NCBI GenBank assembly: GCA_964452105.1
Contig: CAYVLI010000001.1
Location: 6,423-37,617, forward strand
DNA from: an uncultured Nitrospinota bacterium
Lineage (GTDB): Bacteria; JAUXIQ01
Direction: 5' to 3'
Length of the DNA stretch: 31,195 nucleotides
Part shown: piece after piece, positions 1 through 31,195 of the stretch
How the letters are laid out: every line of letters begins with the position of its first letter
Numbering within the stretch: the first letter of the stretch is position 1
Notes under the pieces: generated by a model
Database searches by the model: none
The model's input: only the letters and a program-made list of their open reading frames with translations
What the model was told of the DNA's origin: nothing
Program-made: the position numbers and the translations under genes

Positions 1-225
1 CTGGAAGAGACGCAGAGGGGCATACAGCTTAAGGGTTACGCATATTCGAACGTAGATGTGGCGCAGTTCATGAGCAACCTTGAGAAATCGGAATACTTCA
101 GCGATGTTGAGCTGCTCCAATCGGGCCAGGCTAATGTTGCGGATCATAAGGTCATGGTATTCAGCATGAACATGAAATATCATCCGCCCAAAGGATGGCT
201 GGCGGATGGAAGCGGGAAGAAATAA
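1..225 (+). CDS. pilN: Type IV pilus assembly protein PilN, C-terminal part (runs off the 5' edge)
   Basis: Frame +1 is open from base 1 to TAA at 223-225: LEETQRGIQLKGYAYSNVDVAQFMSNLEKSEYFSDVELLQSGQ...VFSMNMKY. This fits the PilN pattern (G.A.S...VA.FM.NLE.S.YF..V.L) and lies directly upstream of pilO. Not in the ORF track. Confidence 0.8.
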   Translation: MEETQRGIQLKGYAYSNVDVAQFMSNLEKSEYFSDVELLQSGQANVADHKVMVFSMNMKYHPPKGWLADGSGKK

Positions 226-276
226 TCGTTTAAGGCATGGAGTCTCAGTAGAGCGCTTAATTGAGGGTAAGAGGAT

Positions 277-891
277 ATGAATCGGTTCATAGAGAGATTG
301 GCTGGGATACAGACCAAGCAGAGATGGGCTCTGGTGCTGGGGGTGGTGGCGGCTGTCTTTCTGATTTTTTTCATGGTCAGCTATAAGAAATCCCAGCAGA
401 AGCTCACTGATATAGTAACCACCATAGAGAGCACCAGGCCCAAAGTGCAACGGCTCCAGGCCATAGAGAGGAAATTGCCCCGGTTTAATGCAGACCTGGC
501 GAAATTGAAAAGCAGACTGGAGATATCCAAAAGACTCCTACCTGAAAAGAAAGAGATTCCGGAATTGCTTACTAAATTATCCATGCTTGGCAGCGAGGCC
601 GGGCTTGAGTTCGTAAGTTTTCAACCCGGCCCCGAGAGGCGGCAGCTTTTTTACGCTGAAGTACCGGTGGCCATTACTGTTCGAGGCGGGTATCACGAAA
701 TGGCCCGTTTCCTGGACGACATACGCACGCTGCGCAGGATAGTACACGTGAGGAACCTGCGGCTGGGCGGTGCGAATGTGGGGGGCGGGCTGGTGACCCT
801 GAATGCCAGGTGTACTCTGGTCACCTACCGGTTTCTTTCCAGGGATGAAGAAGAGGCGACGGCTCGCACCACCAGGGGCAGGCGAAGATAA
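277..891 (+). CDS. pilO: Type IV pilus assembly protein PilO
   Basis: N-terminal TM helix, coiled coil, then LLPEKKEIPELL, GLEFVSFQP, FYAEVPVAITVRGGYHEMARFLDDIRTLRRIV, typical of PilO. GAGG lies upstream of the ATG. Confidence 0.9.
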   Translation: MNRFIERLAGIQTKQRWALVLGVVAAVFLIFFMVSYKKSQQKLTDIVTTIESTRPKVQRLQAIERKLPRFNADLAKLKSRLEISKRLLPEKKEIPELLTKLSMLGSEAGLEFVSFQPGPERRQLFYAEVPVAITVRGGYHEMARFLDDIRTLRRIVHVRNLRLGGANVGGGLVTLNARCTLVTYRFLSRDEEEATARTTRGRRR

Positions 892-939
892 TCATCTTAC
901 ACGCGGCCTTTGCCGGCCGACAGAGCAGCAGGAATCGTC

Positions 940-2016
940 ATGGAGAAACTCTCTGTTCCTCTGGGGGAACGGAGCTACTGCATATACATAGAAGAGGGCA
1001 TTCTGGACCGTATCCCCGAAATGCTGGATGAGATCGAGCACGGGGGTTTGACGGTTCTGGTGACCGACAGCAAGGTCAACGCTGTTTACGGAAATGAGAC
1101 GACCCGGCTGATGGAAGAATCGGGCCGGGCGGTTCACCTGATCGAAGTTCCCGAGGGAGAAAGAACCAAGACCCTCAAATGGGCGGAGATCATTTACGAC
1201 CGGCTCGTTTCGCTGCGAGCCGACCGGTCCACTCTTCTGCTGGCCCTGGGCGGGGGAATGGTGGGTGATTTAACGGGATTCGTGGCGGCCACCTTTATGA
1301 GGGGAGTGCCTTACATCCAGATTCCCACCTCGCTGCTGGCGCAGGTTGACAGCAGCGTGGGGGGCAAGACCGCAGTCAATCACCCCAAAGGCAAAAACAT
1401 CATCGGCGCTTTCTATCAACCTCGTGCTGTATTCATCGATACCGCTGCGCTCGGAACACTTCCGGAAAGGGAGTTTGTGTCCGGGATGGCCGAGGTGGTA
1501 AAATATGGAGCCATCAGAGACAGAGGCTTCTTCTATTATTTAAAGAACAACCTTGAGGCGATAAAAGGCCTGGAGCAAGGTGTTATGACGCATATTATAA
1601 AGACATCTTGCGCCATAAAAGCGGAGGTGGTTTCCAGGGACGAGAGGGAGGCCGGTTTAAGAGCTATTTTGAATTTCGGCCATACGGTGGGCCACGCGGT
1701 GGAGTCGTTGCTCGGATATGGGAAGCTGAAGCACGGGGAGTGCGTCTCCATAGGGATGGCCTGTGCGGGAAGGATTTCCGTAGAGCTGGGTTTGTGTCCC
1801 CAGGAGGAAGCGGCTGAGCTTGTCTCGCTCCTGGAAGCGACGGGTCTCCCGGTGAAGCTGCCCGAGCTCGACCCCCGGGATATACTGGCGGCCATGTCGC
1901 TGGACAAGAAGGTCAGGCAGGGTAAGATGAGGCTGGTATTGATGGAAGGGTTGGGCAAGGTGGTGATCAAGGAAGGGGTGGATAACGAGCTGCTGCTGAG
2001 ATGTCTCTCGGGTTGA
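940..2016 (+). CDS. aroB: 3-dehydroquinate synthase
   Basis: Motifs GGGMVGDLTGF, PTSLLAQVDSSVGGKTAVN, KNIIGAF, LNFGHTVGHAVE, HGECV, DKK. ATG at 940 (after AGGA) is preferred over the track start at 910. Confidence 0.97.
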   Translation: MEKLSVPLGERSYCIYIEEGILDRIPEMLDEIEHGGLTVLVTDSKVNAVYGNETTRLMEESGRAVHLIEVPEGERTKTLKWAEIIYDRLVSLRADRSTLLLALGGGMVGDLTGFVAATFMRGVPYIQIPTSLLAQVDSSVGGKTAVNHPKGKNIIGAFYQPRAVFIDTAALGTLPEREFVSGMAEVVKYGAIRDRGFFYYLKNNLEAIKGLEQGVMTHIIKTSCAIKAEVVSRDEREAGLRAILNFGHTVGHAVESLLGYGKLKHGECVSIGMACAGRISVELGLCPQEEAAELVSLLEATGLPVKLPELDPRDILAAMSLDKKVRQGKMRLVLMEGLGKVVIKEGVDNELLLRCLSG

Positions 2017-2060
2017 AATCAGGCTTTGAATGAACGGGAAAAAGATCGGTATGTGAGGAA

Positions 2061-2867
2061 ATGGCTGCCCAGGAGTTTAACGACAGGATAGAGTACCTCG
2101 AAGGGGAATTTGCGAAAGCCCCTGATTCTTATCTCTTTCTTCCCCTGGCCCGAGCTTACCTGGAGGATGGGAGGTTGGAAGAGGCGGAAGAAATTTGCAT
2201 GGAAGGGGTGGAGAGGCATCCCGGGTACACGAGCGCCAGGGCGCTCCAGGGACTTATCCATTATCACCTCAATGATTTTCAGAAGTCGCAGGAGGATTTC
2301 CGCAGGGTGATAGAAGAGGATACCGGAAACCTGCTGGCTCGCCGCATGCTCGGAAGGATATACTCAGAGGCGGGGGAAATTGAAAGAAGCGCCGAGGAAT
2401 ATCGAAAGGCGCTGGCTATCCGCCCGGGGGATGCAGAGTCCGCCCGAGCTTTGGCGGACCTGGGGGTTCCCCGGGAAGGCTCTTCCGCAGTGCAGGTTGA
2501 GGAGGAGCGCCAGGACGAGCGAATTTACACGCGGGCGCTCGCCGAGATATACATGCAGCAGGGAGCGCTCGAGGAAGCTTTGGATTTGTTCTCCTGGCTC
2601 ATGAAAAATGAGCCGTGGGACGAGCAGTTGCGGGAGAAGGTGGAGGAGCTGAACTCGCTGCTCCGGTTGGAGCCGTCATCTGAACTTGAAGGCGAGCCGC
2701 CGGGTGCGTCCGATGGGATTAACAAGCCGATTGCTTTCCAGGAGCACATGAGTCATCTGGAGACTGAACTGGAGCGGATGCAGCGACACAACCAGGGACT
2801 CACCGATGATGAGGTTCGTAAAACCATAGAAAATCTGGAGGAATGGCTGCGGGTGATGGCTGAATAG
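2061..2867 (+). CDS. Tetratricopeptide-repeat protein
   Basis: [39 protein letters not shown] and further TPR-like helices, an acidic linker, and [19 protein letters not shown]. Lies between aroB and aroQ. Confidence 0.8.
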
Positions 2868-2895
2868 TCGGCCCCGGGAGATAGAGAGGAACAGC

Positions 2896-3348
2896 ATGCC
2901 CAGGATACTTGTTCTCAACGGACCCAACATGAATCTTCTTGGTATCAGGGAGCCGGACATTTACGGTTCCCAGACCCTGGAGGAGGTAAATGAGACGGTG
3001 CGGCGGTCGGCCGAGGGGCTGGGAGCGAAGGTAGAGTTTTTCCAGTCAAACCACGAAGGAGCTCTGATAGACCGCATTCATGAGGCAAAGGATAAATTCG
3101 ACGCTCTGGTGATAAATCCTGCGGGGCTGACTACCACCAGCGTCTCCCTCAGGGATGCCATATCATCGGTCATGCTGCCCACGGTTGAGGTTCATCTTTC
3201 GAATATTCACGCCAGGGAGGGGTTCAGGAGGGAATCGGTCATCGCGCCGGTGGCGCTGGGGCAGATATGCGGATTCGGCTCAGAGAGCTATCTTTTGGCT
3301 ATAAGAGCGGCCCTCTCTTACCTTAAGGGGAGGGGCGCAGATGAATAG
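2896..3348 (+). CDS. aroQ: Type II 3-dehydroquinate dehydratase
   Basis: [49 protein letters not shown] signature. Confidence 0.97.
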
Positions 3349-4450
3349 GAAGGGCAGGGGGAAGAAGGGGAACGACGGCCCGATCGAGCAGAGGCTTACC
3401 GGCCTGCGCGGCCTAATGGAGAAGAAGAAACTGGACTGCTTCCTGACCTTCAGTATGGAGAACGTACGCTACCTGACCGGTTTTACCGGTTCCGCCGGTA
3501 TGGTTGTGGTGACGCCGCGGAAGGCCTATTTCATGACGGACGGACGTTATACCACCCAGGCCCGGCAGGAGATAAAGGGATACGTCATCAAGCAGTATAA
3601 GGTGCCTTTCAAGGAAGCGGGCCGGCTGATAAACTCGCTGTCGGTGACCAGGCTGGGCATCGAGTCTGAACATATCACCCACGCCTCTTACAGGGCGTTG
3701 AGGCCTCAGCTTAATGTTTCGATTGTTCGCTCCACCGGGGGTATGGTGGAGGAACTGCGCATGGTGAAAGATGCGGATGAAATACGTTTGCTAAAAGGGG
3801 CTGCGGATATTGTGGGGAAGGCGCTGGAGGACGTAATGTCCGCCATCAGGCCCGGGATGAGCGAATGGGATATAGCCGTGGAGCTTGAGCATCGGTTTAA
3901 GCTCCTGGGCTCTGAAAGGAATTCCTTCGATTTCATAGTTGCCAGCGGAAAGAGGGGGGCGCTTCCTCACGGCATAGCCACTGATAAGAAGGTCAGGAAG
4001 GGTGAGATGGTAACGATCGACTGCGGAGCGTGCTGGAAAGGGTATTACAGCGACTGCACCCGTACGTGCGTGGTCGGGAGGTCGAGCCTGCGGCAGCGTG
4101 AGATTTATCAGATAGTCCATGATGCCCAGCGCAAAGCCATAGAGGCGATACGGCCTGGAGTCAAATCCGGTGCGGTTGATGCCGCAGCGAGGAAGCATAT
4201 AGCGGGGAAAGGGTTTGGAAAGCACTTTACCCACAGCACGGGACACGGCGTAGGGCTGGCCGTCCACGAGGAACCCCGGATTTCCCAGGCCTGCCCTGTG
4301 AGCCTGGAGCCTGGCATGGTGGTGACGGCAGAGCCAGGCGTTTACATACCGGAGTGGGGCGGCGTGCGGATCGAAGACATGGTCCTGGTCACTGAGGACG
4401 GAGCAGAGGTGATAACGAGCGGTATAACCAGTGAACTCATTGCCGTTTAG
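3341..4450 (+). CDS. Xaa-Pro aminopeptidase/dipeptidase (M24B family)
   Basis: Creatinase-like N-domain ([16 protein letters not shown]). Metal ligands in [39 protein letters not shown]. Overlaps the aroQ stop by 8 nt. Confidence 0.93.
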
Positions 4451-4496
4451 CGGTGAATTGAATCTATACCTGCAGGAAAAATGGAAGAATGAAATT

Positions 4497-5057
4497 ATGA
4501 TTTCTACAAGTGAATTCAGAAACGGTCTCAAGTTAGAGTTGGACGGCGAGCCTTTCATAATAGTGGAATTCTTGCACGTCAAGCCGGGTAAGGGTGGCGC
4601 TTTCGTGAGGACAAAGCTCAAGAACCTCAAGACGGGCCGCGTGCTGGAGCGCACTTTCCGTTCCGGCGAAAAGGTGGAGCAGCCGGACCTGGAAGAGAAG
4701 CACATGCAGTACCTTTACGGTAGTGAAAATCAGTACTGTTTCATGGACAACGAGACGTTCGAGCAGGTCTTCATTACCGAGGACCAGTTAGGAGAGAGCA
4801 GACTGTACCTTCAGGAGAACATAGACGTATCGGTGCTATATCATAACGGCGAGCCCATCGGTGTGTCTCTGCCAATCTTCGTTGAGCTCAAGGTAGCCGA
4901 GACTGAGCCTGGCTTTCGGGGGGATACCGCCTCCGGCGGCTCGAAACCCGCCACCATGGAGACGGGGGCGGCAATAAACGTACCCCTGTTCGTTAACCCT
5001 GGAGATATCATCAAGGTGGATACGCGGGTTGGGGAATACGTGGAGAGGGTAAAATAG
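4497..5057 (+). CDS. efp: Translation elongation factor P
   Basis: HVKPGKGGAFVRTKLKN loop and PGFRGDTASGGSKPA.METG motif. The ATG at 4497 gives the canonical N-terminus. Confidence 0.98.
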   Translation: MISTSEFRNGLKLELDGEPFIIVEFLHVKPGKGGAFVRTKLKNLKTGRVLERTFRSGEKVEQPDLEEKHMQYLYGSENQYCFMDNETFEQVFITEDQLGESRLYLQENIDVSVLYHNGEPIGVSLPIFVELKVAETEPGFRGDTASGGSKPATMETGAAINVPLFVNPGDIIKVDTRVGEYVERVK

Positions 5058-5216
5058 AGGGGTTCTCGGTTTTAGTGTTGTGATGAGGGAATTTTTGAGG
5101 CAGAATATGAAGAGCTTATTTATTATTGCTCCCGAAAGCGAATACTCGATATCCTGTTAAGAGGCGGAAGAAACGGCAGCCGGCTCTATGTTCAACAAAT
5201 CGGTCCGAAGGATATT

Positions 5217-5678
5217 ATGGATATAAACGAGATTAAAAACCTCATAGAATTTTTCGAGAAGAAAGATTTCGTCGAAGTCGAGTACGAGAATCAGGGCGTG
5301 CGTTTGAGGCTTCGCAGGGCGGAACCTGAAACCAATGTGATTCGTACGGTTACAGGCCCCGCCCCGCAGCAGGAGTCTTATGCTTCTCGCCCGCCTCAGG
5401 CTTCGATGGGCCCTGGAGAAATAATCGAGGAAGAAGGAGTTATTAAGATAGAATCGCCCATGGTGGGTACGTTTTATCGAGCGCCCAGTCCGGGCGCGGA
5501 CCCCTTTGTGGAGGAGGGCAAGATCATAGAGAAGGGACAGGTGCTGTGTATAATCGAGGCCATGAAGGTCATGAACGAAATAGAATCGGAAGTGCGAGGA
5601 AGGATTAAATCCGTACTGATTGAGAACGGTCAACCGGTCGGTTATGCTGAGCCTCTTTTCATAATTGAACCCCTCTGA
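5217..5678 (+). CDS. accB: Acetyl-CoA carboxylase biotin carboxyl carrier protein
   Basis: SPMVGTFYRAPSP, IIEAMKVMNEIE biotinylation motif, Pro/Ala-rich linker. Confidence 0.97.
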   Translation: MDINEIKNLIEFFEKKDFVEVEYENQGVRLRLRRAEPETNVIRTVTGPAPQQESYASRPPQASMGPGEIIEEEGVIKIESPMVGTFYRAPSPGADPFVEEGKIIEKGQVLCIIEAMKVMNEIESEVRGRIKSVLIENGQPVGYAEPLFIIEPL

Positions 5679-5681
5679 GCG

Positions 5682-7031
5682 ATGACCGCTTCAGAAACCC
5701 ACCGAATATTCAACAAGATTCTTATAGCCAACCGCGGCGAAATTGCCCTGCGTATCTTACGCGCCTGCAAGGAGATGGGCATCAAGACGGTTGCTATATA
5801 TTCCCTGCCTGATAAGGATGAACTGCACGTGCGTTTTGCGGATGAGGCCGTGTGTGTGGGCCCGGCGGAAAGCAGTTTGAGCTACCTTAATACCACCAAC
5901 ATAATCAGTGCGGCAGAGATAACCGATTGCGAAGCGGTGCATCCGGGCTACGGGTTCATGGCGGAGAATGCGGATTTCGCCGAAATCTGCGAATCTTGCA
6001 AGATAACTTTCATAGGCCCGCCGCCCGCCGTCATAAGGTCCATGGGTGACAAGACCAATGCAAGGCGGCTCATGGCGGGCGCCGGCGTGAGGGTATTGCC
6101 GGGGAGCCAGAGTTGCGTTGAGGATATGGACGGAGCGCTCAAAACGGCTGCGGAGATAGGGTTCCCCGTCATAATCAAAGCGGCTGGAGGCGGCGGAGGG
6201 AGGGGCATGAGGGTCTGCTATAATGAGCTGAGCCTTAAGAATAACCTGGCCACTGCGCAGTCGGAGGCTCAGGCCGCATTCGGCGACTCCAGGCTTTATG
6301 TGGAAAAGTACCTGTCCCGGGCCAAGCACGTGGAGTTTCAGATATTCGGGGACAGGTATGGCAATGTCATACATCTGGGTGAAAGGGACTGCACGGTTCA
6401 GCGGCGCCATCAGAAGCTCATCGAGGAGTCTCCCTCCCCGGCCCTGGATGACAAGCTGAGGGCGGAAATGGGGCGTGCGGCGGTCAAGGCGGCAAAGGCT
6501 ATCGGATATGTCAGCGCCGGGACCGTGGAGTTCTTATTGGATGAGAACAGAGATTTCTACTTTCTGGAGATGAACACACGAATACAGGTGGAGCATCCTG
6601 TCACGGAGATGGCGCTGGACCTGGATATGATAAGGGAACAGATACTGGTTACCTGCGGTGAAGAACTCTCCTTGACTCAGAGAGGGGTTAAGCCCCGGGG
6701 CCACAGCATGGAATGCCGCATATGCGCTGAAGACCCTGTGGACTTCACCCCTCAGCCTGGAAAGATAACGGCCCTTCATCTCCCTGGAGGGAACGGAGTG
6801 CGCGTGGACACAGCCTTGCATAATGGATGTTATGTACAGCCGTACTATGATTCGCTGATTGCCAAGATAATAGTCAAAGGACTCGACAGGCAGACCGCCA
6901 TACAGAAAATGGTCCGGGCTCTGGAGGAAACTTATATCGAGGGCATCAAGACTAACATACCCTATCTCATGGATACGCTTACGTATGGGGAGTTCATGAA
7001 AGGGAGCCATACCATCGAGGGGCCAGGTTGA
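5682..7031 (+). CDS. accC: Biotin carboxylase
   Basis: KILIANRGEIALR, HPGYGFMAEN, KAAGGGGGRGM, ERDCTVQRRHQKLIEE, EMNTRIQVEHPVTE, YYDSLIAK. Confidence 0.97.
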   Translation: MTASETHRIFNKILIANRGEIALRILRACKEMGIKTVAIYSLPDKDELHVRFADEAVCVGPAESSLSYLNTTNIISAAEITDCEAVHPGYGFMAENADFAEICESCKITFIGPPPAVIRSMGDKTNARRLMAGAGVRVLPGSQSCVEDMDGALKTAAEIGFPVIIKAAGGGGGRGMRVCYNELSLKNNLATAQSEAQAAFGDSRLYVEKYLSRAKHVEFQIFGDRYGNVIHLGERDCTVQRRHQKLIEESPSPALDDKLRAEMGRAAVKAAKAIGYVSAGTVEFLLDENRDFYFLEMNTRIQVEHPVTEMALDLDMIREQILVTCGEELSLTQRGVKPRGHSMECRICAEDPVDFTPQPGKITALHLPGGNGVRVDTALHNGCYVQPYYDSLIAKIIVKGLDRQTAIQKMVRALEETYIEGIKTNIPYLMDTLTYGEFMKGSHTIEGPG

Positions 7032-7106
7032 ATGTGTGTCAGGGGTTAACTCTTTTATGAGGTCTGGTTCCCGACATTCAGAGATGGCAGGGGTGTAGAT
7101 TCAGAT

Positions 7107-7262
7107 ATGGCAAGACGAAGAAAAGGCAGGTATGTTGTACTGGTGGCGGTGTTTGCGGCGGTGGTCTGTGCGGTGGTGTTGCTGTGGTTTGTGCGTATAG
7201 GTTTTAACGATAAGACGGCCATACAGGAGCGAGCAGCGGATCAGTCGCAGGGCCGCGACTGA
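7107..7262 (+). CDS. Small single-pass membrane protein (51 aa, hypothetical)
   Basis: MARRRKGRYVVLVAVFAAVVCAVVLLWFVRIGFNDKTAIQERAADQSQGRD*: basic N-terminus, about 21 hydrophobic residues, polar tail. SD is weak. Below the ORF-track length cutoff. Confidence 0.5.
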   Translation: MARRRKGRYVVLVAVFAAVVCAVVLLWFVRIGFNDKTAIQERAADQSQGRD

Positions 7263-7365
7263 TTTCATCGCGCCGCTGATTTCCCTGGATGCTGTGGGGT
7301 GCGGATGCCTCCGGCCCTGAAAACACGAATGTCCGGGCTCAGGCCATTAGTTGATGAAATAGAAC

Positions 7366-7394
7366 GGCTCTTCTGAAAGAGCCATTTTGTTTTT
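7366..7394 (+). terminator. Intrinsic terminator-like hairpin
   Basis: GGCTCTT-CTGA-AAGAGCC (7-bp stem, 7366-7383) followed by ATTTTGTTTTT. Confidence 0.6.
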
Positions 7395-7421
7395 CCCCCT
7401 CATGTTGTAGGATGATTGGCT

Positions 7422-9098
7422 ATGGATGAAGTTCGTGGATACAATCTGGCGGCCGAAGCCGTGAAGAGGGAGGGCGTGGATACCGTTTTCTTTCTCATGG
7501 GCGGACCGATTACTCCTATCATAAGGGCCTGCATGGAGATGGGCATAAAGGCCGTGGATGTGCGTCATGAACAGGCTGCTGCCATGATGGCTCACGGCTG
7601 GAGCCGGGTCACGGGCAGGCCTGGTGTCTGCTTTACCTGTTCGGGGCCTGGCGCCACCAATGCCGTCACCGGGGCCGCAAACGCTTTCGTGGACGGGGCG
7701 CCGGTGGTCTTCATTGGTGGTTCGAGCCCGCTGGTGCGTTCCGGCAGCTATGCTTTTCAGGATATCGACCAGGTGGCAGTAATGCGACCGATTACAAAGT
7801 GGGCGGCGCAGGTTCAGGATACGGTCAGGATACCCTATTTCGTACGCGCCGCTTTCCGTAAGGCCATGAGCGGGAAGCCCGGGCCGGTTTACCTGGACCT
7901 GCCCTGGGACATAATATATGGCAAGGCGGTCAGGGAAGGGGTAGAGTTTCCGGTCGTGCCTGAGAGCTATTTCAGGCCGCAGGCGGATGGGGAATCGGTG
8001 AAATCGGCGGTTGAAGCGCTCAGGCAGGCTGAAAGACCTATCATAGTGGCTGGCAGCGGTGTGCTCTGGTCGGGGGCGGAGAAGGAGCTCGCCCGCCTGG
8101 TGGATGAAACGGGCTTACCTCTGTTTACGACTCCTCTGGCCAGAGGAATCATCCCTGAAGACCACGGCCGGTCTTTCATAGCTGCTCGTTCCATGGCTTT
8201 CAGTGAGGCTGACGCCGTTCTGGTAGTGGGAACCCGGTTCAATTACATTTTGGCTTTCGGGAGCCCGCCCAGGTTTAATCCCCGGGCCAGGATGATTCGC
8301 CTGGACATAGATGCTGAGGAGATGGGCCACAACCGAGCCGTGGATGTCCCTCTGGTGGGGGATGCCAAACAGGTTCTGAGCCAGCTTATAGAGGAGTCCA
8401 ACGGAGCCGTCCATCTCGACGATGATTCTCCCTGGATAACTGCGCTGCGCGAAAAGGATGCTACCGGGAGAGAGGAGCTGACGCCTCTTCTCAATTCCGA
8501 AAGTGTCCCCATACATCCTCTCAGGCTGTGTAAGGAGGTCAGGGATTTCATGGACCGGGACGCCACGCTTGTGGTTGACGGGCACGAGATACTCAACTAC
8601 GCTCGGCAGTCCATCCCGTCCTATCATCCGAGGCATCGGCTGAATACCGGGCCTTTCGGCTGCATAGGGGTGGGTCTGCCATTCGGGGTTGCCGCCAAGC
8701 TGGTTCGGCGGGACAAACAGGTGATAGTTCTAACCGGGGACGGCTCCTTCGGGTTGAACGGCTTCGAGCTGGATACGGCCATCCGCCATGGCCTTTCGAT
8801 TATGGTGGTCATCAGCAATAACGGGGGATGGACTGCGGGCGGTGAGGGGAGATGGGACATACCGGGCAGGGAACTCGGTTTCAGCAGATATGAAAAGATG
8901 GTGGAGGCCTTCGGGGGGCATGCGGAGCATGTTACCCATCCTGATGAAATCCGGCCTGCACTTGAGAGGGCGGCGTCTTCCGGGAAATTCGCCTGCGTAA
9001 ACGTTATCACCGACCAGGAGGCCAGGTCGGTAACGCAGCCGTTCTCCTCCTTTAAGGTAGTGGCGGGCAAAACAACAGACAGCAGCCAGACGGGTTGA
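7422..9098 (+). CDS. ThDP-dependent enzyme, acetolactate synthase-like superfamily, closest in motifs to 2-hydroxyacyl-CoA lyase/oxalyl-CoA decarboxylase
   Basis: Catalytic Glu in VRHEQAAA, GPGATN, ThDP motif GDGSFG...NN. GTRFNYILAFG, DGHEILNYAR and HRLNTGPFGCIGVG resemble HACL/OXC rather than AHAS. ATG 7422 follows AGGA; the track start at 7416 is TTG. Confidence 0.8.
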   Translation: MDEVRGYNLAAEAVKREGVDTVFFLMGGPITPIIRACMEMGIKAVDVRHEQAAAMMAHGWSRVTGRPGVCFTCSGPGATNAVTGAANAFVDGAPVVFIGGSSPLVRSGSYAFQDIDQVAVMRPITKWAAQVQDTVRIPYFVRAAFRKAMSGKPGPVYLDLPWDIIYGKAVREGVEFPVVPESYFRPQADGESVKSAVEALRQAERPIIVAGSGVLWSGAEKELARLVDETGLPLFTTPLARGIIPEDHGRSFIAARSMAFSEADAVLVVGTRFNYILAFGSPPRFNPRARMIRLDIDAEEMGHNRAVDVPLVGDAKQVLSQLIEESNGAVHLDDDSPWITALREKDATGREELTPLLNSESVPIHPLRLCKEVRDFMDRDATLVVDGHEILNYARQSIPSYHPRHRLNTGPFGCIGVGLPFGVAAKLVRRDKQVIVLTGDGSFGLNGFELDTAIRHGLSIMVVISNNGGWTAGGEGRWDIPGRELGFSRYEKMVEAFGGHAEHVTHPDEIRPALERAASSGKFACVNVITDQEARSVTQPFSSFKVVAGKTTDSSQTG

Positions 9099-9775
9099 TG
9101 TTAACATCTGTAATCATACCTGCTCTTAATGAAAAGAGTACGATCAATTCAACGATTGTAAACCTGATTGAATCGGCGTCGCTTAAGAACCTGGAGATAA
9201 TTGTCGTCGATGCAAGCCCGGACGATAATAAGATTGAGACGATCGACTCTGCCTGTGACGTAAAAGTAATAAAGTCCCGCAGAGGCCGGGCCAGGCAGAT
9301 GAACCTCGGCGCCGGAATCGCAAAGGGTGAGGCGCTTATATTTATTCATGCGGATACCATATTGCCTCATGGCTGGGATAAACTTGTAACCGGTGCGATA
9401 GAAAAGGGTTACGATGGAGGGGGTTTCCTGAAGCGTTATGATTCACCTTCTGCGCTGCGGCGTGTGAATGCATTCTACTCCAACATCAGGACCAGGGTTT
9501 TTGGTGATCTGCTGGGCGATAACTGTATTTTCGTTAAGAAGTTTGTTTTCCATGGTATAGGCGGATTCAAGGAAATAGAGATAATGGAGGACGTGGAGTT
9601 CAGCGGGGAGTTGAAGCGCTACAGGCGCAAGATATTTAGAGATAAAGTTATCACTTCTTCGAGGAGATTCGAAAGGATTGGAGACCTCAAGACTCTATGC
9701 ATATTTTTGCAGGTCAGGATGCTGCGCCTCTTCAAGGTGGACCCTCGAGTGATCGAAGCTCTCTATGATTGTTGA
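9098..9775 (+). CDS. Glycosyltransferase family 2, rSAM/selenodomain-associated transferase 2 (TIGR04283-like)
   Basis: SVIIPALNE, GRARQMNLGA, FIHADT, GDNCIFV, IMEDVEF, TSSRRF. The start ATG overlaps the upstream TGA (TGATG). Confidence 0.88.
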   Translation: MLTSVIIPALNEKSTINSTIVNLIESASLKNLEIIVVDASPDDNKIETIDSACDVKVIKSRRGRARQMNLGAGIAKGEALIFIHADTILPHGWDKLVTGAIEKGYDGGGFLKRYDSPSALRRVNAFYSNIRTRVFGDLLGDNCIFVKKFVFHGIGGFKEIEIMEDVEFSGELKRYRRKIFRDKVITSSRRFERIGDLKTLCIFLQVRMLRLFKVDPRVIEALYDC

Positions 9776-10398
9776 CACCGGGCAGGATGCCCGAAGTAAT
9801 ACAGATCCTCGACTTCGTCTATGTCTCGTTTTTCCTCCAGTGTGGACAGGTTTAACTTCATTTCCCGCGCCAGGGACATGGTGTCTTCAAAAACCGTCGA
9901 GCTTCCCCACTCTATGTTCCTGAACAGGTTGGTTTTTTTCTTCAAGCCTATCAGATAGTAGCCTCCGTCTTCAGCCGGCCCGATGACCCCATCCAATTTT
10001 TCGTCGTTTTCGAGCCCTCTGAAGGCGGCTTCTATAAAATCTTCGCTGATATCGGGGATATCGGATCCCACCAGGATGACATTGTTATAACTCTTCAGCC
10101 CGGTTTCAAAAGCGTTAAGCATCCTTTGGCCTAAATCTTCACCTCTCTGCTGCAAAATCTTTTCTTTGTTTATCAGTTCACGAAAATAGTTCTCGGCTCC
10201 GGCGACGTACAATTTTACGTCGTAACTTGTCTTCCTCACTGTGCTGCGGCTAGCAAGTGATTGGATGGTATTTCGAAGCAAATACTCATATATCGCTCTT
10301 GCCCCTGCCTCGCCTACCTTCTTTGCCAGCCTGCTTTTCACTTCCCTGGAGTTAGGATTCCTGGCAAATATTATCAACAGGTTGTTTCTCTTTTCCAA
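9763..10398 (-). CDS. rSAM/selenodomain-associated transferase 1 (TIGR04282/DUF2064-like)
   Basis: IIFARNP...VKSRLA, QRGEDLGQRM, LVGSDIP, IGPAEDGGYYLIGL, WGSSTVF, DIDEVEDL. TTG start after AGGGGG. Confidence 0.9.
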   Translation of the reverse strand: MEKRNNLLIIFARNPNSREVKSRLAKKVGEAGARAIYEYLLRNTIQSLASRSTVRKTSYDVKLYVAGAENYFRELINKEKILQQRGEDLGQRMLNAFETGLKSYNNVILVGSDIPDISEDFIEAAFRGLENDEKLDGVIGPAEDGGYYLIGLKKKTNLFRNIEWGSSTVFEDTMSLAREMKLNLSTLEEKRDIDEVEDLYYFGHPARCQQS

Positions 10399-11102
10399 TT
10401 TTCCCCCTTAACCTTTTTTATAATCTTCGGGAGGTATAACGAGAAGGCGAATAGGGCTACCGATAAGAATATTCTGTACGATATCAGTTGTCCCCAGTCG
10501 CCCGAAACCCAGACCTCTTTCAGCGTTCCGATGAGGAAGGTAAAGATAAAAGTTCCAACGGCGATGCCCAGGCCTGTCCCGGCGAAATAGTCCCAAAATC
10601 GCACTCTGGTTAGTCCCATGCCGTAGTCCATGGCGGTGAAGGGGAAATAGATCAGACGGAGGTAGAGCACCGTTGCGAAGCCGTTCCGCTCTATGGCGTC
10701 ATCGTATTTTTTCAGCCTGTTTCCTATTAGCGAGGCGGCGAAATCCCTTCCCAGGGTTCGGCCTATAAAGAAGGCGGCGCTTGCGCCTCCCATGGCGCCG
10801 ATGAACACGAAGAGGAATCCCCAGTAGGGACCGAAGATGGCTGCGCCGATGCCTGTGAGTATTGTCCCCGGGATAAACAGACATACGCCGAGGATATAGA
10901 TAACTATGTATGCGAGCGGTCCCCAGAATCCCATCGACTCCAGAAGGCCGCTCAATTTATCGATGGTGAAATAGCTTTTTAACTCCGAAAAGTAGAACAG
11001 GTAAACCGATAAGCCGATAATGGCCAAAAGCGCTGAAGCCTTTATCAAGATCTTCTTGCGATTATTTACAGGTTTTTCTACCACCACGTTCATATCTTTC
11101 AT
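10374..11102 (-). CDS. TVP38/TMEM64 (VTT/DedA-like) membrane protein
   Basis: Several TM helices, IPGTILTGIGAAIFG, GASAAFFIGR.LGR, LYLRLIYFPFTAMDYGMGLTRVRFWDYF.GT. Confidence 0.9.
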   Translation of the reverse strand: MKDMNVVVEKPVNNRKKILIKASALLAIIGLSVYLFYFSELKSYFTIDKLSGLLESMGFWGPLAYIVIYILGVCLFIPGTILTGIGAAIFGPYWGFLFVFIGAMGGASAAFFIGRTLGRDFAASLIGNRLKKYDDAIERNGFATVLYLRLIYFPFTAMDYGMGLTRVRFWDYFAGTGLGIAVGTFIFTFLIGTLKEVWVSGDWGQLISYRIFLSVALFAFSLYLPKIIKKVKGENWKRETTC

Positions 11103-11131
11103 TACTTCTCATTTTTCCCTTTTTGGCTGCT

Positions 11132-11165
11132 AAACCCGAACTCAGGTTTTGATGGCTCCTTCTCA
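11132..11165 (-). promoter_or_regulatory. Candidate bacterial SECIS element
   Basis: Minus-strand RNA: UGA-GAAGGAGCCAUCA-AAACCUG-AGUU-CGGGUUU. A 7-bp stem (one G-U pair) with GU in the loop starts 13 nt after the UGA, similar to the spacing of the E. coli fdhF SECIS. Confidence 0.6.
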
Positions 11166-12152
11166 TGTAAAACCCGTACCTGCGGCGCAGGCGTAGCAAT
11201 GGTCTGAAGTAATGATGTCGCTGCCGGGTTCCGGAGGGCCTGCCATATCTGCGATATGAGTTTTGCGGCCCCCCATGGGAAGTCCGGCGGCCAGATTAAA
11301 ATCGCAGTCGTAAAGGTATCCGTTCCAGTCCACCGAGAGGAGTGAACGACACATCAGCCCTTCGACATTCTGCGGATTGAAGTTTGAAGCGAGCATTTCC
11401 ATGTATGCCTCGAAGCCGCCTGAGCGCAGAAGCTGTCTCCTGAACCTCCCAAGGGGAGTCAGGCCGAACATGAAAAGGTTGTTAAATACTATTCCCCACT
11501 GCTTTTGCAGCAAGCTTCTGAACGCTTCTTCCACTTGTGATTCTGCGGCAGGCAGGTACGGGCCGGTGGGATTTGAAATTAGATTGAGTTCCAATCCCGT
11601 TCCCTCCTCTCCGTAACCCGCGGTGTTTAATTTTTTCAGCGCCGAAATGCTTTTTTGGAAAATGCCTTCCCCCCGCTGCGAGTCCGTTTCCAGCCGGTTT
11701 AAAGAAGGCAGTGAAGCGACGATGGCTACTCTGTACTTTAGGAACAGATGGAGAAGCCCTGACGGTCTGTCCTTTAGAATGGAAAGGTTGGAACGGACGG
11801 ATATCCTCTTGCTGCACGATGAGAGCCTCTCGATTAAGCCGGATAGCCCGGGGTGCAGTTCGGGGGCTCCGCCGGTGATGTCTATGGTTTGTAATCGGGC
11901 CCTTTTCGCAAAGTTCTCCACGGCATTTATTGTGTCTTCATCCATTAATTCCATTCTTTTGGGGCCGGCTTCCAGATGACAGTGCGCGCAGGCCTGGTTG
12001 CATAATCGACCCAGGTTGATTTGCAGGGTCTTCGTCTCCCCCTTCTTCAGTTCCAGGCCGTGTTCGGAGAGGCGCTGATGGAAAGATCGAACAACCCCCG
12101 ACTCCTCATCGAAGCAGAGCTGAACGCCTTCGGTCGTTGGTCTTGTATTCAT
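11142..12152 (-). CDS. arsS: ArsS-like radical SAM (seleno)protein (TIGR04167/DUF3641-type), probable Sec at the UGA 11163-11165
   Basis: CxxxCxxC in LCNQACAHCHLEAGP, DITGGAPE, LMCRSLLSVDWNGYLYDCDFN, HCYACAAGTGFT-UGA-EGAIKT*. The track stops at 11163. The read-through matches where homologues carry a terminal Cys or Sec before a GA motif. Confidence 0.85.
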
Positions 12153-12208
12153 TCCTTTTCTTCCATAGAAAGTTCATAGTTCAGGACCATATTTCTGCGC
12201 CTCCACAC

Positions 12209-13651
12209 TCAAGCTTCTCCTCTCAAACGGAAAAAGAGCCTGAGGAGTTTCTTCGTTCTGCCAGAGAATATTTTCGATGAGTAATAATTTCCGGCCACGC
12301 GCTTGTTTATCTCTCCGAGCGTGGGGTAGGGATGCACGCTCAGGGCCAGGGCAGAGAGCTTGACCTTCCCGCTCAGTATGGCCACCCATTCGTTGATCAG
12401 CTCACCCGCTCTCGGCCCCAGTATCTGGACGCCGATTGGTTTGCTTTTCCTATCGAGTATCATTTTTATCTTTCCTGTTATAGCGCCTTCCGTCAGGCTT
12501 CTGTCGTTGTCCTTGAACTCTTCCGTCCAGACGGAATATTCGATTCCCGAGGCCCTGGCTCTCTTTTCGTTCATCCCGATGCTTGCCAGTTCGGGATCGG
12601 TAAAAGTGCACCATGGAAGGAAGGTGTAATCGGTCTTTTTAGGCAGGTGGAAGATGGCGTTGCTTATGACGACGCCCCCTTCGTAGCCGGCAGCGTGAGT
12701 GAACAGGTGAGTTCCTGTTACATCGCCTGCGGCATAAATATGTTTTTGAGTCGTCTGCAACCTTCTGTTGACCTTTAGCCCTTTTTCATCGAATTCTACG
12801 CCGATGTCCTCGAGGCCAAGCTCGCCGATGTTTGATTCCCTGCCTATTGCCACGAGTAGTGTCTCTGCACGTAGTGAAAGAGTCTCTCCTTCACCGTTTT
12901 TCATGAAGACTTCTCTCTCGCTACCCAGGTCGTTAACACCGATAATGGAAGAGTCCAAATGGAATATTACGCCTTCCGACCTCAAGACTTGCATGACTTC
13001 GTCAGCCATGTCCCTATCTTCTTTGCTGAGGATTTGTGCACTTCTTTGCACGACGTGAATCTTAGAGCCGAGTCGGGAGAAAGCCTGAGCCATTTCCATG
13101 GCTATGGGACCTGCACCAAGCATGATCATGGATTCGGGCAGATGGTTGAGGGAAAAGAGATCTCTGTTTGTTATAAAAGCGGTTTTATCCAGGCCCTCTA
13201 TGGGGGGAATGTAGGGAGACGAACCCGTAGCTATCACCCATTTCCTGGCGGAGTGAGTTTTACCGTCTAAGTTTATGGAGCGCTCGTCTGAAAAGGTTGG
13301 CATACCGAATTCTACCTTTGCGCCCATGTCTCGAAATCTTTCGGCGGAATCGTGCGCTTGTATGGCGCTGATAACGTCTCTGATCCTTTCAGTCACTTTT
13401 TTAAAATCGGGCGGAGGCATCTCCGCAGGGAGAAGGCCGAATGTACCTACGTTTTTCGCCAGATGGTGAACGTGGGCTGTCTTGATGAGCGTCTTGCTCG
13501 GAACGCATCCGAAATGGAGGCAATCTCCTCCCAGTTCTTTTTCTTTTTCGATGAGTAGTGTTTTTGCGCCGAGTCGGGCTGCACCGGCTGCGACGGTAAG
13601 CCCTGCAGCCCCACCGCCGATTACGCCGATATCGAAATCATAATTTGCCAT
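12209..13651 (-). CDS. FAD-dependent pyridine nucleotide-disulfide oxidoreductase (mercuric reductase/dihydrolipoamide dehydrogenase-like, not MerA)
   Basis: GGGAAG FAD motif, redox pair GGDCLHFGCVPSK, GAGPIAME, IYAAGDV, HPYPT. No C-terminal Cys-Cys. ATG 13651 follows AGAGG; 13666 is an alternative start. Confidence 0.9.
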   Translation of the reverse strand: MANYDFDIGVIGGGAAGLTVAAGAARLGAKTLLIEKEKELGGDCLHFGCVPSKTLIKTAHVHHLAKNVGTFGLLPAEMPPPDFKKVTERIRDVISAIQAHDSAERFRDMGAKVEFGMPTFSDERSINLDGKTHSARKWVIATGSSPYIPPIEGLDKTAFITNRDLFSLNHLPESMIMLGAGPIAMEMAQAFSRLGSKIHVVQRSAQILSKEDRDMADEVMQVLRSEGVIFHLDSSIIGVNDLGSEREVFMKNGEGETLSLRAETLLVAIGRESNIGELGLEDIGVEFDEKGLKVNRRLQTTQKHIYAAGDVTGTHLFTHAAGYEGGVVISNAIFHLPKKTDYTFLPWCTFTDPELASIGMNEKRARASGIEYSVWTEEFKDNDRSLTEGAITGKIKMILDRKSKPIGVQILGPRAGELINEWVAILSGKVKLSALALSVHPYPTLGEINKRVAGNYYSSKIFSGRTKKLLRLFFRLRGEA

Positions 13652-13691
13652 AGGGGCCTCTATCATGCAGAAAATTTGTATAATTGCTTGT

Positions 13692-14462
13692 TTATTTTTC
13701 GTTCAGGGACCAATCGTAATCGTAGTAATCGATTTTAATTTTTCCCTTGTTACTTTCAAGGAAATTTTTGAGGTCACCTTCCGCATATATCAGGTAAAAA
13801 CCTATGATGTCGTTATCGAAGTCTTCTGAAAACCACTTGAATATCTCGTTTACGTATAGAGTATGGTACTCAATCCTGTAACGCTGCGGGTCGTTTATAA
13901 ACGTTCGCGTGGAGTCGTCCAGTTGCTGATTCAATATGTTTCCCTGATATGGTTCAGCGCGGAGAGGGGGACAACCTTTCGAAGCGCAGTTTACAGCGAA
14001 ATGCGCCCGCGGGTCTTTAAAACGGGGTCGGATAATTCCATGCTCGATGTGGTCGAGGGTGAGTCTATCACCGTCGATGCTGCAAATCTTCTTCTTCCAG
14101 GGGCTCCTGAATATATTCCCCAAATCTTTTATTGATTTAACACCAGGGTAGGCGCTCAGTATCAGCTTAATGGTACAGGCATTATATGCGTTCAGGTAGA
14201 AGGCGAGCTGTTCCTCTCTGGGGAGGTTATTTGTATCCGTTTCTTTCAGTATTTTGAGATATCTATCGAGTTTGGATTCTTCGTTTTTAAACCCTTTGTA
14301 ATCCACTATTCCTTTATCATTATATTTGATTAACAGCCTGGCGTAAAGGCTGTGGTCCACGGTATCGGTGTCTGTGCTTGCCTCAGCCTGAATTGAGAGT
14401 CCAACAAAAAAGATTAACGATAAGATTATGTAGAAACAGAATGTATTTGTTTTTGTGTTCAT
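13692..14462 (-). CDS. DUF547 domain-containing exported protein
   Basis: Signal-peptide-like N-terminus, VDYKG, LAFYLNAYNA, TLDHIEHGIIR, DPRAHFAVNCASKGCPPL, IFKWF.EDF, YDYDWSLN. GAGG RBS. Confidence 0.9.
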   Translation of the reverse strand: MNTKTNTFCFYIILSLIFFVGLSIQAEASTDTDTVDHSLYARLLIKYNDKGIVDYKGFKNEESKLDRYLKILKETDTNNLPREEQLAFYLNAYNACTIKLILSAYPGVKSIKDLGNIFRSPWKKKICSIDGDRLTLDHIEHGIIRPRFKDPRAHFAVNCASKGCPPLRAEPYQGNILNQQLDDSTRTFINDPQRYRIEYHTLYVNEIFKWFSEDFDNDIIGFYLIYAEGDLKNFLESNKGKIKIDYYDYDWSLNEK

Positions 14463-14771
14463 GATTTCCTCGGTATGAAGGATTTTTAATCATTCAACTC
14501 TCTTTTAAATGAATAACGTTATGAGATTGATTCTATTTCGGTTTTGATTTATCCGCTCAATAGTATATTTTATCTCATCCTGCAAATGAAAAAGTAATTT
14601 GTCTTACATGAACGGCAACCCCCCCCTGTTTTTTTGTTCATACATGGCTCCTGATGTGCGTTTCGTAAGCGGGGTTGAAATTGGTTTTAAAGAGAGGAGG
14701 GCGAATATGGATGCAGGGGAGGATTCGCCTTAGTATTTGATTTTTTTAATCTTCTCTTTTATATTTTGTTC

Positions 14772-14800
14772 TTGCGGTATCCTGTTTATTCTGGTAATTT
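14772..14800 (+). promoter_or_regulatory. Candidate sigma70 promoter for ilvE
   Basis: TTGCGG (14772-14777), 17 nt, then TAATTT (14795-14800) preceded by TGn (extended -10), in an AT-rich intergenic region. Confidence 0.4.
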
Positions 14801-14893
14801 TAAAAAGGAAATGTCATGTTTTACGTCGAGGGGCGGCCAGGCTTCGCCGACGGTGTGAAAAAATGGAAAGGTGCAGGGAAGGATAGAAAAGGG

Positions 14894-15808
14894 ATGGTTG
14901 AAGCGTCTAAGTATATATGGATGGATGGGGAATTCGTGCCGTGGGCGGATGCAAAAGTCCACGTTCTCACTCATACGCTGCATTATGGCATGGGTGCTTT
15001 CGAGGGGATAAGGTGCTACAAGACACCCGATGGGTCGGCCATATTCCGGCTGTACGAGCATAATAACAGGTTTTTTGATTCGGCGTTAATAGCCGGAATA
15101 AAGCTTCCTTTCTCCAGGGAAGAGATTGCTCGGGCTTGCATAGAGACCATCAGGGTCAACGAGCTGGAAGAATGTTACATCAGGCCGCTCTGGTACATCG
15201 GTTTGGGCGAGATGGGCATAAACAACAAAAATAATCCCATCCATCTGGCCATAGCGGTGTGGCGGTGGGGAGCCTACCTCGGGGATGAGGGCATCCAAAA
15301 TGGTGTTCGACTTAAAATATCCTCCATTACCAGGCACCATGTGAATATATCCATGACCAAGGCGAAGCTTTGCGGGAACTACGTCAACTCTCAACTGGCC
15401 AAAGCGGAGGCCATCGAATTGGGCTATGATGAGGCTCTCATGCTGGACAGCGCCGGATACGTGGCTGAGTGCACGGGAGAGAACGTTTTCATAGTCAGGG
15501 GTGATCTTATAAAAACACCTCCCCTTACTTCGATACTGGAGGGCATCACCAGAGACTCGGTGATGAAGATCGCCATGGATCAGGGGATGAGAGTCCGGGA
15601 AGAGCTCTTCACCAGAGATCATCTTTATACTTCGGAGGAGGCATTTCTTACGGGAACCGCAGCAGAGCTTACTCCTATCAGGGAAGTGGATAACAGGGTC
15701 GTCGGAGACGGTAAGCCGGGTCCCACCACAAAGGAACTGCAGAAACTTTTCTTCGAGGTGGTGCAGGGAGAATATCCCAAATTTAAGGGATGGCTTACCT
15801 ATATTTGA
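14894..15808 (+). CDS. ilvE: Branched-chain amino acid aminotransferase
   Basis: [36 protein letters not shown] (PLP Lys), [36 protein letters not shown] 14894 gives the usual N-terminus; 14816 (after AAGGA) is an alternative. Confidence 0.96.
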
Positions 15809-15954
15809 GACAGCCGGAGACGGCTTCCCCTCCCCATTACAAGGGTATTGAGAATCCCTTCAAAAAGGCGCTTTGTCCTGACACAGGCTGTTGTTTTAAA
15901 TGTGCAGGAACTTGTTTGGACCATCCAACTGAGAAACATCTTTCTGGTGACAAC

Positions 15955-15986
15955 TGTGTGGGCCTCAGGCGCCCACATATTTTTTT
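15955..15986 (+). terminator. Intrinsic terminator-like hairpin directly before ntrB
   Basis: TGTGGGC (15957-15963) / GCCCACA (15971-15977) stem, extendable by G-U and U-A pairs, followed by T7 (15980-15986). Confidence 0.6.
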
Positions 15987-15993
15987 ACGGGCC

Positions 15994-17097
15994 ATGTCAT
16001 CCAACTACTTGACCGGCGAAGAGCGTCTCTATAAAAACATCCTGGACAGTTTGAAGGATGGTGTTATAACTCTGGACAAACGGCGGAGGATCATAGCTTT
16101 CAATCCTGCTATGGAGTCTATTGTCGGTGTGTCGGAGGGGCAGGTGATGCATAAGAGCCTGGCTTCGGCTCTCCCGGAGATGGGCTTTATCAGGGAAAAG
16201 ATCAACCAGGTCTTTCGCGCCGGAGAGACTTTTTCAGACTCGAACGCACGCCTGCTTAAGCGAAACGGTCAGGAATTGCCTGTAAGCCTTGTGATATCTC
16301 CGGTTACGGATGATGAGGGGAACAGCAGGGGCGCAGTTATAATGGTCAGGGACAGGAGCTATGTCGAGGACCTTCAGAGAGCGGACAGGTATGTTGAGCT
16401 GGTGAACGCTTTCCGGTTCATTTCGAACAGCATAGTCCATGAAATAAAGAACCCCATGGGGGGCATGAAAGGGGCCGCTCAGCTTCTTCAGGAGGAGTTG
16501 GACGACGACCAGTTAAGAGAATATGTCCGGGTCATTATCAACGAAGTGGATAGGGTCACGGGGCTTCTGGATGACCTCTCCAACCTCTATCAGCTGGCGG
16601 AGCTGCAACTGGAGAAGGTGAACATTCACCAGGTGCTTGACGACGTGATTATGTTGGAGACCAGCAAAGCCAGGGGGAAAGGGATAAACATATTAATGGA
16701 TTATGACCCCAGCATACCTGAGATTCCCGCGGACAGACATAAGCTCATGCAGCTTTTCATCAACATAGCCAGGAACGGTATCGAGGCCATGCCGGACGGC
16801 GGCGTTCTTACCTTCAGCACCAAAGTCTCGGATCAGTACAGGGTCACTCGCTCCAGGGGCCATCAGATCGCATCCCGCATGCTGATGGTAACCGTGGAAG
16901 ACACGGGCGAGGGGATTTCACGTGAAGACGAGGACAAGATTTTCACCCCCTACTTTACCACCAAAGAGGAGGGGACCGGGTTGGGGCTGTCCGTATGCAT
17001 GAACATAGTGGAGCAGCACGGGGGCCGCATGAAGATAAACAGCCGGCCGGGGGCGGGGACGGAGGTAGCTGTGCTTTTGCCTCTGGGCGCAGTATGA
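15994..17097 (+). CDS. ntrB: NtrB/GlnL-type PAS sensor histidine kinase
   Basis: PAS domain (ILDSLKDGVITLD...FNPA), H-box HEIKNPMGGMKGAAQLL, N-box QLFINIARNGIEAM, G1 EDTGEGI, F-box IFTPYFTTK, G2 GTGLGL. The track's upstream extension from 15790 is not domain-like; start uncertain. Confidence 0.88.
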   Translation: MSSNYLTGEERLYKNILDSLKDGVITLDKRRRIIAFNPAMESIVGVSEGQVMHKSLASALPEMGFIREKINQVFRAGETFSDSNARLLKRNGQELPVSLVISPVTDDEGNSRGAVIMVRDRSYVEDLQRADRYVELVNAFRFISNSIVHEIKNPMGGMKGAAQLLQEELDDDQLREYVRVIINEVDRVTGLLDDLSNLYQLAELQLEKVNIHQVLDDVIMLETSKARGKGINILMDYDPSIPEIPADRHKLMQLFINIARNGIEAMPDGGVLTFSTKVSDQYRVTRSRGHQIASRMLMVTVEDTGEGISREDEDKIFTPYFTTKEEGTGLGLSVCMNIVEQHGGRMKINSRPGAGTEVAVLLPLGAV

Positions 17098-17110
17098 GCC
17101 GGAGCGGGAG

Positions 17111-18556
17111 ATGAATGGCAAGATGTCTGGAGAACGGATACTCATAGCGGACGATGAAGAGAGCATAAGGCTGGTTCTCAAGCGTGGCCTGGAGAAGAGG
17201 GGGCATGTGGTGGATACCGCCTGCGATGGCAAGGAAGCCCTGGCCAAAGGCCTGGAGCGGCCATACGCTCTCATATTTATGGATATAAAGATGCCGGGGA
17301 TGAGCGGCCTGGATGTCCTGGAAAAGATAAAGGAGAAACGGCCCCAGGCCCTGGTGATAGTCATAACCGCCCAGAGCTCCATGAGCAATGCCATCGGCGC
17401 CATGAAGAGAGGCGCCTTCGATTACATTGTAAAGCCCTTTGACATGGAGCAGATTTATCTGAAGGCTGAGAAGTCCCTTAAGGAAAAGGCCATGCAGAGG
17501 AGGCTGGCGTCATACATGGCCGATAAACCGGAGCGGCATGAGGACGAGATTATAGGCAAGAGCCCGGCCATGCAGGAGGTGTTCCTGAGCATAGGAAAAG
17601 TGGCCCGGAGCGACACCACCGTACTCATCCTCGGCGAAAGCGGAACGGGCAAGGAACTCGTGGCCCGCATCATACACAGAAACAGCCCCCGAGCCGAAAA
17701 CCCCTTCGTAGCGGTGAACTGTGCCGCCATACCCAGGGACCTCCTGGAGAGCGAGCTTTTCGGGCACGAGAAAGGAGCTTTCACAGGCGCGACCGCTCCC
17801 AGGATGGGCAAGTTCGAGATGGCAGACGGAGGAACCATATTCCTGGATGAGGTGGGTGATCTCGACCTTTCGATGCAGACCAAAGTGCTCAGAGTTCTCC
17901 AGGAGAGAGAGATAGACAGGGTGGGAGGCGGGTATCCCATAGGTGTGGACGTGAGGGTCATAGCCGCCACGGACCGGGATCTGGAAACGGCCATGAGGGA
18001 GAAAAAGTTTCGCGAGGGCCTCTACTACAGGTTGAACGTGGTACAGATCGAGTTGCCTCCTCTCAAGAAGAGGAAGGAGGACCTGCCGTTGTTGATAGAT
18101 TTCTTCCTCCACAAATTCCAGAAAGAATTGGGGATGGGTCCCAGGTATATAACAGCGGATGCTATGGACCTTCTGAGAGAGTACGACTGGCCGGGGAACG
18201 TTCGAGAGGTGGAGAACATGATCAAACGCTCCATAGTCCTCACTACGGGAGAGAGCATCACTTCCGAGCATTTTCCGTCTTTCCTCAGGGAGGGGCGCAA
18301 CCCCGGGGAGGGGGCGGCGTTTTCCATGGAAGGTCTTATGGAAGAAAAGCTGAGGGATATTGTCAGCAAGATGTGCCGTGCGGGACAAGGAGACCTCTAC
18401 AATATGGTCATGGAGTGTATGGAAAAGCCGCTCCTGGAGATGGTGCTGGCCGAATGCAAGGGGAATAAGCTCAAGGCGGCCAGGGTGCTGGGAATCAACA
18501 GGAACACCTTGCGAAAGAAGATGCAGACTCTGGGTATAGAGGTTAGAAAGGAATAG
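17111..18556 (+). CDS. ntrC: NtrC-type sigma54-dependent response regulator
   Basis: Receiver (ADDE, MDIKMP), AAA+ domain GESGTGKELVAR, ESELFGHEKGAFTGA, FLDEVGD, YDWPGNVRE, Fis-type HTH (GNKLKAARVLGINRNTLRKK). Confidence 0.92.
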   Translation: MNGKMSGERILIADDEESIRLVLKRGLEKRGHVVDTACDGKEALAKGLERPYALIFMDIKMPGMSGLDVLEKIKEKRPQALVIVITAQSSMSNAIGAMKRGAFDYIVKPFDMEQIYLKAEKSLKEKAMQRRLASYMADKPERHEDEIIGKSPAMQEVFLSIGKVARSDTTVLILGESGTGKELVARIIHRNSPRAENPFVAVNCAAIPRDLLESELFGHEKGAFTGATAPRMGKFEMADGGTIFLDEVGDLDLSMQTKVLRVLQEREIDRVGGGYPIGVDVRVIAATDRDLETAMREKKFREGLYYRLNVVQIELPPLKKRKEDLPLLIDFFLHKFQKELGMGPRYITADAMDLLREYDWPGNVREVENMIKRSIVLTTGESITSEHFPSFLREGRNPGEGAAFSMEGLMEEKLRDIVSKMCRAGQGDLYNMVMECMEKPLLEMVLAECKGNKLKAARVLGINRNTLRKKMQTLGIEVRKE

Positions 18557-18562
18557 CAGGCA

Positions 18563-20971
18563 GTGGTGAAGAAGCTTTGGAAAAAACTGGATGAGGGAGC
18601 GCTGCTTTTCGACGGCGCCATGGGAAGCATGCTTCAGCACCGCTTTCAACGGCCCGGGGTATGTCTTGAGGAGTTGAACCTTCTGGAGCCGGAAATGGTG
18701 CGAAGCGTCCATGTGGCTTATGTCGATGAGGGCGTTGATGTAATAGAGACGAATACGCTGGGTGCCAACGCAGTAAAACTGAGTGAACACGGCCTCGGCC
18801 ACAAGGTTGAGGAGATAAACAGGCAGGCTGTCAAACTGGCCAGGGAGGCGGCATCGGGCAGATGTCTGGTGGCTCTCTCGGTGGGCTCGACGGGGAAATT
18901 TCTCGAGCCTATCGGTTCCATGACCTTCGATGAAATGCGCGAGGTTTTCCGGGCGCAGATATCTGCCGCAGCACGGGAAGGGGTGGATTTGGTGGTGATC
19001 GAGACCATATCCGACCTGAAAGAGATGAGGGCCGCGGTGGTGGCGGCCAAAGAGGCGGTTTCGGTTCCCATTATGGCTACCATGACCTTCCAGGAAGACG
19101 GCCGCACCCTCCTGGGTACCAGCCCGGAAGCGGCTGCCGTATGCCTCGAATCCATGGGGGTGAGCATAATAGGCGCGAATTGCGGCACCGGGCCTGAAAC
19201 CATGGTTCAGGTTTTGAGGGAGCTCAAGCGCTCCACAGGAGCTAAGGTAGCGGCACAGCCCAATGCAGGCATGCCCAGGCTGGAGGCCGGCAGGACCGTT
19301 TTCCCCCTCACTCCTGAGGAGATGGCTGATTATTACGTCCGCTTAATCAAGGAGGGGGCGGATGTCATCGGCGGTTGCTGCGGTACGACGCCGCAGCACA
19401 TGAGGGCGATGATCAAAGCCGTGAGGGATATCAAGCCTGCTTCGGCTGCGCCTCGTCTGGAGAGTACGGTGTTATCGAGCCGCAGCAGGGTGGTGAGGAT
19501 AGGAAACGGTTGCTTTCCGGTTGTAATAGGAGAGAGGATAAACCCCACGGGGCGCAAGAAGCTCTCCGGGGAACTGATGGAGGGAAAGCTGGACGCCGTT
19601 TTGAAAGAAGCCAGGGAACAGGTTGAAGCCGGAGCGGACCTCCTCGATGTTAACGTAGGAGCGCCCGGGGCCGACGAGGTGGGCCTCATGAGGGGGGCTT
19701 CGCTGGCTGTACAGCGCCAGGTGGCTTCTCCTCTGGTGCTGGACTCTCCCGACCCGCAGGCTCTGGAGGCTGGACTCAAGGCGGCGGATGGCAAGGTTCT
19801 CATCAACTCCGTGAACGGTGAACGGGAGAAGATAGAGGCGATAGTCCCTCTTGCTGTGAAATACGGGGCGGCGGTAATAGGATTGACCCTGGACGAGAAG
19901 GGCATATCCGAACGGGCTGCAGAGCGGCTGAAGGTAGCCCGTACTATCCTCGATGCCTCGATGGAGCTGGGACTTTCCAAAATGGACTTGATAATCGACT
20001 GTCTTGCCCTCTCCGTCAGCACGGATCAGGAGTTAGCCCTGGAGACCCTCCGCGCTATCGAATCCATAAAGAAGGAGTTGGGGCTTCCCATTTCACTTGG
20101 AGTCAGTAACGTCTCCTTCGGCCTGCCGGCGAGGGGGCTGATCAATTCAGCCTTCCTGGCCATGGCCCTGGGCTGCGGCCTTGACTGCGCCATTATGAAC
20201 CCCAAGGATTCGCGGATGATGGAGACCTTACAGGCCTCGGCTGTGCTCATGGGGAGGGATAAGAAGGCGCTGAGGTTCATAGACTCATATGGCAGGAGCG
20301 CTCCCGAGGTAAGAGCCGAAAAAGTTGAAGAACCTGTCGGCCCGGCCCGAAAGCTGTTTCGAGCAATAGTGGAGGGTCATAAAGAGAACATCCTCTCTCT
20401 TATGGAGGGGGTGTTTGAAGAGGGTGTTCCCCCCATGGAGCTGAGTGATGCCATACTCATCCCGGCGCTGGAAGAGGTGGGCCGGAAGTTTGAGAGCAAG
20501 GACTTTTTCCTACCGCAGGTAATGTTGTCCGCCGAAGCTGCCAAGATAGCTTTCGTCCGCATCAGGGAAGTATTAAAGGGGCATGAGACTGTATCCAGGG
20601 GGAAAGTCATAATGGCCACTGTAATGGGGGACATTCACGATATCGGCAAAAATATCGTCTCCATGCTTCTGGAAAATCATGGTTTTGAGGTGTTGAACCT
20701 GGGGATAAACGTCCCGGCGGAAAAAATTGCTGAGGCGGCGGTAGATAACAGTGTGGATGCCATCGGCTTGAGCGCCCTGATGACCACTACCATGCTGGAA
20801 ATGGGTAAAACGGTGAAGTATCTCAAGCAGAGGGAGATAAACTGCCCTATAATAGTGGGCGGGGCCGCGGTGACGCCTGAGTTCGCTGCCGAGATAGGGG
20901 CGGATGCCTATGGCAGGGACGCAGTGGATGCGGTGAACATAGCGAAGAAACTCATCCCTGAGAGGAAATGA
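18563..20971 (+). CDS. metH: Cobalamin-dependent methionine synthase, three-module form (Hcy-binding, pterin-binding, cap/B12-binding) without the C-terminal reactivation domain
   Basis: DGAMGSML, Zn ligands GANCG and GGCCG, IGERINPTG, LGVSNVSFG, B12 motif GDIHDIGKN, SALMTTT. The 802-aa protein ends right after the B12 domain. Confidence 0.9.
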   Translation: MVKKLWKKLDEGALLFDGAMGSMLQHRFQRPGVCLEELNLLEPEMVRSVHVAYVDEGVDVIETNTLGANAVKLSEHGLGHKVEEINRQAVKLAREAASGRCLVALSVGSTGKFLEPIGSMTFDEMREVFRAQISAAAREGVDLVVIETISDLKEMRAAVVAAKEAVSVPIMATMTFQEDGRTLLGTSPEAAAVCLESMGVSIIGANCGTGPETMVQVLRELKRSTGAKVAAQPNAGMPRLEAGRTVFPLTPEEMADYYVRLIKEGADVIGGCCGTTPQHMRAMIKAVRDIKPASAAPRLESTVLSSRSRVVRIGNGCFPVVIGERINPTGRKKLSGELMEGKLDAVLKEAREQVEAGADLLDVNVGAPGADEVGLMRGASLAVQRQVASPLVLDSPDPQALEAGLKAADGKVLINSVNGEREKIEAIVPLAVKYGAAVIGLTLDEKGISERAAERLKVARTILDASMELGLSKMDLIIDCLALSVSTDQELALETLRAIESIKKELGLPISLGVSNVSFGLPARGLINSAFLAMALGCGLDCAIMNPKDSRMMETLQASAVLMGRDKKALRFIDSYGRSAPEVRAEKVEEPVGPARKLFRAIVEGHKENILSLMEGVFEEGVPPMELSDAILIPALEEVGRKFESKDFFLPQVMLSAEAAKIAFVRIREVLKGHETVSRGKVIMATVMGDIHDIGKNIVSMLLENHGFEVLNLGINVPAEKIAEAAVDNSVDAIGLSALMTTTMLEMGKTVKYLKQREINCPIIVGGAAVTPEFAAEIGADAYGRDAVDAVNIAKKLIPERK

Positions 20972-22014
20972 TAGAACAAGTATCGAGTATCATGGATACG
21001 CTGGCTGCTGCAGTGATCCTGGCCGCCGGGAAGGGGGTCAGGATGGTTTCCGAGAGGGCCAAGGTGCTTCACCCCCTGTGCGGAGAGCCGATGTTGGGCC
21101 ATGTTCTTCGGGCGGTGGCCGAATGCGGCCCGGAGAGGACGCTGGTGGTGGTAGGCCATCAGGCTGAAGAAGTAAAGGCGGCTTTCGCCGATGAGAAAGT
21201 GGAATTCGTCCTGCAGGAAGAGCAGCGAGGCACCGGCCACGCTCTGATGCAAACCGAGAAATACCTGGGAGGTTGCGGCGGGGAAATCCTGGTGGTTCCC
21301 GGCGATACTCCTCTTCTTAAAGCGCAGACGCTTCTTACTCTTCTGAAAACGCACAGGGAAACCGGAGCAACGGTCTCCTTGCTGACGGCTCGATTGCCGG
21401 ACGCTGCGGGCTACGGCAGGGTTATTCGAGAGAGGGACGGCTCGGTGGCGAGGATAGTGGAGGACAGGGATGCGACTGTCGAAGAAGCCGCAGTCAACGA
21501 AATCAATGTAGGCGCATACTGTTTCGCAGCGTCCTTTCCCTTCGAGGCCCTGCTGAAGGTAAGGGATGATAACGCGCAAGGGGAGTTGTATCTCACGGAT
21601 GTGGTGGAGGTGGCGGTAGGTAATAGAGAAAAGGTAGCGGCGCTCGAGGCGGATGCTGATGAAGTGATGGGTGTGAACAGCAGGGTGGAGTTGGCGAGGG
21701 CGGAAAAGATAATGCGGAGCGAAATAAACCGATGCTGGATGCTTCGCGGTGTCACGATGGTGAATCCGGCTGCCACTTATGTCGATAGCGGCGCGAAAAT
21801 CGGGGTGGATTCCGTCATGCACCCCGGCTGCCATATACTGGGAGAATCAGTCATCGGTGAGCGGTGCACGGTCATGCCTGGAGCCATAGTAATAGACAGT
21901 CGGATCGGTCGGGAAGCCCGCCTGGGGCCGTATTGTATTCTGGAGCGCATCTCTGTCCCTGATGGGGGTGAGGTAGCGCCGTTTGAGATTAAGAGAGGAA
22001 CCGACCGGCCATAA
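20968..22014 (+). CDS. glmU: GlmU, C-terminally truncated (uridyltransferase domain, linker and first LbH coils only)
   Basis: ILAAGKGVRM...AKVLH, QRGTGHA, GDTPLL, GYGRVIR, IVEDRD, EINVG, NAQGELYLTD, GVNSR. Ends at VAPFEIKRGTDRP* (equivalent to GPFARLRP) after 348 aa. ATGA overlap with metH. Confidence 0.9.
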   Translation: MIEQVSSIMDTLAAAVILAAGKGVRMVSERAKVLHPLCGEPMLGHVLRAVAECGPERTLVVVGHQAEEVKAAFADEKVEFVLQEEQRGTGHALMQTEKYLGGCGGEILVVPGDTPLLKAQTLLTLLKTHRETGATVSLLTARLPDAAGYGRVIRERDGSVARIVEDRDATVEEAAVNEINVGAYCFAASFPFEALLKVRDDNAQGELYLTDVVEVAVGNREKVAALEADADEVMGVNSRVELARAEKIMRSEINRCWMLRGVTMVNPAATYVDSGAKIGVDSVMHPGCHILGESVIGERCTVMPGAIVIDSRIGREARLGPYCILERISVPDGGEVAPFEIKRGTDRP

Positions 22015-22044
22015 TCCAGCTTCTCTAACAAGGGTGGGGGAAAA

Positions 22045-23247
22045 ATGAAAGCTGTCATTCTAACGGGTGGAAGAGCCACAAAGCTGGAGCCTTTCACTGC
22101 CACCAGACCTGCGGTGATGATTAACATCAGCGGCAGGTATCTTCTCGAGAATATCATATCTTTGCTTAGAGCGGCGGGGATCGTGGATATCGTGCTTGTG
22201 GTGGGTTATAAGCGGGAAAAGATAATTGATTACTTTAAAGGCGGTGGCGATCAGGGCGTTAACATAACCTATGCCGTCCAGGATGAGCCGGCGGGCATAG
22301 GTGATGCAGTCCTGAAGGCCAGGGATAAAGTTCTGCGTGGTGAATACTTCATGCTGGTGTATGGGGATACGCTCACCTGCTCTAATATATACAACGGCGC
22401 CATCAATTCTTTCAACTCCTTCAAGCTTCCCATAGCGTCCGTCTGTCTCACTCCCGCCACCCAGCGGTACGGCAACATATTTATGGATGGGGAGATGAAC
22501 ATCCACCGAATAATAGAGAAACCGCATGGGGAAGAGCTGGGGAATTATGTCCTGGCCGGAGCGTTCATTCTGCCCAGCGATTTTTTTAATCTGCTGCAAG
22601 AGAGCAATTGCGTCATGGAGGAAGCGCTGGATGCGGTTATCGGTGAGCAGGGGTTGAAAGCTTCCATCTGGGAAGAGGACTGGGTGGATATAGGACATCC
22701 CTGGGACATCCTGCGAGGCAACAAAATGATAATGGATTCCTGGGAGTATGCCTCTATTTCCAAGGAGGCCCGGCTCATGGGGGACGTGAGCATACAGGGC
22801 CCAGTGGTCATAGCGAACGATGTCACCATAGAGAAGGGTACACTGTTAAAGGGCCCCTGCTACGTTGGGCCGGGCTCGTTCGTGGGGCATAACGCCCTGG
22901 TCAGGGAGTACACTTCCATCGGGGCCAATTCGGTGGTGGGATTCGGGGTGGAGCTTAAAAATTGCGTGCTTTTCGGCGGGTCCAAGATTGGCCGGCTTTC
23001 TTTCGTTGGCGACAGCGTAATAGGCCAGGGTGTGTATATCGGTTCTGGAACCATGACCATCAACGGCTATCTGGACGGCGGCACCGTACGGGTTAAAAGC
23101 AATGGAATGGAAATGGACACCGGCTTGCACAAAATCGGGTCGTTTGTCGGCGATAATGTCATGGTTGGATCGGGCAACACTCTTGCTGCCGGATGTATTA
23201 TACCTTCCGGGGAACGGATTCCTCATCATTTTACATTCCCGAAATAA
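22045..23247 (+). CDS. Archaeal-type bifunctional GlmU-like nucleotidyltransferase/LbH protein with degenerate active sites (candidate pseudoenzyme)
   Basis: Full architecture (VYGD, YG, IIEKP, WVDIGHPWDIL, GPVVI..GPCYVG, ELKNC, VGDSVIG, DTG..KIGSFVGD), but GGRATKL..RPA replaces G.GTR...PK and RLSFVGDS replaces HLSYVGDS. Confidence 0.85.
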   Translation: MKAVILTGGRATKLEPFTATRPAVMINISGRYLLENIISLLRAAGIVDIVLVVGYKREKIIDYFKGGGDQGVNITYAVQDEPAGIGDAVLKARDKVLRGEYFMLVYGDTLTCSNIYNGAINSFNSFKLPIASVCLTPATQRYGNIFMDGEMNIHRIIEKPHGEELGNYVLAGAFILPSDFFNLLQESNCVMEEALDAVIGEQGLKASIWEEDWVDIGHPWDILRGNKMIMDSWEYASISKEARLMGDVSIQGPVVIANDVTIEKGTLLKGPCYVGPGSFVGHNALVREYTSIGANSVVGFGVELKNCVLFGGSKIGRLSFVGDSVIGQGVYIGSGTMTINGYLDGGTVRVKSNGMEMDTGLHKIGSFVGDNVMVGSGNTLAAGCIIPSGERIPHHFTFPK

Positions 23248-23261
23248 GGAGAGATTTTAAA

Positions 23262-25079
23262 TTGTGCGGAATTATCGGTATCGCCGGCTTTAATAATGTT
23301 GCTCATCAATTAGTCAGCAGCTTGAAAAACCTGGAATACAGGGGCTACGATTCCTGCGGGGTCGCCCTGGTCGATGATATGGCCATAGATGTGCGAAAGA
23401 ACATAGGAACCATCGAGGAGGTGGAGATAAAGGAGAAACTTTCCGAACCCAGGGGCAAAGTGGGCATAGGCCACACGCGCTGGGCGACCCACGGTATGGT
23501 GGCCGTGGAAAACGCTCATCCTCATACCAGCGCCAAGAAGGATTTCGCCGTGGTGCATAACGGCATAATCTCCAACTATACCGAGTTGAAGGAAGGGTTG
23601 GAAGGGGAGGGGTACAGGTTAGTTTCACAGACTGATACGGAGGTCATCGCCCACCTCATGGAGAAGAACTACTCGTTGACCAATGACCTGGAGGAAGCCT
23701 TCATTCAAACTCTACATTGCATTGAAGGAACTTACGCCATGGCGATGGTTTCCATATACGATCCCGACAGGGTATTCTGTGCCAAGATGGAGAGCCCTCT
23801 CATACTTGGCATAGGCCGGAGAGCCAACTATGTGGGCTCCGATTTCAACGCTTTCATAGAATATACCAAGAAGGCCATGGTGATGGAGGATGGGGAATAC
23901 GCCATACTGACCAGGGACAGTTATACGGTAAAGGATATTTTCACCAGGGATATAAAAGAGAAGTCCATCATGGAGATAGAGTGGGATATGGAGATGTCCC
24001 AGAAGGGTGGATATCCTCATTACATGCTCAAGGAGATACACGAGCAGCCACATACGGTGGTCAACGCACTGAACATATACGAGGAGGAGATCGAACGCCT
24101 GGCCCGGTCCATTGCCGAGAGCGGGCAGACTTATCTAATAGGCGCCGGGACCACTTATTATGTTTCCATGATAGCGCAGTACTATTTCTCCGATATCGCG
24201 GGAAGATTTATCCCCGCAATATGTTCTGATGAGTTCAACAACCTGGCTGCGGTGGGTGGTGATTCGATGGTGGTGGCGGTATCACAATCGGGGGAGACCT
24301 ATGACACCCTGAGCGCATTGAGATTCGCACAGGGGCGGGGGGCGAGAACTGCGGCCGTCGTGAACGTTATGGGGTCTTCCATGGCCCGGATGGTGGACCA
24401 CGCCATCATGCAGGGGTCGGGACCCGAGATATGTGTGTTGAGCACCAAGGCTGCTCTGGCTCAGATAGTCGTGCTATTGAGGACAGCTATAACGTTGGCC
24501 CGGATGGAGGGGACCATTTCGAAAAGCGAAGAGGATTCGTTGAGAAAAGACATCTCAGACCTCCCCCCGTTGCTGCAGAAAATACTCAACGAAAAATCGG
24601 GTCTGATAAACAACCTGGCTCGTAAAAACAGCGGCCAGAAAAACTGGATTTTTCTGGGGAGAGGCATCTATTACCCCATAGCTCTTGAAGCCGCGCTGAA
24701 GTACAAAGAAGCTGCATACCTTCACGCGGAGGGGATGCCGGGCGGGTTCCTGAAGCATGGGACACTGGCGCTTATAGACGAGGAGCTTTATACATTAATT
24801 TTCGTGCCGCCGAGAGGGGACTCGAATTACAACCTTAACATGGGCAGCGTTGAGCAAGTGAAAGCCCGGGGCGGGCGCATGATGGCTTTCCATTTCAATC
24901 GCATTAAGCAGCATAAGGAGTTGTTCGATGAAGCGTTGCTCCTGCCGCCCGCGCCTGAACTCACGGCCCCGCTGACTCAACTGGTGGCGGCGCAGCTCTT
25001 TGCCTATTTCACCGCCCTGGCTCTTAAGCGGAACGTGGATAAACCCAGATCTCTGGCCAAATCCGTCACCGTGGCTTGA
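23262..25079 (+). CDS. glmS: Glutamine--fructose-6-phosphate aminotransferase (isomerizing)
   Basis: TTG-TGC-GGA (fMet-Cys-Gly) at 23262 after AGGAG. GIGHTRWATHG, HNGII, TDTE, SQSGET, ALEAALKYKE, LKHG, LAKSVTV. The track start at 23193 would bury the catalytic Cys. Confidence 0.95.
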   Translation: MCGIIGIAGFNNVAHQLVSSLKNLEYRGYDSCGVALVDDMAIDVRKNIGTIEEVEIKEKLSEPRGKVGIGHTRWATHGMVAVENAHPHTSAKKDFAVVHNGIISNYTELKEGLEGEGYRLVSQTDTEVIAHLMEKNYSLTNDLEEAFIQTLHCIEGTYAMAMVSIYDPDRVFCAKMESPLILGIGRRANYVGSDFNAFIEYTKKAMVMEDGEYAILTRDSYTVKDIFTRDIKEKSIMEIEWDMEMSQKGGYPHYMLKEIHEQPHTVVNALNIYEEEIERLARSIAESGQTYLIGAGTTYYVSMIAQYYFSDIAGRFIPAICSDEFNNLAAVGGDSMVVAVSQSGETYDTLSALRFAQGRGARTAAVVNVMGSSMARMVDHAIMQGSGPEICVLSTKAALAQIVVLLRTAITLARMEGTISKSEEDSLRKDISDLPPLLQKILNEKSGLINNLARKNSGQKNWIFLGRGIYYPIALEAALKYKEAAYLHAEGMPGGFLKHGTLALIDEELYTLIFVPPRGDSNYNLNMGSVEQVKARGGRMMAFHFNRIKQHKELFDEALLLPPAPELTAPLTQLVAAQLFAYFTALALKRNVDKPRSLAKSVTVA

Positions 25080-25195
25080 GTATTTTTTATACTGCATGGT
25101 CTGTCTAATCAGGTTTGCTCATTACGGTTGGACAAAATGGGGGTACAGGGCGCTGTGCCCCTGAATACTGATGGCGACAGGCTGAGATTACCTGT

Positions 25196-27214
25196 ATGAG
25201 TTCTTTTGTGAGACTACAAGGGACCGATGGAGTCAGAGGCATTGTCCTGCCGTCCCACCATGAGAGTATCAGGACGCTCTCTCCGCAGGAAGCGTTCCTG
25301 GAGCGAGGTGTAATCACGGAGCAGTTCGTGGAGCTCTACTGCTACTGTGTGGTACGGTGCATGATGGACTGGGGCGAGATGGGGCCGGGCCGGGAAGTTA
25401 TCGTCGGATGGGACCCCCGGGACGAGCGAGGGGAATTGACAGGTGCGGCGTTAAGAGGGGCAGCCAGGGCAGGGGCCAGTGTGCTGGCCGCAGGGGTGCT
25501 TCCCACGCCTGCCGTACCTCTCTTCATGCTTCACAGGGATGCAAGCTTGAGCCTGGTGATAACGGCTTCGCACAATCCTGCGGACCAGAACGGTATAAAA
25601 ATCTTCCTGCCTTACCTGGCCTTGAAACCTTTGCCGGCAGAGGATGACTTGATAAGCGAGGCTGTCTTTAAGACCGATTACGCTGCGATAGAGAAGCTTG
25701 ACAGTTCCGAAGCGGAAGACGTTTCGGCGCCGGCCGAGGCTCTGTTCAAGGATTTTTGTTGTCAGGAAAGAAACTCCTGGTTGAAAGATGCGGACGCCCT
25801 GAGGGCTCTGACCTTAATAGTTGACCCCGCCAACGGCTCATATACTGATATAGCGCGTGAAGTTTTCGAACGATTGGGAGTAGGAGAGGTGATAGAAGTC
25901 AATCCTTCGCGGGAGGGGTCTGTGAACCGCGGCTCCGGGGTTACCCAACTGGAGGGGAACAGATACATCGGTTCGGACCTGGTTGGAAGCGGAGGGAGGG
26001 ATTACAGCGGGAACAGGACGGTAGCGGCCCTTTTTGAAAACGGAAGACGCAAGAGGCGTGAGATGCCGGTCGGGAAAGCCCTGGTCAGCGCGGCGGTGTT
26101 CGACGCCGACGGGGACCGATTCTATCGGGTTGACTATTTGCCCGATGATGACAGGGCGGTAGTCCTCACCGGAGATGAGATTGCCTACCTCCAGGCGGAA
26201 TACCTCATGCAGAATCATCATGAAGGGGATGAAAGCGGTCTATTCGTCACTACGGTGGAGAGTGACATAAACGTTCTGTCATCCGTGGGCGGCCTGGATC
26301 TGGAAACGGCGCAGACCGGTGTGGGGGATAAGTGGATTCTGAAGGAGATAGCGGAGCGGCGTCTGCCGGCGGGGTCCGGTGCAGAGCGGCGTGATCCCAG
26401 GTCTGCCCTGAGTTTAACGGGGCCGTTTAAGGGAAGGAACGCAAGAGATGAGGGACGTGCTTTATATATGGGGTGCGAGGAATCGGGCCATAATATAACA
26501 GGAGGGTGGCTTGAAGATAAAAAGGGTGAGGCGCAGCGGGTGTTCATTGGGAACGGCCTGAAGAGTGCGGTGAACTCTTACGTTGCCACGATGTCGGTGT
26601 GGTCGCGGTTATCCCGCAGGGAATATTTTGAGCACATCAACGAACCCTTTAGCCGGGGTTTTAAGAAAACCTATTATGTGTACCACACGGACAGGAAAAA
26701 ACTGAAAAGGGGAAGCCCCGTATGGAACGGTCTGCAATCGGTGTTGATGAAGCAGGTCAGCAGCGTTCTGGGGGGCAGATGCAGGGTCCACAAGCGCAGG
26801 TTTGTCGAGGATGAAGATATGCTTTACCTCCAGGCGCACCGGGAGGGGCATCCTGCAGCGGCGGTTTTCGCCAGGAACTCCGGCACCGAAGACAAGACGG
26901 GCATTAATTTAAGAGGAGGGATGGAAGACGAGGAGCCTCTGTCGGATATAGGTTTTGAGGGCGCCGCCTACCTGGCCGGCGAGATGAAGAGCGACGCCAC
27001 GCCGATGGGCAGAGCGTCTCTGCAGATAATGGAAATGATGTTCAGAGAGGGAGCATCGCGAGAGGATGAGCTGAGGAGCAGGTTCAGGGAACTGGACGTG
27101 GAAAGGCTCATTGATGAGATGCTGAACAAAGAGAAGCTTCTTTGCAGGAGAAGAGAAGGTGTTTTGGAATTATCGACCCTGGGCGGTGAGATTTGCAGGT
27201 CGAGATTCTCATAA
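25196..27214 (+). CDS. glmM: Enlarged alpha-D-phosphohexomutase, probable phosphoglucosamine mutase, with insertions and a C-terminal extension
   Basis: GTDGVRG, GVLPTPAV, phospho-Ser motif TASHNP..QNGIK, metal loop DADGDR, GEESGH-like CEESGH, RNSGTE. 672 aa. Context between glmS and an acetyltransferase. Confidence 0.75.
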   Translation: MSSFVRLQGTDGVRGIVLPSHHESIRTLSPQEAFLERGVITEQFVELYCYCVVRCMMDWGEMGPGREVIVGWDPRDERGELTGAALRGAARAGASVLAAGVLPTPAVPLFMLHRDASLSLVITASHNPADQNGIKIFLPYLALKPLPAEDDLISEAVFKTDYAAIEKLDSSEAEDVSAPAEALFKDFCCQERNSWLKDADALRALTLIVDPANGSYTDIAREVFERLGVGEVIEVNPSREGSVNRGSGVTQLEGNRYIGSDLVGSGGRDYSGNRTVAALFENGRRKRREMPVGKALVSAAVFDADGDRFYRVDYLPDDDRAVVLTGDEIAYLQAEYLMQNHHEGDESGLFVTTVESDINVLSSVGGLDLETAQTGVGDKWILKEIAERRLPAGSGAERRDPRSALSLTGPFKGRNARDEGRALYMGCEESGHNITGGWLEDKKGEAQRVFIGNGLKSAVNSYVATMSVWSRLSRREYFEHINEPFSRGFKKTYYVYHTDRKKLKRGSPVWNGLQSVLMKQVSSVLGGRCRVHKRRFVEDEDMLYLQAHREGHPAAAVFARNSGTEDKTGINLRGGMEDEEPLSDIGFEGAAYLAGEMKSDATPMGRASLQIMEMMFREGASREDELRSRFRELDVERLIDEMLNKEKLLCRRREGVLELSTLGGEICRSRFS

Positions 27215-27244
27215 GTGAATCTTTTAACAGCTTTGGAGCCTGAT

Positions 27245-28090
27245 ATGAACGAATCACAGAGCGGAGAGCAGTTTCGCCCTGAATTTTTTTTCCAGGGCCT
27301 GGCTGGTTTCAGATATGCGTCTCTATTCCAGGGGCTGACAAATGTCTGGGAGGCGGTGGCCAACCTTCATGGATACATAATGAATGCGCTTTCGAGTGAT
27401 GTGGCTTCTTCCAGCCGCGCCCTCTTCGAGCTGGATGGGGCGAGGCTGATTCCGCTTCTGGAGAAAACCCCGGAGGAACGAGACGGCATTCTTTCGTCCC
27501 AGGGCTACATGGTCCTGGAAGAGGACGTGTACCTCGAAGGGATAAGCATAGCAATCGGAAGAGGAACGATAATAGAGCCGGGGGTGGTTATCAAGTCCCC
27601 TACCATCATAGGCAGAGGGGCGGAACTGCGCCAGGGCGCATATATCAGGGGCAGAGTGATAATAGGGGATGAAGCGGTGGTGGGCCACGCCACCGAGGTA
27701 AAAAATTCCTTGTTCCTGGATCATGCCGAGGCCGGCCATTTCGCCTACGTCGGCGACAGCATCCTGGGGCGTCATGTGAACCTGGGAGCGGGAACCAAGC
27801 TGGCCAACCTGGAGCTGCGCGGCCCGCAGGACAAGGAGTCGGGCATTATTAAGCCCATCGTTATTACAGTAAACGGACGGCAGTACGATACGGGACTGGA
27901 GAAGCTTGGCGCAGTGCTGGGAGACGACGTGGAAACGGGATGTAATTCGGTGACGTCTCCAGGCGTTCTGGTGGGCCCCGGTTCCTGGATATACGCAAAC
28001 ACGACGGTCAAGAAGGGGTTCTACGGGAGCGATGTGATCATAAGAAACAGGAACGGCAGACTGAATTCCTCGCCCAGGCGCATGACCTGA
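27245..28090 (+). CDS. Stand-alone LbH acetyltransferase, probable glucosamine-1-phosphate N-acetyltransferase
   Basis: Hexapeptide repeats, GAYIRG, EVKNS, HFAYVGDSILG..VNLGAGTKLAN, DTGLEKLGAVLGD. No nucleotidyltransferase domain. ATG 27245 follows GGAG; GTG 27215 is an alternative start. Confidence 0.8.
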   Translation: MNESQSGEQFRPEFFFQGLAGFRYASLFQGLTNVWEAVANLHGYIMNALSSDVASSSRALFELDGARLIPLLEKTPEERDGILSSQGYMVLEEDVYLEGISIAIGRGTIIEPGVVIKSPTIIGRGAELRQGAYIRGRVIIGDEAVVGHATEVKNSLFLDHAEAGHFAYVGDSILGRHVNLGAGTKLANLELRGPQDKESGIIKPIVITVNGRQYDTGLEKLGAVLGDDVETGCNSVTSPGVLVGPGSWIYANTTVKKGFYGSDVIIRNRNGRLNSSPRRMT

Positions 28091-28100
28091 TCTCCCTATC

Positions 28101-30293
28101 GTGATGAAAATAGAGAAGAAGATAGATATCGACGGCAGCCTCAACGATATGCAGAAGGAGGCTGTAAGATATACGGAAGGGCCTCTGCTGGTGCTGGCTG
28201 GAGCCGGTTCCGGCAAGACCAGGGTCATTGTCCATCGCATCGCCCATCTGGTAGGAGCGCTGGGCGTGGCTCCTTATAACATACTGGCTATAACCTTCAC
28301 CAATAAAGCCGCCAATGAGCTTAAAGAGAGGACCGCTGCTTTTTTGGGGCCGGGTGCGGGGAAATTGTGGCTGGGCACCTTCCATTCGCTGTGCAGCAGG
28401 ATACTCCGTGAAAATCCGTGGAAGCGTGAAGAGCTCAAGGGGTTTGTTATTTACGACGGGGGCGACAGCGCCTCTGTCGTCAAAAAATGCCTGAAGGAGC
28501 TCAATATCAGTTCCGAGCGATTCCCTCCTGCGGAGGTTAAGCGCAGGATCGAGCGCCTCAAGGACAGGTTGATAACGCCGGGGAAATTCGCCGGGGGAGA
28601 GGGCCTGGATTTTTTCGATGAAAAGGTGGCCCTGGTATATCCCATGTATCAGAGTAGGCTCAGAGAGGCCAGGGCGTTGGACTTCGGCGATCTGCTCATG
28701 GTAACGGTGCAATTGCTGGAGTCGGACGGGGATATCCTTAAAAGGTATCAGAAAAAATTTAAATATGTAATGGTAGATGAATACCAGGATACCAATTACG
28801 CGCAGTTCAGACTGATACAACTTCTTGGCGGCGAACACCGCAGCGTGTGCGTCGTAGGGGACGATGATCAGAGCATCTACGGGTGGCGGGGGGCGAACCT
28901 GGAGAATATCCTGCGCTTCGAAGAACATTTTCCGGGTGCGCGTGTGGTGAAGCTTGAGGAAAACTACCGCTCCACGGGGACAATCCTGAGCGTGGCCTCA
29001 TCCGTTATCAGCAAGAATGTGGGGCGTAAAGAGAAGACCCTCTGGACCAGGAGAGGTGGAGGGGACCCCATAACCTATTACATCGCAGAAGACGAGGGAG
29101 CGGAAGCGGATTACATAAGGAGGACCATTCAGCAGCTGGTTTCCAGAGGATACAGCTACCGGGATGTTGCTATACTCTATCGCACTAATGCCCAATCGAG
29201 GGTCATCGAGGAGGGCTTTCGAGCCGCAGGTGTGCCTTATCAGGTGGTCGGTGACATACAGTTCTACCAGCGCAGGGAGATAAAAGACCTTATCGCTTAT
29301 CTCAAGGTCGTGGCCAATATTTACGATTCGGTGAGCTTGAGCCGCATTATAAAAGTCCCTCCCCGGGGAATCGGAGATAAGACTCTGGATGCGGTGGAGT
29401 ATATCTGCCGGGAGGATGGCCTGCCGCTTTACAGCGGTATGGAAAAAGCCATGGAGCGAGGTCTTCTGGGGAAGGGTCGGGGAAACAGGCTCGGAGATTT
29501 TATGCTCCTGCTGAAGGGGCTGCTGGATGAGGCCGGAAGCCTGGATCCCGCAGCAGTGCTCTCCAGGATCGTCGAGACCACGGGCTACCTGGACTACCTG
29601 AGAAAGAACGATGCCATCACTGCAGCCGTGCGCACGGAGAATGTGAAGGAGTTCATGTCCTCCGCCCGACAATTCGTGGAAACGCAGCCCCAACCTACGC
29701 TACAAAATTTCCTCGACCGCCTTTCCCTTATATCCGAGCAGGACTCCTATGACCAGAGCCTGGGGGCGGTCTCGCTCATGACGCTGCACTCATCGAAAGG
29801 CCTGGAGTTCCGCGCGGTCTTCATAGCGGGCATGGAAGACGGTCTCTGCCCTCATGCAAGATCAAGCGAAGATATGGAACGGCTCGAAGAGGAACGCCGT
29901 CTCTGCTACGTGGGGATGACGCGGGCGAAAGAGAGACTGTACCTGGTCCGAGCTCGGTCCAGGACATTGCACGGCGTATCCGTCCACAATCAACCGTCGC
30001 CTTTTCTGTTTGACATACCCGAAGAGCATGTGCGGGTTATGGGCGATACTGTTCTTCGCCAGCGAAAAAGCGGATGCGGTGAAACCTCATCCGTACGCGG
30101 AAGGGCGGCGATGGCGGCGGAAGCTGGTGGAGGCCCTTTCAAGAAAGGTGCGGTGGTGATACACCCTAAATTCGGAGTGGGAGCAGTTTCCGGACGGGAA
30201 GGCGAAGGAGAAGGCCTTAAGCTGATAATCAACTTCAAGAAGTTCGGCCGCAAGAAATTGATGGTGAAATATGCGGGCCTCAAAGAAGTTTAG
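28101..30293 (+). CDS. pcrA: ATP-dependent DNA helicase PcrA/UvrD
   Basis: LAGAGSGKT, TFTNKAA, DEYQD, VGDDDQSIYGWRGA, LEENYRS, YRTNAQSR, TLHSSKGLEF, EEERRLCYVGMTRA, C-terminal Tudor-like HPKFG.G domain. Confidence 0.96.
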   Translation: MMKIEKKIDIDGSLNDMQKEAVRYTEGPLLVLAGAGSGKTRVIVHRIAHLVGALGVAPYNILAITFTNKAANELKERTAAFLGPGAGKLWLGTFHSLCSRILRENPWKREELKGFVIYDGGDSASVVKKCLKELNISSERFPPAEVKRRIERLKDRLITPGKFAGGEGLDFFDEKVALVYPMYQSRLREARALDFGDLLMVTVQLLESDGDILKRYQKKFKYVMVDEYQDTNYAQFRLIQLLGGEHRSVCVVGDDDQSIYGWRGANLENILRFEEHFPGARVVKLEENYRSTGTILSVASSVISKNVGRKEKTLWTRRGGGDPITYYIAEDEGAEADYIRRTIQQLVSRGYSYRDVAILYRTNAQSRVIEEGFRAAGVPYQVVGDIQFYQRREIKDLIAYLKVVANIYDSVSLSRIIKVPPRGIGDKTLDAVEYICREDGLPLYSGMEKAMERGLLGKGRGNRLGDFMLLLKGLLDEAGSLDPAAVLSRIVETTGYLDYLRKNDAITAAVRTENVKEFMSSARQFVETQPQPTLQNFLDRLSLISEQDSYDQSLGAVSLMTLHSSKGLEFRAVFIAGMEDGLCPHARSSEDMERLEEERRLCYVGMTRAKERLYLVRARSRTLHGVSVHNQPSPFLFDIPEEHVRVMGDTVLRQRKSGCGETSSVRGRAAMAAEAGGGPFKKGAVVIHPKFGVGAVSGREGEGEGLKLIINFKKFGRKKLMVKYAGLKEV

Positions 30294-30295
30294 GA

Positions 30296-30405
30296 GAGCT
30301 TTGTTTGTTTGATGCATAAAGGGTTTTAAATAAAATTGCTCGAAACTCGCCTGCGGCCCGACAGCGGGAAATTTTCTCGGCGGGGAAGCGAGCTTTGTTT
30401 AGTTT
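30296..30405. repeat. 11-bp direct repeats flanking a GC-rich imperfect palindrome (REP/MITE-like)
   Basis: GAGCTTTGTTT at 30296-30306 and 30390-30400. Between them GCTCG (30338-30342) pairs with CGAGC (30389-30393) and CTCGCC (30346-30351) with GGCGGG (30379-30384). Confidence 0.4.
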
Positions 30406-30489
30406 ATGGTTTATTATAAATGATGTATTTAGTATATTCGCCTGAAGGTTCTATCATGGATGCGTTTTTATCTTTTGAAGGATACATTA

Positions 30490-30777
30490 ATGAAAATAAC
30501 CGTTAAAGAAGTGGAATACGTAGCCAGACTGGCTTACCTGGAACTGGAAGAGGAGGAGAAGGAAAAATTTACCAGTCAGTTGAACGGCATCCTCGAATAT
30601 GTGGATAAGCTTAACGAACTGGACACCAGCAATGTGGAGCCCACATCGCACGTTCTGCCTATAGTGAATGTTTTCAAAGAAGATCAGGTGAAAGATTCCC
30701 ATCCCATAGAAGAGATGCTCGGGAACGCTCCTGAGCGGGAGGGGAATTTCGTGAAGGTGCCTCGGGTGGTTGAATGA
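30490..30777 (+). CDS. gatC: Asp-tRNA(Asn)/Glu-tRNA(Gln) amidotransferase subunit C
   Basis: MKITVKEVEYVARLAYLEL...QLNGILEYVDKLNELDT..VEPT.H...NAPE..GNFVKVPRVVE. ATG 30490 follows AAGGA. Confidence 0.96.
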   Translation: MKITVKEVEYVARLAYLELEEEEKEKFTSQLNGILEYVDKLNELDTSNVEPTSHVLPIVNVFKEDQVKDSHPIEEMLGNAPEREGNFVKVPRVVE

Positions 30778-30815
30778 AGGGGAAACGGTAACTTCAGACT
30801 TATATGGCGGATAGA

Positions 30816-31195
30816 ATGGAATTTTGCGGCTTGACCATACATGAGATGCAGGAATTGGCGAGGGGAGGAAAAACTACCTACACCCAGGTGGCGGAATCCG
30901 TGATAGAGCGCATCGCCGAAGTGGAAGATTCGCTGCATTCGTTCATAAGCGTGACGAGCGAATCGGCGATGGAAGCCGCAAGAAGGGCGGATGCGGTTCG
31001 TGAAGGAGGAGGCTCCGAAGGCCCGCTCCTGGGCACCCCCATGGCCATAAAGGACCTTATCTGCACGAAAGGGATTAGGACCACCTGTGCCTCGAAGATA
31101 CTGGGAGATTTCTATCCTCCTTACGATGCCACGGTGATGACCAGACTCAATGAAGCCGGAATCGTAATGGTGGGGAAGGCCAACATGGACGAGTT
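30816..31195 (+). CDS. gatA: Asp-tRNA(Asn)/Glu-tRNA(Gln) amidotransferase subunit A, N-terminal part (runs off the 3' edge)
   Basis: MEFCGLTIHE...GPLLGTPMAIKDLICTKGIRTTCASKILGDFYPPYDATV...GKANMDE. Follows gatC. Not in the ORF track; 30804 is an alternative start. Confidence 0.95.
   Translation, partial: MEFCGLTIHEMQELARGGKTTYTQVAESVIERIAEVEDSLHSFISVTSESAMEAARRADAVREGGGSEGPLLGTPMAIKDLICTKGIRTTCASKILGDFYPPYDATVMTRLNEAGIVMVGKANMDE

What the first reader, a model, noticed from the sequence alone, without database searches (positions are those of the whole stretch)
11132..11200. Hidden selenocysteine at the C-terminus of the ArsS-like radical SAM protein
Seen in sequence (minus strand): HCYACAAGTGFT-TGA-GAA GGA GCC ATC AAA ACC-TGA. 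The first UGA falls where this family has its last Cys, followed by a GA motif. A hairpin AAACCUG-AGUU-CGGGUUU (11132-11149) with GU in the loop starts 13 nt downstream and contains the second stop. Established: the TIGR04167/ArsS family has Sec replacing a C-terminal Cys in some bacteria, and bacterial SECIS elements sit just 3' of the UGA. The ORF track truncates this gene. It predicts selA/selB/selC/selD elsewhere in the genome.
Basis: partly seen in the sequence, partly recalled or inferred. Interest (0 to 1): 0.7.

Follow-up and report, generated by a model that had tools for sequence, protein, structure and literature searches.

The report
Selenocysteine codon in ArsS gene
The apparent stop codon that ends this radical SAM enzyme gene is almost certainly read as selenocysteine, which adds seven residues to the protein, but this feature is already known for the family and is written into its database name.

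Summary
On the minus strand the ORF ends ...HCYACAAGTGFT-TGA (11165-11163). It is followed in frame by GAA GGA GCC ATC AAA ACC and a second TGA (11144-11142). A 7-bp hairpin with loop AGUU lies at 11149-11132.

With Cys in place of the UGA, the protein matches NCBIfam TIGR04167, "arsenosugar biosynthesis radical SAM (seleno)protein ArsS", end to end (369 bits, cutoff 300). Of the 120 nearest database homologues, 119 stop at exactly ...GF[T/S]. In 160 related loci the codon is TGA in 73 and TGC/TGT in 76.

After the TGA the frame stays coding (Gly-Gly-Ala/Ser-Ile, with third-position wobble). A hairpin sits at a fixed distance from the UGA in Sec-type genes. It covaries (5 of 7 pairs compensatory, 0 of 500 shuffles as good) and is largely absent from Cys-type genes. 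UGA is the normal stop in this window (14 of 26 genes). The TGA is present in independent assemblies and in a diverged sister strain.

Not shown: Sec machinery (none in the window, and the rest of the genome is not available), selenium incorporation and enzyme activity.

The family has been listed as a predicted selenoprotein ("GxxU") since 2005, so this is a correct rediscovery of an ordinary, known feature that ORF callers routinely truncate.

The parts
11142..12152 (-). Full arsS-like gene read through the Sec codon: 336 aa plus stop, radical SAM domain plus DUF3641
   Evidence: TIGR04167 at 369 bits (cutoff 300), covering residues 35-334 against model positions 2-303 of 303. Pfam Radical_SAM and DUF3641.
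11979..12002 (-). CNQACAHC, the CxxxCxxC motif of the radical SAM [4Fe-4S] cluster (C51, C55, C58)
   Evidence: Sequence. C51 and C58 are invariant and C55 nearly invariant (90% or more) in alignment A1.
11187..11198 (-). C319-x-x-C322 of the C-terminal Cys-rich motif CYAC-AAG-TGFT-U
   Evidence: Both Cys are invariant in A1 and A6.
11163..11165 (-). In-frame UGA, the predicted Sec330 codon (motif G-F-T-U)
   Evidence: TGA in 73 related loci and TGC/TGT in 76 at the same codon. No variant at this codon in contigs of runs X1 and X2, the two runs of the four laid whose contigs cover it.
11145..11162 (-). Six sense codons after the Sec codon (E-G-A-I-K-T)
   Evidence: The tail is 6 aa in 51 of 72 Sec-type genes. 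Codon positions 1 and 2 are conserved and position 3 is free. Cys-type genes have the same tail, C-G-G-A/S-I/L...
11142..11144 (-). True stop codon (UGA), at the stem/loop junction of the hairpin
   Evidence: The true stop is UGA in 49 of 66 Sec-type genes.
11132..11149 (-). Predicted bacterial SECIS hairpin: 7-bp stem, loop AGUU
   Evidence: Folding. Model R1 scores 45.6 bits at 11128-11165. Covariation across 70 distinct sequences. Enriched in Sec-type over Cys-type genes.
10374..11102 (-). Downstream DedA/VTT-domain membrane protein gene, a recurring partner
   Evidence: Pfam VTT_dom. Found next to ArsS in 17 Sec-type and 8 Cys-type loci.
9763..10398 (-). TIGR04282 (DUF2064) 'arsenosugar biosynthesis glycosyltransferase'
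   Evidence: 181.6 bits, cutoff 134. Recurs next to ArsS.
9095..9775 (+). TIGR04283 GT2 'arsenosugar biosynthesis glycosyltransferase'
   Evidence: 194.4 bits, cutoff 182. Recurs next to ArsS.
12209..13666 (-). Upstream FAD-dependent pyridine nucleotide-disulphide oxidoreductase, a recurring partner
   Evidence: below the equivalog cutoffs. Found next to ArsS in 12 Sec-type and 7 Cys-type loci, at 60-71% identity in eight of the Sec-type loci and 33-51% in the other four.
13692..14462 (-). DUF547 protein, an occasional partner

Best explanation
The gene at 11142-12152 (minus strand) encodes a 336-residue radical SAM enzyme of the ArsS/TIGR04167 family. Its codon 330 (UGA, 11165-11163) is recoded as selenocysteine.

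How the recoding would work (the established bacterial mechanism, inferred here):
- When the ribosome reaches this UGA, the hairpin 13 nt downstream (11149-11132, loop AGUU) acts as a bacterial SECIS.
- It recruits SelB-GTP carrying Sec-tRNA(Sec), and Sec is inserted.
- Translation then runs six more codons (E-G-A-I-K-T). The ribosome melts the hairpin and stops at the second UGA, which lies inside it.

What the selenol would do (inferred):
- Sec takes the place of the last conserved Cys of the C-terminal Cys-rich DUF3641 domain (C-x-x-C-x-A-G-x-G-F-T-U).
- It sits on a short, probably flexible tail.
- By family assignment the enzyme adds the 5'-deoxyadenosyl radical of SAM to dimethylarsenite, giving 5'-deoxy-5'-dimethylarsinoyl-adenosine.
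- The selenol most likely serves where the Cys thiol serves in other lineages, either as a ligand or carrier of the As(III) substrate or of an auxiliary metal site.

Shown here: the sequence features, the Cys/Sec correspondence, the coding conservation of the tail, and the conservation, covariation and Sec-specificity of the hairpin.

Inferred: actual Sec insertion, the presence of selABCD, the arsenic chemistry and the role of the selenol.
For: Family assignment:
- TIGR04167 '(seleno)protein ArsS' at 369 bits against a cutoff of 300. The match runs to the last model position only if the tail after the UGA is included.
- DUF3641 matched 1-134 of 134.

Truncation and the Cys/Sec pair:
- 119 of the 120 closest database proteins end at ...GF[T/S] (118 GFT, one GFS). 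One continues GFTCGGAIDN.
- Related DNA loci: 73 TGA against 76 TGC/TGT at this codon.
- Every Sec-type locus with an organism title (12 of 12) comes from a Desulfobacterota or 'delta proteobacterium' MAG. Cys-type loci come from Geobacter, Acidobacteriota, Bacteroidota, Gammaproteobacteria, Nitrospirota and others.

The tail is translated:
- Codons after the UGA show three-base periodicity. Entropy at codons +1, +2 and +4 is 0-0.6 bits at positions 1 and 2 and 1.7-1.8 bits at position 3.

The hairpin:
- A stem of 5 bp or more occurs in 67 of 72 Sec-type genes, 30 of 74 Cys-type genes and 35% of shuffles. The loop starts at +23 in 40 of 72 and within one base of that in 60 of 72.
- Covariance model R1 hits the ArsS 3' end in Sec-type loci that were not used to build it. 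It has no significant hit at the Cys codon of Cys-type loci.
- 87% of cells are paired, 5 of 7 pairs carry compensatory changes (69 cells), and 0 of 500 shuffles reach this. Slid registers give 27-51% paired.
- It fits the published bSECIS model: loop 3-9 nt, stem 4-16 bp, G in the first two loop positions, 16-37 nt spacing (PMC13188914). The window has loop 4, stem 7, AGUU and 20 nt.

Other explanations excluded:
- UGA ends 14 of 26 genes in the window, so this is not a UGA-sense genetic code.
- The TGA is unchanged in contigs from a microbial-mat run and a hydrothermal-vent run. It is also unchanged in a diverged sister strain (L165, 85% aa identity), against which dN/dS = 0.30.

Context and prior knowledge:
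- Neighbours TIGR04282 and TIGR04283 pass their cutoffs and recur beside ArsS.
- ArsS chemistry is described in PMC13598754 and bioRxiv 10.64898/2026.04.29.721666.
Against: - No selA, selB, selC or selD, and no tRNA of any kind, lies in the 31-kb window. The rest of the genome is not available.
- The organism is from a poorly sampled lineage. AccC is only about 60% identical to named taxa, so Sec use cannot be inferred from taxonomy.
- The hairpin alone folds at -6.2 kcal/mol. It reaches -7.2 to -7.7 with flanking sequence, at or just short of the -7.5 kcal/mol criterion.
- The 71-nt region folds no better than shuffles (z = -0.10).
- No Rfam family matches.
- The residue after Sec is Glu here and Gly in 65 of 72 relatives.
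- The reviews list this family among the predicted, not the experimentally verified, selenoproteins.
- No arsM or other arsenic gene is in the window, so the arsenosugar role rests on HMM equivalog assignment only.
Confidence: 0.86

Rival explanations
1. The first UGA is a true stop. The protein is 329 aa and lacks the last Cys, and the hairpin is an ordinary 3'-end or intergenic RNA structure (a terminator or a stabiliser) ahead of dedA.
For: UGA is the commonest stop in the window. Gene callers make this call everywhere. The hairpin alone is not significant.
Against: - The six codons after the UGA are conserved as protein with synonymous wobble, and they match the tail of Cys-type enzymes.
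- The hairpin position is fixed relative to the UGA, and the hairpin is depleted in Cys-type genes.
- No terminator-like site is scored and there is no U-run.
- A stop at exactly the Cys codon in 73 diverged genes is not expected from chance truncation.
Confidence: 0.05
2. The gene is a relic. It was acquired, or descended, from a Sec-using lineage, but this host has no working Sec system (or a SelB that does not fit the hairpin). The UGA therefore terminates and the product is truncated, crippled or Cys-less.
For: - The arsS cluster looks like an insertion. It is absent at the same place in the nearest relative found and has a lower G+C content than its surroundings.
- ArsS, DedA and the FAD oxidoreductase resemble Desulfobacterota genes (55-79% identity in most Sec-type loci, 31-51% in some). 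For DedA and the FAD enzyme this is often higher than the about 60% that the housekeeping AccC shares with any named taxon.
- No sel genes are in the window.
Against: - The UGA, the tail frame and the hairpin are all retained in two strains that differ at 15% of residues, with dN/dS = 0.30.
- Without Sec decoding, a UGA-to-UGY change would be a single step back to a full-length enzyme, yet it is not seen in any contig laid.
Confidence: 0.07
3. The UGA is decoded as something other than Sec, for example Trp, Cys or Gly through a reassigned code or a suppressor tRNA.
For: Lineages with UGA as a sense codon exist. Sec-tRNA can carry Cys when selenium is scarce (general knowledge).
Against: 14 of 26 genes in the window end in UGA, and their read-through extensions are short and unconserved. 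The position is a Cys/Sec pair with a SECIS-like element, which is the hallmark of Sec.
Confidence: 0.02

Closest known systems
Sec-type members of TIGR04167, 'radical SAM domain protein' / ArsS (example AAR34688.1, Geobacter sulfurreducens; predicted selenoprotein family, motif GxxU)
   Same: - Same HMM family, above the equivalog cutoff.
- Same G-F-T-U position near the C-terminus.
- Same short tail (6 aa in 51 of 72 genes).
- Same small hairpin about 13-16 nt after the UGA that spans the true stop.
- Same partner genes TIGR04282 and TIGR04283.
   Different: - At most 61% identical to any full-length relative found. One 86%-identical partial relative exists.
- Glu instead of Gly after Sec.
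- The host lineage is not recognisably Desulfobacterota.
- The cluster appears to be inserted after accC.
Cys-type ArsS, the DDMAA synthase of cyanobacteria and other bacteria that was characterised biochemically
   Same: Radical SAM core CxxxCxxC plus DUF3641. The C-terminal C-x-x-C-x-A-G-x-G-S-S-C-G-G motif aligns residue for residue.
   Different: - Cys (TGC/TGT) where the window has UGA, and no hairpin at that place.
- Motif GSSC rather than GFTU.
- About 40-45% identity.
- Activity has been shown only for Cys forms.
E. coli fdhF / fdnG SECIS, the reference bacterial Sec insertion element
   Same: A stem-loop immediately 3' of the UGA, with G/U in a small apical loop at a fixed distance. 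Presumed to bind SelB (and general knowledge).
   Different: - Here the hairpin is shorter (7 bp, 4-nt loop).
- It has no bulged U.
- It lies across the real stop codon and in the intergenic spacer, because Sec is only 7 codons from the end.
- No Rfam model matches it.
Animal thioredoxin reductase C-terminal Gly-Cys-Sec-Gly tail
   Same: Sec lies a few residues from the C-terminus on a tail predicted to be flexible (pLDDT below 50 in the model of the Cys homologue). This is compatible with a swinging-arm role.
   Different: A eukaryotic enzyme with a 3'-UTR SECIS and an adjacent Cys-Sec redox pair. It has an unrelated fold and chemistry. This is an analogy only.
Sec-containing arsenite methyltransferase (ArsM) forms listed in prokaryotic selenoproteome tables
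   Same: Another arsenic-handling enzyme in which a Cys is replaced by Sec in some anaerobes.
   Different: An unrelated fold (a methyltransferase). No arsM is present in this window.

Membership tests
TIGR04167 / ArsS radical SAM (seleno)protein | Whole-protein HMM score above the curated equivalog cutoff | tested here: met
   369 bits against a cutoff of 300. Model positions 2-303 of 303 are matched by residues 35-334.
TIGR04167 / ArsS radical SAM (seleno)protein | Radical SAM CxxxCxxC cluster motif | tested here: met
   C51-N-Q-A-C55-A-H-C58. C51 and C58 are invariant and C55 nearly invariant in the alignments. Pfam PF04055 at 38.2 bits.
TIGR04167 / ArsS radical SAM (seleno)protein | C-terminal DUF3641 domain with conserved Cys residues and a terminal Cys/Sec | tested here: met
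   PF12345 at 155.8 bits, matched 1-134 of 134. C268, C283, C319 and C322 are invariant. The UGA aligns with Cys in 76 loci.
TIGR04167 / ArsS radical SAM (seleno)protein | Neighbourhood with TIGR04282 and TIGR04283 transferases | tested here: met
   Both lie within 1.5 kb and score above their cutoffs. The association recurs in other loci.
TIGR04167 / ArsS radical SAM (seleno)protein | Adenosylation of dimethylarsenite to DDMAA | not testable with these tools
   Known for Cys-type ArsS only. No arsM was found in the window.
Bacterial selenoprotein gene (Sec-UGA plus bSECIS) | In-frame UGA aligned with Cys in homologues | tested here: met
   73 TGA, 51 TGC and 25 TGT at the same codon.
Bacterial selenoprotein gene (Sec-UGA plus bSECIS) | Reading frame conserved beyond the UGA | tested here: met
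   Gly-Gly-Ala/Ser-Ile with third-position wobble. The tail is identical in kind to that of Cys-type genes.
Bacterial selenoprotein gene (Sec-UGA plus bSECIS) | bSECIS geometry: apical loop 3-9 nt, upper stem 4-16 bp, G in the first two loop positions, 16-37 nt from the UGA to the loop | tested here: met
   Loop AGUU (4 nt), stem 7 bp, G at loop position 2 followed by U, and 20 nt between the UGA and the loop. Criteria are from PMC13188914.
Bacterial selenoprotein gene (Sec-UGA plus bSECIS) | bSECIS minimum free energy of -7.5 kcal/mol or lower | tested here: inconclusive
   -6.2 kcal/mol for the hairpin alone, -7.2 for 28 nt, -7.4 for 41 nt and -7.7 for 48 nt. The value depends on the flanks and on the parameter set.
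Bacterial selenoprotein gene (Sec-UGA plus bSECIS) | Structure conserved with compensatory changes among orthologues | tested here: met
   87% of cells paired, 5 of 7 pairs with changes on both sides, 0 of 500 shuffles as good, and slid controls at 27-51%. The alignment was fitted to the model, which favours the structure somewhat.
Bacterial selenoprotein gene (Sec-UGA plus bSECIS) | selA, selB, selC and selD in the same genome | not testable with these tools
   None is in the window.
Bacterial selenoprotein gene (Sec-UGA plus bSECIS) | Selenium found in the protein | not testable with these tools
   This needs an experiment. The reviews list this family among the predicted, not the experimentally verified, selenoproteins.

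The most novel reading that the evidence does not exclude
The C-terminal selenol is not a passive Cys substitute. It would be a swinging-arm carrier that binds dimethylarsenite through an As-Se bond on a flexible tail and delivers it to the radical SAM site. Its presence on an apparently acquired gene island, in a lineage outside the Desulfobacterota, would mean that the whole Sec-dependent arsenic-modifying cassette moves between phyla that share a compatible SelB. A side aspect is that the true stop codon is built into the SECIS stem in most members. This could couple Sec insertion, termination and translation of the downstream dedA.
Probability: 0.15. Interest if true: 0.5.

Novelty: already known. 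Interest (0 to 1): 0.2.

Why it matters
For annotation, the gene should be 336 aa (11142-12152, with a translation exception for Sec at 11163-11165), not 329 aa. The truncated call removes a conserved catalytic or ligand residue. The same error affects almost all database copies of the closest relatives (119 of the 120 examined).

For biology, it marks the organism as a probable selenocysteine user. It also adds one more diverged member, from a microbial-mat or vent lineage, to a selenoprotein family tied to organoarsenic metabolism.

It does not open a new question. The Sec form of this family has been predicted since 2005 and is built into NCBI's naming rule. What remains open for the whole family is experimental proof of Sec insertion and the role of the terminal Cys/Sec.

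Tried and rejected
- Rfam scan of 10900-11400 at E up to 10. There was no SECIS family match, only chance hits on the other strand.
- Single-sequence folding significance. It was not significant (z = -0.10), so the case rests on comparison with relatives.
- MAFFT alignment of the 72 downstream regions (A2). It put the 3' arms out of register because loop lengths differ. I replaced it with a covariance model built from the 22 sequences with a 4-nt loop.
- Terminator and promoter scan. Nothing was found at the hairpin.
- Search for Sec machinery or further selenoprotein genes in the window. Pfam on all 26 genes, the tRNA scan and a read-through check of every UGA-terminated gene gave nothing. 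The long in-frame extensions are simply the next gene or unconserved sequence.
- Taxonomic placement through AccC. The best named relatives are only about 60% identical (Omnitrophota, Caldithrix), so no inference about the Sec trait could be drawn.
- PDB sequence search. No solved structure covers DUF3641.
- AlphaFold model of the Cys-type homologue P0079. The fold is good (pLDDT 84.5), but the tail is at low confidence and only one row of the alignment covers it. Foldseek shows only a general likeness to twitch/SPASM radical SAM enzymes (TM about 0.5).
I rejected it as a signal. It reflects the Gly/Glu codon.

Full report
**1. What is in the sequence**

Read on the minus strand, the 329-codon ORF 11163..12152 ends ...D-H-C-Y-A-C-A-A-G-T-G-F-T followed by TGA at 11165-11163. 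The same frame continues GAA GGA GCC ATC AAA ACC (E-G-A-I-K-T) to a second TGA at 11144-11142.

The 18 nt at 11149-11132 form AAACCUG / AGUU / CGGGUUU, a perfect 7-bp stem with a 4-nt loop. It starts 13 nt after the first UGA, and the second UGA lies at its stem/loop junction. The only slip is trivial: the His codon begins at 11201.

On its own the hairpin is not statistically remarkable. The 71-nt region folds no better than shuffles (z = -0.10). The hairpin alone gives -6.2 kcal/mol. Stems of 7 bp or more turn up in about 5% of shuffled controls.

**2. What the gene is**

I replaced the UGA with Cys and included the tail. The 336-residue protein then matches NCBIfam TIGR04167, named "arsenosugar biosynthesis radical SAM (seleno)protein ArsS", at 369 bits (curated cutoff 300). 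The match covers model positions 2-303 of 303 with residues 35-334, so the model expects the residues that lie beyond the UGA. Pfam finds Radical_SAM and a complete DUF3641. The CxxxCxxC motif is C51-N-Q-A-C55-A-H-C58.

The neighbours are:
- a TIGR04283 GT2 transferase (9095-9775, +) and a TIGR04282 DUF2064 transferase (9763-10398, -), both above their cutoffs;
- a DedA/VTT membrane protein (10374-11102, -);
- an FAD-dependent disulphide oxidoreductase (12209-13666, -);
- a DUF547 protein (13692-14462, -).

The same partners recur next to ArsS genes of both types in other organisms.

**3. The UGA is a Cys/Sec position**

Of the 120 closest proteins in the large protein collection, 119 end at exactly ...GF[T/S] (118 GFT, one GFS). 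The single exception runs on as GFTCGGAIDN. I fetched 160 related loci from genomes and metagenomes and read the DNA. The codon after G-F/S-T/S is TGA in 73, TGC in 51 and TGT in 25.

All 12 Sec-type loci that carry an organism title are from Desulfobacterota or "delta proteobacterium" MAGs. Cys-type loci are from Geobacter, Acidobacteriota, Bacteroidota, Gammaproteobacteria, Nitrospirota, Planctomycetota and others.

Behind the TGA the frame reads G-G-A/S-I-x-T/A/S and then a stop, the same tail as behind the Cys codon of Cys-type genes. Codon positions 1 and 2 are nearly fixed while position 3 is free. Entropy at codons +1, +2 and +4 is 0-0.6 bits against 1.7-1.8 bits. This is the signature of translated sequence under purifying selection. 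The tail is six residues in 51 of 72 Sec-type genes.

**4. The hairpin is a conserved element specific to Sec-type genes**

A perfect stem of 5 bp or more, starting 9-24 nt after the codon, is present in:
- 67 of 72 Sec-type genes;
- 30 of 74 Cys-type genes;
- 35% of shuffles.

For stems of 7 bp or more the figures are 35 of 72, 12 of 74 and 5%. The first loop base is at +23 from the U of the UGA in 40 of 72 genes and within one base of that in 60 of 72. [quoted passage not shown]

I built a covariance model from the 22 sequences with a 4-nt loop. It finds the element at the ArsS 3' end of the other Sec-type loci, including L006 and L012, which my motif scan had missed. It gives no significant hit at the Cys codon of Cys-type loci.

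On the resulting alignment (70 distinct sequences), 87% of cells are paired, 5 of 7 pairs show changes on both sides (69 cells) and no shuffle out of 500 reaches these values. Sliding the 3' arm drops pairing to 27-51%. The alignment is fitted to the model, which favours the structure somewhat. The outer three pairs nevertheless switch freely among A-U, G-C, C-G and U-A.

I compared the window's hairpin with the published bacterial SECIS model: loop 3-9 nt, stem 4-16 bp, G in the first two loop positions, 16-37 nt spacing, and MFE of -7.5 kcal/mol or lower (PMC13188914). It meets the three geometric criteria (loop 4, stem 7, AGUU, 20 nt). It is borderline on energy, at -6.2 to -7.7 kcal/mol depending on how much flank is folded. 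Rfam has no matching family, and the hairpin does not look like a terminator.

**5. Alternatives**

- Different genetic code. UGA ends 14 of the 26 genes in the window, so the organism does not read UGA as a sense codon in general.
- Assembly error. The TGA is not an error. Contigs from a microbial-mat run and from a hydrothermal-vent run carry it unchanged. A diverged sister strain (L165, 85% amino-acid identity, also seen as a minor contig in run X1) keeps the TGA and the hairpin, while the next codon is GGA instead of GAA and the true stop has become CGA.
- Decaying gene. Between the two strains dN/dS is 0.30, so the gene is under purifying selection.
- Relic in a host without a working Sec system. 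This cannot be excluded from the window alone, because there are no sel genes and no tRNA in the 31 kb. It is made unlikely by the retention of the UGA, the tail and the hairpin.

**6. How it most likely works**

Inferred from the established bacterial mechanism: SelB with Sec-tRNA(Sec) binds the hairpin while the UGA is in the A site. The 13-nt spacer keeps the stem just outside the ribosome. Sec is inserted, and the ribosome then unwinds the hairpin, reads six codons and terminates at the UGA within it.

Enzyme function follows from family assignment. ArsS adds the 5'-deoxyadenosyl radical to dimethylarsenite to give DDMAA (PMC13598754; bioRxiv 10.64898/2026.04.29.721666).

No solved structure covers DUF3641. 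An AlphaFold model of the Cys-type homologue P0079 is confident overall (pLDDT 84.5), but the last seven residues are below 50. This is compatible with a flexible tail, with the caveat that only one alignment row covers that tail. Its nearest solved folds are twitch/SPASM-type radical SAM enzymes such as BlsE, SkfB, EpeE, DesII and MoaA (TM about 0.5).

The selenol therefore probably acts where the Cys thiol acts, as a ligand or carrier of As(III) or of an auxiliary metal site. Which of these it is remains unknown.

**7. Comparison with what is known, and novelty**

"Radical SAM domain protein, TIGR04167" is listed among predicted prokaryotic selenoproteins with the motif GxxU, credited to the 2005 bSECISearch study (PMC9312934 and PMC13188914; also counted in PMC1976440). 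NCBI's family name carries "(seleno)protein".

The window's gene is an ordinary, if diverged, member. It is at most 61% identical to full-length relatives and has Glu instead of Gly after Sec. So the finding is a correct rediscovery of a known feature. Its practical value is a corrected gene model and a hint that the organism uses Sec.

**8. Verdict**

- Observation: confirmed.
- Interpretation: supported.
- Novelty: already known.
- Interest: low (0.2).
- Confidence that the UGA is decoded as Sec in the native organism: about 0.86.

Noticed in passing
window 7416-14462; L163: The whole block is missing at the same place in the nearest relative found (GCA_030620925.1, AccC 78% identical). The block holds a TPP enzyme, GT2, DUF2064, DedA, ArsS, an FAD oxidoreductase and DUF547. 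The relative has the same pilO-aroB-TPR-aroQ-pepQ-efp-accB-accC order, but then a PBP-like gene and a histidine kinase. G+C is 0.41-0.51 across 9-15 kb, against 0.52-0.60 on either side. This suggests an acquired island.
   Followed up: partly
L165 871-945; minor contig of run X1 over window 11020-11191: In a sister strain the Sec-UGA is kept, but the true stop is CGA. The tail would then run 22 residues (U-GGAIKT-RVRASQPKRGKIKSEE) to just before the dedA start. One stem pair changes from U-G to C-G and another from A-U to A-C.
   Followed up: partly
window 11142-11144 and Sec-type loci L001-L152: In 49 of 66 Sec-type genes the real stop codon is itself a UGA placed at the stem/loop junction of the SECIS (CCUGA|GUU). 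The ribosome must melt the SECIS to terminate. Whether this placement has a function is unknown.
   Followed up: no
window 11160-11162: The residue after Sec is Glu (GAA) here. It is Gly in 65 of 72 Sec-type relatives and in the sister strain.
   Followed up: partly
whole window (AccC at 5682-7031): The organism is from a poorly sampled lineage. AccC has three relatives at 78-80% identity, one of them (P0122) traced to NCBI assemblies GCA_030620925.1 and GCA_044240325.1, and then drops to about 60% (Omnitrophota, Caldithrix and others). The DNA is found in microbial-mat and hydrothermal-vent metagenomes.
   Followed up: partly
window 20968-28090: A run of sugar-nucleotide genes on the + strand: two NTP-transferase/left-handed beta-helix proteins, a GlmS-like amidotransferase with SIS domains, a long PGM/PMM-like protein (672 aa) and a hexapeptide-repeat protein.
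   Followed up: no
window 9763-9775 and 10374-10398: The genes are tightly packed. The convergent GT2 and DUF2064 genes overlap by 13 nt at their 3' ends, and DUF2064 overlaps the end of dedA by 25 nt.
   Followed up: no
window 5676-5684: The accB stop (TGA at 5676-5678) is followed in the same frame by the accC start (5682), so a read-through check flags it. It is simply two adjacent genes, not a Sec candidate.
   Followed up: yes

Follow-up and report, generated by a model that had tools for sequence, protein, structure and literature searches.

A five-gene cluster in a 31,195-nucleotide stretch of DNA from an uncultured Nitrospinota bacterium (the window) probably covers the whole UDP-GlcNAc pathway, divided among its proteins in an unconventional way, with an altered GlmU homologue as a ligand-binding pseudoenzyme. 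As an earlier note on this DNA had described, five co-oriented open reading frames are present, all on the forward strand. These encode a truncated bacterial-type GlmU (P1; 20968..22014), an archaeal-type GlmU homologue (P2; 22045..23247), GlmS (23262..25079), an enlarged GlmM-like mutase (P4; 25196..27214), and a stand-alone LbH protein (P5; 27245..28090), separated by 30, 14, 116, and 0–30 nt, respectively. From the gene content and synteny, and from residue patterns and folds of the five proteins, we infer activities for them as well as a ligand and a regulatory target for P2. GlmS would make GlcN-6-P, P4 would turn it into GlcN-1-P, P5 would acetylate this to GlcNAc-1-P, and P1 would uridylylate the latter to UDP-GlcNAc. 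Such an assignment of one pathway step to each of four proteins, which the earlier note had put forward, agrees with the evidence from individual residues and with the conservation of synteny. UDP-GlcNAc is a cell-wall precursor, and, if the assignment is true, the two activities of GlmU reside on separate proteins and are accompanied by an oversized mutase. A canonical glmU or glmM, or a gene for a NagU-type uridyltransferase, may also lie elsewhere in the genome. The overall interpretation in the earlier note is partly supported, and the points that had to be revised are given below.

P1 (348 aa) is a putative stand-alone GlcNAc-1-P uridyltransferase. Bacterial GlmU profiles (NCBIfam) cover it only at positions 2–326 of about 450 (326/447), and its TIGR01173 score of 335.7 bits is below the cut-off of 366.85. 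The C-terminus coincides with that of GlmU-Tr331, an engineered fragment of the E. coli enzyme (PDB 1fwy), in agreement with the description of P1 as a bacterial GlmU without its acetyltransferase half. The truncation falls after about five LbH coils and leaves no acetyltransferase site; because the gap to P2 is only 30 nt, no remnant of the missing half follows. All aligned uridyltransferase motifs are present (GKGVRM, KVLH, QEEQRGTGHA, PGDTP, GYGRV, VED, EINVG, and GVN), including GKGVRM, which is found in full-length GlmUs too. The closest relatives of P1 are 340–346 aa long, and three independent ones (61–68% identity) share its truncation point. Most Nitrospinota glmU-N proteins are shorter still (240–258 aa) and have no LbH at all.

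The acetyltransferase activity missing from P1 is proposed for P5 (281 aa), as an archaeal-type GlcN-1-P N-acetyltransferase. For both P5 and P2, the solved archaeal enzyme ST0452 (PDB 2ggo) was used as the alignment reference and for residue numbering. P5 aligns with the Arch_glmU profile solely over the LbH portion at the C-terminal end of the profile (positions 238–393), and its own N-terminal region of about 90 aa is unmatched. The acetyltransferase site is intact as previously described: P5 keeps GHFAYVGDS...VNLGAGTKLAN, corresponding to His308, Tyr311, Asn322, and Asn331 of ST0452, and likewise the Glu-x-Lys and Arg of that enzyme. All of these residues recur in 55 relatives, and the Planctomycetota copies share them too.

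The glmS gene, whose presence had also been noted, encodes a glutamine–fructose-6-phosphate aminotransferase of 605 aa that scores 627.9 bits on TIGR01135 (cut-off 418). Its true start is the TTG at 23262, preceded by AAGGAG-N9, and the product opens with Met-Cys-Gly-Ile-Ile-Gly, with Cys1 intact. The ATG at 23193 was rejected as the start in favor of AAGGAG-N9-TTG-TGC at 23262. For P5, the reading frame (27215–28090) opens at GTG 27215, and ATG 27245 is the likely start. The open reading frames listed earlier therefore exist, but the start codons of glmS and P5 differ from the starts of those frames. No glmS ribozyme was found. The 116-nt spacer between glmS and the mutase gene folds at −39 kcal/mol (z = −2.65 vs. 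shuffles), and it contains a GC-rich forward-strand hairpin (25139..25162, from folding) that lacks a T tract and was not called as a terminator.

The enlarged glmM-like mutase of the earlier note is confirmed in P4, which has 672 aa and PGM_PMM domains I/III (Pfam). The best family of P4 is glmM, with a score of just 108.7 bits (cut-off 447.55), and its best PDB sequence match is GlmM. The AF2 model (pLDDT 93) has GlmM structures as top Foldseek matches (6gyz, 3pdk, and 7ojr; target-normalised TM-scores 0.76–0.80). All four catalytic loops (phosphoserine, metal, sugar, and phosphate) are present together with the GlmM-type GTDGVRG, and GTDGVRG, TASHNP, FDADGDRF, GCEESGH, and RNSGTE are kept across 74 relatives. 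Because the score is far below the GlmM cut-off, the substrate was assigned from motifs, fold, and neighbors, by which P4 is predicted to be a GlmM-fold phosphohexosamine mutase that converts GlcN-6-P to GlcN-1-P.

For P2 (400 aa), the match to TIGR03992 (Arch_glmU) spans the full length, with 289.9 bits (cut-off 292.1). Alignment to ST0452 bears out that both catalytic signatures of this nucleotidyltransferase-plus-LbH protein are changed. The nucleotidyltransferase loop reads GGRATKL, with Arg13 replaced by Lys, along with Lys23 to Ala and T80I; in the acetyltransferase site, His308, Tyr311, and Asn322 are replaced by Arg317, Phe320, and Tyr331, respectively. Among 123 close relatives, the His308-to-Arg change is invariant (123/123), Tyr311 to Phe occurs in 122, position 13 is N, K, H, Q, or S with R in only 8, and position 23 (Lys in ST0452) is variable. 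Of 140 representatives (clustered at 50% identity), 89 have His308, and of these 84 retain Arg13 and 73 retain Thr80; among the 29 with Arg at position 308, Arg13 is retained in 5 and Thr80 in none. The substitutions occur specifically in this clade, and those in one domain correlate with those in the other. The reading frames are all intact, and P2 relatives of about 50% identity share many invariant columns, including Q79, G86, D108, E158-K159-P160, D215, R287, E303, K305, and N340. Positions aligned with uridine, sugar, and metal ligands persist and presumably keep these roles, and a basic pocket is retained in the LbH domain. The invariant columns indicate selection for binding rather than catalysis.

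P2 is best read as a former bifunctional GlmU of archaeal type that has become a pseudoenzyme, having lost the Arg/Lys of the nucleotidyltransferase and the general-base His of the acetyltransferase, and it probably has a GMPPA-like ligand-binding regulatory role. Its ligand would most likely be a metabolite of this pathway (a hexosamine phosphate or UDP-GlcNAc), and it would tune flux, with GlmS, whose gene always comes next after P2, as the most likely target. The earlier note had suggested a subunit without catalysis, or a sensor; across the clade, both domains indeed lack their canonical catalytic residues, as such a protein would, and the sensor role is what we infer beyond that. The Arg in place of the general base would formally still allow changed chemistry. 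Moreover, the E. coli glmUS operon has the order glmU-glmS, and the adjacency of P2 and glmS may be merely this inherited order without a physical or regulatory link.

Another explanation is that P2 is a competent, non-canonical bifunctional GlmU, and that P1, P4, and P5 serve another amino-sugar nucleotide. The NCBI pipeline names the Nitrospina gracilis orthologue as a bifunctional GlmU and that protein scores 299 on TIGR03992, above the 292.1 cut-off; the architecture is full-length, the aligned metal ligands Asp108/Asp215 and sugar-pocket residues are kept, and a place beside glmS is typical of glmU genes. However, all close relatives have Arg instead of the catalytic His, both sites were lost together in this clade only, and P1 and P5, whose catalytic residues are all present, are conserved among housekeeping genes. 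A loop Arg that may be any of five other residues and a variable Lys23 are incompatible with a conserved catalytic role, and we regard this explanation as unlikely.

A structural role has a somewhat better, though still low, probability. P2 may form mixed LbH trimers with P5 (complementary half-sites) or be a scaffold for the LbH-poor P1, giving a GlmU-like assembly from three polypeptides rather than a GlmS regulator. P2 and P5 have paralogous LbH domains (same register, 32% identity across 164 aa) with the archaeal-type loop in common. In GlmU trimers, the GlcN-1-P site is built from adjacent subunits, and we take E. coli Arg333, Glu349, and Lys351, which line this site, to be the equivalents of R287, E303, and K305, which are invariant in P2 as is N340. 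The absence of an LbH of their own in most Nitrospinota glmU-N proteins would also fit. On the other hand, P1 is bacterial-type and P2 archaeal-type, Nitrospinaceae encode P2 and P5 at different loci, and P2 is tied to glmS, which comes after pseudo-GlmU in 70/70 metagenomic loci; lineages such as L095/L096 hold just this pair at that locus.

The gene order of the cluster, including its flanks, recurs in relatives at 36–84% identity, and it is composed of two separately conserved modules: glmU-N/pseudo-GlmU/glmS and mutase/LbH. A short glmU-N precedes pseudo-GlmU in 49/65 loci, and the LbH gene comes after the mutase gene in 65/74 genomic loci (Nitrospinota and Planctomycetota). The full series glmU-N, P2, glmS, mutase, LbH, pcrA, and gatC is found at one locus (L159; 36–55% identity), and with uppP inserted at two others (L089 and L090). 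In the nearest MAG (GCA_030620925.1), two contigs carry metH-glmUN(340 aa)-P2-glmS and glmS-mut-LbH-pcrA. The order in cultured N. gracilis is glmU-N(250 aa)-P2-glmS, and in genomes of its type the modules are at separate loci. P2 appears to be phylum-wide in Nitrospinota and always before glmS. The five-gene cluster, first described as a unit, is thus one lineage's juxtaposition of two conserved modules. Extra paralogues were seen at some loci, namely a PMM/PGM-like mutase of 443 aa between glmS and the big mutase (L006) and a second GlmS with Cys1 replaced by Ser (L072).

Conservation of gene order and of the P1 truncation in relatives had been set beforehand as a check, and independent assemblies agree on both; because of this, the arrangement is more than chance and not an artefact. 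The idea that the P1 truncation and the P2 changes reflect gene decay or misassembly has nothing but their unusual appearance in its favor and is extremely improbable. It is refuted by the same P1 end in the three relatives and the same order in separate assemblies, in addition to the intact frames and the columns invariant among P2 relatives. Quite improbable, too, is a second, specialised pathway (e.g., to UDP-GalNAc as in Sulfolobus tokodaii) beside a normal glmM and full-length glmU elsewhere. ST0452-type enzymes act on GalN-1-P as well, and the extra paralogues at L006 and L072 would suit such a pathway. However, the modules are near-universal in Nitrospinota and lie among housekeeping genes (metH, pcrA, gatC, aro genes, efp, and acc genes around the cluster; tig-clpP-clpX-lon-like, mreBCD, and dxs elsewhere) rather than in glycan clusters, the glmS of the module is the only glmS seen at these loci, and the ORF list and domain search gave no epimerase in the window cluster.

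Compared with known systems, P4 shares with GlmM (TIGR01455) the four-domain fold, the four loops, and the N-terminal GTDGVRG, but it scores far lower than that family's cut-off and exceeds GlmM in length by about 225 residues, owing to several insertions and an additional helical/beta-hairpin domain of about 70 aa at the C-terminus. ST0452 (2ggo/5z09) has the same two-domain architecture as P2 from end to end, and its C-terminal half corresponds to P5, with the same catalytic residues; P2 differs by Lys, Ala, Ile, Arg, and Phe at Arg13, Lys23, Thr80, His308, and Tyr311, and P5 by the lack of a nucleotidyltransferase domain and by its unmatched N-terminal region. Non-catalytic paralogues with this architecture include GMPPA (a regulator of GMPPB), the large subunit of plant ADP-glucose pyrophosphorylase, and eIF2B gamma/epsilon. 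The pyrophosphorylase large subunit carries Lys/Thr in place of the Arg/Lys of the catalytic subunit, presumably at the two positions that also differ in P2. By analogy, P2 resembles these proteins in its apparent loss of the catalytic loop and retention of pocket residues. In contrast to them, no catalytic paralogue of the same architecture adjoins P2, for which GlmS, P5, or P1 is the candidate partner, and its LbH site is a former acetyltransferase site.

P1 aligns to residues 5–329 of GlmU-Tr331 (1fwy) and shares its uridyltransferase motifs; according to PMC4358021 (citing Pompeo et al., 2001), that fragment has uridyltransferase activity only. Tr331 was engineered, whereas P1 occurs naturally and is conserved in its lineage, where most relatives are even shorter (about 250 aa, no LbH). 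Separate encoding of uridyltransferase and acetyltransferase is also known elsewhere: a monofunctional GlmU occurs in Bacteroidetes (GlmUCc of Capnocytophaga canimorsus; PMC4358021), several NagU-containing bacteria have truncated N- and C-terminal GlmU genes that are encoded apart, and a planctomycete has the N-terminal half only plus an "unidentified acetyltransferase" (bioRxiv 10.64898/2026.06.23.733835). The earlier note knew of no description of this arrangement; for the split itself, descriptions do exist. Here, however, a bacterial-type uridyltransferase is combined with an archaeal-type acetyltransferase half beside an enlarged mutase, GlcNAc auxotrophy is not implied, and a third, seemingly catalytically dead GlmU homologue is kept next to glmS. 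Unlike split GlmU genes, such a conserved pseudo-GlmU adjacent to glmS is not noted in the literature.

The window carries five closely spaced genes on the + strand, between metH (18563-20971) and pcrA (28101-30293), the latter followed by gatC. In order, these encode a short bacterial-type GlmU (glmU-N; 20968-22014, 348 aa) that matches bacterial GlmU profiles in part, an archaeal-type homologue that matches TIGR03992 end to end (pseudo-GlmU; 22045-23247, 400 aa), a GlmS of the TIGR01135 family (start TTG 23262), an enlarged mutase with phosphohexomutase domains and glmM as its best family (25196-27214, 672 aa), and a stand-alone protein that corresponds to the C-terminal LbH part of TIGR03992 (ORF 27215-28090). 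Open reading frames, profile searches, residue alignments, and synteny all confirm the five genes described in the earlier note. Its interpretation, a UDP-GlcNAc cluster with GlmU split over two genes plus a third, apparently inactive, homologue, is probably right for the most part. What fits less well is the description as a single cluster. Judging from gene order in relatives, the five genes are two conserved modules side by side, because the mutase-LbH pairs of Nitrospinaceae have no glmS, glmU-N, or pseudo-GlmU-like gene within +/-10 kb.

The arrangement itself is conserved. One relative (locus L159) keeps exactly the order glmU-N, pseudo-GlmU, glmS, mutase, LbH, pcrA, and gatC at 36-55% identity, and two others (L089/L090) share this order apart from an inserted uppP. 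The contigs that hold the closest relatives of glmU-N read sigma-54 regulator, metH, glmU-N, pseudo-GlmU-like gene, and glmS. One of these contigs belongs to the MAG GCA_030620925.1, which also contains a locus (L001) with glmS, mutase, LbH, and pcrA at 63-83% identity; therefore, the whole cluster and both flanks are kept in the nearest known relative. An assembly artefact or pseudogene decay is ruled out by the recurrence of both gene order and truncation in independent assemblies. The exact sequence of the mutase in the window is not on record in the public assemblies searched. A promoter and terminator scan of 18000-30900 gave counts not above those of shuffled sequences, such that operon boundaries are unreadable from it. 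An Rfam search over the full window turned up neither a glmS ribozyme nor another known RNA family, and no tRNA was detected either. A sigma-54 activator with an HTH_8 domain (17111-18556) lies upstream of the cluster in the window and in close relatives, with metH intervening. An HTH_8 (Fis-type) protein is also encoded just upstream of glmU-N in Nitrospina gracilis (88 aa; L087:8961-9227) and in L089/L090 (205 aa; L089:8324-8941). Farther upstream (9095-14462), the + strand encodes a family 2 glycosyltransferase and the - strand a DUF2064/CofC-like protein, a DedA/VTT membrane protein, a radical SAM protein with DUF3641, a pyridine nucleotide-disulphide oxidoreductase, and a DUF547 protein.

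UDP-GlcNAc feeds peptidoglycan and lipopolysaccharide synthesis, and bacteria are generally held to need GlmU, as one bifunctional enzyme present in all of them. The glmU-N product matches eleven bacterial GlmU models, only from model position 2 to about 326-328 of about 450. It scores 335.7 bits against TIGR01173, under the cut-off of 366.85, and lacks the acetyltransferase site around His363. Its uridyltransferase domain retains the LxxGxG(T)RM...K loop and the Gln/Gly-Thr/Asp/Glu/Asn/Asn ligand residues, with all motifs present (GKGVRM, KVLH, QEEQRGTGHA, PGDTP, GYGRV, VED, EINVG, and GVN); the Thr-to-Val change in GKGVRM is also found in three full-length GlmUs (P0009, P0015, and P0018). 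The alignment to solved GlmUs runs from residue ~5 to ~330 and stops where PDB 1fwy does, the engineered E. coli fragment GlmU-Tr331, which a passage in PMC4358021 (citing Pompeo et al., 2001) credits with uridyltransferase activity only. The stop codon of glmU-N is 30 nt from the start of the pseudo-GlmU gene, leaving no room for a remnant of the GlmU C-terminal half. The three closest relatives (61-68% identity) are 340-346 aa long. Most glmU-N genes encode 240-258 aa, and among the forms beside a pseudo-GlmU-like gene only the clade of the window keeps about 100 LbH residues. A neighbour-joining tree of GlmU N-domains is star-like; the clade of the window groups with one 235-aa form (L089), and the other truncated forms are scattered. 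Another truncated GlmU of Tr331-like length (P0007, 355 aa; L084-L086) lies in a Firmicute-style purR ... glmU-prs-L25-pth-mfd-spoVT locus and is not a contig-end artefact, since it is present on six contigs. Split GlmU is already known: monofunctional uridyltransferases were demonstrated in Capnocytophaga, and 30 of 45 Bacteroidetes genera are reported to have them (PMC4358021), and many NagU-containing bacteria lack a full-length GlmU, with some encoding the halves separately (2026 preprint, 10.64898/2026.06.23.733835).

The pseudo-GlmU covers positions 1-387 of the 393 in TIGR03992 and narrowly misses its cut-off (289.9 versus 292.1 bits). Both the nucleotidyltransferase and LbH domains are full length, and residues 1-381 of ST0452, the archaeal-type GlmU of Sulfolobus tokodaii with a solved structure (PDB 2ggo), are aligned. 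In this alignment, the loop reads GGRATKL, with Arg13 replaced by Lys, and Lys23 is replaced by Ala, such that both catalytic residues of the N-terminal loop are missing. In the LbH domain, His308 is replaced by Arg317, Tyr311 by Phe320, and Asn322 by Tyr331; the general base (His363 in E. coli GlmU) is thus also lost. The catalytic roles of Arg13, Lys23, and His308 in ST0452, as well as the roles given to E. coli GlmU residues, are assumed here, and for the ST0452 residues the conservation contrast described below agrees. No mutagenesis data on ST0452 were found in the open literature searched. Among 123 relatives of the pseudo-GlmU (48-84% identity), the former general base is Arg in all 123, and Phe takes the place of Tyr311 in 122. 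The residue at position 13 varies (62 Asn, 17 Lys, 17 His, 8 Arg, and the rest Gln or Ser), as does that at position 23 (54 Lys, 31 Ile, 16 Asn, and others). These clade-wide substitutions, together with the ST0452 alignment, substantiate the earlier claim that both catalytic signatures of the archaeal-type homologue are altered.

An exhaustive HMMER search over 1.84 billion representatives places these losses in context. Among the best 140 full-length representatives (50% identity clusters), the 89 that bear His308 mostly have Arg13 (84), Lys23 (88), and Thr80 (73), whereas the 29 with Arg at position 308, which are those closest to the pseudo-GlmU, have Arg13 in five cases and Thr80 in none, with all 29 carrying Ile or Val at position 80. 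Residue loss in this set is correlated over the two domains; therefore, both catalytic sites were lost together in one clade. Many columns stay invariant, among them Gln79, Gly86, Asp108, Asp215, and Glu158-Lys159-Pro160, as well as Arg287, Glu303, Lys305, and Asn340 in the LbH domain. By alignment with GlmU Gln76/Gly81 and ST0452 Asp99/Asp208, we take Gln79/Gly86 to be uracil-recognition positions and Asp108/Asp215 to be metal ligands. Loss of catalytic residues with ligand-pocket residues kept under purifying selection is the pattern of a pseudoenzyme paralogue, and at the level of sequence this conservation is a signature of selection for binding, not turnover. The N. gracilis orthologue (P0177, L087:10001-11206) carries Asn at positions 13 and 23 and Arg in place of His308. 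It scores 299 bits against TIGR03992, above the cut-off, and is therefore named a bifunctional sugar-1-phosphate nucleotidylyltransferase/acetyltransferase. This name is probably an over-annotation, and likely a systematic one.

The pseudo-GlmU gene is closely tied to glmS. A metagenome scan with the pseudo-GlmU alignment returned 80 further loci. A glmS gene follows in 70 of the 70 loci with room for it, and glmU-N precedes in 49 of 65. The cultured N. gracilis has the same series, with HTH_8, glmU-N (250 aa), pseudo-GlmU-like (401 aa), and glmS genes. The GlmS of the window scores 627.9 bits against TIGR01135 (cut-off 418.05) and has two SIS domains. Its start, read from the DNA, is TTG 23262 followed by TGC, nine bases past an AAGGAG ribosome-binding site, which places the nucleophile Cys directly after the initiator. 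A groundwater MAG of Nitrospinota (JACRGR010000010.1) encodes a second full-length GlmS (L072:5123-6943; TIGR01135 620.9 bits) between glmU-N and pseudo-GlmU, with the normal glmS after the pseudo-GlmU gene. This extra copy starts MSGIAG, such that the glutaminase nucleophile Cys1 is Ser. In the window, the 116-nt spacer between glmS and the mutase gene contains a GC-rich 10-bp hairpin (25139-25162) without a T tract and folds better than shuffled sequences (z = -2.65).

The mutase scores 108.7 bits against the GlmM model TIGR01455, far below the cut-off of 447.55. It has the alpha-D-phosphohexomutase fold and all four active-site loops (phosphoserine TASHNP, metal FDADGDRF, sugar GCEESGH, and phosphate RNSGTE), which are kept in 74 relatives. 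Also kept in these relatives is GTDGVRG, which we take to be a motif typical of GlmM. An AlphaFold (AF2) model built from 51 homologues (pLDDT 93, pTM 0.92) has the GlmMs of S. aureus, B. anthracis, and B. subtilis as its top Foldseek matches (target-normalised TM-scores 0.76-0.80). GlcN-6-P/GlcN-1-P is the candidate substrate pair on indirect evidence, since GlmM is the top match in both sequence and fold, GTDGVRG is present, and the gene of the putative acetyltransferase adjoins. Compared with GlmM, the protein has about 225 extra residues, consisting of several insertions and a C-terminal unit of about 70 aa, and the Foldseek alignments to GlmM structures (440-455 residues) leave this extra length unexplained. 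The C-terminal unit (residues ~603-671; 27014-27211) is confidently modelled as helix-helix-helix-strand-strand-helix and looks winged-helix-like from the order of its secondary structure elements. Its sequence is weakly conserved, yet it is present family-wide. Two mutases coexist at one locus of a Nitrospinae MAG, where the gene for a 443-aa protein of PMM/PGM type (L006:639-1970) separates glmS from the gene for the enlarged mutase. This 443-aa protein scores best against NF007088 (458.8 bits, cut-off 618) and Arch_GlmM (393 bits, cut-off 439).

The stand-alone LbH protein matches only positions 238-393 of TIGR03992, and its start is probably ATG 27245, where the closest orthologue begins aligning. 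Compared with ST0452, the His, the Tyr, both Asn, the Glu-x-Lys, and the Arg of the preceding coils are all kept within the LbH fold, as expected of a GlcN-1-P N-acetyltransferase. The segments GHFAYVGDS..VNLGAGTKLAN, TEVKNS, and YIRG align with ST0452 and E. coli GlmU and are kept in 55 relatives; the Planctomycetota copies likewise keep PH..Y.GDS...NLGAGTKLSN. The N-terminal ~90 aa match no profile, and a single-sequence AF2 model was unusable (pLDDT 38.6). A scan with the mutase, limited to one genome per species, returned 80 loci, mostly from Nitrospinota/Nitrospinaceae and also from Planctomycetota, Tectomicrobia, Schekmanbacteria, Acidobacteriota, and Coatesbacteria MAGs. An LbH gene lies within 700 nt after the mutase in 65 of the 74 loci with downstream room. 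The N. gracilis 3/211 orthologue of the mutase (P0329) is named a putative phosphoglucosamine mutase. The housekeeping genes around the mutase-LbH pair make a role as an accessory of glycan clusters unlikely. Directly upstream of the enlarged mutase, an uncultured bacterium and a Coatesbacteria MAG each encode a fusion of ~630 aa (L073:8089-9981 and L080:3192-5075). It combines receiver, HD-GYP-like (read by eye), and GlmU-type uridyltransferase domains, which hints at signal-controlled UDP-GlcNAc synthesis.

Taken together, these assignments suggest a pathway in which GlmS would convert Fru-6-P to GlcN-6-P, the enlarged mutase would convert this to GlcN-1-P, the LbH protein would acetylate it to GlcNAc-1-P, and the glmU-N product would form UDP-GlcNAc. 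Consecutive action of the mutase and the LbH protein is supported by the tight pairing of their genes over two phyla. The two proteins may also pair physically, and the extra C-terminal domain of the mutase and the N-terminal ~90 aa of the LbH protein would then be the conjectural docking candidates. In Planctomycetota, the archaeal-type LbH gene beside the enlarged mutase could plausibly encode the acetyltransferase that is reported as missing there; a BLAST query consisting of the S. aureus GlmU C-terminus may have failed to pick it up.

The pseudo-GlmU is taken to be a pseudoenzyme that would sense a pathway metabolite. The constant position of its gene just before glmS makes GlmS the first candidate target, though a rather doubtful one. 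For a putative hetero-oligomer with a catalytic partner, or putative allosteric control by a pathway metabolite, what was observed is the adjacency of its gene to glmS (70/70 loci) and to glmU-N (49/65). The main alternative is that the pseudo-GlmU joins a mixed LbH assembly with the stand-alone LbH protein or the glmU-N product. The invariable adjacency to glmS could also be an inherited glmU-glmS order without physical meaning. In its full form, the sensor hypothesis holds that the pseudo-GlmU family is a hexosamine-pathway sensor that has so far gone unrecognised. The dead archaeal-type GlmU would still bind UDP-GlcNAc, or else a hexosamine phosphate, and would restrain GlmS through direct contact; alongside it, the mutase and the LbH protein would form a mutase-acetyltransferase pair that would also supply the function missing in Planctomycetota. 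As a whole, this combination is rather unlikely.

If the present reading is correct, separate proteins of mixed bacterial and archaeal ancestry appear to carry this pathway throughout a phylum that comprises nitrite oxidisers of environmental importance and their relatives, and a gene annotated as bifunctional GlmU, including that of N. gracilis, probably has neither activity. Name-based metabolic reconstructions would then misassign which genes do the work. For the acetyltransferase missing in Planctomycetota, the mutase-LbH pair would provide a concrete candidate, and the pseudo-GlmU, invariably before glmS, may represent a new way of controlling hexosamine synthesis by feedback. The literature search found no paper joining GlmU with "pseudoenzyme", none on a catalytically dead GlmU homologue, and none on GlmU in Nitrospina, and the supplement of the N. 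gracilis genome paper names no glm genes. Within the literature searched, the pseudo-GlmU/glmS and mutase/LbH pairs thus look undescribed. The cluster is a new variant of a known pathway, and the pseudo-GlmU is the part most worth attention. Among its closest analogies is animal GMPPA, an inactive paralogue of GMPPB that binds GDP-mannose and keeps GMPPB in check. Further analogies are the large subunit of plant ADP-glucose pyrophosphorylase, in which the catalytic Arg/Lys of the same N-terminal loop are Lys/Thr, and eIF2B gamma/epsilon. If the sensor hypothesis is true, Nitrospinota and their relatives would have a protein-based feedback loop that resembles GMPPA-GMPPB, unlike control by the glmS ribozyme, by the GlmY/GlmZ small RNAs, or by GlmR.

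Follow-up and report, generated by a model that had tools for sequence, protein, structure and literature searches.

An archaeal-type GlmU paralogue lacking canonical catalytic residues in both domains, conserved beside glmS in a putative split UDP-GlcNAc pathway of Nitrospinota

The bacterial envelope cannot be built without UDP-GlcNAc synthesis, with GlmU and GlmS serving as antibiotic targets, and the Nitrospinota include the main marine nitrite oxidisers. The window (the whole 31,195-nt stretch of DNA analysed, from an uncultured Nitrospinota bacterium) carries, directly in front of glmS, a gene for a GlmU-like protein, referred to here as X, in which the residues expected to carry out both GlmU reactions have been replaced. 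What would such a protein be retained for? A reading of this DNA from sequence only had taken X for a double pseudoenzyme that may bind UDP-GlcNAc or GlcN(Ac)-1-P and regulate GlmS or the truncated GlmU encoded upstream. The gene and its immediate surroundings are as follows.

22032–22040, forward strand: Shine-Dalgarno-like, purine-rich GGGTGGGGG, 4 nt 5' of the X ATG (sequence reading)
22045–23247, forward strand: X, archaeal-GlmU-like, 400 aa (open reading frame, residues, Pfam, HMM, ST0452 alignment, AF2/Foldseek)
23248–23261, forward strand: X–glmS spacer, 14 nt, with GGAGAG at 23248–23253 (sequence; Rfam)
23262–25079, forward strand: glmS, glutamine--fructose-6-phosphate transaminase (PRK00331 651.7 bits and TIGR01135 628 bits, both above cutoff)

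The frame of X ends in TAA at 23245–23247, and its full 400-aa length, its ribosome-binding site and a stop 14 nt before glmS, all described from sequence before, were confirmed. A nucleotidyltransferase-like domain (about residues 1–228) is followed by a left-handed beta-helix (about residues 229–400), with Pfam matches to NTP_transferase (2–229) and Hexapep. The archaeal model TIGR03992 (Arch_glmU) matches X over its full length (1–392 onto 1–387 of 393) with 289.9 bits (E 2.7e-86), a marginal miss of the 292.1 cutoff, and the bacterial GlmU model TIGR01173 yields 99.1 bits in two partial stretches, not reaching its cutoff of 366.85. Some X orthologues are named Arch_glmU members by NCBI. 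The best PDB sequence match is Sulfolobus tokodaii ST0452 (PDB 2ggo, E 7e-54, aligned 1–390); ST0452 also tops the Foldseek search with the AF2 model of X (pTM 0.81; TM 0.74–0.81), and GMPPA (7d72_A/B) and KJC2 (8yre_A) are among the further matches. Pfam, AF2 and Foldseek all show the ST0452-type architecture, a Rossmann-like nucleotidyltransferase domain and then a left-handed beta-helix. There is no exact match to the X protein sequence on record.

Residue alignment with ST0452 (E. coli GlmU equivalents in brackets) locates the replacements. In the N-domain, G11 has become Ala11 (GCC, 22075), R13 (R18) has become Lys13 (AAG, 22081) and K23 (K25) has become Ala23 (GCG, 22111), and where the nucleotidyltransferase loop would read G-x-G-x-R-L followed by the Lys of R-P-K, X reads GGRATKL and TRPAVM, with an Arg at position 10 besides Lys13. 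The sugar-binding GELELTD segment of ST0452 is replaced, with SNCVMEEA in its place from residue 187 (nt 22603). In the acetyltransferase domain, H308 (H363) corresponds to Arg317 (CGG, 22993), Y311 (Y366) to Phe320 (TTC, 23002) and N322 (N377) to Tyr331, the first residue of YIGSGT (nt 23035). Every substitution named in the sequence-only reading, including that of the NxGAG Asn by Tyr, was thus found at its codon in the sequence and in the ST0452 and E. coli GlmU alignments, and X is predicted from these residues to be catalytically inactive in both domains.

The neighbours of X include four further genes.

17111–18556, forward strand: sigma-54-dependent response regulator with receiver, AAA+ and HTH_8 domains (Pfam, synteny)
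20968–22014, forward strand: truncated bacterial GlmU, 348 aa (NCBIfam models, E. coli GlmU alignment)
25196–27214, forward strand: long phosphoglucosamine-mutase-like (GlmM-like) protein, 672 aa (Pfam PGM_PMM_I/II/III)
27215–28090, forward strand: stand-alone left-handed beta-helix protein (sequence, NCBIfam, ST0452 and E. coli GlmU alignments)

The truncated GlmU, whose start overlaps the metH stop (ATGA), is matched by the NCBIfam GlmU models at about 2–328 of 452 only. It retains about 100 aa of beta-helix, without the acetyltransferase site, and its uridyltransferase residues are canonical (LAAGKGVRM, AKVLH, QRGTGHA, PGD, VED, NVGAY, GELYLTD, GVNSR). Its orthologues beside X (GlmU-N, 235–348 aa) keep GxGxR[ML]..K in 63 of 64 cases, and a homologue search found stand-alone GlmU N-domains of about 250 aa to be widespread, outside Nitrospinota too. 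The glmS frame starts with TTG at 23262 (product LCGIIG..., with an N-terminal Cys), in frame with the listed open reading frame. In 76 of 78 species-level loci glmS is the next gene after X, at a median gap of 13 nt. The spacer in the window is 14 nt, which leaves no space for a ribozyme or promoter before glmS; Rfam gave 0 family matches in the whole window, and a glmS ribozyme or other known RNA between the two genes was rejected.

The long mutase contains TASHNP, DADGDR, EESGH and SGTEDK in its translation and falls below every NCBIfam cutoff (TIGR01455 glmM, 108.7 vs 447); its pairing with the following beta-helix gene is conserved across related loci. The product of that gene, 291 aa from GTG at 27215 or 281 aa from ATG at 27245, has a canonical GlcN-1-P acetyltransferase site (R..TEVKNS..GHFAYVGDS..NLGAGT..ANLELR), of which GH.xY[VI]GDS is kept in 116 of 120 family members. 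Among NCBIfam models it fits the C-terminal half of Arch_glmU best (positions 238–393, 150 bits), and, annotated as "hypothetical" or as a thymidylyltransferase, it is by its residues the probable real acetyltransferase of the pathway. An origin of X and this protein as recent duplicates is unsupported (X C-domain 40% identical to ST0452 vs 32% to the beta-helix-only protein).

The order regulator, GlmU-N, X, glmS, long mutase and beta-helix acetyltransferase is a conserved synteny. A full or HTH_8-only homologue of the sigma-54 regulator heads the cluster in most related genomes, making it a candidate transcriptional regulator. A metagenome scan with the alignment of beta-helix-only proteins yielded many instances of the full cluster, as well as distant stand-alone beta-helix copies. 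The mutase/beta-helix pair does not occur within 10 kb of X in Nitrospina gracilis, nor in most Nitrospinaceae loci. The window sequence itself is present in microbial-mat and hydrothermal-vent metagenome runs; none of the words sampled from it occurred in the single RNA run from the same sample.

Conservation of X was followed among its homologues. GRLSF[VI]GDS is found in all 120 of the closest (48–84% identity), the loop Arg being absent from every one; an index-free HMMER search recovered His-less relatives down to about 31% identity, and an X relative is encoded in 328 species-level genomes, mostly of Nitrospinota and Tectomicrobia. As the 80 genome loci were picked with the GRLSF pattern, the invariance of R317 in their alignment is partly by construction, and it is the 120 closest homologues and the index-free search that provide unbiased support for it. 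Since the substitutions are fixed across the family rather than scattered, their pattern is more than chance.

The binding residues around the replaced positions are largely kept. Those of the uridine set (L6, G9, Q79, G84, D108, G143) are at least 96% conserved, E158, K159, P160, W213 and D215 (99% for D215) vary little or not at all, and Y106 also belongs to the 96–100% conserved N-domain set. The acetyltransferase pocket (R287, E303, K305, S319, D323, S324, N340, K363) is the most conserved part of X, at 95–100%, and the family has acquired invariant residues of its own (I85, L170, M191, R317, F320). Position 13 varies widely (N/H/K/G/D), and only 39% of members have Lys at position 23. X has a dN of 0.10, equal to that of GlmS (0.10) and less than half that of the truncated GlmU (0.25), with MetH at 0.18–0.19; its dN/dS is about 0.06–0.08, a ratio calculated with saturated dS, and the NtrC ratio was left out as a codon-alignment artefact. 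The purifying selection that the sequence-only reading proposed to test for is therefore observed, and strain-specific decay was rejected, given that all 120 homologues show these substitutions, that 328 genomes encode a relative and that dN/dS is this low.

X thus has the marks of a pseudoenzyme, in that its fold is kept and its catalytic residues are lost under purifying selection, and it coexists in the window's cluster with intact counterparts for both reactions, the truncated GlmU and the beta-helix-only protein. With canonical residues missing from both sites and the acetyltransferase changes fixed, the proposed double pseudoenzyme is well supported. With other genes of the cluster providing for both reactions, a point absent from the sequence-only reading, X would be a fifth component, non-catalytic and conserved. 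We consider it somewhat better than even, at roughly 55%, that X is a non-catalytic archaeal-type GlmU paralogue forming a conserved fifth component of a split UDP-GlcNAc pathway, as a ligand-binding regulatory or scaffold subunit. In such a pathway GlmS would supply GlcN-6-P, the long GlmM-like mutase would convert it to GlcN-1-P, the stand-alone beta-helix protein would acetylate GlcN-1-P and the truncated bacterial GlmU would uridylylate the acetylated product. X, having retained its two-domain fold with uridine-binding residues in the N-domain and sugar-phosphate-binding ones in the beta-helix pocket while the chemistry residues are gone, would trimerise via its beta-helix and bind a pathway metabolite without turnover, and its occupancy would control or assemble its partners.

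The N-domain may hold a uridine nucleotide or nucleotide-sugar, and the beta-helix pocket may hold a hexosamine phosphate; GlmS and/or the domain-sized fragments, GlmU and acetyltransferase, would be the candidates for partners. Ligand binding, partners and the direction of regulation are all inferred. Binding of UDP-GlcNAc or GlcN(Ac)-1-P with regulation of GlmS or the truncated GlmU, as first suggested, is plausible, and because the GlcNAc pocket is partly remodelled (T to I, N to L, GELELTD lost), the ligand need not be UDP-GlcNAc. A narrower version is tentative and on balance doubtful: X might act as a hexosamine-flux sensor whose dead nucleotidyltransferase pocket is occupied by UDP-GlcNAc (or a related uridine nucleotide) and whose dead acetyltransferase pocket is occupied by a hexosamine phosphate, with direct contact throttling GlmS and/or assembling the GlmU fragments. 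If true, such a sensor would add to the glmS ribozyme/GlmYZ and GlmR a third, independent route of GlmS feedback control.

A subunit need not sense anything, and X may instead be a purely structural scaffold, a trimeric beta-helix standing in for the oligomerisation platform lost from GlmU-N and perhaps from the acetyltransferase. GlmU-N lies directly 5' of X in 57 of 74 loci, mostly as a protein of about 250 aa without a beta-helix, and in canonical GlmU it is the beta-helix that holds the trimer (PMC11947611). A scaffold would not need the invariant buried uridine- and sugar-phosphate-binding residues, however, and X is kept beside glmS in 17 of 74 loci without an adjoining GlmU-N. N-terminal fragments of E. 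coli GlmU are, moreover, active on their own, which also speaks against a need for such a platform, and we consider this reading unlikely.

The strong conservation of the eight acetyltransferase-pocket residues might also be expected if X were still the N-acetyltransferase of the pathway for GlcN-1-P or another amino sugar, with Arg317 and Glu303 replacing the His and Glu and the beta-helix-only protein acting on another substrate. E303 could in principle serve as the base, and a catalytic His is dispensable in some left-handed beta-helix N-acyltransferases. Most Nitrospinaceae loci have no beta-helix-only gene close to X, and the N. gracilis orthologue is named a bifunctional enzyme by NCBI. 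Against this, the general-base His is Arg in every member and the family alignment contains no further conserved His in the domain; E348 and H362 are key catalytic residues in GlmU (PMC11947611). The complete canonical site, moreover, is in the cluster protein whose gene abuts that of the mutase. Retained acetyltransferase activity is accordingly judged quite unlikely.

Very unlikely, in our assessment, is that X still works as a nucleotidyltransferase, weakly or on another sugar-1-phosphate or NTP, in spite of K13 and A23. Such activity would account for the 96–100% conservation of G9, Q79, G84, Y106, D108, E158, K159 and D215, for the presence of Lys13 and Arg10, and for the canonical Arg and Lys of three deep-branching relatives (L085, P0123 and P0127). 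The loop Arg is nevertheless missing in essentially all Nitrospinota orthologues, the variability of position 13 is unexpected of a catalytic residue, the sugar-binding elements (T, N and GELELTD) have been exchanged, and loss of K23 is found chiefly beside a canonical GlmU-N. The notion that orthologues share the substitutions of X therefore stands for the acetyltransferase site and Arg13, lost across Nitrospinota, and fails for the nucleotidyltransferase Arg and Lys in those three. That X is a decaying gene en route to a pseudogene, for which the missing catalytic residues alone speak, is hardly credible for an intact, full-length frame with the dN of GlmS, substitutions recurring in all 120 homologues and relatives in 328 genomes.

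These relatives also order the losses. As judged from the alignments, the loss of the acetyltransferase His in the X line is ancient and common to Asgard archaeal relatives. Because L085, P0123 and P0127 retain the nucleotidyltransferase Arg and Lys, the N-domain loss came later and was lineage-dependent. K23 is retained in 16 of 17 X genes without an adjoining GlmU-N vs 17 of 68 with one, and by this comparison decay of the nucleotidyltransferase loop tracks the presence of an adjoining GlmU N-domain gene. N-domain chemistry seems to have been abandoned once GlmU-N had assumed it, and X was nonetheless retained, which would make it a clean bacterial case of a bifunctional enzyme becoming a pseudoenzyme in two steps. 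In an Asgard archaeal relative glmS also adjoins the X-type gene, and archaeal glmU genes often adjoin glmS; the X–glmS adjacency may thus simply be inherited and is weak evidence for physical coupling. The His-less signature common to Asgard archaea may offer a lead on the origin of the eukaryotic regulatory subunits of this fold.

Nitrospinota would then make UDP-GlcNAc with the GlmU reactions divided between separate enzymes, alongside a conserved dead paralogue, and hundreds of genomes probably carry a wrong annotation where X is called a "bifunctional nucleotidylyltransferase/acetyltransferase". No publication describing an X-type dead GlmU paralogue was found in literature on GlmU in Nitrospina and on GlmU pseudoenzymes, and the N. 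gracilis genome paper and its supplement make no mention of glmU or glmS.

Among known systems, ST0452 and MJ1101, archaeal bifunctional sugar-1-phosphate nucleotidylyltransferase/GlcN-1-P acetyltransferases (TIGR03992), have the same length and two-domain architecture as X and many binding-site residues in common with it. X differs from ST0452 in being without R13, K23, H308, Y311, N322 and GELELTD and in having its own invariants. With bacterial GlmU it shares the domain order, whereas its short archaeal-type linker and beta-helix, and its weak match to GlmU models, set it apart; the engineered, uridyltransferase-only E. coli GlmU-Tr331 finds a natural counterpart in the 20968–22014 gene of the window. 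For the role proposed for X, protein-level control of GlmS dependent on UDP-GlcNAc, there is a precedent in GlmR (YvcK) of Bacillus subtilis, which senses UDP-GlcNAc and controls GlmS (PMC7525490). GlmR is of an unrelated fold and family and its gene is not beside glmS, so the analogy is functional only.

GlgD, GMPPA, KJC and eIF2B gamma are non-catalytic regulatory paralogues that make up a functional class, not one sequence family. The closest parallels to X within it are GMPPA of animals and KONJAC/KJC of plants, inactive GDP-mannose pyrophosphorylase paralogues that stand beside an active enzyme and have a nucleotidyltransferase plus beta-helix fold like that of X. KONJAC acts on VTC1 in the manner envisaged for X and its partners. 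The beta-helix of GMPPA and KJC is not known to have ever served as an acetyltransferase, which makes them "single" pseudoenzymes. They are also eukaryotic proteins of the GDP-mannose pathway with distant sequence similarity to X (E 7e-9). GMPPA binds GDP-mannose and regulates GMPPB (PMC11228364), and by this analogy a ligand-sensing regulatory or scaffold subunit like GMPPA/KONJAC would be the best reading of X. If true, non-catalytic nucleotidyltransferase plus beta-helix regulators, the class of GMPPA and eIF2B gamma/epsilon, would already exist in prokaryotes.

The sequence-only reading had taken X for a candidate double pseudoenzyme immediately upstream of glmS. Checked one by one in the sequence, the codons and residues that it named are all as it gave them, and the full-length frame does stop 14 nt before glmS, with GGAGAG within this spacer.

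22045-23247, + strand, X, open reading frame of 400 aa
22075 (GCC), 22081 (AAG) and 22111 (GCG), A11, K13 and A23 in the N-domain of X
22993 (CGG) and 23002 (TTC), R317 and F320 in the beta-helix of X
aa 187 and aa 331 of X, starts of SNCVMEEA and YIGSGT
23245-47, TAA stop of X
23262, TTG start of glmS, product beginning LCGIIG

X comprises a Pfam NTP_transferase domain (aa 2-229) followed by hexapeptide repeats. Its closest solved structure by sequence, aligned end to end, is ST0452, the bifunctional archaeal GlmU of Sulfolobus tokodaii (2ggo, E 7e-54), on which an AlphaFold2 model of X (pLDDT 79.6, pTM 0.81) also superposes best (TM 0.74-0.81). When X is aligned with ST0452 and with E. coli GlmU (ST0452 numbering, E. 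coli in brackets), its nucleotidyltransferase loop carries G11 to A, R13 (R18) to K and K23 (K25) to A, the GELELTD segment is missing, and the acetyltransferase site carries H308 (H363) to R, Y311 (Y366) to F and N322 (N377) to Y. The loop arginine and lysine are catalytically important in E. coli GlmU and RmlA. For acetyl transfer by GlmU, PMC11947611 describes E348 and H362 as the key residues. In fold and descent X groups with Arch_glmU (TIGR03992), its top NCBIfam model; as it falls marginally short of the score cutoff (289.9 against 292.1 bits) and clearly lacks both catalytic sites, it is not to be classed with the bifunctional enzymes. The pseudoenzyme reading is well supported.

Searching 5.8 billion proteins with X gave 2135 matches, the best 120 of which (48-84% identity) are proteins of Nitrospinota, Tectomicrobia and unnamed metagenome bins. 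Among these 120, every sequence covering the acetyltransferase site reads GRLSF[VI]GDS, the loop arginine is absent from nearly all (three read R-L or R-I there), and the lysine of RPK is retained in some and missing in many. An index-free HMMER search of 1.84 billion cluster representatives found the histidine absent from all of the roughly 30 nearest representatives, down to about 33% identity (GRLSF, GRISY, DRLSY, YRLCY, NRLCY), the canonical archaeal type (GxGTRL, RPKP, GTGHA, ELELTD, HLSYVGDS, NxGAGT) becoming dominant only past about E 1e-57. When GTDB species were scanned, each represented by a single genome, 328 genomes proved to encode a relative, and the best 80 are nearly all Nitrospinota or Tectomicrobia. 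Between the window and its two closest loci, L006 and L009 (80-84% identity), dN was 0.10-0.11 for X, 0.10-0.12 for GlmS, 0.25 for truncated GlmU and 0.18-0.19 for MetH; dN/dS of X is about 0.06-0.08, an approximate figure because dS is saturated (1.4-1.9). The two comparisons proposed earlier, orthologue alignment and dN/dS, came out in favour of shared acetyltransferase-site substitutions and of constraint like that on GlmS. X is a conserved family, not a product of decay.

Conservation across 85 distinct family members of X (E. coli residue: X residue; state)
Uridine-binding L11, G14, Q76, G81, D105, G140: L6, G9, Q79, G84, D108, G143; at least 96%
E154, Y103: E158, Y106; invariant
No E. 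coli equivalent listed: K159, P160, W213, D215; invariant or almost so (D215 99%)
Catalytic R18: position 13; variable (N 44%, H, K, G, D)
Catalytic K25: position 23; variable (K 39%, I, N, Q, L, A, T)
GlcNAc contact T82: I85; 100%
GlcNAc contact N169: L170; 99%
GE.E.TD segment: M191-E192; replaced
Sugar-phosphate R333, E349, K351, N386, K392: R287, E303, K305, N340, K363; 95-100%
H363: R317; fixed, partly by construction because the loci were chosen by the GRLSF pattern
Y366: F320; 99%
N377: position 331; D 76%, Y in the window

Unbiased support for R317 comes from the best-120 and HMMER searches. In the X family beta-helix, no conserved histidine substitutes for the lost one. Together with the conservation pattern, in which uridine-binding positions were assigned from M. 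tuberculosis GlmU contacts (PMC9105790), this indicates that both pockets are maintained and remodelled rather than drifting, which argues for binding by X without canonical chemistry.

The neighbouring genes of the window are as follows.

17111-18556, + strand, sigma-54 response regulator (receiver, AAA+, HTH_8) heading the cluster
18563-20971, + strand, MetH-type methionine synthase, 802 aa (Hcy-binding, pterin-binding and B12-binding domains)
20968-22014, + strand, GlmU-N, a bacterial GlmU of 348 aa ending at about HMM position 328 of 452
25196-27214, + strand, GlmM-like mutase, 672 aa, downstream of glmS, with intact active-site motifs
27215-28090, + strand, beta-helix-only protein, 291 aa, beginning at the end of the mutase gene
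28101-30777, uvrD/pcrA, gatC, ubiD and ubiA

In their sequence motifs, GlmU-N and the beta-helix-only protein retain what X has lost, so that both activities would be supplied by other genes of the cluster. All uridyltransferase residues of GlmU-N are canonical and its residual beta-helix is without the acetyltransferase site, a natural truncation resembling the engineered E. coli GlmU-Tr331; GxGxR[ML]..K is present in 63 of 64 GlmU-N proteins adjoining X. The beta-helix-only protein, for which the C-terminal half of Arch_glmU is the best-matching family model, has a full canonical predicted GlcN-1-P acetyltransferase site (R..TEVKNS..GHFAYVGDS..NLGAGT..ANLELR), and GH.xY[VI]GDS is present in 116 of 120 relatives. 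At its N terminus lies a region of ~100 aa, and public names of its relatives include "hypothetical protein", "glucose-1-phosphate thymidylyltransferase" and "DapH/DapD/GlmU-related". The mutase extends ~200 aa beyond GlmM length, scores far under all NCBIfam cutoffs (glmM 108.7 vs 447), and is always accompanied by the beta-helix acetyltransferase in related genomes.

Many genomes and metagenome contigs share the order regulator, GlmU-N, X, glmS, long mutase, beta-helix acetyltransferase, (uvrD), gatC. Across 80 species-level loci, glmS directly follows X in 76 of 78 (median gap 13 nt), the only two with no glmS detected downstream being L019 and L021, on contigs labelled Nitrospirae, and in 57 of 74 the gene before X encodes a GlmU N-domain. 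In loci beyond the window's clade, as in most Nitrospinota, this gene encodes just ~250 aa with the beta-helix entirely absent; stand-alone N-domains of this size are likewise present in Zixibacteria, Calditrichaeota, Chlorobiaceae and Smithellaceae. The mutase/acetyltransferase pair is absent within 10 kb of X in N. gracilis and most Nitrospinaceae. An Rfam scan of the window found no glmS ribozyme or other Rfam family. The sigma-54 protein may be a transcriptional regulator devoted to the UDP-GlcNAc operon; in many relatives its slot holds a short HTH_8 protein alone (88-214 aa; L001 8961-9227, L004 6324-6941). The metH gene, whose product has no AdoMet-reactivation domain among its Pfam matches, sits between regulator and glmU in the window's clade and in L009 and L035, its stop overlapping the glmU start (ATGA). 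The uvrD/pcrA, gatC, ubiD and ubiA genes keep the same order in distant phylum members (L089-L093), an unusually stable synteny of functionally unrelated genes.

Strain-specific decay, with orthologues keeping the canonical residues, was one alternative named in the sequence-only reading; the acetyltransferase histidine is lost in all the nearest relatives, while the nucleotidyltransferase arginine and lysine are kept in the deep-branching bacterial relatives P0123, P0127 and L085. Only 3 nt separate the P0123 gene from a downstream glmS, and its surroundings lack a GlmU-N. Intermediate forms in L085 (6111-7301) and L094 (7001-8212) combine a canonical loop (GRGSRL..RPK) with a dead acetyltransferase motif, and there too an adjacent GlmU-N gene is absent. 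Of the 17 X genes that have no adjoining GlmU-N, 16 retain K23; of the 68 that have one, 17 do. The nearest non-bacterial relatives, from Asgard archaea (P0133, P0139, P0148, P0175; locus L095 8001-9230), are likewise His-less, reading GRLSFxGDS in Hod- and Thorarchaeota and YRLCY or NRLCY in Heimdallarchaeota. The simplest history would be that an ancient Arch_glmU subfamily lost acetyltransfer, and that the nucleotidyltransferase loop later decayed in those Nitrospinota lineages that carry a GlmU N-domain gene of bacterial type; forms from the window's clade (A11, K13, A23) rank among the most degenerate. A Heimdallarchaeum copy lies directly behind pgi-glmS, and the position of X beside glmS may be a legacy of archaeal operons.

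As X is retained under GlmS-like constraint, a function apart from both reactions is implied; a literature search found no publication describing X. Most likely, X would trimerise via its beta-helix, with the N-domain binding a uridine nucleotide or nucleotide-sugar and the beta-helix pocket a hexosamine phosphate, both without turnover. Through such binding it would control or organise GlmS, the split GlmU parts or both, a regulatory role that is plausible but unproven. As a caution, certain beta-helix acyltransferases lack a catalytic histidine. UDP-GlcNAc-dependent control of bacterial GlmS at the protein level has a precedent in GlmR (PMC7525490), which is unrelated to X. Same-fold structural matches to the X model include KJC2 (8yre_A) and GMPPA (7d72), which binds GDP-mannose and regulates GMPPB (PMC11228364). 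X functionally resembles the non-catalytic regulatory paralogues that join a nucleotidyltransferase to a beta-helix, but differs from that class in being bacterial, in belonging to the UDP-GlcNAc pathway, in having two once-active sites that are both dead, and in lying inside a split-GlmU operon.

Follow-up and report, generated by a model that had tools for sequence, protein, structure and literature searches.

Introduction

GlmU, an antibiotic target, is generally regarded as a bifunctional enzyme that is universal and essential in bacteria. The DNA analysed here (the window; 31,195 nucleotides from an uncultured Nitrospinota bacterium) encodes a GlmU that has kept its uridyltransferase domain and lost most of its left-handed beta-helix (LbH) part, which raises the question of which protein acetylates GlcN-1-P in this organism. 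Split and truncated GlmUs are noted in the accessible part of a June 2026 preprint, and the general phenomenon has therefore already been glimpsed: using the two halves of S. aureus GlmU as queries, the survey describes bacteria with the N-terminal GlmU domain only and "an unidentified acetyltransferase", as well as species encoding the two GlmU halves separately (bioRxiv 10.64898/2026.06.23.733835).

A truncated GlmU and its neighbours

Within the window, a truncated glmU, a gene for a 400-aa GlmU paralogue, glmS, a glmM-like gene, the gene of a stand-alone LbH protein and pcrA follow each other in one direction with short gaps; all features given below lie on the forward (+) strand. The truncated bacterial GlmU (20968–22014; 348 aa, 334 bits) consists of a uridyltransferase domain with intact motifs and an LbH stub, ending at about model position 329. 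It aligns to residues 5–330 of E. coli GlmU, ending where the crystallised 331-residue form ends, and it shares this end point with the engineered truncated uridyltransferase GlmU-Tr331 (PDB 1fwy, 1fxj). The Tr331 truncation keeps uridyltransferase activity. Natural Nitrospinota GlmU forms (~250 aa) are shorter still. The glmS gene (glutamine–fructose-6-phosphate transaminase; 649 bits, above cut-off) extends from a putative start at 23262 to 25079, the listed ORF being 23193–25079 with the model match beginning at its residue 24. Directly upstream of the LbH gene lies the gene of an enlarged, divergent GlmM-like phosphohexomutase of 672 aa (25196–27214), scoring 109 bits against the glmM model, whose cut-off is 448.

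The source genome is a 3.1-Mb MAG with a completeness of 89%, in which neither a full-length GlmU nor a further GlmU-type LbH with the catalytic set was found; apart from LpxA, two LbH matches belong to nucleotidyltransferases with LbH stubs too short to reach the active-site region. LpxA is encoded (335 bits, above cut-off), so that the genome needs UDP-GlcNAc. In the strict sense, a full-length GlmU could still lie on a missing contig of this incomplete genome; the sister species, the sole other species of the phylum in the genome collection, is in the same state, with the same truncation of GlmU at ~329 and no full-length GlmU found.

One candidate for the acetylation step is the 400-aa archaeal-type GlmU paralogue beside glmS (22045–23247), in which case the LbH gene would be redundant. 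This protein has a full-length GlmU-like architecture and reaches 289.9 bits with the Arch_glmU model, close to the cut-off of 292.1. Its LbH part, however, carries Arg at the position of the catalytic His (His308 in ST0452 of Sulfolobus tokodaii) and Phe at that of Tyr311, the Arg being kept in all 19 orthologues and the Phe in nearly all of them. Moreover, in truncated-GlmU genomes of Clostridia and Actinomycetota, which have the LbH family, no such paralogue was seen in the gene flanks examined. Based on the replacement of His by Arg in 19/19 orthologues, we rejected the paralogue as the acetyltransferase and consider this reading highly improbable.

Gene boundaries and domain layout of the LbH protein

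The stand-alone LbH acetyltransferase candidate has its longest ORF at 27215–28090 (GTG start, TGA at 28088–28090, 291 aa). It abuts the TAA (27212–27214) of the 672-aa GlmM-like gene, in line with the first-pass annotation, which had placed it directly after glmM, and pcrA begins 10 nt after its end. The database copy of the protein (P0001) has 281 aa and begins at ATG 27245, the Met from which all close relatives align, and a GGAG ribosome-binding site, as read from the sequence, is located at 27236–27239, five bases (27240–27244) before this ATG. The real product therefore probably comprises 281 aa (27245–28090), with ATG 27245 probably being the likelier start than GTG 27215. Residue numbers given here count from the GTG.

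The AlphaFold model, calculated with 28 relatives as input, has a mean pLDDT of 89.9 and a pTM of 0.88. It is predicted to contain short helices between residues 13 and 38 and a long helix comprising residues 46–65, followed by irregular LbH coils from ~67 to 278. Together with structure comparison, this delineates an amino-terminal helical cap (residues 11–66; 27245–27412), including a Trp at position 45 that is invariant among 28 family members, and an LbH domain (residues 67–278; 27413–28048). The first-pass annotation had described a non-LbH amino-terminal region of ~90 residues and proposed a structure prediction for it; the region is indeed present and folds, in the model, into the short helices and the long helix, but its extent was overestimated, as it covers about 65 residues with the LbH starting at ~67.

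The cap is conserved within the family, Trp45 included. As a guess, it might be what is left of the final part of a nucleotidyltransferase domain. Profile–profile alignment of the whole family with the 400-aa paralogue covered the LbH part only, and the amino-terminal part alone ran colinear with paralogue residues 171–264 (FF..L and PWD/VWE motifs) at an E-value of 0.24 and a probability of 0.3%, values which are not significant, and the idea of a nucleotidyltransferase remnant therefore stays a guess.

Conserved active-site residues

Equivalents of all GlmU acetyltransferase residues had been recognised in the first-pass annotation, and alignment confirmed every one of them. The roles of these residues are taken from structural work on E. 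coli GlmU and ST0452, in which we take E. coli His363 and ST0452 His308 to be the catalytic base, and Arg333, Glu349, Lys351, Asn377, Asn386 and Lys392 of E. coli GlmU to be phosphate and sugar ligands. The segment His175-Phe-Ala-Tyr178 (27737–27748) corresponds to His363/Tyr366 of E. coli GlmU and to His308/Tyr311 of ST0452, and the codons CAT at 27737 and TAC at 27746, which had been assigned to His and Tyr, were confirmed in the sequence. Glu161-Val-Lys163 in EVKNS (27695–27703) matches Glu349 and Lys351, Asn189 in VNLGAG (27779–27781) matches Asn377, Asn198 in KLAN (27806–27808) matches Asn386 as well as Asn331 of ST0452, and Lys230 in EKLGA (27902–27904), located in the third aligned stretch with E. 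coli GlmU, matches Lys392. The ST0452 sequence PHLSYVGDS...ANL accordingly lines up with GHFAYVGDS...ANL of the window protein.

For Arg333 of E. coli GlmU, which binds the sugar phosphate, two candidates were considered. The phmmer alignment to E. coli GlmU contains a 6-residue gap (query 135–198 against residues 329–386 of 1hv9) and would pair Arg333 with Arg139. Counting back without gaps from Asn198 = Asn386, as done for the residue equivalences, yields Arg145 in AYIRG (27647–27649; codon AGG) instead. Arg145 was preferred and Arg139 rejected because the spacing to the catalytic His amounts to 30 residues in both E. coli GlmU and ST0452, exactly as for Arg145, the Arg that the first-pass annotation had named. 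Arg139 is an extra invariant residue of the window protein in comparison to ST0452.

None of these GlmU-equivalent residues varies among 28 family members, which are 72–42% identical to the window protein over 88–97% of its length, so that a chance match does not account for them. Between Asn198 and Lys230 the protein contains an insert loop of about 30 residues (199–229; 27809–27901), with Arg202 invariant and Lys207 nearly invariant, for which the predicted model suggests a helix (204–209) and a hairpin (216–225). This insert is common to ST0452 and absent from bacterial GlmU, and the earlier remark that the carboxy-terminal part is archaeal in style therefore holds.

Relationship to archaeal-type and bacterial GlmU

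The Pfam scan detected Hexapep repeats only (55 bits) and no NTP_transferase domain in the window protein. The best NCBIfam match was the acetyltransferase part (positions 238–393) of Arch_glmU (TIGR03992) with 150 bits (cut-off 292.1), followed by the Thermoprotei equivalog NF041173 with 105 bits and by alt_bact_glmU (TIGR03991) with 84.7 bits against a cut-off of 225. The latter, a hypothetical equivalog, describes a 394-aa two-domain protein, of which the window protein matches the LbH part only (model positions 201–346). Bacterial GlmU models reached up to 58 bits (glmU model 56.5 bits, cut-off 366.85), LpxD 34–38, NeuD/PglB 33, Vat 24, LpxA 21 and DapH 18 bits, the LpxD, Vat, LpxA and DapH scores being far below their cut-offs. 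As no NCBIfam model reaches its cut-off, no curated family holds this protein.

The archaeal-type assignment is corroborated at the level of known structures. The best PDB sequence match is ST0452 (E-value 5e-24; query 89–268 against chain residues 223–392, aligning without large gaps), with bacterial GlmUs next at 1e-11 and weaker. Structure comparison of the predicted model likewise placed ST0452 clearly first, with a Z-score of 24.3 and an rmsd of 2.3 over 208 residues, as compared to Z ~18 for bacterial GlmU (model residues 63–67 to 282 on GlmU 263–443) and 17.6 for LpxA. Thus ST0452 (PDB 2ggo, 5z09, 5z0a), together with TIGR03992 and MJ1101, represents the best match in both sequence and structure, sharing the His/Tyr/Asn set and the insert, whereas the window protein is devoid of the nucleotidyltransferase domain and carries the ~65-residue helical cap in its place. 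The C-domains of bacterial GlmU (E. coli, S. pneumoniae, M. tuberculosis) have the same LbH fold, the same residues and presumably the same reaction, but the window protein falls into a separate clade with 22–29% identity in structural alignments, is encoded by its own gene and contains the archaeal-type insert. It is no fragment split off from the resident bacterial GlmU.

As had been proposed, we compared the family with bacterial GlmU C-domains and the paralogue in a phylogeny. In this quick maximum-likelihood tree, which took in no DapH, LpxA, LpxD or other LbH acyltransferases and no bona fide archaeal GlmU, the stand-alone LbH proteins formed one group (SH-aLRT 95), next to the GlmU-type LbH domains yet separate from them, with the paralogue LbH (99) and the bacterial GlmU C-domains (99) as distinct groups. 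The window protein shares with this family its length, the helical cap with the Trp, the active-site set and the clade. Clustering with DapH, LpxA or O-acetyltransferases, which would have spoken against the first-pass assignment, was not seen in the profile scores, where the 150 bits of Arch_glmU stand against ~58 for GlmU, 38 for LpxD and 18 for DapH.

Many LbH sugar N-acetyltransferases have the same fold, WlbB, PglD and QdtC giving Z-scores of ~17 with the predicted model. The protein might thus acetylate another amine, e.g. that of a nucleotide-linked amino sugar for a surface glycan, or be a non-catalytic partner, with an unrelated enzyme performing the GlmU step. Such families score far lower, however (NeuD/PglB 33 bits), the phosphate-binding residues of GlmU are retained, and the gene is single-copy, nearly universal in Nitrospinota and located beside glmM rather than beside glycan genes, leaving only a very slight chance for this explanation.

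A proposed free-standing GlcN-1-P N-acetyltransferase

Shown by the analysis are the homology and fold of the protein, the conservation of its residues, its gene context and its phyletic complementarity with truncated GlmU. We propose, with a probability of about 0.75, that the window LbH protein is a free-standing GlcN-1-P N-acetyltransferase supplying the GlmU step lost by the truncated GlmU. The first-pass annotation had already suggested a dedicated enzyme of this kind complementing the truncated GlmU, and the suggestion gains computational support from the profile scores, the lack of a detected full-length GlmU, the disqualified paralogue and the co-occurrence described below.

In the proposed mechanism, the protein would assemble into an LbH trimer, as the C-terminal parts of GlmU and ST0452 do, and bind acetyl-CoA and GlcN-1-P where its subunits meet. 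His175 would serve as the base for the 2-amino group, with the 1-phosphate kept in place by Arg145, Lys163 and Lys230 and the sugar by Tyr178, Asn189 and Asn198. The truncated GlmU, a separate gene product, would then uridylylate the GlcNAc-1-P formed, giving a route from GlmS via the GlmM-like mutase, the LbH enzyme and the truncated GlmU to UDP-GlcNAc, for which we infer that the LbH enzyme would be the sole source of the acetylation step.

We take ST0452 to acetylate GalN-1-P as well, so the specificity of the window protein may be broader. Its main substrate could accordingly be an amino-sugar-1-phosphate other than GlcN-1-P (e.g. GalN-1-P for UDP-GalNAc), or it could be dual-specific like ST0452, which is the closest characterised relative; the occurrence of some genomes carrying both a full-length GlmU and a family member would fit this as well. 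Nevertheless, genomes without any other candidate for the GlcN-1-P acetyltransferase must make GlcNAc-1-P, LpxA being present here, the family tracks the loss of the GlmU C-half, and its gene neighbours are glmS, glmM and nagB and not epimerases. We therefore regard a different or dual main substrate as unlikely.

Co-occurrence with truncated GlmU

The link to the loss of the GlmU C-half was assessed by counting genomes. In a sample of 61 Nitrospinota genomes, 59 encode a family member, one each, and in 60 the GlmU match covers only model positions 2 to ~240, in frames of ~250 aa, while a full-length GlmU was found in none of the 61. A Clostridia-like class of 149 genomes contains 54 with GlmU truncated near 330, 87 with full-length GlmU and 8 without a GlmU match. 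Here, 44 of the 54 truncated-GlmU genomes encode a family member, versus 4/87 with the full-length form, and none was found in the 8 lacking a GlmU match. The 10 truncated-GlmU genomes without a detected member either are incomplete MAGs or have another solution. Fifteen further genomes with a family member, from other lineages, were taken singly: 13 contain a truncated GlmU as the sole form or no GlmU, and the remaining two are a Planctomycetia genome with a full-length GlmU and an archaeon with an archaeal-type GlmU.

The family is thus paired with a truncated GlmU repeatedly, in separate phyla and at two truncation points (~240 and ~330). Many of the counted genomes are incomplete MAGs. As the genomes are mutually related, these counts overstate the independence of the observations, and for this reason the 2x2 table of the Clostridia-like class is given as counts rather than as a Fisher test. 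Since four of the 87 full-length-GlmU genomes and the Planctomycetia genome carry the family too, it is not strictly a replacement.

Distribution of the family

A word-indexed search with the window protein yielded 6,491 matches, of which the best 120 all comprise 206–310 aa and cover 69–97% of the query including the amino-terminal region. An exhaustive search of 50% representatives gave 181 clusters at E ≤ 1e-30, nearly all of 200–320 aa with isolated longer proteins. Among proteins of 511–2000 aa we found no close fused relative, only weak matches of up to 101 bits, a blank that counts as weak evidence. Relatives are encoded in at least 592 species, based on a scan with one genome per species, and those listed span Nitrospinota, Tectomicrobia, Chloroflexota, Bacillota/Clostridia, Actinomycetota, Thermodesulfobacteriota, Nitrospirota, Acidobacteriota and Planctomycetota, as well as one archaeon. 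The stand-alone LbH acetyltransferase is a widespread family and not an oddity of the window locus. Its members carry public names such as "hypothetical protein", "glucose-1-phosphate thymidylyltransferase" or "isoleucine patch superfamily enzyme".

While the chemistry and the fold are already known, we did not find, in curated families or the literature searched, a stand-alone archaeal-type family that is near-universal in the sampled Nitrospinota and complementary to a truncated GlmU. The accessible part of the June 2026 preprint names no such family, nor Nitrospinota, gene contexts or biochemistry on a protein of this type. The family is a concrete candidate for its "unidentified acetyltransferase", which makes the question testable, and we consider it likely that the family is this enzyme in all bacteria having the N-terminal GlmU domain only, having its origin in an archaeal-type lineage and not in the resident GlmU. 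The data point to a division of the two GlmU activities in the sampled Nitrospinota, in large Clostridia-like groups, in some Actinomycetota, Chloroflexota and Acidobacteriota, and in others, with the acetyltransferase step residing on a distinct archaeal-type free-standing protein now annotated as "hypothetical" or as "glucose-1-phosphate thymidylyltransferase". With this assignment, gaps would be closed in the reconstructed metabolic pathways of marine nitrite oxidisers and of many MAGs, and the family offers a natural system for asking why GlmU activities fuse or split.

Gene neighbourhoods

Three unrelated arrangements were observed around the family genes, the neighbours being glmM, glmS, nagB or a uridyltransferase-domain gene. 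The first, found in Nitrospinota/Tectomicrobia-like MAGs, consists of a truncated or N-only glmU, the paralogue gene, glmS, a glmM-like gene, the family gene and pcrA; in Nitrospinales, the pair of glmM-like and family gene is kept together with the rest of the cluster located elsewhere. In the second arrangement, found in Clostridia, the family gene is accompanied by a canonical glmM (558 bits, above cut-off) and nagB, and a version with glmS added occurs even in genomes keeping a full-length GlmU.

The identity of the adjacent mutase bears on the order of the pathway steps, which cannot be read off the sequence. In Nitrospinota-like genomes the neighbouring mutase is enlarged (672 aa) and very divergent, with 109 bits where the cut-off is 448, and one might envisage that it serves as a GlcNAc-phosphate mutase with the LbH protein acetylating GlcN-6-P, i.e. 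a eukaryote-like step order in these bacteria in which an LbH enzyme replaces the GNAT enzyme. On the other hand, the three basic 1-phosphate ligands of GlmU are conserved without exception, the neighbour in Clostridia is a canonical GlmM above its cut-off, and we know of no LbH enzyme acting on GlcN-6-P. Acetylation of GlcN-6-P thus appears very unlikely.

The third arrangement was observed in an Anaerolineae genome, where the end of a 241-aa nucleotidyltransferase-domain gene overlaps the start of the family gene. This 241-aa gene matches Arch_glmU positions 1–231 with 162 bits, and the pair looks like a split archaeal-type GlmU.

GlmU truncation and the GlmU-like paralogue

The truncated GlmU encoded in the window (20968–22014) ends naturally at the point that coincides with the end of the engineered E. 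coli variant GlmU-Tr331, known from the crystal structures 1fwy and 1fxj. The GlmU proteins of the Nitrospinota relatives are cut earlier, comprising about 250 residues and lacking the left-handed β-helix (LbH) stub. Because these proteins end before the Tr331-like terminus of the window GlmU, two separate natural truncation points exist.

The 400-residue GlmU paralogue (22045–23247, forward strand) is well conserved among its orthologues, with identities of 43–56%, and is always positioned ahead of glmS. In the window paralogue and in all 19 orthologues (loci L016–L072) the catalytic histidine is replaced by arginine within the motif VGRLSF. The paralogue appears to be a conserved GlmU-like protein that is probably non-acetylating.

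Gene neighbourhood of the proposed stand-alone acetyltransferases

The 672-residue GlmM-like mutase (25196–27214) scored only 109 bits with the glmM model versus a cut-off of 448, yet in Nitrospinota-like genomes it consistently lies immediately to the left of the family member, the proposed stand-alone LbH acetyltransferase (27215–28090 in the window). In Clostridia-like genomes the family member is grouped with canonical glmM and nagB, the latter encoding GlcN-6-P deaminase, with or without glmS (L076:7998–10970; L100, L101, L102), and this grouping is kept even in those genomes that encode a full-length GlmU elsewhere. An Anaerolineae locus (L055:5092–8735) exhibits the order divergent LbH protein, phosphohexomutase, nucleotidyltransferase-only gene and family member, where the first gene encodes a second LbH protein matching the acetyltransferase part of the archaeal GlmU model with 163 bits, and the stop of the nucleotidyltransferase-only gene overlaps the start of the family member.

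Host genome and variation within the family

The window genome is a MAG of 550 contigs, 89% complete, from a phylum to which the GTDB-based collection assigns just two species. On its contig C270 (L008:1423–3250), the gene after lpxA resembles that for UDP-GlcNAc 3-dehydrogenase (251 bits, under the cut-off), a gene arrangement hinting at lipid A of the GlcN3N type in this bacterium.

Where the long helix gives way to the LbH coils (27395–27490; residues 61–92), the window protein is longer than other family members by approximately 12–15 residues, a feature it shares with its nearest three or four relatives. This stretch is modelled with low confidence (pLDDT 61–63). In one family member, P0089, the archaeal-type loop is extended by a 28-residue insertion that follows its conserved L-R-S motif.
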